This document shows positions 1 to 64,000 of a stretch of 64,000 nt of DNA, piece by piece. The notes below the pieces were generated by a model that did no database searches, was not told where the DNA came from, and saw only the letters and a program-made list of their open reading frames with translations. The DNA is from Podarcis gaigeae. Taxonomy: Eukaryota. The translations under genes and the position numbers were made by a program. The stretch is taken from the NCBI GenBank assembly GCA_964106915.2, contig OZ066922.1; one strand, 5' to 3'. Position 1 is the first letter of the stretch. The number at the start of each line of letters is the position of its first letter.

Positions 1-485
1 GTGTTTCAGCTGCAGGTGCAACTGCTATTATATCCAGTTTGCTCTTGCCTTCTCAAAAGGTGGTTAGGAACCTATAGAGGCAAGAAGCAGAAGGGTTCTA
101 GGAAGGAGAGAGGTGCCGTTCACAGGAGAAGAGTGAAGGGAAGGAGAAGGAAGGTGCATGTCTGGGGGAGCTGCAGAGGTGATGGACTTGATACTAAGAT
201 TGAAATAGCAAGCTTTAATAGTTGACGGCAAGCTTCTCGTAATGGATATCTGTAAGAAGCTGGTCTAGACAGTTTGGTGGTGCAGAGGCCTGTTTTCACA
301 GCCCATGACATTCAGAAAAGCTGTGCCATATTCTGTCCATAAAAATACATTTAAATAAAGATACTTAGAGATGTGTGTAAGCGGTTGCTGATTTCTTCTG
401 AAGCACCCTGGTCATTATTTTTGCCATTGGATAAAGGATAAGGATCAAAACCCTCCAGTGGAATTAATGGTGTGTTTTTTATTCA

Positions 486-510
486 GCGCGCGCGCGCGCA
501 GGCACACACA
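486..510. repeat. (GC)7 followed by (CA)4 alternating purine-pyrimidine tract
   Basis: GCGCGCGCGCGCGC-AGG-CACACACA. Confidence 0.9.
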
Positions 511-1309
511 TCTCCACCCACCTCACATTTGTAGATGCTTGAAAAGAAGTTAAAAGTTCCGATCCTGCCTGTGGGCTTGCAATCTAATAATAAAGTCAAG
601 TCACATTAATGGAGAGGCTGTAAAAACAGAAGAGGGCCGGTTGGAGCGAGCAGATACGTGTTAAAGAGGCACTTGAAAGCAAAAGAGCGAAAAGAAAAGA
701 AAGATAGCTGTGCGAATGCAAACAGTTTGTTTGCCTGAGCCTATTTTCACCCCACCTTTTCCTCTAATAGATGCTAACAATACAATCATAAACAATTTAA
801 AACGATCAAACAAGGCATTAAAAACCAATTAAAAACTAAAATGCAAACAGAGCGGCAGATAAAAACTAAATGAAGGATTAACCAGATAAATTAAATGCCT
901 ACAAGAACAAACAAGACTTAAGGAAGTGGTGAAAAGCCAGCAGAGAAGACGCCAGGTGTTGTACCGTGACCTGAACCCAGCCTCCTTGCGCATTCCCACC
1001 AGACAGAGCGTAATGGCGGCGCATGCAACATACTGCAAAAACAACATTCCGCATGTGTGTAGTGCGAGGTTTTTCAGAGGCTTCCCTTGTATTATTCGAG
1101 TGATGCTTCAGGAGCCCATTACTATTGTCATCCTTGCTTCATTTGCTGAGCTGAGACGTAGAAAGCAGGTGGCTAGATGGGCCTGCACTGGGTTGGGCCA
1201 GGCTATCCTGGGGGCTCTGTGGTCTGCCCTGCATCTGCTTGCACTCGCCCCTCTCTGCCTTCCTGCTCACATGCAAGGGCCAGCCGTGCAACAGGCTCAT
1301 ATTTCTATC

Positions 1310-1663
1310 GTAAAGGTAAAGGGACCCCTGACCATTAGGTCCAGTCGTGGCTGACTTCTGGGGTTGCGGCGCTCATCTCACTTTATTGGCCAAGGGAGCC
1401 GGCGTACAGCTTCCGGGTCACATGGCCAGCATGACTAAGCTGCTTCTGGCGAACCAGAGCAGCGCACAGAAACGCCGTTTACCTTCCCGCTGGAGCGGTA
1501 CCTATTTATCTACTTGCACTTTGACGTGCTTTCGAACTGCTAGATTGGCAGGAGCAGGGACCGAGCAACGGGAGCTCACCCTGTTGCGGGGATTTGAACT
1601 GCCGACCTTCTGATCGGCAAGCTCTAGGCTCTGTGGTTTAACCCACAGCACCACCTGCGTCCC
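1310..1663 (-). mobile_element. Sauria SINE, full length
   Basis: tRNA-like head GGGACGC..GGTGGYGCTG on minus strand, (ACCTTT)n tail. Confidence 0.9.
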
Positions 1664-1777
1664 TTATATCCTATGTCCCTTATTTATATCCTAGCAAGTA
1701 GCAAACGTCCTGCCTCGGGCTGACTCTGGCTTTATGCCACGGCGGCACCTAACTCCAATTTGTGTACTTTTATATAG

Positions 1778-1872
1778 ACACTCTCCTTATCGACTATCAG
1801 TTCACCTTCAGCCTTTCGCAAGAAGATGATCGTTATTACACGGCAATCAATTTCGTAGCGACGCCTGAAGAG
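1778..1872 (+). CDS. ATRN: Attractin coding exon (first in window): (Y)TLLIDYQFTFSLSQEDDRYYTAINFVATPEE
   Basis: tatatag|AC acceptor, GAG|gttagt donor; 95 nt; peptide matches the vertebrate attractin C-terminal ectodomain as I recall it; frame-compatible with the next exon. Confidence 0.96.
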
Positions 1873-3704
1873 GTTAGTAAATTATCCCAATTGCATTTCA
1901 CGTTGTTTATTAAAATGCCCTGGTTCTCTCTGGCCGACGGTCAGTAGGCTGCATGCAGAGATTGACTCTTCTCTCCCCCCCCGCCCACAACAAGACTGCA
2001 TGCACGCTCCTTTCAGTGCCAGTTCTGTGCTCATTTTGCACTGTGTGAGAGGCTCCTGCAGTTCTGTTCCTAGCGATGGGGAACTCAAGTTGAGATATAT
2101 TGATGACCTCAAGGCATACGTGTAATTAGCCGTGGAGTTCGTTGCTGTAATAAATGACTGGTTTTGAATTTTTTAAAATTTAAATTATTTTTAAAACTTG
2201 CAGTTACACTGAGAGTCAACTTACAGCGACCGTTGTAATTGATAATTAATACTCCTGCGTTTGAAGTCCTGTGGCCTTGGGGCTGACATTTCTAGGCCAA
2301 GGGCTGTATGGCCAGTCCTTGAGGGGACGGTAATATAAGAGTATGTGTCACAGATGTGTAAATGCGGGCATGGTTCTTATTTAAATAAAAAAACACACAC
2401 ACTACTTGAGGAATAGGGGGGTCACAAAAAAACATTTTGGCATAAGCAAGTCAGTTGTTTTTTTGTTTTTGTTTTTACCCCCCCCCCACCAAAACCAACA
2501 TTTTTTTTTCAATGGACAAATTTGGGAAGGGTCCTCCAGTTTTTACAAAAACCTTTTGACACCACAGTATCACAGGAGGGGGCGGGGCACGTGAGAACAG
2601 TTGGTAATTTTAAAAACAAAATAGGTTTTTGAATTTAATTTTGTTTTAATCATGGCAGAATCCAATAATTATTAGGAAGCCACACAACCACACTGATATC
2701 ACAGCATCACTGTAGAGGATCCATAGGAGCAATATACACTTTTAGTTACAAACGGGTATTTGTCTCAATGCTGTGATCCAGATATATCTGTGATTCCTGC
2801 TTTAACCAGTAGGAGGCAGGTGCCTTTTTTGTTTTGTTTTTTAAAAGGGCTAATTGAGAGCTGGTCTAGGAAATGCCTCTTACTTTTTCCTGAAAATAGG
2901 TATTCTCTTAAGAAAAGGCGACACAGCCCTGGTTTCAGGAATCACACTGAAATAATGCATTTTGAGGGCAAAGCCCTGGTACATTTGTGCTATGGCTGTA
3001 CCCTTGCGTCTTTGTAGTTCCAACCCTCTGTGCCTGCTGTTCTTTGCTATTCTGTGTTGACCACTCAGAATGGCCAAGCTCAGTTATTATAGGGAGGGCT
3101 AGTCTGACCGTAGTGTGACTGGAATCTCTTAATTTTATCTTGTCTTTCTAGGAAGTCACAGGTTTAGTCTCTGGCCTGCTGCTGCTTGACTTCATATTTG
3201 GCATTTTTCTTTGCAGACCATGCTGAAGGAAGGTTAATTTACTTAGTAGTGCTTGCTGTGGCTCCTTGGCACATTGTTATGGAAATGACTTTGGGAATTC
3301 CAGAGAACAAGTGTACGCATAACCCAATGTGGGGTTTTCTGCTTGCTTTTTTTAAAGCCTCTTTTTGATTTCTTGTTCTTAATTCTGAATAAAGTGGTAT
3401 TCTGTGCAACTCAGAACCTTCCTGTCTCATGAACACAGGGTAAAATTGTAGGATTTTGGATTCCATGTTCCCACTTCCTGAAATACAAAAAAAATAAAAT
3501 GCAAAAATATTTGGCAAACAGAAACTTAACAAGTGCTGTGTTTTAGTGTGTCACAGATAAGCTTGAATCCTATTGGGCTGTTTTAGGGGGATTTTTGGCA
3601 TGCCTTTGTTCTTGCCCAAGCAGTGCTGACAAAACTTGATGGAAGCTGCTCTCTCTGTGTGTAAGCCATTAATCTGTGCTGCTTTCTTTGTCCCCTGAAA
3701 TCAG

Positions 3705-3783
3705 CAAAACAGAGACCTGGACATGTTTATCAATGCTTCTAAAAACTTCAACCTCAACATCACTTGGTCAACAAGTTTTGCAG
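3705..3783 (+). CDS. ATRN: Attractin coding exon: QNRDLDMFINASKNFNLNITWSTSFA
   Basis: aaatcag|CAA acceptor, CAG|gtgagg donor; 79 nt, phase 0 to 1. Confidence 0.96.
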
Positions 3784-4667
3784 GTGAGGACAATTCTTCC
3801 TGTTTCCAAATGCCCAGTGTCTGAACTAGAAATGTCTGGAAAGCAGTGGTGGCATATTTAAATCAGAGACCAGTGGCCAGATATTTGGCCAGTCCCCCTC
3901 TGACCTGGCTCTTTCATTGGCCTTGAACAGCCCAAACTCCTTCCATTGCCTCTTGGCACTCTCCATCCCTCAACTTCCTGCTCCTTGTTGTTCTGCTTCC
4001 AGTCTTCCTATTTCCTCCTTAGCTAGACAGATTGTCTTTCTCACACAGTTGGTGCACAGTAACTCAGCCGGGGGCAAGAGGCAGCTCTCAGATCAGGCAG
4101 CCAGTTCTGGCTTATAGCCTCTTTATATGCAGATACCCTATGGGTGACTTAGGGATTTAGAAGGCTGCTGTGCCGTGTAATAGTCTGCATATTGAGGCAT
4201 AACTTCACTCCAAAGATAATCTGAGAAACGAAGTAGAACAGTTTATCCGATTTCCAGATCTTGAATGCTTGTGTTGGCAGCCGAAATGTTAATTTTGTAT
4301 GCAACAGTCGTTTGTGTGTTTCTTAATCGCAGTAATGAAACTGAGCTCAGTACTGTCTTGTTGAAACAGAATAATTTTCATTGTTTTATCAACTAGCGCT
4401 GCTGTATAATTTAAGAGCACCCCTTGTAATGTTACCAAGGATTTGCACAAAAAAGTCTATCTTTATTTCATTTCAGTTATATTTTGGCTTTGCCCCAAGG
4501 GCTCCTCTCACCCCAACCCATTAGGCCAACAACCCTTTGAGGTAGATTAGTTTGAGAGGGCTCAAGGCCACCAAGTAAGCCTTGTGTCCAAGTGAGGATT
4601 TGAACCTGAGCCTGAAAATCTTCACTCCCGACAGATGAGAATGTTTCTTTTAAAATACTCCCAACAG

Positions 4668-4825
4668 CTGGCACCCAGGCAGGGGAGGAGATTCCGGTGG
4701 TTTCAAAGAGCCAAATCAAGGAGTACAAGGACAGCTTCTCCAATGAGAAATTTGACTTCCGCAACAATCCCAACATCACTTTCTTTGTCTATGTGAGCAA
4801 CTTCACCTGGCCAATAAAGATACAG
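4668..4825 (+). CDS. ATRN: Attractin coding exon: (A)GTQAGEEIPVVSKSQIKEYKDSFSNEKFDFRNNPNITFFVYVSNFTWPIKIQ
   Basis: ccaacag|CT acceptor, CAG|gtaaga donor; 158 nt, phase 1 to 0. Confidence 0.97.
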
Positions 4826-5349
4826 GTAAGAGACCCTTCCATTCACATAAGCACTAGGGAATGACTGGAATATATGGGAGCTGTTCTGTATACTCTGTTC
4901 TGTTTGTTTGTGTTGATGTCCGATACTGCAACAAATGTTCATGTCCTGTACTGTATGTATTTGTATGCCAGAAGCCATTGCCTATTGCCGTTATCACTCT
5001 TTGGCTGTGATCTAACTCACTTTGCAGCCTCAGTGCAATTCAGATTGTGTCGGTTGTTGCTTATGAGATCTCCTGGGTGGCTAAATGCAGTAGGTTTTAT
5101 GGGGCCACAACATTTTTATTGTCTTTCAACTTGAGATCATTCAGACGGTGCTGGTGGAAGGTCTCCATCTTGAGAAGCAGTCTGTTAGTGCAAACCCCAT
5201 TTTTAAAAACTTGGACCAGAGTACTTGTATAATGGAATGAACCCTTCCTTCTGCTGTGTGTGCTTTCATCTCCCTTCCCTACCTGGGTTTCCTCCCCTGT
5301 GGGGGACTTCTGCAGAACTTCATGCCCGCTGGTGGGCTTCTCTCTCTAT

Positions 5350-5735
5350 CTTCTTCTCCTTTGGCGATCACTCATAGCTGAGTAAGATTGTCTTCCATGA
5401 ACACCGTCTTAACAGTAGGTCTTTAAGTGACTGTGGAGGTCAATTCTGGATCCACACGTCCTTCCACAGTGGGGACATAGGTTTCCAGGCAGGAGTTGAT
5501 CACGGTGAGGGTTTGCCAAGCGTGCCTTCCTCTTAGCGCATTTCTCCCTTTTGTCCTGAGTTCGAGCATCTTCAAAGCCCATGATACCTTTAGTGTCCAA
5601 TTGGAGTGCTTGGAGGCCCGTGCTTCCCAGTTGTCAGGGTTTATACCACATTTTTTGAGATTCGCCTTGAGAGAGTCTTTAAACTTCTTTCGTTGACCAG
5701 CAGCATTACGCTTTCCATTGTTAAGTTCGGAATGC
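5350..5735 (-). mobile_element. RTE-clade LINE 3' fragment (non-BovB)
   Basis: SELNNGKRNAAGQRKKFKDSLK..W and a terminal zinc finger CPHCGRTCGSRIDLHSH in shifted frames. Confidence 0.8.
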
Positions 5736-8392
5736 CGTTTTGAGACCATGCATGGCGAAAAGCAGTCTGTAAATGCGGCAAACAGAGTAAGAAATATTAT
5801 AAACAGCAACAAATGGATGCAAATGAATTGGATGTGAAGTTGAAAGGTACACGAAGGACTTAATTAGTGACATGGACGGTGGCTCTGTGACCTTAATCAG
5901 TTGGCAGCAGGCGAGCAGGAACTGTGTATCGCTATCCTTGCTAATTAAATCAGTAAGCAAGCCTGGCCAAGAGTTATTTATTCTGAGTGATATCACACTT
6001 CCCACTAGCCTTTTTTGTGCAGCCTTCCTTGTTGGTATTGCCAGTCTCCCTGCCAGTGCCCTCCTTTGGCAAGAGCTGGGTGTTGAAAGATGGGTCAAAT
6101 CCCTGCCCATCAACCCTTTAGGAACTTGGCCTGCCATGTGTTTGAATCCGAACACAGCCGGAGGAACTGTACAGCCAACTCTGCATGTCTGGTCTTGGTC
6201 TCTCTCCCTCTGCCCCAAGTTTAGAAGTGGGGTGGAATGTAAAAAATCAAGCCAACTTGTATTATTGAGGGGGCGTTGCAGTTCAACAAGTGGCAGAAAT
6301 GCCACGTGGGCAATGCCAGACCCTGATGTACATAAAGAAAGGTGTATGTGTGCATTGACTTGGAGAGAGTGAAAAATGTGCATTCCCCGCCCCCAAGGAC
6401 TCATTGGCAATAATGATAGCCTTTTCCCTCTAAAGCTAATAGCCGAGGCAGGAGATTATTATTTTTTTACTAGCGTTCAGACTGGGGAGAAAAGGGTCCC
6501 AATGGAAATTAGGGACCCTCACACCCATTATTAAACTTAAAAAACAAACGAGAAAACCCTGATATGCTTCCAAGTGGCGCATTTAGTGCTGCATGTAGTT
6601 TGGCCCACAGTGGAGAACTGAAATAGGATGAAATTACATGTTCAGTGTAATTCCTTTTGTTTTGCTGTTTACCCATTCTTAGTCACTTTCCTTTTCTCTG
6701 ATTTTAACCTGAAGCCAGTATTTGTATTCTTAATTTGGGCAGCTTAATTAATGTGCTGGCACATTTCCCCTCCTTTGTTAACTGACGTTTAAGTTTTTGT
6801 CCTGTTGTGGTGTGTGCCAGATATAAGGCTTTTTAAATCTCTGGGAACAGTCGCCCATTGCAAGAATCCATCGTAGATGTTGGTCCTTTGATCGCTCGCC
6901 CTTGTTTGTCCTGGAGTTCCTGTTTCAAGACTTCCTTGTCCTCCTAGCTCTCCTTTCCCCTCTGCCTGGTTTTCTTTAGGAAGCTGCAAGCATATAAATG
7001 CTCTTTTGTACGACTGATAGTTGTGCATTTGCCAGTGCTGAGCTCCCACCCTTAAAATATTGCTCCACCTCTCTTCAAAACCACCAGTTGGTTTTAAAAG
7101 TATATTGGTGTAGAATGTCCCTCCCTCCCACCCTCCCTCCTTCCCAGCTTCCTTCATTTAAGCAATCTCTTCTATAAAAAGCTCTCTAGAATTCACAGTT
7201 AGCAAAATGTAGATCACCGTTCTTTAAAAACTTGAAGTTAGTGTCTGTTTACTGAATCGGTTTGGTTTAAGCCACTTTGGCTTTTGACAGCCACATTGTC
7301 AAGTCTGCTTAAGTTTGTCAGCTTCCTTTGGGGAAGACGGGTAAGTTTTTGTTGGATACAGTTTGCCGTCTGCGCTGCAAATGGTTGGTGTTTGTTATAA
7401 AAAAAGGGGGTTCATTTCCGATTTAGAAAATTAATCAAGTCTGCAATCGGTTTGTCTTATTTATGGTTTCAGTTTTAATTTAGTTTATTTGGCACGTGCC
7501 GTGCGGAATGAGCCTTTCTAGAAATAGAATTGGCAAATTCGTCTTCCGCATGCTGTATTACCACTGTAGGTGTCGATCATCAGCAAAGTAATATATGAGA
7601 ATGGCAGTTTCATGTTTCAGATCCCCATCCTTCCCCCGCCTGTTGGTTTGCACAGTGGTGAGAGTTGTTACAGGGTGTCGGGATCTCAGAGGGTTAAGCT
7701 TGGTGGTTTTTAGAAGCAAAGAAGTTGAGTTGTAGAAACCAGCAGTGGAATTTTACAGATGGCTCTCAGTTCAAACAAGCAAAGTAAAGCGCCCCCCCCC
7801 CTTTCTACCTTGGCTCATTTTTCCGCTATATCTGACAAGTTAGTAATGGGAAACACTTCAAATCTCCTTTGATTGTGTTGTGTCAGCAGTTTTACTCGCC
7901 AGTGTTAAAGTTCTCCTCCCCGTGTGTGCTAGCGGTTCTGTAGTTTGGTTTGACGTAGTGGCACAAACATCGGAGTCCAAACGGAGCTCATTTGAAAGCT
8001 CTGTCAATTGGTGACTGAATGAGAAAGCCTTAGAAGTGGGATGGGCACTCATACTTGACGGTGGTATGTTCTGACCTTACACCCGCAGTGAGGATTGTAA
8101 GGTCAGTGGTACTTCTGTTTCCTTGGCAGTGCTACAAGCTGAGTCTCGTGCACAATAATCACTGTTTGAGGGTGCAGGTATTATTAACCATTTTGTTTTA
8201 CTGATTTGGGTTGCTGTTGCCCTTGAGGTTCCTTCTAGAGAACCTGGAGGGGTTTGAACAATACCAGACCCTCCAAGTTTCCCTATTTTCCAGGAACATC
8301 CCTGATTTTCCTATTTTCCAGGAACATCCCTGATTTAGAGAAGCTGTCCTGGTTTCTGATTTGATCCCAGAATGTCCCACTTTTCCTTAGGG

Positions 8393-8607
8393 CAGGGGTG
8401 CCCAAACTTTTTTCAAAGAGGGCCGGATTTGATGAAGTGAACATGCGTGAGGGCCGACCAAAGTTGTTGAGCTTTTTCCACAATTTTGCCCCAAAGTTGC
8501 TGAGATTTTCTTAGAATTTTACCCCAGGACATATACTGCCATGGGGGCTGGATTAAATCGACTGGCAGGCCGGATTAGGCCCCCAAAACGGACTTTGAAC
8601 ATGCCTG
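8393..8607. mobile_element. hAT (Charlie-like) MITE nested in another repeat (~8263-8720)
   Basis: CAGGGGTGCCCAAA...GAACATGCCTG; imperfect 8-bp TSD CCTTAGGG / CTTTAGGA. Confidence 0.7.
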
Positions 8608-9023
8608 CTTTAGGATGTCTCTATTTTCACTGGAAAAATGTTGGAGGGTATGGAGTTATCCAACCCCCGAGCCGTCTGAAGTGAATCCTGTATAGGGAAG
8701 TTATTGTTCTTAATATTTAAAGTACAAGCTCCATCGTGAAATGCAAATCTCCTGTGCCACTTCCTGGCTTCAGTTGGTAGTGGGAATTGAGTAATTTCGT
8801 ACTGGGGGTGTGTGCTATTGTCCCTGCAATCAAAATGTTCAGGGAGGCATTGAGATGCAGAATTAAATGAAGGAAGCATCCGAAAGAGGAGCTGTTATAG
8901 TGATTAATGACTTCAACTACCCTTACATAGAATGGCTACATATGTCTTCCAGGTGAAATTTCCAGAGGTGAAATTTCTAGATTTCCCGGAGCCAATCAGA
9001 GGGACAGTGACCCTGGACTTATA

Positions 9024-9274
9024 CAGTCATGCGGTGGAAGCCGAACGGAATTCGTTCCAGAAGTCTGTTCGACTTCCAAAACGTTTGAAAACCTAATCGC
9101 AGCTTCTGATTGGCTGCAGGAAGCTCCTGCAGCCAATCAGAAGCTGCGGAAGCCCTGTTGGACGTTCGTGTTCCAAAAGAACGTTCACAAACCGGAACAA
9201 TCACTTCCAGATTTTGGGCGTTTGGGAGCCAAAACGTCCGAGTTCCAAGACGTCCGACAACAAAGGTATGACTG
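9024..9274. mobile_element. Tc1/mariner (Tigger-like) MITE
   Basis: TA|CAGTCAT...ATGACTG|TA; internal AGCCAATCAGAAGC inverted repeat; sits in a CR1 endonuclease remnant. Confidence 0.8.
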
Positions 9275-10096
9275 TACTTGAGTGGCATCCAGGACTTGGT
9301 GTGTGTTGTAAGTGGTGTCAAACATTTGGGTTGAGAAACAGTGTCGGTCAGAGCAAATGATTTCTCCACCCCTCCCTACTTGCACTGAGCTTGTCAGATT
9401 GGTTTTGCTTTTTAGAAAATAATAATAATGCAGTGTCACTTTAAAGCTGCAGGGTGAAATTAAGCGAATTTTTATTCAGAGTAATCCTGTTGAATTTAAT
9501 TGACCCAACTGAGTCATGTTCATTAATTTCAGTGGGTCTACTCTGAGTAGGCCTAGTGTTAAATCCCAACCACACTGGTTTTTTTGGACCAAGGCCAGGC
9601 AAGTCCAAAAAAACAACTTGAAATTTAGGGCATACCAAATTGAAACATGTGAAAACCTCTCCTGGTCCACCCCACAATTTGGGGAGTACACAGTCAATGC
9701 ATACCTGAAGTTCATTTTGTTAAAAGACTTTCCTGGATGTGAATCAGTGAATTATTTTTAAGAAGAGAAGAGGACATAAAGAGTTCAGAGATACAAATTA
9801 GGAAATGTGAATTTTAATATGGAAATAAATCTCAGAAGAGATGCATCTAGCCTGTTCAGAGCCAAAAATTATTATAAGAATGTGAGTGATCAATAAACAC
9901 TATATAAGCTTTTATGATTGGCTTTATCTGCCTGATAAATAACGGTTCAGTTAATTGTTTAATCTTCCTTATAAATTGTTATTTGGGAAAACGTTGCTTT
10001 TGTATTGATCTGTTTTCTCTGTCCTGTGATAGCTGCCAACACTATGTGTGTGTGTGTGTGGGGGGGGAGCAGGGGTTAGATATCTTCTGGAAATGG

Positions 10097-10510
10097 TAAG
10101 GTGCAATGATCAAGGTCTGGAAACCAGGCCTTATGAGGAACGGTTGCAGGAGCTGAGTATGTTTAGCCTGGAAAAGAGGAGACTGAGTCAGGATACCATT
10201 TTAAGAGCTGTCACATGGAAGACAGAGCAAGCTTGTTTTCTCTTGCTCTGGAGAGTAGGCCTTGAACGAATGTCTTCAAGTTACATGAAAGGAGATTCTT
10301 AGTAAACCACAGGAAGAGCTTTCTGAAGGTAAAAACTGTTTGACAGCGGAAAAGACTCACTCAGAAGGTGGTAGACTCTCCTTCCTTGGGGGTTTTTAAG
10401 CAGAGGTTGTTTGGCCATCTGTCATGGATGCTTTAATTGAGATTCTTGCATTCCAAGGAGTTGAACTAGATGATCCTCAGGGTCCCTTCTGATTCTACGA
10501 TTCTATTATT
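10097..10510 (+). mobile_element. CR1 LINE 3' fragment
   Basis: GLETRPYEERLQELSMFSLEKRRL motif; ATTCTA-type tail. Confidence 0.85.
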
Positions 10511-11325
10511 TTATTATTATTTATTGAATTTATATACTGCCCTATACCTGGAGGTCTCAGGGGGGTTCATACCCCTGATGCACTTTATATGTTTCTATAA
10601 CACTCTCCTCTGCTTCCTGAAAATTGCCTAATGTGTCCTGTAACATTCCCTGCAAAAGCCCCTGTACCAAAAGTGCAAAATCTCAGATTTGGCTGTGAAA
10701 CAGCAGCAGCAAATCCGAAGTATTACAATAGTAAGATGATGCAACTATAGAACAGGAGCCTCCCTGTAACAAAGTGCTCATCCGAGCAAGCAGCGAAGAA
10801 CCATCGATCAAAAAGACAGTGGAAATCAATCAAGGAACCTGTCAGAATATAAATGTCTTCACTTACTACTGACAGCTAGAAAGTGACCCAGATGAGCAGG
10901 GACCTCGGTTGGGAATTCTGGAGTTGCAGTGCCACCTCGGGAAAAGGGCCCCTGCATGTGCTCCACGCGTTTCGGCCCCCCAGGCAATATCCAGGCTAGA
11001 ACAAGATCTTAGCAGCTCCTTTATAGACTGAGAATAATATGTGACCTTGCAGCAGCTGGATCGGTGCCGCATAACAGCCCTGGGATGCTTCCATGTGCAA
11101 CTTGTTCTCCTGCCCTTTAGGATAAGGAAAACAGCGAATAGGCTGGTTCCTTCTGTACAGAGAAAATCCTCCCAGATGAATATAAGCTAATAGCTTGAAT
11201 GAAGCAGCGCTGGGAGGGAGGAGCAGCTTCCTTCATTGAATGGAAACTTTCCCCCCTCCTTGAGCCCAAGGGAAGGCAAGGGTGGGAGCATGCTTGAAGC
11301 TCCTGGTGATCTTGCAAAACCTCGG

Positions 11326-11864
11326 TGTCAGATGTCAGTGCTGGTTGCTTGCGAGTAACCAGGCAGGACTCTGACCTGTCTTTACCTGGTTTTATTTGGG
11401 TGCAAAGCTATTTACAGTGCAGAACCATCAGTTCATGTCTGCCTCAGTCACTAGCAGAATCCGGGAGTGGTCGTTTCCAGGTCCTTCCCCAGCATAAGAG
11501 CTTAGTCACCCCCAGCCTTTTCCTTCCTTCTTTGTGTTTTACACCTCTGCGCAAGGTGGGCGACGGAAGAGGCATGCTTCCCTCCTGGCTGGCTTGGCAA
11601 GGAGCGGTGCCAAGGCTCCCAGTAGCATCCTCTAGCCCTTTCCCCTCCTTTACCTGGGAGGTGTGGCTTTCCCCACCCTCAGACTGACGAGGTGCGGCAC
11701 TGGGGCTCCCAGCATCATCCTCTGGTCCCGCCCCCTCTTCCCCACTGGAGGTGTGGCTTTCCCCACCGCAGGAAGAGGAACTGCTTCTCAAGATTTTCAG
11801 AGGTTCCCTGTATCCCAACTGCCCCTCTGCCTCCCTTCCCTGTTCCGATGGCAGTCCCCTGACA
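11326..11864 (-). mobile_element. Probable solo LTR
   Basis: TGTCAG...CTGACA termini, 5-bp TSD CTCGG / CTTGG (one CpG-type mismatch), AATAAA on minus strand near 11391-11396, internal duplicated GGAGGTGTGGCTTTCCCCACC. Confidence 0.6.
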
Positions 11865-12189
11865 CTTGGCCTTATCTACCCTGTTCCTGATGTCATGTAT
11901 GAAATCAGATGTAGGGTTGGTGGTTGTGGCTACCCCAAAATGGCCTGGCCGGCCAGGTTTGGCCCTTGAGCTGGAGGTTCCCTACCGTTGGTCTCCACTG
12001 AGTGGAACTTGGTGTCCTTCTGCCCTTCAACGCAAGTTTCCTACTGCCACCGTTCTTCCCCCAGCTCATTCCCGCACAGAATCAATTGAAGCATTTGTTA
12101 CATCTATGCGACAAACTCTCAAGAAGTTCAGCACAAACATTTTGTAGCCTGATTGCAACGATGGAAAATCTACCGCAATCTATTTTTAG

Positions 12190-12545
12190 GAGTAGAGTTA
12201 GGTAGCAAATTGCTGGATGCAGTAAATGAGGATGAAACGGAACAATGGGATGCAGGGTGGGGAGGGGAGAGAAGGCGAAAAAGTTGTTAGCCTGTACCTT
12301 GATATGTGAAACGGCATCCATAGTGATCCAATAATATGTGCTTGTGTGACAGCCCAAGAAAAGAGCTGTCTCTCTCGTTCAGAAACAATTGAAGCGTTGG
12401 GGAATGTGCTCACGGCAGAATACTTAAAAGAAGCGGCAAAGGTAAAGCTGCAATGCACCGGACCAAAATTCAGATGTCAAGTGCACAGCTTGGTCACCGA
12501 CAACGCTGCCAGTGCAGCGAAAACGAGAAGCAGCCAGGGAAGGAA
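12190..12545 (+). pseudogene. Decayed hAT-superfamily transposase fragment
   Basis: Translation gives KLLDAV..., LDM*NGIHSDPIICACVT...ETIEALGNVLTAEYL...SLVTDNAA, resembling the D(G)W and VTDNAAN motifs of hAT/DUF659 transposases; contains a stop. Confidence 0.6.
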
Positions 12546-12880
12546 AAGAACAAAAGTCTTGAACGTGCATCTTTCAGAGACTCAAATACGCGTGTAAAAA
12601 GAGTTCTGCTGGATGAGAGTACATATCTTGCCCAGCGCATCACCTGTAGAGATCATGCATTGGAGGTTCCCTTCCTGTCCTTTCCATGCAGACCCTCGAA
12701 ATTCTGCTTTTGAGAGTCCTCCAACGCATTATCAGACCATGACATAATCTTTCTGGTAAAACAGGCCGTGCATTTCCTTTATATTTGTTAAGGCTGTCTT
12801 TGAATTTGGGCTGTTTCAAGGTGAAACGCCCTTCCATCTGTCCCCATTTAACCATTGGGATATACCTTATGCCTCGCTGG

Positions 12881-13251
12881 GTAAACGGTAGAGGGGACCC
12901 ATGACAGTTAAGTCAGTCCAGTTGCGGACGACTCTGGGGTTGCAGCGCTCATCTTGCTTTACTGGCCAAGGGAGCTGGCGTTTGTCCACAGACAGTTTTT
13001 CTGGGTCATGTGGCCAGCATGACTAAGCCGCTTCTGGCGAAACCAGAGCAGCACACGGAAACGCCATTTACCTTCCCGCCAGAGCAGTACCTATTTATCT
13101 ACTTTCACTTTGACATGCTTTCGAACTGCTAGGTTGTCAGGAGCAGGGACTGAACAACGGGAACTCACCCCATCGCAGGGATTCGAACTGCCAACCTTTC
13201 AATTGGCAAACCCTAGGCACAGTGGTTTAGACCACAGTGCCACCCGCATCC
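12881..13251 (-). mobile_element. Sauria SINE, full length
   Basis: Same head, body and tail; flanking repeat CCTCRCTGGGT. Confidence 0.9.
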
Positions 13252-15179
13252 TCACTGGGTGCTTCATTCCAAATAGGAAGTATCTTGTTCTACCTTTGAG
13301 AACCGAGCATACCCAAGCCAATAGTAGTTCACATGGCAGTAGTTTTACCAAGTGATGAGTGCTGTTTGCACGGTCACTTCCGTGAGGTCATATTTCCTTC
13401 TGTTGCTCTTCGTTATGCTGTCACGCTAAAATGAAAAGTCATGGCTCAACCCACTCCCTTCTTCATATGGAGTTATGGGGGAATGCTGCCCCACTGGGAA
13501 GAAAACCGCTTTTGCCAACTTCTTTTGTCCAAATGGTGTTTGGACAATACTGCAGAGCCACCAGCTGTCCCTTTGTCATTCCCCCCCCCCCCAGCAAACC
13601 AGGGAAATTGATGTTGCATCTTTCTTTGTAGAAAGTCGAACACCAGGCTACTTCTGGGCACATGCAAATGCTACCCTAATAAACTGCCGCTGGGAGCAGA
13701 CCTTGGAATGGTTAGGTTGCAAGATCCTAGGAGATCTGAGTCTTCAGTTTTACTTGTGCTTCAGCTAATAGATCTCCTGTGCCAGCTGAACAATCGTCAA
13801 TAGTATTGTTAAAGCAAAATGAGTCTAAAACAAAGAAATGCAGTTAATTTTGCTGCTAATGGGAGCCCCCTTTTTAAAAGGCAGAATAATTTCTAGTTGC
13901 CAACTGGAGCAGATCTTGCAGCATCCAGGAAACAGTACTGTACTTCATGCTGCTTCAGAATTAAATACTCTCTTTCCTCCCGTGGCATGGATTTCATCTG
14001 CGCTGTGCCAGAAAAGGCAAATTGTATGCTGCTGGTTTTTCTGTTGAACTTTATCTCCTGTAGTTTGACTTGTATTAATGCTTCTTGCCAATTAGCTTCT
14101 GGGGCTAATGCTAGGGATGGATCAGTCTCTCACTCATAAGTCTTTTGTCCCATTTCTGCATTAATCTGCAGTGTTTCGGTAAAAGGGGGGGGGGAGGAAT
14201 CTGCACCAAATGTCACACTCTGTATTTAAATATGTATTTTATCTCAAAATATGCATCTAGATATTATTATTCCTATTTTTTTTAAGTAATTTAGTTTGTA
14301 TCCCACTGTTCCTCCCAAAGGAGCCCAGGGCGGTAAACAACAAACAACATCAGCCTCTTAAAAACAATCCCAGTGCAGATGCAGACTGGGAAAGGTTTCT
14401 ACTTAAAAAGCTTGCTGGAATGGGAAGGTTTTTAGTGGGTGCCGAAAAGATAACGGAGGTGGCTCCTGGCTAATGTTTAATGGGAGAGAATTCCAAATTG
14501 TAGGTGGTCCTCCTGCTAAGATGGTTTCTGCCAAGCCGAGTACAGTGATCAGCTTGGGTATAAAAGGGGTGAGGTGATAATATGGATATTTTATCTCAGT
14601 GTATGCATTTCCAAATGCATTTCATTTTAAAATACACATTTGCTAACTTACTTGAGCCGCTGAGTGTGCCACAAGATTTTGAGAAGTGGAAAACCCAAAG
14701 AGGAAATTACACTACGATCTGTACATTAGCTTGGGAGATGCTGATCACGTTCGTTTGCATCAGGATTTGGAGAAATCAAACCGCTCAAGCTTCTCTAAAC
14801 CAATATACAGGGTGCTGTCTCTGGCCCCCCTTGGGGATTGCCTCTCGCCAACTGAGCCTCCATAGCTTTAAAAGCCTTCAGAAAAAGCTTTGTTCCGTAG
14901 GATGGGGAGCAGGGTTTTTTCCATGACGGCCCCGTGGAATACTTTGTCTAGGGACGTTGGCCTATTTCCAACCGCAAGGTTTCAGTCTTGTCATCCAAGT
15001 AGGTTTTTGGGGGGGGGGGGTTCATTGGCATGAGATTGTATTGATACGGTAAGCTATGTTGATACACAATTTATCATGAGCTGCTTTTCTTGAGAGAGGT
15101 GGGGGGCAGAGAGAAAGAACAAAAACGATGCGTAAGGACATCACAAGAGCCCTGCTGGATCAGGCCAGAGGCCCATCTA

Positions 15180-15295
15180 TAGTCCTAGAATCAAAGAAGG
15201 GACCCAAGGGTCATCTAGTCTAACCCCCTGCAATGCAGAAATTGTTTGGCCCAGCATGGGACTTGAACCCACGACACTAAGATTAAGAGTCTGAT
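15180..15295 (-). mobile_element. tRNA-Lys/CR1 SINE copy
   Basis: Reverse homolog of 47533-47671. Confidence 0.7.
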
Positions 15296-16283
15296 AGTGG
15301 AGGTGGTCATTGATAGTTCTTCTCCAGGAATATATCCCACCCAATACTGCCTCTTGGGAAAGCAAATTCCATGGTTGTACCATGTGAAAAGTAGTTTCTT
15401 CTGTCTCTTCTGAATCTCCCAACGTTCACCTTCACTGGATGTCCCCGAGTGTGTTAAATGAAATAAATTATCCTATTACTTTTGTAAAAAAAAAAGGTAA
15501 CAGAAACCATGCAGGCAAGCATCCTAGCCCGATTCTAACATCTTTGCTGCCAAACAGCAGATAATTCAAACCAGCTTCGTTGAACAAACACGCATGAGAT
15601 CCAAGAGGAGGGTTGTTGTTTTAAAGGTTTGTCAGGAAGTCTCCTTGCTTGAACTCCAATCCTTAAACTCTGCCTGTGGAAACAGTGAGTCATATATACT
15701 TTTAAAATTAAGACTCCCCCCCACCCCGCAGCCAATTTTGTTCCATGTGAATTCTACCTACCTACTGCAGCGAGTCTGACTACTTAAGCTGTGAAGAGCT
15801 TTCCCTAATAGCTGTTGTGGTTTAAGTAATCCAGAACACATTCTGCTTCCACTAAAGGAGAAATGAAATGGCTAAGTAAAGAAGGAATGGCTCCTTTTCA
15901 AAAACGTCTCTTCTGCACCAGCAACAAGGACCAATCAAGACTTTCCCTGGGTTTTCTCTGAATGCAGCTAAGGGGGCATTCCAGAGGCCAATATCTCCCC
16001 CCTGGCAGCAGCCTGTGGCTGTAGGTGTGTGTATGTATGTGTGAAATCTCTTTCAGGTCATTTCATTGTATAGCAAAGGCTCTTGCAAATGAAGTGCAAG
16101 AAAATTCCAGTGCATATTGCACGATGGGATATTCTTTCTGATTTAAGGAGCAGGTAGTGCCCCTTGTTATGAGGGGGTGGGGTGGGGTGGGGCAGATCTC
16201 TAAATTCAGTGAAGGGTCAGAATTTGAGCAGACTCATAAATTCCTGAATTTCTCAAGGACTGGGAAATAACATCACCTAACTT

Positions 16284-16673
16284 CTGATCGCTAAAGAATT
16301 GAAGCTTTTGAATTATGGTGCTGGAGGAGACTCTTGAGAGTCCCATAGACTGCAAGAAGATCAAACCTCTCCATTCTGAAGGAAATCAGCCCTGAGTGCT
16401 CACTGGAAGGACAGATCCTGAAGCTGAGGCTCCAATACTTTGGCCACCTCATGAGAAGAGAAGACTCCCTGGAAAAGACCCTGATGTTGGGGAAAATGGA
16501 GGGCACAAGGAGAAGGGGACGACAGAGGACGAGATGGTTGGACAGTGTTCTTGAAGCTACCAGCATGAGTTTGACAAAGCTGTTGGAGGCAGTGGAAGAC
16601 AGGAGTGCCTGTCGTGCTCTGGTCCATGGGGTCACGAAGAGTCGGACACGACTAAACGACTAAACAACAACAA
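16284..16673 (+). mobile_element. BovB (RTE clade) LINE 3' fragment
   Basis: Encodes MRREDSLEKTLMLGKMEGTRRRGRQRTRWLD; 3' end GGGGTCACGAAGAGTCGGACACGACT plus (AAC)n. Confidence 0.9.
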
Positions 16674-17146
16674 ACTTCTTCATGAGGCCAGCCTGACGAT
16701 GGCGGGTCATTGAAGAAACAGTGGTTGTGATGGCTACCCATTACCCCTCAATGGAAGTCATCAACCAGGAACAAGACCTTGCCAGGCACAGAGGGAGGTT
16801 GCCAGGATAAAGACGGGGGTGTGATGTCACCGCAGAAAAAGAGGAGAGGGTGCCCTTTTACGACAGAAGTTTAGGGAGCAGGGCTTTCTGGGGAGAAGCA
16901 AGAAGGGGGAGGAACTCCATGCAGGGACTGATGGGAAGCAGCCATAATGACTGTCTGGAGTGTGCGGTTGCAAAGAGACATGGGAATGGCATTTAGGGTG
17001 CCCCTGAATCCCATGCTGTAATGCTGGGAAGGACGATATATGTGCTGTGCACTCTCTCCCCATAAAACTCAGGTGTAAATATGCATGAATAAACCATATT
17101 TCCTGAAGGTGCCAGTTTGCGCTTGCCTTGGTGTGTCAGTGGAAAC

Positions 17147-17311
17147 CAGTGGCGTAGCGTGGGTTGTCAGCACCCGGGGCAAGGCAAGTAATTTGCGCCC
17201 CCTAACCTGTGGATTTGCGCTCCCTAACCTGTGGATTTGCGCCCCCTAACTCTAACCCCCAGATGTTGTGCCCGGTGCGGCCCCCCCTGCACCCCCCACG
17301 CTACGCCACTG
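17147..17311. mobile_element. hAT-type MITE
   Basis: 17-bp TIR CAGTGGCGTAGCGTGGG, perfect 8-bp TSD GTGGAAAC; internal 22-bp tandem repeat. Confidence 0.9.
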
Positions 17312-19455
17312 GTGGAAACGCAACCCTGGTTAAGTGCCAAGACCCTGGAATCTCTTGCTACCGCTCAGCAGAGATTGGGGCGGCTTGTAACAATATGTAT
17401 AATGTAAAACCAGTATTTATTCTCATGTTCTTTGCCCTATCTCTGCCTTTCATCCCTCAATGCATAGCCAGGATTGTATGTACACAGGGAACCCAAATTC
17501 TGTGAAATGTAAAAAATGCAGATTGCCAAAAAAAGAAAATAAAAAGACACTATTTTCTTACTCCTCCACCCCAAATTCTGGTTTTGTAGTAATGGGAGGG
17601 TCAACTCCACCTCTGAGCACTGAAGTCTACATTCAGCCATACCTCACCACCGATGTCTGAAATTTGCCCACACTTATTGAGTCAGTGCTACATCATGAAA
17701 AGGGATATAAACTTGTTGGTTTGCTTTTTTCTTTAAAGGAAGCTGATCTTCTCAAGAAGCTGAACTATGCCCTGTTTTCCGTATCCTGTTCTCCTCCTGT
17801 AGAATCCTAGCATTTGGGTAGTCTTGCACATGATAGATTTTTCTCATGTGGAACCTATCATTTTGTCCCGGAATGCATCATCCCCTAGTTCTAACCTTCA
17901 ACTCCTGTTGAGACCCTCATCTATGGTGTGTTCACACTTAAAATGTCATGGTGAAAGCCAATAGCTGTTATGGAGGTCATTCTTGGGCCCTGGGCTCTGA
18001 GGAATTGTGATCTATCCTCTTGTCCAGAATCAATAAAATATAACACTACAAGGCTCTCAAAAGATAGAGTAAGGATTGTTCTTACTCAAAGTTCTTCAAA
18101 GTTTGTCCCCAGTGTAATCATTGTTTGGAGGACTTTTGTGGAGCAATTCAATCCCCCATAATTTAATAAAAGTGTAATAACCGGAACCTTTTTTGGCTAA
18201 CACCCACCACACAAAGTATCAAAGAATTTACATTTATTGATTTGGGAAGAGATATTCCGCAGGCAGAATGGTTCTTGATTTGTTTCTTCTTACAGGTTAA
18301 TGGTTCACCCTTGCCTTTTCTCAGCCTCAAAAATTCAACCAAGAAGACCTGATTTCTTTTAAAAAATAATATAAGTGGAAATCTAAGTCTCCAGCTGCTG
18401 CTGAACCGCCCTGAGGTGAAGGGCAGTATTAAAATTTTCCCTTTTACAATGCACTGTCAAAAACCAAAATGAATGATCTTGACAACTTTTGGCATGGCTT
18501 GGGAAATACCTAGGCAATTTGTTTTTCAATAGAAAGTTGAGCAGCAGCTTTGTATTCAAACACAGCTCTGAGGTTTGTTTGGCTTCATTCTTCTGAACAT
18601 TAGAACTCAGGAAATACAGGTGGCAGGAAAGAAAACAGATGGATTTCATACAAAGCATGCATGGTGTATTTTTCTGTTTGTTTTATCTGTCTGGAAAGTC
18701 TGGGTACTTTTCAACCTTGTGGGTCTCTGTGTGCTTTTGTGTGGTATTTTAATTTGTTTTGGCATCCCATTTTTTTCTGAAATAGGAACCAGAGAATCCT
18801 GGAAGCTTCTTTTCTTTTCCTTTTTGCACCGCTGGATCCAAAACAGCTGATTTGGTCTCTAATTTGTTGAAATGAAATACACAGTGCTTACTGGCCTAAT
18901 AACTTGCAAAATGAGCTTCCATGATGTTGGTGGGTTAGGTTGCTGCTTTCTCTAACTGTAAATCAACTTCTGGTCCACTCAAAACAAGACTTGCAGAAGG
19001 AATGAGTGCAGTTCCTCTTTTACTGCTAAGTGTGTCGGTCTTCTCAGTTCTGCTTGGTAGTATATTAACTCGCACTTGATTCCATCGTTTCAAGCTGCTT
19101 GCGGGACCCCAAGTTCAGGCAAATGTGAGTTCTTGAAAATGGATATCTGTCAGAACATGCCCATTTGATCTGAAGCAGGAATACATGCTGTCTAGGCCGG
19201 GCAGAATTTGTACTACAGTGAATAACATCTGTTGGAGATGTGGTGACATTGAAGCAGTTCAGCTCCACATTTATGGATGATGTCCAGAGAGAGAGAAAGA
19301 GAGCGCGCGCGAAAACATTGGAAATCAATTTTGACTTGTGTGTGCAGTTGTGCATTCATACTACATCCATTGTTCTGTTTTTGTTGTTTAAAAAAAGACA
19401 GCTATCTTATCTCGGAATATTAATATGTCTTTTAACAACTGCTACAATGGCAGTA

Positions 19456-19510
19456 GGGACGTCTGTCAAGACTGGCCCGTACGGGCAGGGGTACCTTTAC
19501 CTTTACCTTT
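19456..19510 (+). mobile_element. Miniature Sauria SINE (5' GGGACG joined to 3' tail)
   Basis: 3' ~50 nt identical to the end of the 21384 copy; 13-bp TSD TACAATGGCAGTA (19443-19455 and 19510-19522). Confidence 0.85.
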
Positions 19511-19679
19511 ACAATGGCAGTAAGTTTTATAAATGGGGAGGGAGTTCTGCCATCCATAGCATGGCTATTCAGGGTTTGTGATTGGGTGTGTATGGTAAAA
19601 ATAATGGACACTCTGAGAGATAGAAAAGGAGGACAAGTAGATAATGTTTATTAAAACATCATCATCATCATCATCATCA

Positions 19680-20160
19680 TTAATATATTGCCCTATACCC
19701 GGAGGTCTCAGGGCGGTTCACAGAATAAAATCAAAATATAAAACCACAAAATACATAATCAAAATAAAAACAACAATCCAATAACACCCCCCCCCAAAAA
19801 AAACCACATTTTAAAAGGGCATAGGATGTCAATCAAATCAGCCAAAGGCCTGGTTAAAAAGGAACATTTTTGCCTGGCACATAAAAGTGTATAATGAAGG
19901 TGCCAGGCGAACTTCCCTGGGGAGAACATTCCAGAAAAGCCACTGCAGAGAAGGCCCTGTTCTTCTGTTGCCACCCTCCAGACCTCTCAAGGAGGAGGCA
20001 CATGAAGAAGGGCCTCGGAAGATGATCTCAGGGTAGATTCATATGGAAAGAGGCGGTCCTTGAGGTATTGCGGTCTTGAGCCTTTTAAGCTTTATAGGTC
20101 AAAACCAGCACTTTGAATTGAGCCTGGGAAAAATGGGTAGTCAGTGCAGTTGGACCAGGA
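19680..20160 (-). mobile_element. Older L2-clade LINE 3' fragment with (CAT)n tail
   Basis: Degenerate similarity to the other L2 copies (AAAACCAGCACTTTGAATTG). Confidence 0.7.
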
Positions 20161-20898
20161 TGAGCAACCTAGCCTCTGAATTCTTCACCAGCTGACATTT
20201 CTGAACTGTCTTCAGAAGCAGCTATGTGCTCAGATGATAAAGTACAAGAAAATGGTTCATCATTTGCATTAGAAGTGTTACAAAGATGCTTTAATATGTA
20301 AAAGCCTTCTGTGACCTGAATTGTAAAAACAAAAGTAATCTCGTATTTCAAAACAATAAATAAGAAGAATGCTTCCCTCAAATTCTCTCCAGTTTTTCCT
20401 GCCATATTTTAATCTTCATATGAGGATCTAAGAATCAGGAGGAGGCTGTCTCTTGGTCCTGTCCCTGGAGACTTGGAATGAATGACACAGTGGTGACATC
20501 CTGCTTAAAAGACCAGGACTGGCTCGCCAGCTTTCATATTGGTGCCAAACTTGGGCTAGGGTGGCTGTCGTCCTGCAATCTTGGAAACGCAGCAGCTGCT
20601 TTGAGTAAAATTGACAGAGGTCTGTGCAAGCCTGTTTGTGCCTGAAGTCTTCAGAGGAGTCGCTGCCCAGGGGCAAGGGAGGAAAGCAATGGGTGGGAAG
20701 GTCTGCAGTCCCGGTCGAAGATTGTTTGCAAATATTAGCAGGTGGTGGTGAGGATCTCAGTGATACAGCAGCATCAGGACCTGGGACAGCACACTGTGAG
20801 CGCTCCAGGCAAGGTGAAAGCTAAGGGCTGGAGCCTGAGAGCAGGTATCTCAGCATGTTGCTGCAATGGCACTGCCTGGCAGTCTGCTGATGGTTTAT

Positions 20899-21318
20899 CG
20901 TTGTTGTTGTTGTTTAGTCATTTAGTTGTGTTCGACTCTTTGTGACCCCCTGGACCAGAGCACGCCAGGCACTCCTGTCTTCCACTGCCTCCCGTAGTTT
21001 GGTCAAACTCATGCTGGTAGCTTTGAGAACACTATCCAACCATCTCGTCCTCTGTTGTCCCCTTCTCCTTGTGCCCTCCATCTTTCCCTACATCAGGGTC
21101 TTTTCCAGGGAGTCGAGTCTTCTTATGAGGTGGCCAAAGTATTGGATCCTCAGCTTCAGGATCTGTCCTTCCAGTGAGCACTCAGGGCTGATTTCCTTCA
21201 GAATGGATAGGTTTGCTCTTCTTGCAGTCCATGGGACTCTCAAGAGTCTCCTCCAGCACCATAATTCAAAAGCTTCAATTCTTCGGCAATCAGCCTTCTT
21301 TATGGTCCAGCTCTCACT
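20899..21318 (-). mobile_element. BovB LINE 3' fragment
   Basis: Reverse-orientation homolog of 16284-16673. Confidence 0.9.
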
Positions 21319-21383
21319 ATGCTGCTGAAAAGAGTTTTAGACCTCGCCTCCCAGGGGATTTGCTCTCAGTTAAAGGGCCATGC

Positions 21384-21747
21384 GGGACGCAGGTGGCGCT
21401 GTGGGTTAAAGCCTCAGTGCCTAGGACTTGCCGATCGAAAGGTTGGCGGTTCGAATCCCTGCGGCGGGGTGCGCTCCCGCTGCTCGGTCCCAGCGCCTGC
21501 CAACCTAGCAGTTCGAAAGCACCTCCGGGTGCAAGTAGACAAATAGGGACCGCTTACCAGCGGGAAGGTAAACGTCGTTTCCGTGTGCGGCTCTGGCTCG
21601 CCAGAGCAGCGATGTCACGCTGGCCACGTGACCCGGAAGTGTCTCCGGACAGCGCTGGCCCCTGGCCTCTTGAGTGAGATGGGCGCACAACCCCAGAGTC
21701 TGTCAAGACTGGCCCGTACGGGCAGGGGTACCTTTACCTTTACCTTT
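21384..21747 (+). mobile_element. Sauria SINE, full length, second subfamily
   Basis: GGGACGC head, (ACCTTT)3 tail, perfect 14-bp TSD TTAAAGGGCCATGC (21370-21383 and 21746-21759). Confidence 0.92.
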
Positions 21748-22499
21748 AAAGGGCCATGCACTACTTTAAGAGGTGTTCACTCTAGGGAGGCTTCCGTAAT
21801 GGAAAAAAGTGGGAAGACTGGAACTGAGGAAGTTGCTAGGGAGGAGTCAGTAACTGAGTATTTTGGGCAGGAAACATCAAGAGCAGGACAAAGAGCATAG
21901 TTCTACTCTTTACTTCTCTGCAAGAGGGATTGCCTTGATAGTCATTGCTGAGGATGGTTCAAGGGGAGGTCTTTTATGTTGCAGGATTCCCCCTTCTGAG
22001 AGGGCCCAGGTTTAGACCCTGAACCCATATTGTTTTAACTTGAATGGCTTCCTAACCACTACACCATCTTGATCCTCTTCTGTACTGTGGTTTCTGAGCA
22101 TTAGGGAGGTTTTTGTGGTTGTCAGAGCTTTAGCGCAATAAATTAATGTGTGCTCAGACATGAATAGAGCATGAGAGAGAGAAGTTGTAGCGTATTGATT
22201 ACGTTCCTGTAGTTCTAAGCAATGCATGTTTATTACCCTGCTGTTCTATTTGTGGTTTTAATATGGCACCATGTTTTTATTGTTTTGTGTGTTGTAAGCC
22301 TCTTGGGTACCTGGTAGAATGGTGGGGTATCAAATATGTCAACAATGCACCACTTTTAAGTGACAGGTTGCTGTGTTAACACTATCTAAATGGAGCAGGA
22401 TTTCATTATTATGTTAGCCCTGGAAACGGAATAGCTTATTTGCAACATGAGTTTCTGAATGCAACAACAAATAATTCATTTGCTTTTTCTTCTCTACAG

Positions 22500-22561
22500 A
22501 TTGCATTTTCACAGCACAGTAACTTTATGGACCTGGTACAATTCTTTGTCACCTTTTTCAG
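22500..22561 (+). CDS. ATRN: Attractin coding exon: IAFSQHSNFMDLVQFFVTFF(S), start of transmembrane helix
   Basis: Polypyrimidine tract and ctacag|A acceptor, CAG|gtaatc donor; 62 nt, phase 0 to 2. Confidence 0.96.
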
Positions 22562-22599
22562 GTAATCTTCTACTCTAAATAACTAAAATATTTTACTGT

Positions 22600-23175
22600 T
22601 AGTATCAAAAGCCTTACTGAAGTCAAGATACACTATGTCCACAGCATTCCCCTGGTCCACCAAGCTTGTAACTCCATAAAAAAAGAAAGAAAGAGAAAGA
22701 AATGAGATTCATCTGGCATGACTTGTTTTTGAGAAACCCATGCTGGGTTTTAGTAATCTCAGCATCCTTTTCTAAGTGCTTAAAGACTGACTGTTGAGCT
22801 ATTTGAATAAGGGTTTGTCCTTTGTTCCTATGCCATATTACAATCCTTTATCAGTAGAATCATAGAATCATAGAATCATAGAGTTGGAAGAGACCACAAG
22901 GGCCATCGAGTCTAACCCCCTGCCAAGTAAGAACTGAGGTTTTTTAAAAAGGGATTTACTGTGGTAGGTGGGTAGCGTGAACTGGGGTTGGATCCTGGAA
23001 ATTACAGGCTGGTTAGCTTAATGTCTGTAGCAGGGAAAGTGGTGGAAAGTATTGCTAAAGATAAAATAGTCTAGCATATAGAAGAACAAGCTTTGCTGAA
23101 GTACAGACAGCATGGCTTGTGCAAAGGGCAAGTCCTGTGCTATGAACCTATTAGAGTTCTTGGGGAGTGCAGGAA
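22600..23175. mobile_element. Cluster of CR1 fragments: RT piece (-) ~22600-22800, 3' tail (-) 22856-22927, RT piece (+) ~22990-23175
   Basis: (CATAGAAT)3 tail; NYRLVSL..GKV..QHG..KGKSC..NLLEF motif. Confidence 0.7.
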
Positions 23176-25414
23176 GCAAGGAACAGATGCATGTCTTCAG
23201 CATATGAGAGAAACTAGGGGCCAGATTCAACTAACCCAGTGTGCTAGCGGAACCTAGTGGTAGAAATCCAGCTGTTGCAATGGGGCTTTTCCCACACATT
23301 CACCCATCTATTTTGGGGAACCCCAGAAGAGAATGTGAGAGGAGGAGACACTTGAGATATGTTTTTAGGTTCTACCCCATTCATTCACTGTGATTTGTTT
23401 CAATTATTTTTAATGCTGAATTTTAAATTGTTGTAACATGCCCTGGGACCTATGGTAAAGTGTGAGTAATAAATTGAGATGATGATGATGATGTATCCTC
23501 CTGGAGAAATAGAATTCCTGTGGCAGTAAAGTTGATTCCCAAGGTTATTGTCTGATACTTCAGTCCTTTTTATAGCTTTGCTACTTCAACAGATGGCAAA
23601 TGAAAGGGATGTTGACAGGAAGCCTTGCAAATATATTCAGAGGGTGATTGGACACCACCTGCTCGGCTTGACCCTGCTAATGCTGATGTGGTGGTGTCAC
23701 AGGTACCTGTCCCTGCCTGGCATTGGTACATAGTGCATGCTCAGGTGGGGTGGCCATTGATGGAGGTGGCATCACCTAGTCTCAGGTGGCCTATATAAGT
23801 TTCCTACCACAATGTTACTTCCAAGTACATTGCACTAGCTCAGTGGTTCCCAACTGGTGGTCCGTGGACCCCTCCACGTAACCCACCCAGGGGTTCCGTG
23901 GCACCATTCACTTAACAAAAACTACCATAGAGACATCATTTTTTTTTTTAAGGTAGGGTTCCATGGCTTGGCTTTTGAAAAACAGGAGTTCCACAGTGCT
24001 TAGCTAATTGGAAGCTCCCAATTAGCCCTGGATTGCAGACCAATCGCTTCTTCCCATACAAGCCACTGAGAACTAAGACAGGACCTTATTTGCATTTGCC
24101 TTGCCTTATGTTCTGCATAGCCCCTTGCCGGTTCTGGTTGTTGGTTGCCCAAGCGTGGTGGAACTTCTGAGTGCCATTTATCTGTCAGAAATGTCACCTT
24201 TAAATATGACCCTGATCATCTGAGGTTCAGAGCTCTGACTCTGAAGTGAACTCTGCAGTTCTGATGCTTTTGGAAGTGCTGGCGACTGACTCCTGCAATA
24301 AAAAATAAGCCCCACTGTGTGAGCTTTTCAGCACTTACGGGGATCTGCTGCCTCCTTGTGACAAAGATGTAAAGGGTTCTTTTTGGAAGCGTTGAAGAAG
24401 AAAGCTGCTCAGTATATTCCACTGATACCTTCCCAAATGGAATTTTTTTTTAAGGCAAAGAATATAGTTGTAGCAAAAGAGTTAGAGGAGGGTGACACTT
24501 CAGCAAAGTCTTTTGACAGGCTCTTGTTAAGCTCAGCAGGGTTTGGCTGAAGTGTTAAGAGCTGCTGAATTTTTCACACAGATGGGACGGCCTCAACCAT
24601 TGGACAAATATCTGATGTGGGTTATGGTCTGGCTAGTGAGGAGTGTGAGCTCCTGTAAGCCTCCAAGAGCAGCTGGTGTGGCTGCACAAGTCCTTTTTCT
24701 CTCCCTAGTTCCGCCTCTGAATTTAGAAATGGTGAAAAGGGATTGGGACGGAGGACATGAGCAGAGACACTGTAGGGTTTTGTTTTAGGGGGAGAAACAA
24801 AGTTGGTTCTTTGTTCAGGAGTCTTTGATGGGCCTCCTGGATAGCAGGATTCCATTCCCTTGTTTTGGTCTACATTTTATTTTTTGATATTTGCTTTTTA
24901 ATCGGACGAGAAGTCACCTTGTAAAAGAACTTACTTTTGGACAAATAAGCCCCAAGCATCAAGGCTAGGCAGGGAGGAGTATTAAATAACTTGCATACAA
25001 CCGCTGCAAGTCTCTTTGTATTTTCTGTCTGCTGAATAGATCTTCTCTGTGAAATAGGAAGATTTTAAATGATACTTTATTAATGGACTTGGCATTTGCT
25101 TTGGTAAATCATCAGATAATATTTGGGCAAGTAATTTTCTGCCTTTGTTCCAGGTAGTAAACTGGAGCAAGTAGCAGCCACCTATCTAACTGTAGGGCAT
25201 GCTGCTTTGAAGGTTATTGAGATAATGGGGGAAGAATGTTTGCTGGCTCTGGGTTGGCAAGTTGCTATAATTAATTGGATCAAAAACAATTACAGAAAGA
25301 TCTGGATAAAAGTAATGACATATGAAAGCTATTAGATCACCCTTTTCCTTTGTCATAACAGATGTAGAAAAATAATTGAGTACTCTTACAAAACGATTGT
25401 GAAACTGGAGAGCC

Positions 25415-25570
25415 CCATGGGTAGGGTGTTAGATTTGGCTTGGGTTCAAATCCCAACTCAGCTATGGAATCATTAGCTGGCTTTCGGTACATCACTCAGC
25501 CTCACTTTCCCATCTGAAAAATGGGATAACGGTGACCTCCCTTGCTTGTTTTTATGAGGATTAATGATAA
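25415..25570 (+). mobile_element. MIR/CORE-like SINE remnant
   Basis: GGTTCAAATCCC B-box and CCTCACTTTCCCATCTGAAAAATGGGATAA core. Confidence 0.65.
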
Positions 25571-26160
25571 CATTTGGCTAGAATCTACTCTGTGCCGTAG
25601 GGAGAGAGTAGGCCTATAAATCTCAGCCAGTGAATAAATCAATATGAACAGGGTTCATTTTCTAGTTCACTTGATCTTATAAATAAGACGTTACCTGCGA
25701 TTAGAAAGGAAACAGAACAAACATTCCTTATTTAAAATCCCCTTTGCATGTTTTCACACATTGCCGTTCGGTTTCCCTTGCTGGGTCACAGTGAGATCTG
25801 CATTAGCAGAGTCTTCTGTCATCACCGTTGAATGATAACTTGATTGAATTATGTTGACGTTCTCAAGTGTGAAGGCAGGTGATATGGCCTCATTCTGGCT
25901 TTGTCATTCACCCTTCGCAGCGGCACATCTTGTTTCTCTCTCCCCCCCCCCCCCCGCCCAAATGCCTGCTGCGCACCACCTTACAAGACAGAGACATGAA
26001 TCTTAATGTTGCCAAGCACTTTATGTGCCATTAGTATCTGTTGACAGAAGTTCATGAGAGTGCAATGCTATTTTTGTTGGTCTAGCTGTCGAATTCTCCT
26101 GCATCTCAAATCGAAAGGAAGTAAGTGTTGTTGTTGTTTTTCCTGTTTCCTCCATTTCAG

Positions 26161-26239
26161 CTGTTTCTTGTCTCTGCTCCTTGTGGCCGCCGTGGTTTGG
26201 AAGATTAAGCAGAGCTGCTGGGCGTCGCGGCGGAGAGAG
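26161..26239 (+). CDS. ATRN: Attractin coding exon: CFLSLLLVAAVVWKIKQSCWASRRRE, remainder of TM helix and juxtamembrane region
   Basis: tttcag|C acceptor, GAG|gtgggt donor; 79 nt, phase 2 to 0. Confidence 0.96.
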
Positions 26240-28180
26240 GTGGGTCAAAATGACAGAATCACTGCCTTCTTGCTACGATCTGTGAGCTTTTGTGTCTGCT
26301 TCTTGCATGCGTTCTCCTAAGAGGTGCCAAGTACACAATTGAACCAGAGGTCTTGCTTACTGACCGAGGGCTCTGGAAGCCCTCTTGAAATTCCCTATGT
26401 TCTGCAGAAGGCAGCAGAGAGGCATCTGTCTCCTTTTGAGTTAGCTCGGTGGAAGGCAGAAATGGCGTGCGACGCACATTGCTTTTGCAAAAACCCTGCT
26501 GCAAATGTAAAAAAGAAAAAAAGAGGGTCTGACCCTTCTCCTCTTCCTCCTAGTTCCCTGGCACCATGTGGGGTGTGTGGAAGAGACCAGATATTGTTTC
26601 ATCTTGTTTCATCCTGCATTGGAGGGGGTTGGACTAGATGACCCTTGGATCCCCTTCCAATTCTGTGATTCTGTTTGCAGGATTTGGGGGCAGCCAGGAA
26701 GCAGCATGGCTCCCTTCTCTCTGCTCCCCCAAGCCAGCATTAATGCACCACAGTCCATGGCAACCTGCTCTTGCGCCTCACCTGGAAGCCCCAGCTGGTG
26801 CAGAATGCAATGGCTGGACTACTGATGGGAGCAGAGGTCCAGCAACTTGCTAAAATATCTGCGCTGGCTGCTCATATACTAATGGGCCTGGCTGAAGGTT
26901 ACTGCACTGATATACATAGCCCTGAACAACTTGGACCCAGTATACTTTTACGGACTACCTGAACCCTTACCTGAGACCCTATAATCCCATATTAATCCCT
27001 GAAATCATTTGGAGGAGAACAGATGTTCCACATGTTACAGAACCCTCATTGGCCTCAACTGGAGGTTAGGTCCTGCTGTGAAATACATGTCCAATAGATA
27101 TTTAGTAGGCACCCTCGCTTTTGACTTTCAAATGTCTCCTGAACACTTTTTCTTCTCCTCAATGTGACAGCCCGTCTCTTCTGTTGTTATTTGCTTTGTT
27201 CTTGATGGTGCTTTGTGCCTTGTCATTCTTCACCACCCCGATCTTTTATGATGTGCTAATATTTAGAAATACTAAAAATACAGATCCTTGCCTTCCCTGA
27301 GGTCCCTCAGAAAGTAAGATGGAGCCCTCCCCCTCCCAGGGCTCTGTGCATGCCAGAAGACTTCAGGGTAAGTTTATTCAGCAGACCCACTGAAATTGAT
27401 GAACATGTCTTGGATAGGCCCAGTTATTTCAGTGGGTCTGCTGTAAGTAAAAATTAGCTGAATGCCACCAAGAGATTCAAATAAGAGGCAAGAGGAGTAG
27501 TGGTTTCTCATAAAGAATGTTAATAATGGTATTTCAGCAGTGAGGCAAGCAATACAATTGTTATAGGCCCAAGAGATGTCATTTTGTTTTCCATAAGTAG
27601 TTTGAAAAGGCCCACGCATACACCTTATTGAGCAAACTATTCTTTCCTGAGCTTGACTACCTTTCCCTATCTAGTCCATCTAACATATATTGACATGAGC
27701 AGTGACATTTACTCTGGAGCTTGAGTGTTTAAAATATGCAAGTCCTTCTTGCACGGACATATATTTCCTCCTAGGAGTTGTACATTTGTGTGCTTATGTC
27801 ATCTGCTCTGTCCTGCTCCAAAGGCTTGCATGCAACCATGCCCATCCTTAATCAGGAACCTAACTTTGAAAATTCAGAGACCTCAACAGGTTTGTGCCCA
27901 TTCTTTGGGTATTTTTAAGTATAGTATGGAGGACTTAATTGTGAAATAAATTGGCTGAATTTGACAGTGTCAACCTATACCTTAGATGTTCCTATTCAAA
28001 ACACTTTGGCCAAATGGTGGGAAGGAAGGTTGCAAACATTTTTAGATTACCCGTTATCGTGAATGGGCAACACAGAGGTGTGTGTGTATATATATATATA
28101 TGTATGCTTTCGTAGATTTTCACGGGTACAGGAATGCAGGTTTTGGTGTCCTCGGGTGTCTTCCCGTGTAAAAGTTGGGG

Positions 28181-28229
28181 TGTCTAGGCGACGTTTCGAC
28201 GAGGTCTCACTCGTCATCTTCAGGCTGGT
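28181..28229 (-). ncRNA. Minimal hammerhead ribozyme motif (antisense copy in left arm)
   Basis: Reverse complement of 29352-29400. Confidence 0.75.
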
Positions 28230-29351
28230 GCTTTCGGCTTCTTGTTACTGGAACAGAGCGGGATCTCAATGTTTGAGTTCCTATAAATACTGTAGAGGGG
28301 GTGTGGTGTCTAGCCTCCAATGTTCTGGGCAGAGAGGAAGTTCCCAGGCTAGTGTGCCTTTTCTTCTTTTGTTCCTTAATTACTTGAGAGATACCTTGAG
28401 TGATTTCTTGAGTGATATCCTGAGTACCACTTAGGTGGGTCATTAGGTGTGGATTAGTTGCTAAAGTCTTTGTGTCTTGACCTCTTGAACTTTGTGAAGA
28501 GTTTTCCTGAGAAGATGGCTGTATTGCACTTAGTTGTGCTTTGGCTTGGCTTCGTGTATAGGGGCGAGCTGTGGTTTTGTGGCTTGTGTCAGCCAGATCT
28601 GTGTAGGGATTGCAGGGGGGTGCAGCATCCGGAGGTGCCACCATGGATTGGCTACTGGATGGTGTCAGTAATTCATCTGTGGAGAGGGTCTGGGTTTGGG
28701 TCTGGTGTGGTTGATTGGTGTTGGCGTTCTGTGTGCCTCTGGATCTGGTGTCAGTTTTTGTGGAGAGGGCTAATTTCCAGACATCCCGCTTGCCAGACAT
28801 CTGGAAATTAGCCCTCTCCACAAAAACTGACACCAGATCCAGAGGCACACAGAACGCCAACACCAATCAACCACACCAGACCCAAACCCAGACCCTCTCC
28901 ACAGATGAATTACTGACACCATCCAGTAGCCAATCCATGGTGGCACCTCCGGATGCTGCACCCCCCTGCAATCCCTACACAGATCTGGCTGACACAAGCC
29001 ACAAAACCACAGCTCGCCCCTATACACGAAGCCAAGCCAAAGCACAACTAAGTGCAATACAGCCATCTTCTCAGGAAAACTCTTCACAAAGTTCAAGAGG
29101 TCAAGACACAAAGACTTTAGCAACTAATCCACACCTAATGACCCACCTAAGTGGTACTCAGGATATCACTCAAGAAATCACTCAAGGTATCTCTCAAGTA
29201 ATTAAGGAACAAAAGAAGAAAAGGCACACTAGCCTGGGAACTTCCTCTCTGCCCAGAACATTGGAGGCTAGACACCACACCCCCTCTACAGTATTTATAG
29301 GAACTCAAACATTGAGATCCCGCTCTGTTCCAGTAACAAGAAGCCGAAAGC

Positions 29352-29400
29352 ACCAGCCTGAAGATGACGAGTGAGACCTCGTCGAAACGTCGCCTAGACA
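29352..29400 (+). ncRNA. Minimal type I hammerhead ribozyme motif (PLE type)
   Basis: CTGAAGA (29358-29364), T, stem II GACGAG-tgagac-CTCGTC, GAAA (29384-29387), palindromic ACGT helix III, GTC cleavage triplet ending 29391; stem I is weak (2 clear base pairs). Confidence 0.75.
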
Positions 29401-30944
29401 CCCCAACTTTTACACGGGAAGACACCCGAGGACACCAAAACCTGCATATATATGTATGTATATATACACACACAGAGAGAGTTGTTTGGAACCTGAGCAC
29501 AGAGTGATTCAAAACAGATACAATTTTTAAAGACGATAAACAGACATACAAAGCAGAATTTAAAGTTGAGGCGGGCCCGTACTATACCACATCCAAAGGC
29601 AGAATACCCCTGAATAGTTGCACTTGCTAGGGGGCCAACAGAGAAGTGCTATAGCATTCAAGGCCTGTTTGTGGGTTTCTCAGAGGCATTCTATGGACCA
29701 CTGTGGGAAATGGGATGATGGGCCAGATAGGTTTTTGGTCTGATGCAGCAGGGCACCAGCAGCAGGAGACAGACTTTGGGGATAAATGGCCATTGTTTTT
29801 CTCTTTCCCATCTTGACAAGAGTATAAAAAGCAAAGTGAAGGCTTCCTGGAGTTTTTCCTAAATAAAATGTTAATCAGGGTTTATGTTGGATGTAGTCTG
29901 AGAAATACCGCATTCTGCCTGGAGCCAAGTGAGGCATTTAATGATGGCTTAAATGGAAAATGTCACTGGTGTGAAGTTATCCTCTGGGCATACTTTTTTT
30001 TTGAAAGTTGCAGAGAGGATCAGCTGGTATCTTATCTTTCTCACAGTTAGGTTTCTCATACTTGGTTTGCACGCTTTAATTTCAAGTGATAGACAACTTG
30101 TCTGATTTCTAACAAACTGTCCTAAAACTTTATACGGAAGGGATCCTCATAACTTAATAGTGTTGAAGAGTTGCTGTCCAGTGGCGACTTCTTTCTGACC
30201 CGAGTTGTGTATCAGGTCACCTGCTGTCCCTGCTCAACCCCAAAATGATTACTGAGGTCATAACTGCTTCTATGGCTGAATTCAGTTAATTCCTTTCCCA
30301 TCTCCCTGCCTATTGAGATCAAGCAGACTTCACTGTGCTCTTTTTGGTGCCTGGCAAAAACATTCCTATTTAGATAAGCCTACCCAGATGCTTAGAAAGT
30401 ATTTTATATTTTGTATGTTTTAAAGCATGTTTACGAATTTTTCTCAATTTTATTGTTTTATCTTTTTTCAATCCGCTTTGAGGTTTGTTTTTTGCCATCA
30501 AGCAGAGTAGAAATTTTGTGTAATAAATAACAAGTAAATCTAAGAAGCCCCCTATATTGTTGCTGGTATCCTAGGAGAGGGATACATATATGGAAGATAG
30601 GTCAGTGACCCATTTGGGGTCCCTATGACCTAACAGGGAAAGTAGAAATTCACTTTTGCTGGTTTTGGAAGCAACAGAGCTTGCCCAGAACTCTGGAGTG
30701 TTGAAGGACTGTGTGATAGGAATGTTGAGTAAGGTTGTTGAGGCTTGTGCTATTTCTAACAGCTTGAAGAATACTGCAGAAAAATATAGAATGTTATGCT
30801 TTTTTGGGGGGGGGATATTGTTAAAACATTATTTATAGTTGCAATAATTTCTTGTACCTGGCCAGTAGAACATGATGCAAAACACTGAGAGCAGAAGATT
30901 TTGCTCACTCTCAGGTTAGCTGGGACAACTCCATCTGCAGATCA

Positions 30945-31050
30945 TGGGGCTCTTAATCTGAAGGTTGTGGGTTTGAGCCCCACACTGGGCAAAATATTCC
31001 TGTATTGCAGGGGTTTGGACTAGATGACGCTTGTGGTCCCTGCCAGCTCT
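30945..31050 (+). mobile_element. tRNA-Lys/CR1 SINE copy, degenerate
   Basis: CTCTTAATCTG..GGGTTTGAGCCCCAC..GGACTAGATGAC. Confidence 0.65.
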
Positions 31051-31192
31051 GTGGCAACCAGTGTTATGACCATGCAATCCTGCTTTCCTCCTCTGATGCA
31101 GAGGACTCTAGCTGTGGTCCTAGCAGGGCCACAGTCTCCCATGTTCTTCAGGAATCTGCAAGTGCTTAAGCAGCCAGGGTCACGTTAAAGTC

Positions 31193-31331
31193 CAGCCTTT
31201 CTCAACCTGTGGGTCCCCAGATGTTGTTGAACTACAACTCCCCATCACCCCTAGCTAGCAAGGCCAGAGCTCAGGGGTGATGGGAGTTGTAGTCCTACAA
31301 CATCTGGGGACCCACAGGTTGAGAACAGCTG
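31193..31331. mobile_element. Palindromic hAT-type MITE (ACTACAACTCCC family)
   Basis: Near-perfect foldback CAGCCTTTCTCAACCTGTGGGTCCCCAGATG...; related copies at ~54605-54720 and 59975-60240. Confidence 0.85.
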
Positions 31332-31423
31332 CAAAAAGCTTCTCACACTCTTGACACGGAAGGTGGAGCTAGCAACTGAGAAAGAACTGCAGCTCCTATT
31401 TAAGGCTCGCTCGGAAGATGACT

Positions 31424-31683
31424 CAGATCGTGAAGCTGAGGCTCCAAGACTTTGGCCACCTCATGAGAAGAGAAGACTCCCTGGAAAAGACCCTGATGTT
31501 GGGAAAGATGGAGGGCACAAGGAGAAGGGGCGACAGAGGACGAGATGGTTGGACAGTGATCTCGAAGCTACCAGCATGAGTTTGACCAAACTGCGGGAGG
31601 CAGGGGAAGACAGGAGTGCCTGGCGTGCTCTGGTCCAGGGGGTCACGAAGAGTCGGACACGACTAAAGGACTAAACAACAGCA
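31424..31683 (+). mobile_element. BovB LINE 3' fragment
   Basis: Same 3' end; 10-bp TSD GAAGATGACT (31414-31423 and 31684-31693). Confidence 0.9.
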
Positions 31684-33478
31684 GAAGATGACTGCTGCTG
31701 AAGCAACATCTAAGCTCTGCTCTTAATGGAGTCTCCAGCCTGAGTCCTGCAGGGAGCTCTCCAAGGTGCCATTAAAATCCATTCTCCATTTCCATACTAC
31801 TCAGGCCATTGCTCAAAAGAGAACAACCAAGAGCATCTGCCCAATGAGTGTAAAGCACATTTGTTTCAATGTTTCCTCCACAAATTAAAAACCAAGCCAA
31901 TCCTGAAACCTAATATATCCAATGTAACTCTCTACTTAACCTAGCCCGGATACGGTGGTGATGGGGAGCATTTATTCATAACTGAGTGAGAGTAGGATAT
32001 TGTAAAGCATTTGGCAGGGGTTTAGACCTATCAGTATATTATCTGAAGTAACATTTGGGCAACTTGGCAAGGCGGCATTAGAGTCTGCGTGACAGTGATC
32101 TACTAAAGGGAAGTGAGTGGTTCGTAAATTCGTACCCTTTTCTCTCTCTCCACTGAGCACCGTAACGAAATGGCTTTCAGGCGCTGTATTTTGCTGGTGG
32201 AGGAAATGGAAACAAGAAAGAATGCTTGTTCGAGGCTCAGAATGATACTGAAAGACAGATAAAATTGCTCCTTTTATTACATGACTTTTGGAAAGTGATA
32301 GGAAACATGAAGGCGGTGGTGGAGAATAATGCTTGAAATAAAACCGCAATGGCATCATAAAGAGTACATCTGTCTACAACCAAGTCTTAATATGTATTTT
32401 TTGCTCCCTTTCAGCCTCCTTTCCCTTTTTTTACATGCCTTTGGGATTCCTGTAGTCAAGCTGTGAGCCACAATCCAAGGCTTAAACCTCGGATTGTGAA
32501 TCAGCTTGGGCAGGGTACGATGGAGGGCATTTATCCAAGTCTCAATCGATAGTCTGAAAAGAGAGAGATTTGCTTTCATTCATTTTAAATATTTATCTGC
32601 CACCTTCCAATTAATAATCTAAAATGGTTTATGAGTAAAAATTGACACAACTGAAACATATACTGAAATATATTTATATATCTCTGAGATTTGGCACTTC
32701 CCCTTTTTTCTGGGTTATGTTTGAGAGAAAAGGCTAAATATAGTGTTTGTTTTAATTATGGCACTAATGTCCATTATTGCTTGGTTTCAGATGCAACATT
32801 TAGGAACTTACAATGCTAACTTTCAATACCAGCAGGTGTCATGGTCCCTGATTTCTGTCTTGGTTCAGACTTTAATCCAAGTCAGAAAGAAACTTTGGTG
32901 GCAAGGAAGGTTAAGAACCATTATTAGCCCTACTGCCTTACTTTCCCCCTTCAAAATGAAGCTTCCTCTTTGGTAGCCCCAGGGTATGCTGTGAGATGTG
33001 TCTTTATACCATCCATTGCGTGCTTTTTGACAGTTGGCCAAGACGCACCATTTTACCGAACCCTTTTTCTTGAGTGGATGTCTTTCCTTTTCCTGCATTT
33101 CTGTTCTGTGCTGCTGTTTTGGTTGTTTGCTGTTGGTTCTCTGGTTTTATCTTACAATTTTAATGTAAGTTGCACTGGTTCCAATTGTGACATTTTTGTA
33201 ACCCTTCCCCAGGACCATTTGGTGAAGTCAAATGGTCAATATGCTAAATATGGGGAACTTGAGGCAACTTCTGAAAAGAGGATCCCTGCATCTGTTGGTT
33301 CTCCTTGTAGCCTGTAATGTCAACACTCACAGTCCCTCTGCCCCCATGAGCAGGGGCTTCTCTGCTTCTGCAGCAGAGAAACCCGCACAGTGATGTCATC
33401 ATGCCACATTGTGAAGTCAGGGTGGTGGTTCAGGTTTTGGACTGTGACTCGGAGGACCAGGGTTCAAATATAATAATA

Positions 33479-34077
33479 CAGTGGACGCTCGGGTTGCGAA
33501 CATGATCCATGCTAGATGCATGTTCGCAACCCGCAGCAGTGCGTCTGCTTATGCGCGGGTTGCGACTCGGCACTTCTGTGCATGTGCAAAGCGTGATTTA
33601 GCACTTCTGCGCATGCGCGACCGACGAAACCCGGACGTAACCTGTTCCGGTACTTCCGGGTTTTGGCGTGTCTGTAAAACTGGATGCGGGTGGCGCTGTG
33701 GGTTAAACCACAGAGCCTAGGCCTTGCCGATCAGAAGGTTGGCGGTTCGAATTCCCGTGACGGGGTGAGCTCCCGTTGCTCGGTCCCTGCTCCTGCCAAC
33801 CTAGCAGTTCGAAAGCACATCAAAGTGCAAGTAGATAAATAGATACCGCTCCAGTGGGAAGGTATATGGCGTTTCCATGCGCTGCTCTGGTTCGCCAGAA
33901 GCAGCTTAGTCATGCTGGCCACATGACCCGGAAGCTGTATGCCGGCTCCCTTGGCCAATAAAGCGAGAGGAGCGCCGCAACCCCAGAGTCTGTCAAGACT
34001 GGACCTAATGGTTGGGGGTCCGTTTACCTTTTAACCTGAAAGGCAACCTGAAGCATCTGTGACCCGAGGTATGACTG
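33479..34077. mobile_element. Tc1/mariner MITE containing a Sauria SINE
   Basis: TA|CAGTGGACGCTCGGGT...ACCCGAGGTATGACTG|TA. Confidence 0.8.
33682..34032 (+). mobile_element. Sauria SINE nested in a Tc1/mariner MITE
   Basis: Head GGATGCGGGTGGCGCTGTGG, tail TTTACCTTT. Confidence 0.9.
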
Positions 34078-34079
34078 TA

Positions 34080-34510
34080 ACAACAACAACAACAACTTAT
34101 TTATACCCTGCCCATCTGGCTGGGTTTCCCCAGCCACTCTGGGCGGCTCCCAACAGAATATTAAAAACACAGTACAGCATTCAACATTAAAAACTTCCCT
34201 AAACAGGGCCGCCTTCAGTTGTCTTTTAAAAGTAAAATAGTTGCTTATTGCCTTAACATCTGCTGGGAGGGCGTTCCACAGGGCAGGTGCCGCTACCAAG
34301 AAGGCCCTCTGCCTGGTTCCCTGTAACCTCACTTCTCGCAGCGATGGAACCACCAGAAGGCCCTCGGCGCTGCACCTCAGTGTCCGGGCTGAACGATGGG
34401 GGTGGAGACACTCCTTCAGGTATACAAGACTGAGGCTGTTTAGGGCTTTCAAGGTCAGCACCAACACTCTGAGTTGTGCTTACTGGGTTGTGCATACTGG
34501 GAGCCAATGA
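34080..34510 (-). mobile_element. L2-clade LINE 3' fragment
   Basis: Homologous to 57665-58240; RAFLVAAPALWNALP. Confidence 0.88.
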
Positions 34511-36951
34511 AGGTCCCCGCTTACCCATGAAGCTCATCTGGGATGACCTCTCTCAGTCTAGTCTACCTTACAGGGTTCTTGCGAGGATAAAATTGGGAGG
34601 AGGAGAGCTATGTACAGCCACCTGGAGCTCCTTGGAGGGAAAGTGGAACAGTAGGTCCGCAGCTTAGATGGGAGTTACATTCTGGACATCGTTCCTGAAA
34701 GCCGAGATTGTGCATAGTCAAAACCCAATTGGGTTCAGTGGCGAGTGGGATTTCCCAAGTCATTTTTCCTGGACCCTGCCCCCTTTTTAATATTTTTTGC
34801 CGTGCACGTAAAGCTTATTGCGCACAAGTTAAATGCACTTAAGCTGCAGGCTTGCTGTATACAAGTAATTAAAAAATAAATAAATATCAGTCAACCTGAC
34901 AGAGAGACATCAAAAACATTGACGTCTGGTCTTTGGGGCGGGGAGTGGATAGTGGCGTGCATGAGGAACGCGGAGACCTATGGAGCAGGATGGAAGCAAA
35001 CTCTGGCTCATGGTTTAATCAGGCCTCAATGTTCTTCTTAAGGGCAAAAATGTCTCTGTCGACTCGGATGCTGAGATGTTGGAAGCAGAAATGCTGACGA
35101 GCTGAGACAAGAGTGCTGCAGTCTGACGAAGATACGAGTTTGGTTCTTCCATGTGGCTAGCAGCCCTGAGCAGCCTTCGTGAATTTCTCTGGACTCTGAC
35201 AAGGCTCAAGAACGTGCCATTAATCACCTAAAACTGGTGGAGGATTGTTTCTGCAGGTGCCTCTCTGCTGGCCTGTCCTTTTACCAAAGCGAGACTGAAT
35301 TAACAGTGAGAAAAGAAGGCAGAAAAATTGGGGTGCCAAGGGGTGGGGATGGAAAAAGACTGCAGCTCCATGCTGGAGCTCACTTTTTCTTCTCGCTTAA
35401 TTTCATTGCTTAGCTCCCGTTTTGCTATCATATATTTTTGCTTGTTCTAGGCCTCTTGTGGCCCAGTTTTCCCTTTGCTTTTCTCTTTGCGAGAAGAAGG
35501 GGTTTCCTGCTTTGAGCGTCTCCCTCCTTCCACTTTTGAAGTGTTTTGTGGCAATTTTTTCTGTGAATCTGCCTTTTGGGGCACAGGCTTTGGTTCATGA
35601 ACAATTCTGAACAGATTTGGCTTCTGTAGTTTTTATACATAAATAATTATTGTTTTATTTTTGCTTACTCCCTGGTGAGGTTTGAACCACACTATTTTAT
35701 TTTTTGATCTTTTTCTCTTCCATGCATTGGGTCCTGGATTAATCTCTCTGCCCCTCCTGGAATCCGCAGAAACTTGTTCCTTTGAACCCCTACCTGGAAA
35801 CACAGATTTAGCATCTCCTCTTCTTCTGCTTAACTTTTAGGATTAATTTGCTATATAAGCAAAGCTTTTAACTGCTATTGACTAGTGGGCGATCTGGAAG
35901 GTAAATCAAAGTAGAGATTAAGTAAATAAAAATTACTTCTAAGTTTTGCTTGCTGTAATTGTTGACTGCAACTGAACAGAAATATTGGAAGTATCAGATA
36001 AAATGACAAAGTAAAGTTTTAAGAGTGAAATCTTTAGATTGAATAGCATTAAGCTAGAAGGCAGAATATTCTGTTTTGTTACCCATGTAATCATTACATT
36101 CTATTTTTACCTGCATACACTGTTCCTTACAGTTGTGTATAATAAGTCTTTTTCCACTTTGATATTCTTTGTGGATTATGCTTGCATTTTTCATCATGCA
36201 AAATGGTTTTCTGCTTGGGTATTTTAAATAAATTTTCTATATTGATTTCAGCTTCTGATCTTTCCCATGAGGTCCTCAGTTTCAATATCTAGTTCTGTCT
36301 TTGGCTTTTGAAGGGAAAAGGAGTCTTGCTTTTAACAAAACTGAACTTCGGTTTTGGTAATTTGGGTTCCTGGGCCAGGACTGTTGAGGTCCCCCTAGCC
36401 CACCAGTCAAATATGACATGGTGGCTGACGAGATTGATTCAGGGGTCACATCCAGACTAAGAAGCGTTTGCTTGGCCATCCTTGCCCAGAAGAACCACAA
36501 GCTTGGGCTTTTGACTTGCCCTATCAACGAACAGTTTGTTCCTGGAAAAAATGGTCCGTAATGGGTGCGGTGGAATTCATTCTCTTGGAGAGTTATAATA
36601 GCCTTTTTGTAATTACATTGAACATTTCCCAGCTTTTCAGCTGATGGGTACCCCTTGTTATCGTATTCTTCCCTGCTTTTAATTTGCATTTACAGCAGAC
36701 CTCGCTTACGTTTTTTAAAGCCTCAAACCTTCAGCTTATTCTGCATACTAAAGGTCATCCATTGTGTCTTCCTTGTTTGGGGGCCTGGTTCTGATAAAAT
36801 ATGTATTTAATCCATGGCTGATGAAGATACATTTGTATTGTCTTTTCACATGACATCAATTCCCAGTAGCTTTGTCCTGTGTTTGTAATAATTTGAAGTG
36901 TGAAAATGCCTGTTGAACAGCATTTGAGTTCTGTTTCTCCCCCCCCCCTAA

Positions 36952-36960
36952 ACACACACA

Positions 36961-36994
<34 letters not shown>
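36952..36994. repeat. (CA)n microsatellite
   Basis: Direct reading, one CGCG interruption. Confidence 0.95.
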
Positions 36995-36996
<2 letters not shown>

Positions 36997-37324
36997 CTTG
37001 CAAAGTTGGTTACAAACCTAATTAGCTAACATTAATGCAATCGCTGCCCCAGGGAACTGGAAACTTAATTTTCGGCTATGATGAAAATACTGCCAGATAA
37101 TTATTTATTCGTTGTCTTACATGGTGGCTTGCAATTGTGGCTAAGTGTTACTGCCCAATTTATTTTCAAAAGAACATGGCTCTCCTCTCTTGTGATAGTT
37201 TAAGCATTTATGTTGCCTCGGTGAATAACTGTTCTGCTCCCCAGTGTTTATCTCCCAGGCAGTCTTGACAGAGCTTCATGAAACCCAGCAGGTGTGGTCC
37301 GTGAACTAAGGGGGTACATGTCCA

Positions 37325-37600
37325 TGTTTTCTGATGAAACAGAGTTTTTCAGGGTCGTAGAAGCAAAAAAGGATTTTGACGAGCTTCAAAAGCACATCTC
37401 CCAAATTGGGAGAATGGGCAATACACTGTCAAATGCAGTTCAGTGTAAGCTAGCGCAAAGTGTTGAACATTGAGGCAGGATACACCCCCCCCCAAAAAGG
37501 AACCCCTCCTATGGATACTAATGCAACCTGACATGGTAGTAACTGATCAGTAAAGAGAACTTGGGTTCGTGGTGATTACAGCAATGAAAATGTTTTCCCA
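37325..37600 (+). mobile_element. Decayed CR1 RT fragment
   Basis: Degenerate W..QMQF..KC / KELGFVV motifs. Confidence 0.5.
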
Positions 37601-37815
37601 GTTATGTTAAATCATAGCTTATTTTATGTGACTGGGGTGCATGCTGCTCAGAAGTGGCTGCTTCACATCTCCTGTTGAAAACCCCTTGCCACGAACGGGG
37701 CAAAACAACACAGAGAATGGATTTGTGTTAGGTAACCAGTGCCTGTGGTTGGTTTTCCCCAAAGGACCCATGATGAAGAGGCAAAGGCTTGATCTTGGTT
37801 TCTGGATAATGGCTT

Positions 37816-38166
37816 GTAAGGTAAAGGGACCCCTGACCATTAGGTCCAGTTGTGGCCGACTCTGGGGTTGCGGCGCTCATCTCACTTTATTGGCCGAGGG
37901 AGCTGGCATACAGCTTCCAGGTCATGTGACCAGCATGACTAAGCCACTTCTGGCGAACCAGAGCAGCGCTCGGAAATGCTGTTTACCTTCCCACCGGAGT
38001 GGTACCTATTTATCTACTTGCACTTTGACGTGCTTTCGAACTGCTAGGTGGGCAGGAGCAGGGACCGAGCAACGGGAGCTCACCCCATCGCGGGGATTCG
38101 AACCGCCGACCTTCTGATCGGCAAGTCCTAGGTTTGTGGTTTAACCCACAGCGCCACCCGCATCCC
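37816..38166 (-). mobile_element. Sauria SINE, full length
   Basis: Head and tail as above; TSD ATGGCTTGTA. Confidence 0.9.
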
Positions 38167-41100
38167 TATCATGGCTTGTAGTCAGATAGTAATTCTGCAG
38201 GCCATGCAGAGCTGGGTCTAAGCAGTATGGAAGGCTGATGTGCCTTTTCTTCTAGTGGTCTTAGTGATGCAGGTGGTAGTTGGACGGATGAGGGCTCCCC
38301 CCTGGTCTTGTTTGTTCAGGCAACAACTGATTTGTGCGGGGGTTATGTTCCTGACTCCTGCGTGCATTGGTTTAGTGTGCATAACCTCGCATGGACCCAT
38401 TTTGCCCTTTCCCCAGCCCGTTCCTTCCCCCTTTCCACCCCCGATTAGTTTTTTTTGGGGGGGAGGGTGTCAGTTACCACTGATAATGTATTTTATAATA
38501 GCTCTCCTTAAGGCTTCAACAAAGACAGAAGCTGGTTCAATCCAGACATCACAACGAACCATAGCTTTCACTAATCATAGTTTAGAACTATAGTCCAACC
38601 ATAGTTTAAGCCATGGTTTGTATCACTATACAGGCAAATCATGATTTATTGCACCATGTGTGGTTTTAATACAACATCAGCTGAGCACCTTTTTCTCCAG
38701 AGATTCAGGAGTGGCCATAATTATGGTTTGTCAGTTTAGACATCACTTCAATCCATGGTTTGCAAACCCAGTTCATGCATGGCTTCTGATTCTAGTTTGT
38801 TGGCTGGTCACGAACCACGGCTTATGATTTCAGACTTCAAAACAAACCCAAGTTAAATTTCTCTAACCAAGGTTTGGTGCGATGTCTGAAGAAAGCCAAT
38901 TGTCTGTGTTCTTTATTCCAGTTCCCGTGCCCTTAAGCCCCAGATTTCATTACTCTCGTTCTCATAGCTATAAAGAATACTAGTGAAGGTTTAAAATAAA
39001 AATTCAAAAATGTCTGCTCCCTCTTCCAACATTTCAATGGTTTTGATATCACCACCATCCTGTCTGTCTTAGATTACTGTTGCTTGTTACTGTCATACCT
39101 CATCAAAGGTTTCTATTGTCATGAACAAAAGAATTCCATAACAATTGTGTGTTGTGCCTGGAGGTTGAATGGAAGATCCTGCATTTTGGTCTGAGGAGTA
39201 GCGTAGTATCTTTTTGAGGGAGAATAACATTAATGACTGAAAACTTCGCTTGTTTCAGAATTCCATTTTGGCAGGCCGCCATTTCATGAATGTAAAGATA
39301 AAACATTAAAATTGATTTATCCTTGATTGCATAATATTTCATTCTTGTTACATTTCTTCAGTAAAGATGATGTATTGCTCAGTCGGGTTTTCTTAAACCA
39401 AGGTTCACTGGCAGCAATTGAGATCTGCAATGTTACCAGGGTGTGTGTGTGTTTTGGGTGGAGGAGTGTTGCTTCCTTTAAAAATAGATGTTCCTCTTGA
39501 AGTTAAGCAAGTCCCAAGGCTGATACGTGCCAAAGCTATTTCTTTGTAAAACAGTTTCCAGAAGGGGTGGTGTTACGGATTCATGGTAGCATAGAATCAT
39601 AGAATTGTCAAGAAGTACACAATAATGGGACAAGTCTATAACTTACTTCTTGATAATGGTGTGTGTGTGTGTGTGTACTAGTTGTGTTCCTTTTGCATAT
39701 CATTCTCATAGCTGGATGACCTTTTAATTTTGATTTCCTATAGCACGAGTGACCAACTTTCACCCTTCCCAAGTGTTGTTTAACTAGGGGTAGATATATA
39801 ATGATCTTTTTAAAAAAAAAAAGTTAAGAAGAAAAGCTATATAGCTCTCAATACAATTTCCCATTGAATCCTGTACAGCACCTGCTAGTGTCACATTTTT
39901 ATAACACATTTATAACGTTATAACTTACCAGTATAGATTAGTCCTATGACTTCTGTGATCCCCACCTCTGCGCCGACAGCAGGGATGGGTAGAAGGAGAA
40001 GCAGGGTCTGCTAGTAGACCACTGGGTAAAGTAGATCGGAAGGATTTCTGACTTCCAGTTGTGCAGTGACAAGCAAAATGCATTTCCCTCTAAATTGGAT
40101 TGCTGATAAAGAACACCTTGGGGGTGCGGGGAGACCAGGAACTGATTTGTGTGCGAAAGAACTTGTGAATATGGTTCTGATGCTGATCACAAACTCTGAG
40201 CTGGAAAACGCTGTTATTTATTAACCTACTCAGGAGTAACTCTAGATTAATGGGTCATTTCAGTAGGACCTACAGAGAACACATAAGTTATGCAGTCTTT
40301 CCCTAGAGACCTTTAAATGCCTGAATATTGGTTTCAAAACACGATTAGATCTTGCTCTTGGAAAGCTCAGCCTGGCTTTCATGAGGCTGTCTCTGGTCTC
40401 CCATCGATGGCTAGGTAAGGTCCACACTTGTTTTATTTCATCTGTGCTGCAGTACAGGGAACTCTTGCACCTAGCATTTTACTGCTGTGAGATTCCTTTG
40501 CCCCACTGTTTTTATCCTTGAATCTTGTTCTTGTGCTCCATTGAGGTGAACAATCAGTGTCTGGGCTTGTGAATGGTTCATCACTGTCCATTCTGATCAA
40601 GGGCCTCCAGCATGAATTGAGCAATTTTTTTTAAAAAAAACAACAACCAACACATTTGCCAAACATGTATTGTCTCATGATTTGAAGGCTTCAAGAGCTA
40701 TTGCAAGTGCAAGATTCATGTAGCTGTACCCACATAACCTCCTGGGTGGGCTCAGTGATTGTGTGAATATTCAACTCCTTGCCGAGTTAATGAGTTCTGC
40801 TTGATTCTTATTTTGGACATATTTATCAGGACAGCTTGCTCTGGTTTTATTTTACAGCCATTAGACAAAGCGTTTTATGGTAGCTGAAGGGCACAATTAC
40901 TGCAGCAGCAACCCTGCAATCTGTTTCACACTTTCTTCACTTTGCAATCTGCCGAGCATCTTTTTAAGTAGTAGTCTGGAACAGGAGGTCTGGCACATGA
41001 GTTTGGGTTCACTTGAGTGGCACTTGTACGGCAGGTTGTCAGTAGAGTATAGGTCAAAAATCCCTGTGGGCAAACTGCCTCTCTTTATACTATGTAAAGC

Positions 41101-41347
41101 TCTGTTGGCATGATCGTTGCATCGTTCAAGGCAGTCTCCAGAATAGGTCCCAGGTCTCACACCTGGACGTTGTTCGCTAACTCTGGGCCAGGGCTGGACT
41201 GGTGGTTCCCAAACTGTGGTCCCTGAGCTTAATTCAGGTGGTTTGGGGCATGTCTGTGAAGAACACTTTGACTTCTGTACAGTCCTGTTAAGTTCAGATT
41301 GTAATACAATAACATACAATATAAGAATTAAAAGAAGCAAAAAGATA

Positions 41348-41598
41348 CAGTCATACCTTGGTTGTCGAATGCCCTGGAACTTGTACATTTTGACTCCCAG
41401 ATAATAAAAAACCGAGAGTGAGTGTTCCTGTTTTCGAACAATTTTCGGAAGCTGAAGGTCCAGTGTGGTTTCCGCAGCTTCCGATTGGCTGCAGGGCGCT
41501 CCTGTGGCCAATCGGAAGCCACGTCTTGGTTTTCGAACAGTTCTGGAAGTCGAATGGACTCCTGAAACGCATTCTGTTCGAGAACCAAGGTATGACTG
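41348..41598. mobile_element. Tc1/mariner MITE, apparently inside a hAT remnant (~41200-41730)
   Basis: 16-bp TIR CAGTCATACCTTGGTT, TA TSD. Confidence 0.85.
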
Positions 41599-41974
41599 TA
41601 CTGTCAAAATAATTCAGCATCCAGGATTCACAATTGCTACAAACAGGCGGCGGCAGGGAATATTAAGTGGTCCACCAAGACCCTCAGCAATTTCCAAGTG
41701 GTCCATGGGGAAAAAAATGGGGAACCACTGATACACTCTGGATTCTGCTTCTGGGAAGGATTTCAGGCTAGGAAAGACCTCTGCCTGAAGCCTTGGAGCT
41801 TTCCAGTTGCTGTTCTGGGCTAGTTCCTAGTCCTGTAAGCTTGACTTTGATAAGACCCCCCTGTTCTTATAAAATGCTAAGTGTAGCAAGGGGCTTAAAG
41901 AGAGGGGTTCTCAGAGACTGTTCTCCACCTCCAAAACTCCCTTCATCCTCCAAGCCTTTTCTGGAAGCAAAGTA

Positions 41975-42216
41975 CAGTGGAACCTCGGTTCTCGAACATC
42001 TCTGTTGACGAACAATTTGGAATCCGAACACCGAAAACCCAGAAGTATTTGCTTCCGTTTTTGAACGCACCTAGGATCTCGAACGGCTTTCCAAGGTGCG
42101 TTTCTCCACGTTCTCAATGGGTTTTGCCAACCGTCCTTTGATTCTTGAGTTTCAAACATTTCTGAAGTTGAACAGCCTTCCGGAACGGATTACGTTCAAA
42201 AACTGAGGTTCCACTG
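41975..42216. mobile_element. Tc1/mariner MITE
   Basis: TIR CAGTGGAACCTC, TA TSD. Confidence 0.85.
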
Positions 42217-42754
42217 TATATATAATGGCTGTCTTTCAGTGTATTTTTAGGACACTTTTCATTTCAGTAATTTTACATAGTTCATCCGCACCATGGGCCC
42301 AAGTAATGAAGGGAGATTTCAAAATGATGCTTAAAATAGTGGGAAGAGCTCTGTGGCCTTTTGCAGCTGGGCGTTTCCAGCTGAGAGCCTGACCTCTTTT
42401 CAATACAGCTAGCTAATTCGGCATGGTTACCCAATAGCACAAGCCCTGCCCAGGCTTCGCAAATACCTCTTGAGTCTGACCTCACTGAACTAGCAGTAGG
42501 GGAAGTACTGAACCACCCGTACCAGTCTTGTTTCACCCAGGGCAATTGCACATGATGGCAGGCTCTCACAATTCTACATGAAAAAACTACATTGTTGGTA
42601 TCTGTCTGTCTCAAGAGACAATGGAGTGCACCACCGGAGGTGAAGTCAAACCACTGCATTAGCAACACTGAAGTGTCCTCCATGGGGCACAGGACTGGGC
42701 AGTGTGGATGGAGGTCCTGAGCTGCCCAGATGGCAAGACCCCACTCTGGCCTCA

Positions 42755-43091
42755 CTGATATAATAGCCATGTTCAAATATATAAAAGGATGTCACATAGA
42801 GGAGGGAGAAAGGTTGTTTTCTGCTGCTCCAGAGAAGCGGACACGGAGCAATGGTTCCAAACTACAAGAAAGAAGATTCCACCTAAACATTAGGAAGAAC
42901 TTCCTGACAGTAAGAGCTGTTTGACAGTGGAATTTGCTGCCAAGGAGTGTGGTGGAGTCTCCTTCTTTGGAGGTCTTTAAGCAGAGGCTTGACAACTATA
43001 TGTCAGGAGTGCTCTGATGGTGTTTCCTGCTTGGCAGGGGGTTGGACTCGATGGCCCTTGTGGTCTCTTCCAACTCTATGATTCTATGATG
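42755..43091 (+). mobile_element. CR1 LINE 3' fragment
   Basis: FKYIKGCH..RTRSNGSKLQERRFHLNIRKNFLTVRAV; (ATTCTATG)n tail. Confidence 0.9.
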
Positions 43092-44795
43092 TGGTTTGAA
43101 AGAAAACAGAGCAATACGCTTGGCACCAGCTTGGCTGCAGGAGTTGCGTACAACTGACTAAGGGACTCCAGATTTGTGTAGGGTCTACTCCTTAGCCTTC
43201 GCTTCTCCCAAAGATGACCTCCAAGGCAGTGCAAGTTTAGGGTTAGAGTTGACAAAACCCATCTGCTCTTCACCTCCCTCTGCAGCGTGTTGTGCAGAAA
43301 CCACTTTCTTGACCATTGGACCCATTCCCAGGGTGTGGCTGCTGTCACAGCGTCTAGGAGCCACAGGTGAGAGCTGAGTGCAGGGTAGGGATTCAGGGTG
43401 GACAAGCTACCCCAGAAGGAGCATGACATATCCCCCACCAGAGGAGCTACTGTCCCCTAACACCCCCCACACTACAAAAGTAGTTCTAAACAGTAAATAA
43501 AACATCAAAAGCAACCAAACTGAACAATTTCCACACAACTCACAGTAAAGACACAAAAACAACAATAACGGCAACCCCTCCCCCCCAGACAAAACCCTCA
43601 AATACCCCAGCAACTGGTGGGAAGTTGGGAAAATAGACGCCCCTAAGCAATACAGACTGTAGATCAATCCACTCAGCATAATTTCTATATCCTTTGCTCT
43701 TTTGGTTCAATTCTTTTTCTGGACCTTGGAGGAGTTGGGAGGCCCTTGAGTTATTTACAGCTGCTGTTAATCTCAAGCAGACATATAGTCCTCCGTACTG
43801 TGGCGTACATGAATCTGATGGATTTGGGAGACCTGCTGACCTTACATGGCTGATGCTGTGGGTTTCGCTCTGTTCTGCTGTTGTTTCATTATAATTTGTC
43901 GGTGTGCAGTATCAGCCCTGCAGCTGGCGGGGGAAGTGGAGATACGTTAACCTCCCACTCAATGACAGGGTAAAACATTCGTGCAACTTAACATTTAAAT
44001 TTTGTGGCCTGCTTTTTAAATTATTTCTAAAGCATCCCCCAAATTCACAAAATGCAACCGTTTAATTATAAAACCGTGCAATTAAAATTAAAACCACAAA
44101 ACTCATGGAGCCGGGTGGAGAATATAGGTGGAAGCAGGCCAGAGAAGTAGGGAACAGGTTGGAAAACAATTTGAAAATGCTGAACTGAACAAGAACAAAG
44201 CAGAAACCAGCCATGTGATGGGGAAAGGCGCTTGGCTATCTGGCTCTGCAGATTTCCTTACGCCAGCTAGTTTCTTACATGCTCATAATAGGGTTTTTTT
44301 GGAGGGTGTGTGTGATGGATCAGTGAAGTTGCTGTGGAAACAAGCATGCAATGAACACCTTCTCTACCGTCATCCCAAAGCAGAAGAGTTATGAGACCTA
44401 CCTTACATTGGACAAATTTGTGATGCTTTAGTACATATATTTGCTCATTTAGTTTTTCTGGGTGTATTGTTACTTGTGAGTTGCCTAGAGAGAACTTCTT
44501 TCTATACAATCAAGGGATTCAAGGTTGACTCAGCCCTCATCTCCTTTCTGAGTTGTAAGTCACTTAACCAAGCCTGTTTTCTCTCAATGAAACATTGAGT
44601 TTTTTCTTTGTGAAAGGACCACTTTGTTTCCTGTTCACACGACTGTGAGTCTCAATATGGCAGGAAGGTGTGTGGTGAGAGCCCTGGTCGCAGCAGAGGT
44701 TTGCAACCCTTGCTGAACTATCCATCACCTCCAACTCAGCCCTCGCATCTAGTATATATTTTGGAAAGGAACAGGTTTTCATCTGCTTGGATGTA

Positions 44796-45019
44796 CAGTG
44801 ATACCTTGGGTTACATAAACCTCAGGTTACATACGCTTCAGGTTACAGACTCTGCTAACCCAGAAATAGTACCTCGGGTTAGGAACTTTGCTTCAGGATG
44901 AGAACAGAAATCGTGCTCCGGTGGCAGGCGGCAGCAGGAGGCCCCATTAGCTAAAGTGGTGCTTCAGGTTAAGAATGGATCTCCGGAATGAATTAAGTAC
45001 TTAACCCAAGGTACCACTG
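44796..45019. mobile_element. Tc1/mariner MITE
   Basis: TIR CAGTG.TACCTTGGGTTA, TA TSD. Confidence 0.85.
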
Positions 45020-45424
45020 TAATCAGATTCCATTTTGAATCAAGATGGCAGAAGAACGGACCTTCCAAAACTTCCCTTATTCTAACCCCTGGTTTCAAAA
45101 CTGAACTGATACTTTGGTTTCTTCTGATTTCTGGGCATTGCCAGGTATGTGGCTGTTAGCATCCAGACGAATCTTCGAATGAAGGCAACAAAGGGATGCT
45201 TATCTCACTGTGCCTTGTGCATCGGTCCTAATAGGCGATGCCTCTTGAGCAGCCTGCCCAGCTCAGGTTGTAAATGTATAACACAAATGGACCATGCTGT
45301 GAACTTGTTTTGAATTCACTACCACTCCCATGAGTCTACCTGCCCTAACTCAGGACCAGAGTCATGGTGGCAGCAGGTCTGATCCTGCACCCCATGTCTG
45401 CACCCCATGTTTTGCCACATCCTG

Positions 45425-45427
<3 letters not shown>

Positions 45428-45473
<46 letters not shown>
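45428..45473. repeat. (TA)n microsatellite, PLE target
   Basis: About 23 perfect units abutting the PLE tail. Confidence 0.95.
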
Positions 45474-45475
<2 letters not shown>

Positions 45476-45585
45476 TTTCGTAGATTTTCACGGGTACAGG
45501 AATGCAGGTTTTGGTGTCCTCGGGTGTCTTCCCGTGTAAAAGTTGGGGTGTCTAGGCGACGTTTCGACGAGGTCTCACTCGTCAT

Positions 45586-45632
45586 CAGCCTGAAGATGAC
45601 GAGTGAGACCTCGTCGAAACGTCGCCTAGACA
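45586..45632 (+). ncRNA. Minimal hammerhead ribozyme motif (fragment B)
   Basis: CTGAAGA 45590-45596, stem II, GAAA 45616-45619, CGTC; 5' flank truncated to CAGC. Confidence 0.7.
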
Positions 45633-45732
45633 CCCCAACTTTTACACGGGAAGACACCCGAGGACACCAAAACCTGCATATATATATGCAGGTTTTGGTG
45701 TCCTCGGGTGTCTTCCCGTGTAAAAGTTGGGG

Positions 45733-45781
45733 TGTCTAGGCGACGTTTCGACGAGGTCTCACTCGTCATCTTCAGGCTGGT
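45733..45781 (-). ncRNA. Minimal hammerhead ribozyme motif (fragment C)
   Basis: Intact core on the minus strand (TCTTCAG at 45769-45775 on +). Confidence 0.7.
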
Positions 45782-46328
45782 GCTTTCGGCTTCTTGTTAC
45801 TGGAACAGAGCGGGATCTCAATGTTTGAGTTCCTATAAATACTGTAGAGGGGGTGTGGTGTCTAGCCTCCAATGTTCTGGGCAGAGAGGAAGTTCCCAGG
45901 CTAGTGTGCCTTTTCTTCTTTTGTTCCTTAATTACTTGAGAGATACCTTGAGTGATTTCTTGAGTGATATCCTGAGTACCACTTAGGTGGGTCATTAGGT
46001 GTGGATTAGTTGCTAAAGTCTTTGTGTCTTGACCTCTTGAACTTTGTGAAGAGTTTTCCTGAGAAGATGGCTGTATTGCACTTAGTTGTGCTTTGGCTTG
46101 GCTTCGTGTATAGGGGCGAGCTGTGGTTTTGTGGCTTGTGTCAGCCAGATCTGTGTAGGGATTGCAGGGGGGTGCAGCATCCGGAGGTGCCACCATGGAT
46201 TGGCTACTGGATGGTGTCAGTAATTCATCTGTGGAGAGGGTCTGGGTTTGGGTCTGGTGTGGTTGATTGGTGTTGGCGTTCTGTGTGCCTCTGGATCTGG
46301 TGTCAGTTTTTGTGGGGAGGGCTAAAGC

Positions 46329-46377
46329 ACCAGCCTGAAGATGACGAGTGAGACCTCGTCAAAACGTCGCCTAGACA
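46329..46377 (+). pseudogene. Hammerhead motif with core mutation GAAA to AAAA (fragment D)
   Basis: CTGAAGA 46335-46341, stem II intact, but 46361 is A where all other copies have the G of GAAA. Confidence 0.7.
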
Positions 46378-46634
46378 CCCCAACTTTTACACGGGAAGAC
46401 ACCCGAGGACACCAAAACCTGCATATATATATATATATATATAAATAAATATATCTATATATCTCAGTATTGCTTGAACTTTCTTTGGCTGCTAGTCTTG
46501 AATTATTCTCTTTCTGGGCACAGAGTGCCAGCCGCCTCTCTTGTTTCCTTGCAACTGTGTGAAAATCCCATGAACGCCCGTGACCCTTGAATATGTCGGG
46601 CTGCCGTATTAACATCTCTCCATTTATTCAACAG

Positions 46635-46742
46635 CAACTGCTCCGAGAGATGCAGCAGATGGCCAGTCGCCCTTTTGCATCCATCAACGTTGCCTTAGAA
46701 ACGGACGAGGAGCCACCCGACCTCGTTGGAGGCAGCGTAAAG
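46635..46742 (+). CDS. ATRN: Attractin coding exon: QLLREMQQMASRPFASINVALETDEEPPDLVGGSVK (MASRPF motif)
   Basis: caacag|CAA acceptor, AAG|gtgagg donor; 108 nt; MASRPF motif shared by ATRN/ATRNL1/MEGF8. Confidence 0.97.
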
Positions 46743-47532
46743 GTGAGGGACCACCCTGTAGGAGCACGGTTCCCGTAGTTAATATTCACAGATGCTGTGC
46801 TGCTTGACCGGCTTTTGCGAGAGGGAGGCGGAGGAGAGGAGAGGAAGGCAATATTAGAAGTCTAGCCACAAAGAAGCCGTAAACATTCGAAACCCAGCAG
46901 GCCTTGTTTTTGATCTAATTTTCTTTCTCCAGGCTGCTCGTTTGCATCTTTCAGGTTACGTTGGTTTAAATAAAAGTTGCAGCTCTTTTTAAAAAGATTT
47001 TTTATGCCTTGTAATCAAGAAGGATACAGTTTAATATGCCAGAACAGTTGGTTGGAAATAGCTGTAGGTGCTGCTGAAAAAGCCTTCTTTGCACGGTCTT
47101 TCAAAGGATGGGGGGAGGCTAATTGGCTAAGTATTAAGAAAGTCTTTCGGGTACAATGGGGGGGGGGGCTACACTCGGCAGCAGGTGATCTGGAAAGCCA
47201 GCCTGGCAACAGGTGCAGTGGGCAGAGGGAGTGCCACTGCCAGACAAACTGCTTCTAGGCCCAGCATGCTGCCCTGTGGCTGAGAGTTGGGGAAATAACT
47301 TGGATAACTGGCCAGAAACCAAGGAATCTGTTGCATGTTACAACATTGCTGCCTCTGCAACAAGGGGGAGGAGGAAATGTGTGTACAGTGGACACTCGGG
47401 TTGCAGACGTGATCCATGCGGGAAGAATACAAAGTAAAAGTAAATAATAGAGAGAAAAAAGGTGGGATAATTAAGAGTGAAGTGAAATGAATGTGAGTGG
47501 GACCGACACCAAGATCACCTGTATGCACTTAG

Positions 47533-47671
47533 TATAGCTCACCTGGTAGAGCATAAGACTCTTAATCTCAGGGTCATGGGTTTGAGTCCCACGTCGGGCA
47601 AAAGATTCCTGCATTGCAGAGGGTTGGACTAGATGACCCGAGAGGTCCCTTCCGACTCTACAATTCTATGA
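47533..47671 (+). mobile_element. Short SINE: tRNA-Lys(CTT)-derived head plus CR1 3' end
   Basis: GGTAGAGCAT.AGACTCTTAATCTCAGGGTC.TGGGTT.GAG.CCCACG followed by GGTTGGACTAGATGA..ATTCTATGATT. Confidence 0.8.
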
Positions 47672-50600
47672 TTTGGAACATAATTCTGCTCATGCACATA
47701 CCTTTCATGGATGGGTTCACAGTGCTGCAACCAGTCCGAGCTGCTGGGGGGCCACTCCCCACCTCACTAGAAAGGCAAAGGGATAGGTGGAGAAAGGAGA
47801 AATACAACCTTAGGAATGAGTGGTGGTGAGCTGGTTGTTCCAACTGACACTCCCCCCCCCCCCCTTGAGGGGAAGCATGGTCTGTCAGGAATTCGGCCTA
47901 CACTCGAGTAGGACTCTGGCAGAGACACATGCCCAACTGGCATGTTCTCTCCCTCCTGGTCTTTTGTTTGGGAGCTTCAAAAGCTTTCTTCTGCCTGAAC
48001 ATTACAGCGACCGATGCCAACAGACATTGGCACACTTAGGGATCCACAGAATTTGCGCACCATGCATGTGACAGGCCTCAGCAAAACAAAGGACAATAGT
48101 CCCACTTCACGGAACACAGTAACACAAACATCCTGTCTCCGTCACTTCCCACTCTGTGGAGTCAAAACATACACCATCATGTGATAGACAACAATCCCAC
48201 GACTGCAATCATGGAGCAGGAATTCTAACATAGTCTTGTTCCCAGTTCCAGTGTCTCTGCTGTGGCATAGTATCCACTGCCCCTTGGGTTGTGAACCAGT
48301 GACTGCCCTGCCTGATTTGTAGGGGGGCATCGTAGCAGAGGCAAGGAGAGTGGGCTTTCTGAGGTGCAGCCAGTTAAGGAAGGGCTTTGACTCAGTTGGT
48401 AGAGCGAATGCTCTGTCTTCTAGGGCTGGGTGATACCAGCTTTTAAACATCCTGATGCATCACCAGCTAAACATCGCGATATAGTGACACATTGCAATGT
48501 TGAAAGGGAAGGAGCATCATTTGGCTTTGGCCCTGCGTGGCACCAAATTGCCTCAGTCAGCTCTGCCCACAACCAGCACACAGCACAGAGGGAGGGGCAT
48601 CAGCTGTGGTCCCCCGCAAGGCACTGTGGTGAAGCCAAACCACTGCTGCCAGTGCCTGGCACAGGGAGGAAGGAAGCACCCATAGAAGGTAAGGTGGGTG
48701 TCAGGCAAGCCCCACCTGCAATGGACTGCCAGGCAAAGGCGCCATTGTGCTCTGGCCCTCAAACCAGGCCTGGACCACGTATCGATGCAGGCACTCCAGG
48801 TTCAGTTCCTGGCAGCTCCCGGTAGGGCTGGGAATAGTCTCTGGCAGTGGCTCTCCAGGTTCTCCTGCAGCTCGTTGGGCCAGGGATCTGCTCCCGCAGC
48901 CGTCCTCCACCCTCCCTCTTTGCTTCCTCTCACCCCTCCTGCTTCTGCCGCCTTGCTCCTCCTGGGAGACGATTTGACAAGCTGCCACTTTTTCGTCTGC
49001 GCCCTTTTCTCCCCGAGCCGGGGAGCCGTGAGAACTTGGCATATGTTCGCCATCAATATGGGAAGAGACAGCCCTTGTTCTGAATGCGGAGCAGGGTTAG
49101 GGAGTTCATGGATGTACAAGCTATCGAAACCCTCTTCACTTTTGTGTATGCATATGTGAGAGTGTGGAATCTGTGACTTGAACTGAAGTGGCATGACTGC
49201 AGGGGGCGCGGGGATGGACCTAATTTGTCTCTCTGCAAGCTGCCCCCTCCCGCTTCCTTTTCCTTGCTCTGCTTATTTTGTAAGCAGAAGACACCCAGGT
49301 GTACAAGTGCTCATGTCACACCTCTGAGTATAATCCCTGGATGGTGTAGGTCAGGTGCAAATTGCCAATGTGGTTTGGTCGGGACCCTGATCCTATTCCA
49401 GGGAGGTGGGGAGAAGGACTGGCCATTTGGGTTGTCTGGCTCAGGTGCCAGAAACTCTTGGGCTGTGCCCGCACAACGGTTTAAATTCCCAGCTATCTGT
49501 GTGTAGGACTGCATTATGTGAATATTGTACAAATGGTCAAGGGCACCGCTTTGTTCGAAAATTAGGCAGATTTGTATCCTACCCCAATTTCACGCTCTTG
49601 GGAATTGCAAGGAGAGGAGCAGCTTCCACAAGCAGGTTCCTGGCTCATTTTTACACGGTCCTTTTATGCCAATGTGCAAAGGTGTGCCCCAATGGGCACT
49701 GTGAGGCACAGGGGAGACCAGAGCCTTATTTGCTGCATTGCAAGAACAGCAGTCAAGGAAGAGGAGCTGCTCCGCCCCCTTCAGGTCAAAGGGAAGAATC
49801 TCTGGGATGCATCCCTTCTGGGCAAGTGGCCAAGGGAGACATCCACTCCCCACCTTTAGCAGCTCTGTGGCCTATTGCTGCAGCTGGTGGGAATTGTGGC
49901 CCTCAGATATTTGGGGCAGCATCCCCCCTGCCTCTGGAGTAACAGATTGGGGGGAAAGGAGCTTGGTTCCTCCCCAGTGTTGCCAGTTCTTCTCAGTAGG
50001 CCTCCCACCCCACACTGTTCCTTGCTTCCTTGCCACCCAGTTGTTCTGGCAGAGCTGGATCCTGTGGGGAACTGGAGTTCGGAGCACCCCAGAGCTTTTT
50101 CTGCATGGAGATGGTGGCTGTGCAGGCGAACGCCACGTGCGAATTGGCCCTCGACTGCTTAACTTACTAGCGGCCCACCAAATGGTAGGAAATGGGTCAT
50201 TTTAGTCAGCAAGGGTCTCTCACTTTCCTTTTGTGCCTGGCCAACTGGCAGGTCAGATTAAGCTAATTGCATCCTAGGCGAACGTCTTGCAGCTGGACTC
50301 ATTTTGGAACAGTAGTCTCAATTAGTATATTTCCTGCAGTGCATAAGAAGGAAAAGAGAGAGCGATTTACCCAGTAGGAATGACGTCTTTCTAAGTCAAC
50401 GCGTGACTAGCAGCCTAAAGGAGAGGTTTCCCCCCTTCCCAGCTACCCCCCCTCTTTTATATTCCAGCTAGCTGGTGGGCAGCCATTTTGGTTTTGCATC
50501 TGGTACCCCTTTTTCTTCACAAGGGCCAGTGTGGCAGGTTGACCCTCTAAGGCTTATCGGCTTGTTTTGTCATTAGATACCTGTGAAATACAGCTCTCTC

Positions 50601-52794
50601 TTTTTGGCAGAGTTGCTCCAAATCAGATTTAGAGCTGAGCTTTCTTCATCCACTTATTCCGAGAAGAATATTGCTTTGAAGTAGCTTTTATAATCGGTAG
50701 GTGTGAATGATCTAAGATTAGCAAAGCTTGTAAGCTGCTTGGCAATTTAACATTCTGTACTAAAGAAATAAAACCATATTTCCGGCGCAATCTATCTAGT
50801 AGCGCATAGGTCCTCATGTAATCTTGGAGCTGGGTATAACCAGGAGGTCACCTGGCAGTATGACCCACTGCTGCAAAACAAGACCCTCCCAATGTCTGTA
50901 TCTGAGCACCATGCACTTTTAGCAAAGCCAATGAGGTCCATGGCCTCAGGGCATGTGGGTAGCAGATCACGCCAAGTAATCCAAGCGGAGTCAGAAGACC
51001 TTGGTTTCCCCCTATGAACACACCGTTGTGGGTCCCTGCCAAACTCTCCCCCCACTCCACTGAATCCCGCCTCTTCTCTGTCCTGAACTGGCTTTCTGTC
51101 CCTGCCCACCAGCCAGTTCAGGTCCTTTCTTTCAGCTGGTCTCTGCCTTCATCAGCTCTCCTCCTCTTCTCATTAATTTTGCTGGGCGCAGCCTCAGCGG
51201 CTAATGTTCCTTCTCTCACTTTTGCTCCTTCTCCTGTGTTGATCTCGATGGACCAAAACTAGACGTGACTGTTAAAAAACCCCAAACAATCACAAGAGAA
51301 CATACCATACCAGAGGGATGGTTTTTGGCTTATTAAACCTTTACCCCTTTTGTCTTCATTCTATTAAAAATTCTACTTTCCCTCAAGCAGTTCTTCTCAA
51401 CCCCCCACCCCATAAAGGAAGATACAGCAGTGCTTGTGTTGTTGCCCCCCGAAGAGGGAGGCTGGGAGTGTAATATCCATTGGTCAGTTCAGCCTTAATA
51501 AAGGCACTGACTATCTGGGGATTGTGGTTTTTCTCCCTAAACGGCTAACATTCAGATTCCTGTGTTTTTTGCACATACATCATGTGCAGTGTGTCGTTCG
51601 CAGAATCACACCACCTCCGAGTTTTCAGTGTTTGGTTTGGGGCAGCATTATGAATTGTGTTGGGTGAATTAGATTCGCCTTGATTTATGCTTTTTGTAAT
51701 CTTCCTTTATGAATGCTTCGGGAGGAGGGGAGTGCTGTCTTGAGGATTTTGCAAGGGTTTTCAAAAGATGAGTTGATGATGCAATCTCCCCATCTCTGGA
51801 GATCCCCTGGACTCCGTCGCCTTCCCCAAACTTGTGGCAGCAGGGTGTCTCTCTACAGTTTCTCCTCCTCTTCTTCCCTTCCTCTCCCTCCTTCTCTCCA
51901 TCTTTCCAGTGCCTAGCATGCTGCAATGGTCGCATCCCTAGTAATGGAAGCTCTGGCAAATCTACTTCTCCAGGGTTCCTACATCCTGAGGAAGGGAGGG
52001 GGAAACAGAGGGGACTGGAAACCTTGCTGCTAAGTTGCAAATTTCGAGGGGGGGGGGGAGATCTAGCTGGTAGACAGAAGGGATGGCGGTGACTGGATCC
52101 TGCTTCAAGGCAGTATGAGCCCAGGCTCAAATTTGGATGTGTCTGGGGCTCACCTCTGACGAAGCACTTCAGACTGCGGGAAGAGTAGCCTTCTGAACTT
52201 ACGAGTCCTCCCCTTTAATAAACAAAAGCACCCCTTCCTCTGCAGCGTTTTAAAAACATGCCTCTAAGGCTACCAGTTCACTCGATGCCAGCCGTGTCGG
52301 TGGGCAGGTGTTGAGCAGATTCTAATGTGCAGGGACATCAGAGCAAAAGGAGGCAAACTGTTCTTGGCTTCTGTGTTCCACTTGGTGCCTCTGCTGACAT
52401 CACCTTGCTTTTTAATTCATGGAATGGAACACGCTGCCCTTTGAACACCTGGCAGGGGGACGCTGTTGCCCATCACAAAGAGTTGGAGATTATGCGGGCA
52501 GCTGAGGTGTGCAAAACGGATTAGCTCTGCTAAAATTTCACTTTATTCTAAAAAGGCTCCTTAGATACAGGAGCGGCAGGAGGAAACAAACCTTTGTTGT
52601 TTAATGAATTATTTCTAGCTAGCTTAGCAAGGCATGGAGTTAGACAGTTTTTGCAAACCTGGGACCAACTTTTCCTGGTAGGTGCAGCAGAGCGGTGGCT
52701 GTGATGACCTCTGGGTGATTCTACTCGTAGGGTTTCAAAGGGTGGGGCCGGGATTTCAGCTCATGCATTTTCTACGCTCACAAGTGGGGCAGGG

Positions 52795-53480
52795 CTGTGA
52801 AGGAGAGTCTCTACCCCCATGGTTCAGCCCGGACACTGAGGTCCAGCGGCGAGGGCCTTCTGGCAGTTCCCTCTCTGCAAGAAGCCAAGTTACAGGGAAC
52901 AAGACAGAGGGCCTTCTCGGTAGTGGCACCCGCCCTGTGGAACGCCCTCCCAGTAGATGTCAAAGAGACAAACAACTACCAGACTTTTAGAAAACATCTG
53001 AAGGCATCCCTGTTTAGGGAAGCTTTTAATGTTTGACGGACTACAGTGGTGCCTCGCAAGACGAAATTAATCCGTTCCGCGAGTCTCTTCGTCTTGCGGT
53101 TTTTTCGTCTTGCGAAGCACGGCTATTAGCGGCTTAGCGGCTATTAACGGCTTAGCGGCTATTAACGGCTTAGCGGCTATTAACGGCTTAGCGGCTTAGT
53201 GGCTTTAAGAAAAAGGAAAAAAACTCGCAAGAACTCGCAAGACGTTTCGTCTTGCGAAGCAAGCCCATAGGGAAATTCGTCTAGCGAAGCGACTCAAAAA
53301 CCGAAAAACCCTTTTGTCTTGGGCGTTTTTCGTTTTGCGAGGCATTCGTCTTGCGGGGCACCACTGTATTGTATTTTAATATTTTGTTGGAAACCACCCA
53401 GAGTGGCTGGGGAAACCCAGCCAGATGGGCCGGGTATTAAATACATACATACATACATACATACATACATACATACATAC
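52795..53480 (+). mobile_element. L2-clade LINE 3' fragment interrupted by a MITE, (TACA)n tail
   Basis: RAFSVVAPALWNALP; the 3' UTR resumes after 53368. Confidence 0.88.
53044..53366. mobile_element. Tc1/mariner MITE with internal minisatellite
   Basis: 22-bp TIR CAGTGGTGCCYCGCAAGACGAA, TA TSD; (GGCTTAGCGGCTATTAAC)x3 inside. Confidence 0.9.
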
Positions 53481-56400
53481 TACCACTGCATGGGGGGATT
53501 TAATGGACATGGTTGGAGAAGAAGTGTGTGGAGGTTCATGTTCAGTGGCCATTCTGCATTTTTATTTTTTTAAGTGTTTGGCCCTGCCTATCACTATTAA
53601 TTGGATTTGAAAAAGGATAACCCAATTCACTGATTCATCTGGTGCTTCGCAATACTTAATTAGGACTGATTATCGCTCTCAGAACGAGTACGTTCTGTTT
53701 TTTGTTGTTGGTGGCTATTTTTATAAAGAATGTGTTTATCAATCCCTAGACCTTGCGACTTGGTGAATTTATGTGAAGAAAAGTAATGGGGCAGAACGGA
53801 AAGTCCCCCCCGAGGTATCTCAGCACACTTCCACGGCATCTTGCGAAATGACACCCCGAAGAAGGGGGCGGGGGCGGGGGGGTGTCAGACAGGCCACCAT
53901 ATTTAGTAGGAAGATCGGTCTGGGCAGAGATCCAAGAAACCTGTTCTGTCACTGTGGGAGCTGGGCTATCTAGCAAGGCTTCCTGTTCCTGGGAGAGGGA
54001 GTCAAAGCAAAGGCTCTTGGACCACACTAACAGCCTCTTGGACGCGGAAGCGGGAAGCCTTCTTCACCTCTGCGGCGTTAGCCATTCCGTTGAGAAGAGT
54101 AGGCATCTGCAGGTTGGGCAAGGGAAGATGAACTCCATGGAGTTCCCCTTCAGTTGTGACTCACCTGATGAGATGCAGGGAGAGATTGGTGGATCAGGCC
54201 AACGGCCCACCTAGTCTGGCATCCTGTTCCCACAGTGGCCAACCAGATGCCTATGGGAAACCTGCAAACAGGTCCCAAGCCCTCTGAGTGAATGTGGTGC
54301 ATTTCTCATTTCCTTTGCAGAAACAGGGGTTCATACATTACCTGGGGATTAGGGGTATGGTGGGGGTTGCATGTTCTTTTAGTAGGGAAGGCTTGTCCTT
54401 AAGTATTTTCATCTTCATTCTCTATTACAAGGAATGCACCTAAACCAAAGTAGCCTAAAAAAATTAACATGCTATCGTAACTCTGTCCTGGCTTAATATC
54501 AATTAAAATGTTAATGAAGATCACGGACCTGCACATCCTGTAAGTTGCTTGCTTGAACAGCTGGACCATTGGCTTTCTCTCCTTTTCCTGAAACCGGTGT
54601 CCTTCAGCCTTAGCTCCTCAGATGCTGTTGGACTACAACTTCCATCGTCCATGACCATCGGCTAAGTTGGCTGGGGATGATGGGAGTTGTAGTCCGTCAT
54701 CATTGGAAGAACCAAGGTGGAAGCACACTAATCTAAACCGTGGTGTGGAATGCCTACTCTGCTTCCCATTTGGTCTGGGACACCCTTTCAGCCAAGCCAT
54801 GCCCACCTACAGGCAGGGCAGGTAACCATAAACATGTGGTGCTCTACTGAAAGTGGAGTTAGCAGGCTCTGCCAATCAGCTGGTGGGCCTTTGACTGCTT
54901 GGTTTGATTTCAAAGGAAAACTGGCTACTTGGTTGGGTGATTGGCAGCTAGGGGGCCTGCCCACCTGTTAAAGTTGGCCCGTAGAGGAGGCAAAGATCCA
55001 GTCTGCTTGCCGGATTCCAGTTCCCCATCTTTCCACTTCTACACTATTTATATATACTTGTCTCCTCTTTCTCTTTCCTCTTCTTTCTTTCTATTTCTCT
55101 CTCCATGCTGGATGCCACCATGGGCAATGTATTACTTGGAGTTGCCTGGCACTGCATGCCCATTAGTTCTAGTAATTGAGTTCCGGCAGAATATATGGTG
55201 CAAGTTTGTTCTCCACTGCTTTTGTAAGAAAAGAATTATTTTGAACTTTAGCAACTCTATAGGGAGTGGAGATTCCAGGGCACAGGCTGCTGTAAATATC
55301 AGCCTCCCTGTGGTAGACAGCGAAATGCTTTGCAGGGACTAATCCATCAGTGTGTTTGTTATCCGTTTAATACTAGAGATGCGTAAAGGCACTAATTTTG
55401 GTTTCTCTCTCTGTCACTGCCTTGTTAGGCATTTGTTAACTTAATGGTGACTTTGGTTCCTTCTCCCTTTCTTTTAACATCTTTAGTTTCTGTTTGGCTC
55501 AGAAGTACTGCATTATAATGCCTCACCTAACGAAAAAGGCAATAATTGCTCTGTTTAGGACATCATAAAAAGAATTTGCTTGAAGCTGAAACTTTATAAG
55601 CAACAAAACGTACCAGCCGCTAAGCAGAACAGTGTTTTCCTTTCCTTTCCTTTTGTAATTGCTTCTCTAATAGTTTGCTCTCACAAAGACCCAAGTTTCC
55701 GTGCCTTGTTCCCAGCTACTTTGCCATTGAGAACACTCTGCTACTTTTAATAGATGTTGAAATACAGCTCCTTAGTACCTTTTCGATTTAATTACATGCC
55801 CCATTAAAATGAGCTGCTGATCTATCAAAGTGAAATATAGATGGAAACACTTTCCAGTTTATTTTCTTACCTTTTCGACCACAGGGTCTTGGAGCCCTGC
55901 TAAGTGCATGTTAGACATGTTTCAGGAGCTGCACAGAAGAAACCAGCGTGACATTGCAGAGTGCTAGAGGTTTGCAGCATGAGCTGGAGAGAGAAAAATG
56001 AATTTCGTACTCAGGAATGCCACCTGTGTCTGTGATTTTTGGGAAACCCTGGGGAGCTGCTGCCAGCCAGTGTAGGTAATACTGAGCTAGGCAGACCCAA
56101 TGGTCTGACTCTGTTTGAGGCAGCCTCCTGTGCTCCCAGGAGTTGCTTTGTACCTGAGGATGGGGAACTTGCCACCCTCCAAGCGTTCGTTCTGCTCCAA
56201 CTCCCAGAGCCTGTAATTCCGATGCTCTTTTTCGGTATTCCTCTTCCTTCTGCACCCTGCCGTCGCCCTCCTCCCCGGTTATGCAAAGGCACGGATGAAC
56301 CTTGGCTTCTGCTGTGCCTGCTAAAAAGTATTGGCTGAATTGATTCTTGGAATGTGTGCACACAAACCTGTATTTAACCACGGAGAGATCGCTTAAAGAA

Positions 56401-56677
56401 AGCTGAGCAAAGATAAATAAATCAGATGCAAGAAAACACAGCTGCTGATTGCTTTCCCTTGACTTTAAAAATAAAAAAGGGGGATGCTGCCTCTGTTCCA
56501 TTCTGTGAGCGCTTCTTATGGCCCCTTGCGTTGGTTCTGTCCAGGTATATCGCATCATGGGGTTTGTGGCTGCAGATTGGATTGCGGTTTGGTTGAAGAT
56601 GAGAGGTCAGCCCCTAAGCTGGCAAAATCAGGTGAAACTGGTATGAAGTAAATTATGCTCTCTTTTCTCCCCCGCAG

Positions 56678-56792
56678 ACTGTCCCCAAACCCATAGCGCT
56701 GGAGCCCTGTTTTGGCAACAAAGCTGCTGTTCTTTCGGTGTTTGTGAGGTTGCCACGAGGCCTGGGAGGTATCCCCCCACCAGGGCAATCAG
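56678..56792 (+). CDS. ATRN: Attractin coding exon: TVPKPIALEPCFGNKAAVLSVFVRLPRGLGGIPPPGQS
   Basis: cccgcag|ACT acceptor, CAG|gtaagc donor; 115 nt, phase 0 to 1; residues match ATRN rather than ATRNL1 as I recall them. Confidence 0.96.
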
Positions 56793-57479
56793 GTAAGCAA
56801 CCACCTTCCTTCCACAGTATAGTGCCCTTCTGTTGTTTTGCAGTATGCTGGAAGTTGTCGTCCAGTAACACTGTCGCCCAGTAACCCCGTCCTACAGTCA
56901 TTCGATGTCTAAGACCACCCGGCCCTTTTTCGCTTTTCTTTCCTTGGGGCCACTTTAAATGCAACTCATTCCTTTCAGAGCACCTCCACGTGGACGGCTG
57001 CTTGTGCCGATTTGCATGCCCATGTACGGCTGGTATAACTGCATCTGCTAAAGGCATATAATTGACATGTTGTACAGCCTGGCGCATGGAAGCAAGTGCT
57101 GCTGTCGGTATAGAGGCACTCATTTCCTGCTTCCTGTCTTGTTGAGAGTGCTTGTTGTGGGCACCCGTCTGTCTCGAAAGACAATGGAGTTCACTTCCGT
57201 AGAAGCCAAACCGCATCATTAGAAGTAACCAAAGAGACCTCCCTAGGGCGCAAGCCTGGGCAGTGTTTGTGGAGGTTTTGGGCTGCCCAGACCACAATAC
57301 TCTCCTCTCAGCCTTGGTCCAAAGGAAAGCAGTGCAATGTATTTTGCGCCAACTTGGCTGCAGGAGTTGTGGAAAGGAGGCACCATCCAACCATCTTAGG
57401 GGATCCACTCTGGATTTGTGTAGGCTTTACCCGTTAGCCTTTTCTTCTCCCAAAAATATCCTGCAAGGAAATGGGAGGT

Positions 57480-57664
57480 TTAGGATAAGAGTTTTCCTTC
57501 TCCTAGATGGGCTATCTTCCCAGGTTGACGAGCCCCACCTGCCCCTCACTTCCCTCAACAGCATACGCAGAAACCGTTGGAAACGCAATTTAGTCTGGTC
57601 TCTTCACCAAAGCCTGTCTAGGCATGCAAGGGAAGTCTTAACTGCCTGCGGACTGCCTCGCCGG
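57480..57664 (-). mobile_element. Possible RTE-clade 5' UTR fragment
   Basis: Minus strand reads GGGGCTCGTCAACC..CCCATCTAGGAGAAGGAAAACTC, a motif I associate with RTE 5' UTRs; not verified. Confidence 0.35.
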
Positions 57665-58240
57665 AGTGGTGCATGCTCTAGTTATCTCCCGCTTGGACTA
57701 CTGCAATGTGCTGTATGTGGGGCTACCTTTGAAGGTGACCCGGAAACTGCAACTAATCCAGAATGTGGCAGCTAGATTGGTGACTGGGAGCGGCTGCCAG
57801 GACCATATAACACCAGTCCTGAGAGATCTGCATTGGCTCCCAGTACATTTCCGAGCACAATTCAAAGTGTTGGTGCTGACCTTTAAAGCCCTAAATGGCC
57901 TTGGTTCAGTATACCGGAAGGAGCGTCTCCACCCCCATCGTCCAGCCCAGACACTGAGGTCCAACTCCGAGGGCCTTCTGGCGGTTCCCTCATTGCCAGA
58001 AGTGAGGTTACAGGGAACCAGAAAGAGGGCCTTCTCGGTAGTGGCGCCCACCCTGTGGAACGCCCTCCCACCAGATGTCAAGGAAATAAGCAGCTATCCT
58101 ATTTTTAAAAGACATTTGAAGGCAGCCCTGTTTAGGGAAGTTTTTAATATTTAATGCTGTATTGTTTTTAACACTCGATTGGGAGCTGCTCAGAGTTGCT
58201 GGGGAAACTCTGCCAGATGGGTGGGGTATAAATAATAAAT
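57665..58240 (+). mobile_element. L2-clade LINE 3' fragment with open ORF2 end
   Basis: VHALVISRLDYCN..QN.AARLV..HITPVLRDLHWLPV..APTLWNALP..FKRHLK.LF; (AAT)n tail. Confidence 0.9.
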
Positions 58241-58579
58241 TATTAATTAATTAATTAATTAATTAACTTCACAAGGGCAGAGTCACCCTGCCTTAAGAGG
58301 TGTCTGTAAGCTTTGGGTTCTCTCTGGAAGCTCGCGTTACCATCTTCCACCCCATCTTCTGAATCCTGGCCAAGGGTTGGTCCACCTTCCACTGAGTGTG
58401 GAGACCAGTTGCGTCAGAGGTGGGTGCAAGGAATCTGGCCAGGGTGCACAGAGCACCAAGAGGCAGAAACCTCCCTGGGTCTCTGGCCAGTCTAAGTTGG
58501 ATGGGTGTGGTGATGCTGGCTGGGCTCCCCTGTTCTCCGTTTTGCCTGTCACTCCCTGCTCTCCCCCTTCTCCTTCCAG

Positions 58580-58704
58580 GTCTTGCAGTAGCTAGTGCGT
58601 TGGTGGACATTTCACAACAAATGCCTATTGCCTACAAAGAGAAGTCGGGAGCGGTACGAAGTCGCAAACAGCAGCCTCCAGCCCAGCCCGGGACCTGTAT
58701 TTGA
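58580..58704 (+). CDS. ATRN: Attractin last coding exon: (G)LAVASALVDISQQMPIAYKEKSGAVRSRKQQPPAQPGTCI*
   Basis: ttccag|GT acceptor, TGA at 58702-58704; C-terminus QPPAQPGTCI is characteristic of membrane attractin. Confidence 0.97.
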
Positions 58705-60074
58705 TGCATGGACATCTGAACTGCCTCTTTAGGGTTTTAAACACAAGGGATTACCTGGGAGGAGGAGGACAGAGGTGGTTTTTTTCCTGCAAGGTTTGTG
58801 TCGCAAAGGACACCTCGAAGCACCGGGCGCAATGTTTCTGGGGAGCATCCAGCCCTTCCTGTTGGCAGTGTCTTAGTTGGCCTTGTTTTGACATCCACTC
58901 CGTCTTAGATTTGCCAATCCCGTCGTGCCCGCCTGGCTCCCATGTTTTTGCATCTCCCTCCCCTATCCAGCTAAAGGCCGTTGGTTGCGAGTCCATTATC
59001 CGTCCGCCTCTACCACTGAAGATTGGCAGTAGGGAAAAGCCACGGGAAGACAAAGAACACTCAGCTTTTTGTATGTGGAAAGCGCTTTGTGGTATTTGAT
59101 TTTCTTCCCCACACCCCTTCCCTGGTTGTACAAGAAAAGCTGCAGCACTTACAGATAATTTTCTGCCCTCGGCAGTTAAACCCCCAGGATTTAAGGAGAA
59201 GCTAACTCAATTTCCTCCAGGAACCCAGTGTTGTAAAAAATTCTATTTATTTCTCTCTTATTTAGAGCTCTGTTCCAAATACAATACCTTCATTGGGGCT
59301 GGGGTTATGTTTGCCGCTTTCTTTTCATCCACCTGACTGTATTAAATCGAGGGATGCTGTTGAGTATGGCTGGGTGCTACGCACTGCAGCACATTGCCAG
59401 GAAAAAACCACATCTCCCTTTTCTGGGAAGATTAATGTTTTTCACGTGGATCTATGTGGCAGATCTGTGTGCAAGTGTTCCCAAGGTTTTAAATAGAACC
59501 AAGGAAGCAAAGGGGAAATAGCATAGCTGGTCTGTTGCGTAACTACATTCCTCAGTTACCCTGGGCAATCTGTGGCCTTTTCCGCACTGTGCCCAGTTAA
59601 CGGGTGCAGAGCATAAGGATGCTAACCTGTTTCAGGCTGATGGAGCCGTGGTGGTTGTCGGGGGGCCGGGCTGGGGGGCTGGAATGCTTCCTATTTATTG
59701 TCATTTCACATCGTGCATCTGCTTCCATTCAAGGCAGATGTTCCCTCTTTTGGGGGCCACCCCTTTCCCACGCCCCTTTTTATTTTACCTCACTTGAGAA
59801 CGAACGTGGGGAAAAGCACTTTCTGCATTACAGTGGATGTGCTCTGTAGAGTGGTCCCTTCTGTTTGAACGGCTTGCATTGCTCACTCCTCCCCAATACC
59901 TATCAATAATCCTGCCACCCCGGGCAAGTGTACTCCTGCTTGGTGCAAGGGTAGGGTCTGAATTAACTCTGAAGCATCCCTTAGCCAACCTGGCGGCCTC
60001 CAGATGTTTGGGACTACAACTCCCATCACGCTGTGCTGGCTGGGGCTGATGGGAGTTGTAGTAAGCATCTGGAG

Positions 60075-60210
60075 CAGCCTTTCTCAACCTTGGGTCCACA
60101 GATGCTTTTGGCCTGCAACTCCCATCATCCCTGACGACTGGTCCTGTGAGCTAGGGATCATGGGAGTTGTAGGCCAAAAACATCTGGGGACCCAAGGTTG
60201 AGAACCACTG
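60075..60210. mobile_element. Palindromic hAT MITE inserted into a related MITE (59975-60240) within the putative 3' UTR
   Basis: Perfect 8-bp TSD ATCTGGAG (60067-60074 and 60211-60218); foldback structure. Confidence 0.88.
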
Positions 60211-62919
60211 ATCTGGAGGGTGCCAGGTTGACGTAAGGTGCCCCAAGGAGAGGCTAGGAGACCTGAGCGTGGCACTTGGTGGCACCCTTTGAGTGCCTTC
60301 TCAAGAAGTCGAGGTGCAGCTTCTTGGTGGCCACTGCCTCTCAGTTGGACCAGGGGCTGGACTGCCATTGCAGATTGAGAGCCACTTACATTGCTCTGGC
60401 CTTGATAAATCCTGGGCAGTTAACCGGGTTGCCCGTTGTACGTTCCAGGCAGAAACCAGCAGAAACCTGGGGTTTTGTTAGCTTGGCCAGAGAAGCAGGA
60501 GCCTTGAGAAGCCAGAAGTGTTGGCTTTGGCACTCTCTCCAAATTGAGCGGGCGTTGCAGAGTCGGGATGTGTTTGAAGTTGCTATAACTCAGGTTTTCA
60601 CTTGCTCTTAACACCTATTGTGTTCCCTCTGAAAATCACTCGCATGTGTGTTCAGAAGGGAGCAACCAGGCTTCCGAAACAGGGCGGGGAAAGTCAGCGC
60701 ACCATCCCATTTTGCCCAAACTATGTCCCACTTACAATGGAACCGCTGGCGGCTGCTTGGCGGTGCACGCCATCCCAGCCCACGCAAGGGGGTCATGGGA
60801 GCCAGTCCATTAGCCATAGCAAGAGTCGCGATGCAATTGCACTTTTGCCGCCGATGGAGAGCATTCCCGTTGCCTATATGCATGCAGAAAGCAGCAGCAA
60901 AGGCTCCCGTCACTGTAGCATTGCTTTCACTCCAGCAGCCGGGAGCTGCCCCTGCTGCCACACTGACTGGAGAAACCCCTGTGCCACCCTCTCATCTGGG
61001 CACAACACACTGCTGGATCAAGGCTGCTGTAGCCTAGGAGGAGGCGGCTATGTTTGGTCCTTAAGTGCGGCTGCTGCCCCCAATACCATTTTTCTGGCAA
61101 GTTCTTTCCCTGCACAGATCTGGGGCTTGTGCTCCCAGCATCCAGGTGGAGGACAGTAGCTTGAAACATAAATGCGATATTTTTTTAGCAGTGTCGCATG
61201 TTGCAGCTCCTGTAGTTACACCTGGAGTAACTCCATCCCTTCTGCCCTCTACCTCCTTTTCCTCTCTTGAATGCAGTAATGTATTACACCTGTATTTTGA
61301 GTGGACTCATGGGGACGGGAAGGGAGTGGAGATGAGAGAGGCAACGATCTAGACTCCTTGGAGGTGCATGCATGTGCATTGCGCGACTGGAATTAGCCGC
61401 TCATTTGCATCTCGCAATGAATGAACGGTGAGCGACCAAAGCTTTCTTGTTCTGGACTGCCTGTCGTTGTGCATATTAATGAACCTGTACTTCTTGAACC
61501 CTACAGAACTGGAACAAACGTACAATTAAAATAGCATCTCTCTCCCCGCCCCTCCTCAATTTGCTTTGTTGAAGCTGCTCTTGAATTGACTTGTCCTTAG
61601 GGAGAAGTGGAAGGCAGCAAATTACCTCTCGAAGTCCATTTTTGCGGCGTTAAGGAGCGTGCCAGCTTGGGGGAGGCTGTGTGGATTTTGTGTGCAGTAG
61701 AAAAGAGCCTGAATCTGCCATGGCAAAGGGATTGACAAGAGTCCGGGATGAACCAAGATCCCTCGCCCACTTCCTGCTAAGCACCCGTCTCCTGGACCTT
61801 CCAGTTAGGATCACAGATCTGAAGATCTGGGAGTGGAGGAGCTGTTCCCATTCAGTTTGCTCCAGTATTATACTACCAGTGTCGCTTCCGTTGAGACACT
61901 GAGGAGTTAGGGGAGTGGCGCTAACAAAGTTCTCTCCCACCACCATCACTCAAGCAGAACTGGGAGTCCCAATCTCCAAAAAGAACTGCACCCCGAAAAT
62001 CACGGAAAGCTTGCAGAGTTAATCCAACCACTGTGGACTACAATACTCCCCAAATACGAAAGTAAAATTATTTGCCAAAAAAAGAAAAAAAGGGTGTGCA
62101 TGTTTCGGGGAGGAGATCTGTTTGAAGAACTTCGGGTCTTAGTTCTGCAGAGCCCATAAACGGCATACAAGTTGATTTAAGGAATAACCTCTTGTGTCAG
62201 AGAAGGCCTTCGCGACCCCCATTTTCCATGGACTACCCACCTGCACCGACAGACCAACCTGAAATCGATGGAAGTTGTGCGGGAGCACCTTGAAATGAAC
62301 AGGCCTTGTGCAGCTCCCCCAGCTGATTCTGGTGTTTTGTGCCAGCTATATTCTGCTTTTCAATGGAGGGTTGTTTCCCCTGGGAAGCGGAGGAGTTAGG
62401 GATCTTTACAGAGATTCGCCTTTCAAGCCATTATTTCAGAATCTGAATTCTGCAGCTTTTGAAGTTCTGGAGGCAGCTGGAATTGAGATCTCTGTAGGGG
62501 GGCACTCTTTAATACCTGGGCTATATATATAATTGTTTCTGTTCTCAAACAGTTCCTCGGTCATTCATCCCCTCTGGTGAGCACCTGGGAGCCTGCTGCC
62601 ATCCAAGAAACTTCTAAGGTGTTCCTTTTGGACCTGTGATTTGTACACAAAGGCAGACAAGTATCTCTGGCGATGCGTCTTTCGTGTCCTTCGGAGCTGT
62701 CAGGCCACAAATGTTCTGTGTCACAGATGCCAAAGCCTCGGTTGTCTCTTGACTGCCTGGTGCCTGAGATTCTCTTCCCTCCCCTCCTGGATCTTATCCA
62801 TGAATAATGTAACCTAACTGTGGCGAATTGCAAACGCTTGAAGAATGACAGGCTGTGAAAACACCCCTTGACAGGTATCTGCTGCCTTCTAGTTACCATG
62901 CACACTGTATTAAGGAGGA

Positions 62920-62925
62920 AATAAA
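62920..62925 (+). promoter_or_regulatory. Candidate polyadenylation signal AATAAA (variant TATAAA hexamers at 63014 and 63035)
   Basis: Canonical hexamer about 4.2 kb downstream of the stop; which signal is used cannot be told from sequence. Confidence 0.4.
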
Positions 62926-64000
62926 TTCCCCCACGGAGACCGCCGATGTGTGAGAATATATTCACTTGGTTTCCAGTGCGCTTTTAGAATTACTGTCGGA
63001 AGTGGGCTTTATATATAAACAGTATCTGTATATCTATAAAATGAAGTCTGAGATCTTGGCTATGAGTGTAGCGTTGGAGCAAAGAAGCTGAGCTGTGAAC
63101 CAGGAATCCAACCCTTTCCAGGAACTCAATAAGTGGTCTTAGACATATATATACCCCCCCAACCTGCATTTCAGTGCTACCTTACAGGGTTGTTGAGAAT
63201 GTGTTTCAGAAAGGAGCAGCAGCTCAGACCCTAACTGGCTGACCTCCAATCTCAAACCCCCTCCCCAAATTTCTGGACTCTTTCCCATTGTCATAGGTCC
63301 AGCTTGCCTGACCTGCTGCCAGCCAGATGTAGTACAAAATATCTGGCAGGACCCAGCATGGCGATGGCTGCCCTCGGTAAACATTAAGAGGGCACCCGCA
63401 CAGAATTGATTTCCTCACTCGTAATAGCTGTAAACCAAAGCCCGCTGCAAACCATCCTAGTAGCAGCGACTCCTTGTTACTCTTAGGGTGATATCATATT
63501 CACACACACAGCAAAAATAAGCCCCTGGTATTGGGGAACCCTTGTATTATGCGCAGATCTCTGGGTGAGGATTGGAGCCCCAGGTCCACAGCCAGCATGT
63601 TGCAGCGCCGCGTCTTGCTAGAAGCACGTGGACCTTGTCCGGTATCATTTGACAGCTGCTCCGAGGCGACCTGGTAAAAAGTACCCAGTTGTGCTGGTTT
63701 TTCAAACCAGTGACTCCCTCGTCTCCCTCCCAAGTGCCCGGGGACTCAAGCCTGTGTGTGACCCAGCTCAGCTTTCCTAATGGGAAACCCAAAATTTGGG
63801 AGGGAAGAGCTTTTGTAGTTCAGGGCTGGGAAGGATGGAGACCCAAACAAGTCTGTCCAGCGTAGCCGCATGGGAAATAACTGCTTGCCCCGCAAGGCAG
63901 GCTTCCCCAACGTGGAACAGGAGCAGAAACGACTTGTTGCGGTGCAGCAGTTGAGTGAAAAACTTGGCTGTACATGAGGTCCTGAAAGACGCTGTGGGTA

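Follow-up and report, generated by a model that had tools for sequence, protein, structure and literature searches.

A young head-to-head insertion of a Penelope/Poseidon-type element in an ATRN intron of Podarcis gaigeae

The palindrome and its host intron

The window analysed is a 64,000-nucleotide stretch of contig OZ066922.1 (assembly GCA_964106915.2) and contains no N bases. Its host gene is ATRN, whose exons lie in order on both sides of a palindromic insertion, referred to as site 1. As originally predicted, the insert lies in an ATRN intron about 1.9 kb after the transmembrane exon, starting at position 28106. The intron comes after the fourth exon from the end, which would make it intron 26 in a gene of 29 exons. 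A PDB search using an ATRN exon gave 0 matches. Short hairpin-type elements are also found nearby, at 31193-31331 and 60081-60204. The features of the gene and of site 1 are as follows.

26161..26239, + strand: ATRN transmembrane exon (tblastn with Anolis attractin P0170, 100% over 28 aa)
26240-46634, + strand: ATRN host intron, 20.4 kb, after the transmembrane exon
28094..28105, no strand: candidate target-site duplication (TSD), left copy, 12 nt, within a (GT)n(AT)n(AC)n microsatellite
28106-28133, - strand: tail of the Penelope-like element (PLE), 28 nt, spanning +85 to +112 relative to the ORF ATG; the plus copy has none
28134..28781, - strand: left arm, assigned as an antisense 5′-truncated pLTR copy with its 5′ end at -564 from the ATG
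28190..28223, - strand: minimal hammerhead motif, left copy, with the ORF ATG at 28217
28781..29374, + strand: last 197 codons of the PLE ORF (C-terminus), covering the final GIY-YIG residues and a low-complexity tail that contains three TRS motifs
28782-28799, + strand: loop, 18 nt, sense-strand element sequence that reads on in frame into the right arm, the one lacking the tail
28800..29447, + strand: right arm, assigned as a sense pLTR copy without tail, with its 3′ end at +84 from the ATG
29358..29391, + strand: minimal hammerhead motif, right copy, with the ATG at 29364
29446..29457, no strand: candidate TSD, right copy, its first two bases common to the arm end
46635..46742, + strand: next ATRN exon (tblastn with attractin)

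Both arms are 648 nt long and were confirmed to match without mismatch or indel around the 18-nt loop. The two arm ORF translations, predicted to be identical, are the same inside the arms and differ across the loop. The tail had been placed on the minus copy only, at about 30 nt; it is indeed one-sided and measures 28 nt. Likewise, the 13-nt exact match proposed as a duplication was recovered as the longest match between the flanks. A 12-nt reading is cleaner, since the last G of the match is the last base of the tail and the first AT of the right copy is the end of the arm; because of its location in the microsatellite, this duplication remains a candidate. Beyond the microsatellite, itself mirrored in part (about 18 bp), the flanks are unlike, unique sequences. 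The palindrome is real and ordinary in kind. As had been proposed, the insertion is young: the arms differ at 0/648 positions (95% upper bound 0.46%), an identity that polishing or arm-to-arm conversion could have inflated.

Identity of the element

From their sequence, the arms are assigned as two head-to-head, 5′-truncated 3′ ends (pLTRs) of a Penelope/Poseidon-clade element. This bears out the original prediction of inverted, truncated pLTR copies of a PLE, and narrows it to a clade. The right arm codes for the end of an RT + GIY-YIG ORF, the stop of which (28781..29374 frame) overlaps the first codons of the next unit. Following translation across the loop, the 197-aa frame matches protein P0001 at 196 positions; a further relative, P0002, matches at 79% over 145 aa. 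P0002 has RVT_1 and GIY-YIG and P0001 (196/197) has GIY-YIG, both GIY-YIG hits being below the Pfam cut-off. The RT + GIY-YIG architecture was thus found through relatives, the window itself holding the last EN residues only, and tblastn of the RT-bearing relatives against the window returned three long arm segments only and no RT. In a pairwise comparison, P0002 and the Anolis protein P0051 share 47% identity. A pLTR layout was found, with the ATG at 29364 followed by 28-38 codons, the end stretch of which aligns with the PAc-like P0051 over 6 residues only (ENLRKH with ESLRQH).

In P0001 and P0002, the 70 aa that precede the GIY motif contain no CxxC pattern, indicating no zinc finger in the RT-EN linker, whereas Neptune and Nematis carry one. 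In Naiad and Chlamys the EN is not C-terminal, unlike in the relatives of the present element. Pfam returned no family for the arm ORF and the 38-aa N-terminal peptide, and the ESM Atlas gave no usable match. A phmmer search of the same peptide against 121 PLE proteins gave no significant match, so that no full-length member of the exact family was found.

Five copies of the hammerhead motif, absent from the original prediction, were found in the window (0 expected, 100 shuffles), and a descriptor search gave four intact motifs (0 in 30 shuffles). The right motif has an intact core, an extra base after position 9, a helix II of 6 bp and a helix I of only about 2 bp. Minimal hammerheads of metazoan PLEs are similar in the extra base after position 9, G10.1-C11.1, the long helix II and the palindromic stem III (PMC4209133). 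They differ in that helix I is about 2 bp here and the site-1 motifs lie 1.1 kb apart; opposite-strand pairs in Schistosoma are 100-700 bp apart (PMC4209133). An Rfam scan of 28000-29600 gave no hammerhead match; the 18 matches obtained (E up to 10) were all under the gathering score, mostly to generic hairpin miRNA/SRP models, and were attributed to chance. Given the short helix I and the Rfam result, ribozyme activity is putative. A non-LTR retrozyme was also considered and rejected: head-to-tail hammerhead arrays are expected, whereas the copies are head-to-head and no such array was found in the window.

A close system is PAc (Poseidon_Ac) of Anolis carolinensis, in which the ORF start likewise falls in hammerhead helix II and the target is AT-rich (PMC11167929). 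By eye, the N-terminus of P0051 matches the PAc template of that study. In PAc, reverse transcription starts 111-118 nt into the ORF and the tail lies between two start sites (PMC11167929); here too, the 3′ end lies about 112 nt into the ORF with the tail between two end points, and the +84 and +112 ends resemble the two anole start sites. PAc is nevertheless another family: the tail of P0051 is 38 aa and lacks TRS, whereas here the ORF tail runs for about 190 aa through the whole pLTR of about 670 nt, and the window holds truncated copies only. Among the ORF tails of relatives, TRS occurs in 17/55 (3.4 in shuffles) and YxLR in 7/55 (0.2 in shuffles). These enriched motifs of Poseidon ORF tails may act as a nucleosome tether, comparable to the Tyr/Arg anchor of foamy-virus Gag. 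A literature search for a PLE chromatin tether, covering freely available papers, listed none.

Second insertion and origin of the inverted copies

A second, compound insertion of the same element, missed by the original prediction, is located at 45474-46424 in the same intron, with 99.8% identity. It consists of two units.

45474..45679, no strand: unit 2a, a tailed antisense copy (45474-45586) and, head-to-head with it, a sense copy that lacks the tail (45586-45679), forming a small palindrome with an 8-nt loop
45686..46424, no strand: unit 2b, a 640-nt tail-less antisense copy and a 101-nt sense copy, with a 2-nt overlap at the join

Unit 2b ends about 210 nt upstream of the next ATRN exon, and its sense copy has hammerhead G12 changed to A. 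All three units (3/3) are 5′-truncated, inverted and head-to-head. Their 3′ ends lie at +84 in 4/6 segments and at +112 in 2/6, and their 5′ ends are clustered (-556 to -583 in 3/6; -1 to -17 in 3/6). Both 3′ ends of the units point outward into (AT)n, an AT target being present at 6/6 ends, and 4/5 of the (AT)5+ tracts in the window adjoin these copies, in agreement with the microsatellite target originally proposed. A tail is present at one end in 2/3 units; at 28 nt it is slightly below the published 30-40. In both symmetric units (2/2) the loop runs on without a break into the arm lacking the tail, and the opposite arm carries the tail. Position 28817 is T in both site-1 arms and C in site 2b, while P0001 and P0002 encode Pro there; the shared T indicates one common template. 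The site-1 junction is the element's own 5-bp quasi-palindrome (28793-28804), one of only two in the element with arms of at least 5, and junction 2a falls at a 3-bp one; this evidence comprises three junctions in one window.

For PLEs, palindromes arranged head to head, a tail on one side and AT targets have all been published before. The inverted 5′-truncated copies, junction palindromes, optional tail at one end and TSDs of 8-10 bp appear in Adineta vaga Penelope (PMC3846280) and in the general PLE layout (PMC8557442). Those palindromes are 18-38 bp at the pLTR ends, whereas at site 1 the whole insert is palindromic, with 648-nt identical arms. How PLEs come to form inverted copies and tails is described as unresolved by PMC8557442 and PMC11167929.

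The likeliest mechanism, which we hold at about even odds, is that each of the two nicked target strands primes a run-off cDNA and that the cDNAs are joined at their 5′-truncated ends. In detail, an RT/GIY-YIG protein, probably dimeric, would nick both strands of an AT tract about 12 nt apart, and each nicked 3′ end would serve as primer for reverse transcription from an internal start site in the element RNA. Of the two such sites, +84 would be used on one strand and +112 on the other, resulting in a one-sided tail. Synthesis of the two cDNAs would end at roughly one 5′ point (near -560 to -580), where the RNA of the donor's upstream pLTR perhaps has its 5′ end. The cDNA 3′ ends would anneal by a few bases at the quasi-palindrome, and fill-in would then give a near-perfect palindrome with a TSD. 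In L1 twin priming, both target strands prime cDNA and a microhomology join gives an inverted product. The proposed route shares these three traits; L1 yields non-overlapping inverted pieces of one RNA, whereas both arms of site 1 copy the same stretch, giving a palindrome. Twin priming of L1 is mentioned in bioRxiv 10.1101/2024.12.14.628481; a search of freely available papers for twin priming in Penelope listed none. PAc cuts and extends both strands of its target, prefers AT-rich DNA and is predicted to form a dimer (PMC11167929). The start site was no different between strands (PMC11167929), so nothing yet compels one start site per strand. Unit 2b is asymmetric (640 vs 101 nt) and tail-less at both ends, so that neither symmetry nor a tail is required.

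A distinctly less probable origin is that one cDNA (or antisense RNA) folds back and self-primes, the hairpin is resolved by the endonuclease at the ATT by the tail, and the centre is later trimmed asymmetrically. Such folding accounts for the equal arm lengths and the common variant at 28817, and fits junctions 1 and 2a at quasi-palindromes. Self-priming on an antisense template is the explanation for head-to-head palindromes in PMC3846280, as is endonuclease resolution for the tail in PMC8557442; the tail was later linked in PAc to two RT start sites (PMC11167929). The tail-less end lies at ATT, the motif preferred by the PAc endonuclease, equally consistent with cleavage of a folded-back intermediate. 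First-strand folding predicts loop and tail on one arm, but in each symmetric unit they lie on different arms. This geometry cannot come from simple self-copying of one cDNA, and an extra central deletion would be needed twice.

It is very unlikely that a single real arm was mirrored by a chimeric long read, even though arm identity is perfect, the flanking microsatellite is mirrored in part and PLE inverted structures cause assembly trouble (PMC8557442). The flanks past the microsatellite differ, with ATRN exons in order on either side, and the one-sided tail, in-frame loop, candidate TSD and like architecture at the second site also argue against an artefact. Scarcely credible is a foldback DNA transposon or MITE with the arms as terminal inverted repeats: a long perfect inverted repeat with a TSD would suit it, as would the hairpin-type elements nearby, but the arms code for the C-terminus of an RT + GIY-YIG protein and carry the hammerhead and one-sided tail, and at the second site the truncations vary and no fixed unit is seen. 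Site 1 is best read as a recent non-autonomous product of an active Penelope/Poseidon retrotransposon, without selected function (probability about 0.8). We put forward more tentatively a joint reading, in which the palindromes would record, in vivo, a mode of integration specific to PLEs (dimeric RT-endonuclease, both nicked strands, one pLTR RNA, one start site per strand, run-off cDNAs joined head to head, with the loop on the tail-less arm as a rule readable in any lizard genome) and the TRS/YxLR tail would be a so far unrecognised nucleosome acidic-patch tether of Poseidon elements. Young, undecayed insertions give a countable prediction, namely which arm owns the loop, which owns the tail and where the 5′ ends stop.

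Possible consequences for ATRN

The dsRNA hairpin of about 650 bp predicted for the pre-mRNA follows from the sequence, with 655 pairs. The arms would pair during synthesis of the second, so that the hammerhead would be masked along with any cryptic splice site, and the hairpin would probably be ADAR-edited and then lost along with the intron. Exposure to Dicer or dsRNA sensors, also proposed originally, was graded weak, since an intronic hairpin is nuclear and ATRN already has other long inverted pairs whose two members share an intron. The suggested cruciform-prone site was graded weak as well, a spacer lowering extrusion according to PMC7999016. From an active family placing perfect hairpins in introns, lizard genomes would naturally acquire dsRNA and sites where replication stalls.

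The insertion is most likely close to neutral, without selected function; as originally suggested, it may be polymorphic. The locus carries little weight unless its alleles prove to affect ATRN; in the mouse, pigment phenotypes arise from Atrn insertions in introns 26 and 27, which makes a test worthwhile. A functional (hypomorphic) allele disturbing splicing or 3′-end formation after the transmembrane exon, as in the mouse mahogany alleles, is improbable. The position of the intron after the fourth exon from the end is in its favour, as are an AG at 29060-29062 in phase with the transmembrane exon and a putative fusion, P0242, joining TRAX to the tail of the element family at the matching residue. 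The mouse IAPs, however, are 5-8 kb and act by splicing and termination inside the insert, whereas a poly(A) scan of the gene strand of both inserts found neither AATAAA nor ATTAAA. The pyrimidine fraction at the AG is 0.37, compared with 0.74-0.95 in real acceptors; among 646 intronic YAGs, 86% reach a score as high as this one, and the AG would lie buried in the stem.

Site 1 and its host intron

The arms of site 1, found at 28134-28781 (minus) and 28800-29447 (plus) when the entire window was scanned for repeats, are each 648 nt long, 100% complementary and 18 nt apart. Direct comparison gave no mismatch, confirming the palindrome of the original prediction, and no N occurs anywhere in the window. 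The minus copy alone carries a 3′ tail, 28 nt long (28106-28133; ∼30 nt had been estimated). For the proposed target site duplication, 13 nt were indeed common to both flanks, but a 12-nt candidate (28094-28105 and 29446-29457) is cleaner, because the 13th base, a G, is also the last base of the tail and the right-hand first AT is also the arm end. Before the insertion, the site was presumably a (GT)n(AT)n(AC)n tract, which itself folds into an 18-bp stem. A recent insertion, as proposed, is supported by 0 differences over 648 nt (95% upper bound 0.46% divergence); polishing could have erased differences between the arms.

The exon at 56678 matches attractins of many vertebrates, and a named Anolis attractin picks out eight collinear plus-strand exons, including:

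26161-26239, plus strand, ATRN TM exon (Anolis attractin mapping)
46635, plus strand, start of the next ATRN exon (Anolis attractin mapping)

From these boundaries, the insert lies within a 20.4-kb intron, ∼1.9 kb past the TM exon, as anticipated. Site 2 (45474-46424) lies in the same intron, ∼210 nt upstream of the next exon, and consists, within an (AT)n tract, of two further head-to-head units (2a, 45474-45679; 2b, 45686-46424) with a short AT run between them, 99.8% identical to site 1.

A read or assembly fold-back that mirrored one arm is a very improbable source of the site-1 palindrome. A mirrored read would also mirror the flank, whereas the unique flanks differ, the ATRN exons stay in order, the tail is on one side only and the loop consists of element sequence that stays in frame.

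Identity of the element and its reading frame

The closest named relative of the site-1 element is from Podarcis muralis, suggestive of a lacertid. The plus-strand frame 28781-29371 was identical to the element relative P0001 at 196 of 197 residues and showed 79% identity over 145 aa to a second relative, P0002. The latter matched RVT_1 (E = 4e-16) and, with a score short of the curated cut-off, GIY-YIG, carried DKG and YVDD motifs and had no zinc finger in its linker. Based on these domains, motifs and linker, the sequence points to the Penelope/Poseidon clade, so that the proposed Penelope-like element (PLE) identity, supported by the P0001 and P0002 matches, is refined. P0002 is 47% identical to the Anolis protein P0051, whose N-terminus agrees, by eye, with the template of PAc (Poseidon element of Anolis carolinensis) printed in PMC11167929.

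A minimal-hammerhead descriptor gave four matches in the window and none in 30 shuffles. In a fifth copy, within segment 46324-46424 of site 2, G12 is replaced by A, a CpG-type change; no other clear mutation since insertion marks the six segments of both sites. The site-1 hammerhead resembles the minimal type of PMC4209133 in the features listed there, but its helix I has only ∼2 bp; Rfam, scanned over 28000-29600, did not detect this putative ribozyme. As in PAc (PMC11167929), an ATG opens helix II, here at 29364. Within the hammerhead, at 29364-29374, the ORF stop codon and the initial codons of the following unit's ORF overlap. This ORF end is kept in the 41% identical protein P0243, and the overlap might couple translation in tandem arrays.

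At its C-terminus (28802-29371, plus), the PLE ORF encodes an extended tail of low complexity, in which TRS occurs three times. Tails were surveyed in 121 proteins (P0001-P0121), 107 of which had a mappable endonuclease end, yielding 65 tails of at least 30 aa in 55 clusters. TRS occurred in 17 of 55 tails, against a mean of 3.4 and a maximum of 10 in shuffles and 1.4 in body windows, and YxLR in seven (shuffle mean 0.2, maximum 3); the two patterns were picked with the tails in view, and the proteins are related. TRS was absent from 38 of 55 tails, including that of the PAc-like P0051; one relative with 41% identity retains TRS twice as well as the identical final seven residues. YxLR is a wording used for such tethering motifs, and plant integrase tails offer a parallel. 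Possibly, the TRS/YxLR motifs serve as a putative nucleosome tether, by analogy with foamy-virus Gag, whose Tyr537 and Arg540 bind the nucleosome acidic patch (PMC12125541).

Segment ends and mode of insertion

Counted from the ATG of the next-unit ORF, tail-less 3′ ends lie at +84 (4/6 segments) and tail-bearing ones at +112 (2/6); 5′ ends lie at −564, −583 and −556, and at −1, −10 and −17. PMC11167929 places PAc reverse transcription initiation 111-118 nt into its ORF and the PAc tail between two start sites. AT repeats adjoin the 3′ ends of all six segments; the window has five (AT)5+ tracts, of which four touch these copies. At the three junctions, the overlaps measure 1, 1 and 2 nt. The element has only two quasi-palindromes with arms of at least 5; junction 1 falls at one of them and generates a direct repeat of 9 nt, as would fit annealing followed by a short slip. 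The two site-1 arms agree at base 28817, where site 2b and the residue in P0001 and P0002 are different.

The two symmetric units have the same geometry: the loop runs on from the tail-less arm and the tail is on the opposite arm. A single folded-back cDNA without a tail cannot copy one; therefore, either both strands were primed or a fold-back was later cut and trimmed. We favour the former, with a probability of about 0.5: each target strand would prime its own cDNA, giving head-to-head units, since PAc cuts and extends both target strands and its protein is a predicted dimer (PMC11167929). Against this count the small number of junctions (three), the asymmetric unit 2b, tail-less at both ends, the PAc start site, which showed no strand difference, and the ATT at the tail-less end, which the endonuclease could cut. 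Fold-back of one cDNA with subsequent resolution is the less probable route, being opposed by the position of loop and tail in both symmetric units. Self-priming is the published interpretation of such palindromes (PMC3846280). Junction geometry and the tail motif are the testable leads.

Inverted pairs and possible effects on ATRN

The predicted hairpin was reproduced computationally, folding with 655 pairs. With minimum values of 100 nt and 80% identity, the window contains 18 inverted pairs. In 10 of them the two arms share an inter-exon interval: six derive from this PLE and four do not, one of these lying beyond the last coding exon. Two other-repeat pairs have both arms in the same intron:

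16284-16673 and 20904-21293, 390 nt, 93% identity, ∼4 kb apart
33682-34030 and 37818-38165, 349 nt, 91% identity, ∼4 kb apart

Both could form dsRNA in ATRN pre-mRNA too. With same-interval pairs already present, dsRNA in its introns is no novelty for ATRN, though the site-1 stem is the most perfect of the gene's intronic inverted pairs. Its right arm could also pair with the 640-nt antisense part of site 2, 16 kb off. The hairpin is a plausible substrate for ADAR editing, whereas an excised intron should seldom come into contact with Dicer or cytoplasmic sensors. According to PMC7999016, a spacer lowers cruciform risk, and between inverted Alus in eukaryotic cells 12 bp stalls forks and 52 bp does not, which makes a lagging-strand hairpin more plausible than a cruciform at site 1.

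In mouse Atrn, the mg and mg-L alleles carry IAPs in introns 26 and 27 and are a real precedent for a host effect. Read on the gene strand, however, the site-1 insert lacks a canonical poly(A) signal. The in-phase AG at 29060-29062, within the hairpin stem, would be a poor splice acceptor: its pyrimidine fraction is 0.37, and of 646 intronic YAGs 86% are as good. In protein P0242, residues 1-164 of TRAX (TSNAX) are fused in frame with the final 104 aa of the site-1 family's tail (29060-29374), with PSS at the join in both partners; it may derive from exonisation, a reverse transcriptase template switch or a gene-model artefact.

Other features of the window are:

31193-31331, short self-complementary MITE-like element, related to 60081-60204 (125-140 nt)
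60081-60204, short self-complementary MITE-like element, related to 31193-31331 (125-140 nt)
53120-53205, imperfect tandem repeat, period 18, subunits of 8 and 10 nt
57642-58154, plus strand, open frame resembling, by eye, a LINE reverse transcriptase 3′ end
34024-34479, minus strand, open frame resembling, by eye, a LINE reverse transcriptase 3′ end
near 52799-53034, third related LINE-like copy (repeat scan)

What the first reader, a model, noticed from the sequence alone, without database searches (positions are those of the whole stretch)
29352..29400. Minimal hammerhead ribozyme in sense orientation within the ATRN pre-mRNA
Seen: CUGAAGA-U-[GACGAG ugagac CUCGUC]-GAAA-CGUC, with helix III reduced to the palindrome ACGU. 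Known: this is the architecture of minimal type I hammerheads in PLEs, proposed to cleave as dimers. The window has four intact cores (two on +, two on -), one mutated and one truncated. Inference: the two intact sense copies (29358 and 45590) lie in the same intron and could in principle supply each other's dimer partner. Caveat: stem I has only about 2 clear base pairs, so activity may be low or absent.
Basis: partly seen in the sequence, partly recalled or inferred. Interest (0 to 1): 0.7.

Follow-up and report, generated by a model that had tools for sequence, protein, structure and literature searches.

The report
Jumping-gene hammerhead locked in a palindrome
A real minimal hammerhead ribozyme motif, carried by a likely recent Penelope-type retrotransposon, sits in an intron of the attractin gene, but inside a perfect 648-base inverted repeat that is predicted to lock it in double-stranded RNA, so it likely does not cut the gene's RNA.

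Summary
The motif is real: an intact minimal type I hammerhead core at 29358-29391, one of six copies (0 in 100 shuffles), in sense orientation in the ATRN intron 26240-46634. It is the pLTR/ORF-start of a Penelope/Poseidon retroelement (relatives carry RT + GIY-YIG) and has the layout of the tested green-anole element PAc. Stem II probability falls from about 0.99 alone to about 1e-21 in context; the proposed dimer gains about 1 kcal/mol against -84 for pairing with its own antisense. The family appears to have burst in one species, is nearly absent from a close relative, and another individual likely lacks this insertion. All six arms span the cut site, so they were copied from uncut RNA. 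Likely fate: dsRNA, A-to-I edited, as published for lizard Penelope. Known kind, no sign of host function; cleavage itself was not testable.

The parts
29358..29391 (+). Minimal type I hammerhead core (C3 at 29358, G12 at 29384, predicted cut after C17 at 29391)
   Evidence: sequence
29366..29383 (+). Stem II, 6 bp with 6-nt loop, closed by G10.1-C11.1 after an unpaired U
   Evidence: pair probability 0.98-1.0 in the isolated 71-nt and 150-nt folds, about 1e-21 in the whole insertion
29356..29393 (+). Stem I limits: 2 bp (29356-57 with 29392-93); palindrome ACGU at 29387-29390 in place of helix III
   Evidence: stem I probability 0.017 even in isolation
29364..29374 (+). ATG (29364-66) that likely starts the element's ORF, overlapping A9 of the core, and TGA (29372-74) in loop II that ends the upstream ORF tail in another frame
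   Evidence: homolog P0003 starts with the same 10 residues; same ATG position described for PAc
28781..29447 (+). Sense arm of insertion 1: last residues of the GIY-YIG domain, 190-aa low-complexity ORF tail/pLTR, hammerhead, short 3' end at +84 from the ATG
   Evidence: 196 of 197 aa identical to P0001 (GIY-YIG), 79% over 145 aa to P0002 (RT + GIY-YIG); ends
28104..28781 (-). Antisense arm of insertion 1, intact core 28223-28190, long 3' end at +114 with a 30-nt tail (28104-28133); 648 nt are 100% complementary to the sense arm
28096..28103 (.). Left copy of a candidate 8-bp target-site duplication in a TA/TG microsatellite (right copy 29448-29455)
   Evidence: identical 8-mers; low complexity, so weak
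29292..29299 (+). TATA-like box about 30 nt upstream of 29322, candidate internal pLTR promoter
   Evidence: sequence; 6 RNA reads of a related species have loose ends before 29322; promoter role inferred only
45472..45586 (-). Insertion 2, pair A left arm: antisense, long tail, 5'-truncated at G8 of the core
45586..45679 (+). Insertion 2, pair A right arm: intact sense core 45590-45623 with only 4 native bases upstream; perfect complements on both sides (85 nt upstream, about 100 nt downstream)
45686..46325 (-). Insertion 2, pair B left arm: 640 nt antisense, intact core 45775-45742, 1 difference from insertion 1
46324..46424 (+). Insertion 2, pair B right arm: sense core 46335-46368 with G12>A at 46361; ends 210 nt upstream of the next ATRN exon
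26240..46634 (+). ATRN intron (GT..AG, phase 0) between exons 26161-26239 and 46635-46742 that holds both insertions

Best explanation
The motif is the hammerhead of a Penelope/Poseidon-type retroelement that likely inserted recently into an AT-rich microsatellite of the ATRN intron as a head-to-head inverted pair, and in the ATRN pre-mRNA it is predicted to be trapped in a 648-bp duplex with its own antisense copy, so it likely does not cut. Shown: the core, the three inverted pairs with 3' ends pointing outward, the two end types (+84 and +114 from the ATG), the link to an RT + GIY-YIG protein, the host intron. Predicted by folding: loss of stem II in context for all three sense copies. Inferred: the pairs arise because the element's protein nicks and primes both target strands at its two internal start sites and the products join at their 5' ends through 1-2 nt overlaps; the motif is kept because it matters to the element (protein-assisted cleavage, plus ORF start), not to the host; the duplex is A-to-I edited and spliced out with the intron.
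For: Inverted arms 648 nt/100% and 85 nt/100%. Stem II probability 0.99 alone, 1e-21 to 1e-19 in context for 29358, 45590 and 46335, also when the fold stops at 29395. Core with own antisense -84 kcal/mol, dimer -0.9 net. ORF tail matches P0001 and P0002. Layout equals PAc: ORF starts at stem II, two RT start sites bounding the tail, both strands extended, no cleavage without protein, first 172 nt of ORF needed for protein activity (PMC11167929); all three sense arms stop at +84. Inverted 5'-truncated copy with a tail at one end is typical PLE structure (PMC8557442; PMC3846280). 6 of 6 arms extend 5' of the cut site and none starts at 29392. Summed contig depth on the arm 446,000-1,040,000 vs 68-75 on unique flank in X1, 103,000-441,000 vs 9-13 in X3, 0-5 vs 5-14 in X4 of organism B; an X3 contig of 2148 nt leaves the flank and runs on 1237 letters without lying on the element. 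Penelope is massively hyper-edited in lizard (PMC5625713); RNA of a related species shows 74 A>G/T>C places vs 18 G>A/C>T.
Against: Folding is equilibrium and protein-free; co-transcriptional kinetics, hnRNP coating or editing could leave a window. No RNA of this locus was laid: X23 is another species and its reads come from other copies; without a matching DNA run the A>G/T>C excess cannot be called editing, and the counts include a second repeat and species differences. The letters of the X3 run-on were not shown, so the empty allele is likely, not shown. Summed contig depth is not a copy number. Stem II covariation could not be tested.
Confidence: 0.86

Rival explanations
1. The 29358 core escapes the trap in RNAs that start inside the sense arm (TATA-like box at 29292) or is captured co-transcriptionally by the element's protein, and then cuts after 29391 as a protein-assisted ribozyme.
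For: Stem II forms at 0.98-0.99 when the antisense core is absent. PAc's hammerhead cleaves with protein. The core looks constrained in the element lineage: 0 of the 40 shown difference rows (of 129) fall in 29313-29439 against 20 in 28817-29312 (about 5 expected), and P0003 matches 10 of 10 core-coded residues vs 15 of 27 after (p 0.015). 6 reads with loose ends before 29322.
Against: The sense arm stops at +84, while PAc protein needed the first 172 nt of the ORF. No pile-up of RNA starts or ends in X23 (table 6; insensitive library), as for PAc. An internally started RNA is not the ATRN pre-mRNA. Conservation may reflect the double coding frame.
Confidence: 0.08
2. One reading: cores at 29358 and 45590 pair across 16 kb into a double hammerhead and cut the ATRN pre-mRNA.
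For: Both cores are intact, identical over 40 nt, sense and in one intron. Minimal hammerheads showed low activity as dimers or trimers in vitro and none as monomers (PMC4209133).
Against: Net gain about 0.9 kcal/mol, and the double-hammerhead fold (-18.1) is not the two-strand minimum (-21.5). Both copies have perfect local complements. 16,232 nt apart. The published dimers were adjacent tandem constructs.
Confidence: 0.02
3. The perfect palindrome is an assembly artefact and the real allele has a single free sense arm.
For: 100% identity over 648 nt, both arms share a T at 28817/28764 that P0001, P0002, P0082, insertion 2 and runs X3, X4, X23 lack; PLE inverted structures trouble assemblies. 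No read or contig across the centre was examined.
Against: The arms differ at both ends in element-specific ways (30-nt tail on one, 19 extra 5' bases on the other), a candidate 8-bp duplication flanks the whole, and three such pairs occur; the geometry is the published one.
Confidence: 0.03
4. A host-adopted intronic ribozyme like the conserved amniote intronic hammerheads.
For: Sense, intronic, intact core; such ribozymes are cited in PMC7229834.
Against: No Rfam hammerhead hit; family nearly absent from organism B whose flank aligns with 8 other letters and 4 gaps over 635; likely empty in another individual; one sense copy already carries G12>A.
Confidence: 0.01

Closest known systems
PAc (Poseidon_Ac) of Anolis carolinensis, Frangieh et al. 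2024, PMC11167929
   Same: ORF starts at stem II with C3 and G8 before the ATG; cut about 25-28 nt into the ORF; two 3' end types bounding a 30-nt tail, the long one at +114 (PAc start site 111-118); AT-rich targets; copies made from uncut RNA.
   Different: Here only truncated pLTR-sized or shorter arms, no full ORF in the window; the upstream ORF frame stays open 197 codons up to a stop in loop II; activity untested; the PAc DNA file could not be read, so no sequence identity is given.
Minimal type I hammerheads (min-HHR) of metazoan PLEs, Cervera and De la Pena 2014, PMC4209133
   Same: Core boxes, unpaired base after A9, G10.1-C11.1, long helix II, palindrome instead of helix III, place in the pLTR.
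   Different: Helix I is 2 bp (as in the D. virilis variant) rather than 4-5 bp; copies are head-to-head, not tandem, so no adjacent dimer partner.
Inverted pLTR insertions of endonuclease-bearing PLEs (PMC3846280, PMC8557442)
   Same: Inverted 5'-truncated copy next to the 5' end, tail at one end only, 8-10-bp duplication, microsatellite target.
   Different: Three solo pairs without an ORF body; in two pairs the tailed arm is the shorter one at the 5' side, which needs two separate primings or an antisense template.
Non-LTR retrozymes (PMC7229834; bioRxiv 2026.07.22.740005)
   Same: Type I hammerhead in a non-coding repeat related to PLE pLTRs; vertebrate ones work best as dimers.
   Different: Defined by head-to-tail tandem units; none here.

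Membership tests
Minimal type I hammerhead of PLEs | Core CUGANGA ... GAAA ... UH | tested here: met
Minimal type I hammerhead of PLEs | Unpaired base between 9 and 10.1, G10.1-C11.1 pair, palindromic 15/16 positions | tested here: met
   U29365; G29366-C29383; ACGU 29387-90; features as listed
Minimal type I hammerhead of PLEs | Helix II longer than the canonical 4 bp and stable on its own | tested here: met
   6 bp, probability 0.98-1.0 in isolation; the 103-nt region is not unusually stable overall, z -1.22
Minimal type I hammerhead of PLEs | Helix I (4-5 bp typical, 2 bp in the D. virilis variant) | tested here: inconclusive
   2 bp, probability 0.017
Minimal type I hammerhead of PLEs | Covariation of stem II across family members | tested here: inconclusive
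   window copies identical; no shown difference row in the core (40 of 129 rows); no outside DNA found
Minimal type I hammerhead of PLEs | Self-cleavage (as dimer or with protein) | not testable with these tools
   needs a bench assay
Rfam hammerhead families | Match to a hammerhead covariance model | tested here: not met
   no hammerhead among 21 hits at E<=1 or 2 hits at E<=10; expected for a motif without helix III (inference)
Penelope/Poseidon clade PLE | Single ORF with RT and C-terminal GIY-YIG | tested here: met
   through relatives only: P0002 RVT_1 E 4e-16 and GIY-YIG E 1e-3 (below Pfam's cut-off), P0001 GIY-YIG E 6e-4, both continuous with the window's ORF tail
Penelope/Poseidon clade PLE | No Zn-finger-like Cys motif in the RT-EN linker (present in Neptune and Nematis) | tested here: met
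   one Cys (477) between the RT hit and GIY at 499 in P0002; criterion. No tree was built
Penelope/Poseidon clade PLE | Inverted 5'-truncated copy, 30-40-bp tail at one end, AT-rich target | tested here: met
   3 pairs, tail on 2 of 6 arms, TA repeats at all outer ends
Penelope/Poseidon clade PLE | ATG at stem II begins the RT ORF | tested here: inconclusive
   P0003 begins with the same 10 residues but is a 189-aa piece with no Pfam hit and no link to RT shown
Non-LTR retrozyme | Two or more consecutive head-to-tail units each with a whole hammerhead | tested here: not met
   neighbouring copies alternate in strand; definition
Conserved intronic amniote hammerheads | Orthologous conservation across species | tested here: not met
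   family nearly absent in organism B, likely empty site in X3; no Rfam hit

The most novel reading that the evidence does not exclude
A polymorphic retroelement allele changes attractin output: the sense hammerhead slips its antisense lock (internal pLTR start or help from the element's protein) and cuts ATRN intron RNA only when the element is expressed, or the perfect duplexes, one ending 210 nt before an exon, shift splicing. That would be a presence/absence ribozyme switch in a pigmentation gene (pigment role of attractin recalled, not from a call).
Probability: 0.07. Interest if true: 0.65.

Novelty: new member of a known kind. Interest (0 to 1): 0.2.

Why it matters
As it stands it is an ordinary consequence of a Penelope burst: thousands of such motifs occur in vertebrate genomes and this one shows no sign of host use. 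Its value is as a clean example: the insertion geometry pairs each hammerhead with its own antisense, which would explain why intact sense ribozymes are tolerated in introns and why lizard Penelope RNA is heavily edited; and the unequal arm ends give a genomic test of priming on both target strands, seen so far in vitro. It would matter more only if the allele altered ATRN RNA.

Tried and rejected
Rfam: no hammerhead; the microRNA-type hits at 45631-45734 and 28733-28846 are far below gathering and reflect the palindromes. No whole genome is held, so copy number and the share of paired copies could not be counted. A degenerate core pattern found 0 matches in metagenome, viral and prokaryote collections. 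Earlier findings: none by sequence or words. No RNA holder listed for 46440-47400. PDB and protein-atlas searches with the last exon gave nothing; Pfam found GBD_ATRN in 2 of 8 exon pieces and nothing in the 2 element pieces. Fold-back priming at the centre of insertion 1: a 6-pair register with 3 G-T pairs exists on the minus strand but is not the predicted fold (z -0.15): inconclusive. Purifying selection on the ORF tail: 4 synonymous of 20 differences against 30% expected, p 0.47, no stops: not supported, though the frame is open in only 3 of 20,000 shuffles. The PAc supplements gave no usable text and its sequence file could not be read; they bear on how long PAc's stem I is. One search for twin priming in PLEs returned 1 off-topic review; that is too little to say the idea is not in print.

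Full report
Observation. The stretch 29358-29391 holds the core as described. A 26-nt core pattern matches 6 places at up to 3 mismatches and never in 100 shuffles: four intact cores (29358 +, 45590 +, 28223 -, 45775 -), one with G12>A at 46361 and one that begins at G8. Stem II (6 bp) forms with probability 0.98-1.0 in isolation; stem I (2 bp) only 0.017. Rfam finds no hammerhead.

Host gene. The last coding exon matches proteins named attractin at up to 98% (78 hits among 94 candidates). Anolis and Varanus attractins map to eight exons on the plus strand, with consecutive residues at 26156-26239 and 46629 onward; splice signals put the intron at 26240-46634. Both sense cores are in it. The nearest named relative of the element's protein is from Podarcis muralis, so the host is likely a lizard (inference).

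What the motif belongs to. The frame 28781-29371 is 196 of 197 residues identical to the end of P0001, which carries a GIY-YIG hit, and 79% over 145 residues to P0002, which carries RT and GIY-YIG (the GIY-YIG hits are under Pfam's cut-off). P0002 has no Cys motif in the RT-EN linker, the mark of Penelope/Poseidon as against Neptune and Nematis (PMC8557442, passages). An ATG at 29364 overlaps A9; P0003 starts with the same ten residues. This is the layout of PAc from the green anole, where the ORF begins at stem II, reverse transcription starts at two internal sites bounding a 30-40-bp tail, both target strands are cut and extended, the hammerhead cleaves only with the protein, and uncut RNA is the main template (PMC11167929, parts 1-2 of 4 and passages). 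In the window 4 of 6 arms end at +84 and 2 of 6 at +114, with a 30-nt tail between, all in TA-rich repeats. All 6 arms extend 5' of the cut site.

The context that decides the question. The six arms form three head-to-head pairs with 3' ends outward, joined through 1, 1 and 2 nt of overlap. Insertion 1 is a 648-nt perfect inverted repeat with an 18-nt spacer and a candidate 8-bp duplication. In insertion 2 the 45590 core has a perfect 85-nt complement directly upstream and another of about 100 nt downstream. Such inverted, tail-on-one-end structures are typical of PLEs (PMC3846280, passages). In the ATRN pre-mRNA the antisense arm always comes first. Folding 28087-29470 pairs every core base with the left arm at probability 1.0 and drops stem II to about 1e-21; the 45590 and 46335 cores give 1e-21 to 1e-19. 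A fold that ends at 29395 gives the same; a fold that starts at 28600 and so lacks the antisense core keeps stem II at 0.98-0.99. These are equilibrium predictions without protein.

The dimer idea. The double-hammerhead structure of the two sense cores scores -18.1 kcal/mol against -17.2 for two separate stem-II hairpins, is not the two-strand minimum (-21.5), and competes with -84 and -66 for pairing with the local antisense. Published minimal hammerheads were inactive as monomers and weak as adjacent dimers (PMC4209133, parts 1-2 of 4). The copies are 16,232 nt apart. PAc's protein needed the first 172 nt of the ORF; the sense arms stop at +84. Retrozymes are defined by tandem units (bioRxiv 2026.07.22.740005, parts 1-2 of 5; PMC7229834, passages); there are none here.

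Age and expression. I laid 4 of the 24 listed runs on one arm plus right flank (28781-30900). Summed contig depth on the arm is 446,000-1,040,000 against 68-75 on unique flank in X1 (possibly the window's own sample), 103,000-441,000 against 9-13 in X3 (same species label, other sample), and 0-5 against 5-14 in X4 (organism B, flank with 8 other letters and 4 gaps over 635). The tool warns that this is no copy number, but it points to a burst in organism A. In X1 the flank contig stops 37 letters past the junction; in X3 a 2148-nt contig at depth 9 runs on for 1237 letters that do not lie on the element, which likely is an empty allele (its letters were not shown). RNA reads of another species (X23, about 12% of the run) cover the arm on both strands, show no pile-up of starts or ends, and have 28 A>G and 46 T>C places against 11 G>A and 7 C>T (p 3e-9 against equal odds). 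These counts include a second repeat and species differences, the reads come from other copies, and no matching DNA was laid, so this only hints at editing. It agrees with the report that Penelope is massively hyper-edited in lizard (PMC5625713, passages).

Results that favour a working core in the element. Of 40 shown difference rows (of 129), 20 fall in 28817-29312 and none in 29313-29439, where about 5 would be expected; P0003 keeps 10 of 10 residues coded by the core against 15 of 27 after it (p 0.015). The core is thus likely under constraint in the element's lineage, though it also codes in two frames. An RNA started at the TATA-like box at 29292 would lack the antisense arm and could fold stem II; 6 X23 reads have loose ends before 29322. 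That RNA would not be the ATRN pre-mRNA.

How the pairs likely arise (inferred). In insertion 1 and pair A the tailed arm reaches less far 5' (-564, -1) than its partner (-583, -10). One cDNA folding back cannot supply both the tail and the extra 5' bases, so two primings on opposite target strands, or an antisense template as proposed, are needed. Both arms of insertion 1 share a T that other copies lack, which fits later copying of one arm from the other or one source locus; a fold-back hairpin was not supported by energy.

Verdict. A true minimal PLE hammerhead, new member of a described kind, most likely a silent passenger in the ATRN intron. Interest 0.2.

Noticed in passing
window 29364-29374: The core is coded three ways: the upstream ORF tail (open for 197 codons, 3 of 20,000 shuffles) stops at TGA in loop II, while the next ORF's ATG lies 8 nt earlier in another frame; this could couple translation of tandem units.
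   Followed up: partly
window 28781, 28800, 28808-equivalent (46325): The three long arms are all 5'-truncated within 27 nt, just after the GIY-YIG domain; possibly the 5' edge of a source pLTR or transcript.
   Followed up: no
window 29347-29363 equivalents (46324, 45586): The three short arms are 5'-truncated within 17 nt at the 5' edge of the core, and X23 reads have loose ends before 29355 (10 reads) and 29357 (7 reads); depth rises in bin 29349-29419 in X1, X3 and X23. Possibly a reverse-transcription stall at the ribozyme.
   Followed up: partly
window 46324-46463: Insertion 2 and its TA repeat end about 170-210 nt upstream of the acceptor at 46633-34; any effect on splicing is untested.
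   Followed up: no
window 45586-45590: The junction of pair A creates a false CUGAUGA box on the minus strand (45588-45582) whose G8-A9 would be the first pairs of stem II; not a proper core.
   Followed up: partly
window 31220-31304, 54621-54704, 60002-60184: Hairpin-like repeats hit mir-5408 far below gathering; likely a small palindromic transposon family.
   Followed up: no
window 47535-47592: tRNA-like hit at 29.7 bits (gathering 29) at the head of a repeat also seen near 30939; likely a tRNA-derived SINE.
   Followed up: no
window 16284-16673 / 20904-21293, 33716-34030 / 37818-38132: Other long inverted repeat pairs (390 nt 93%, 315 nt 90%) within ATRN introns, further dsRNA sources.
   Followed up: no
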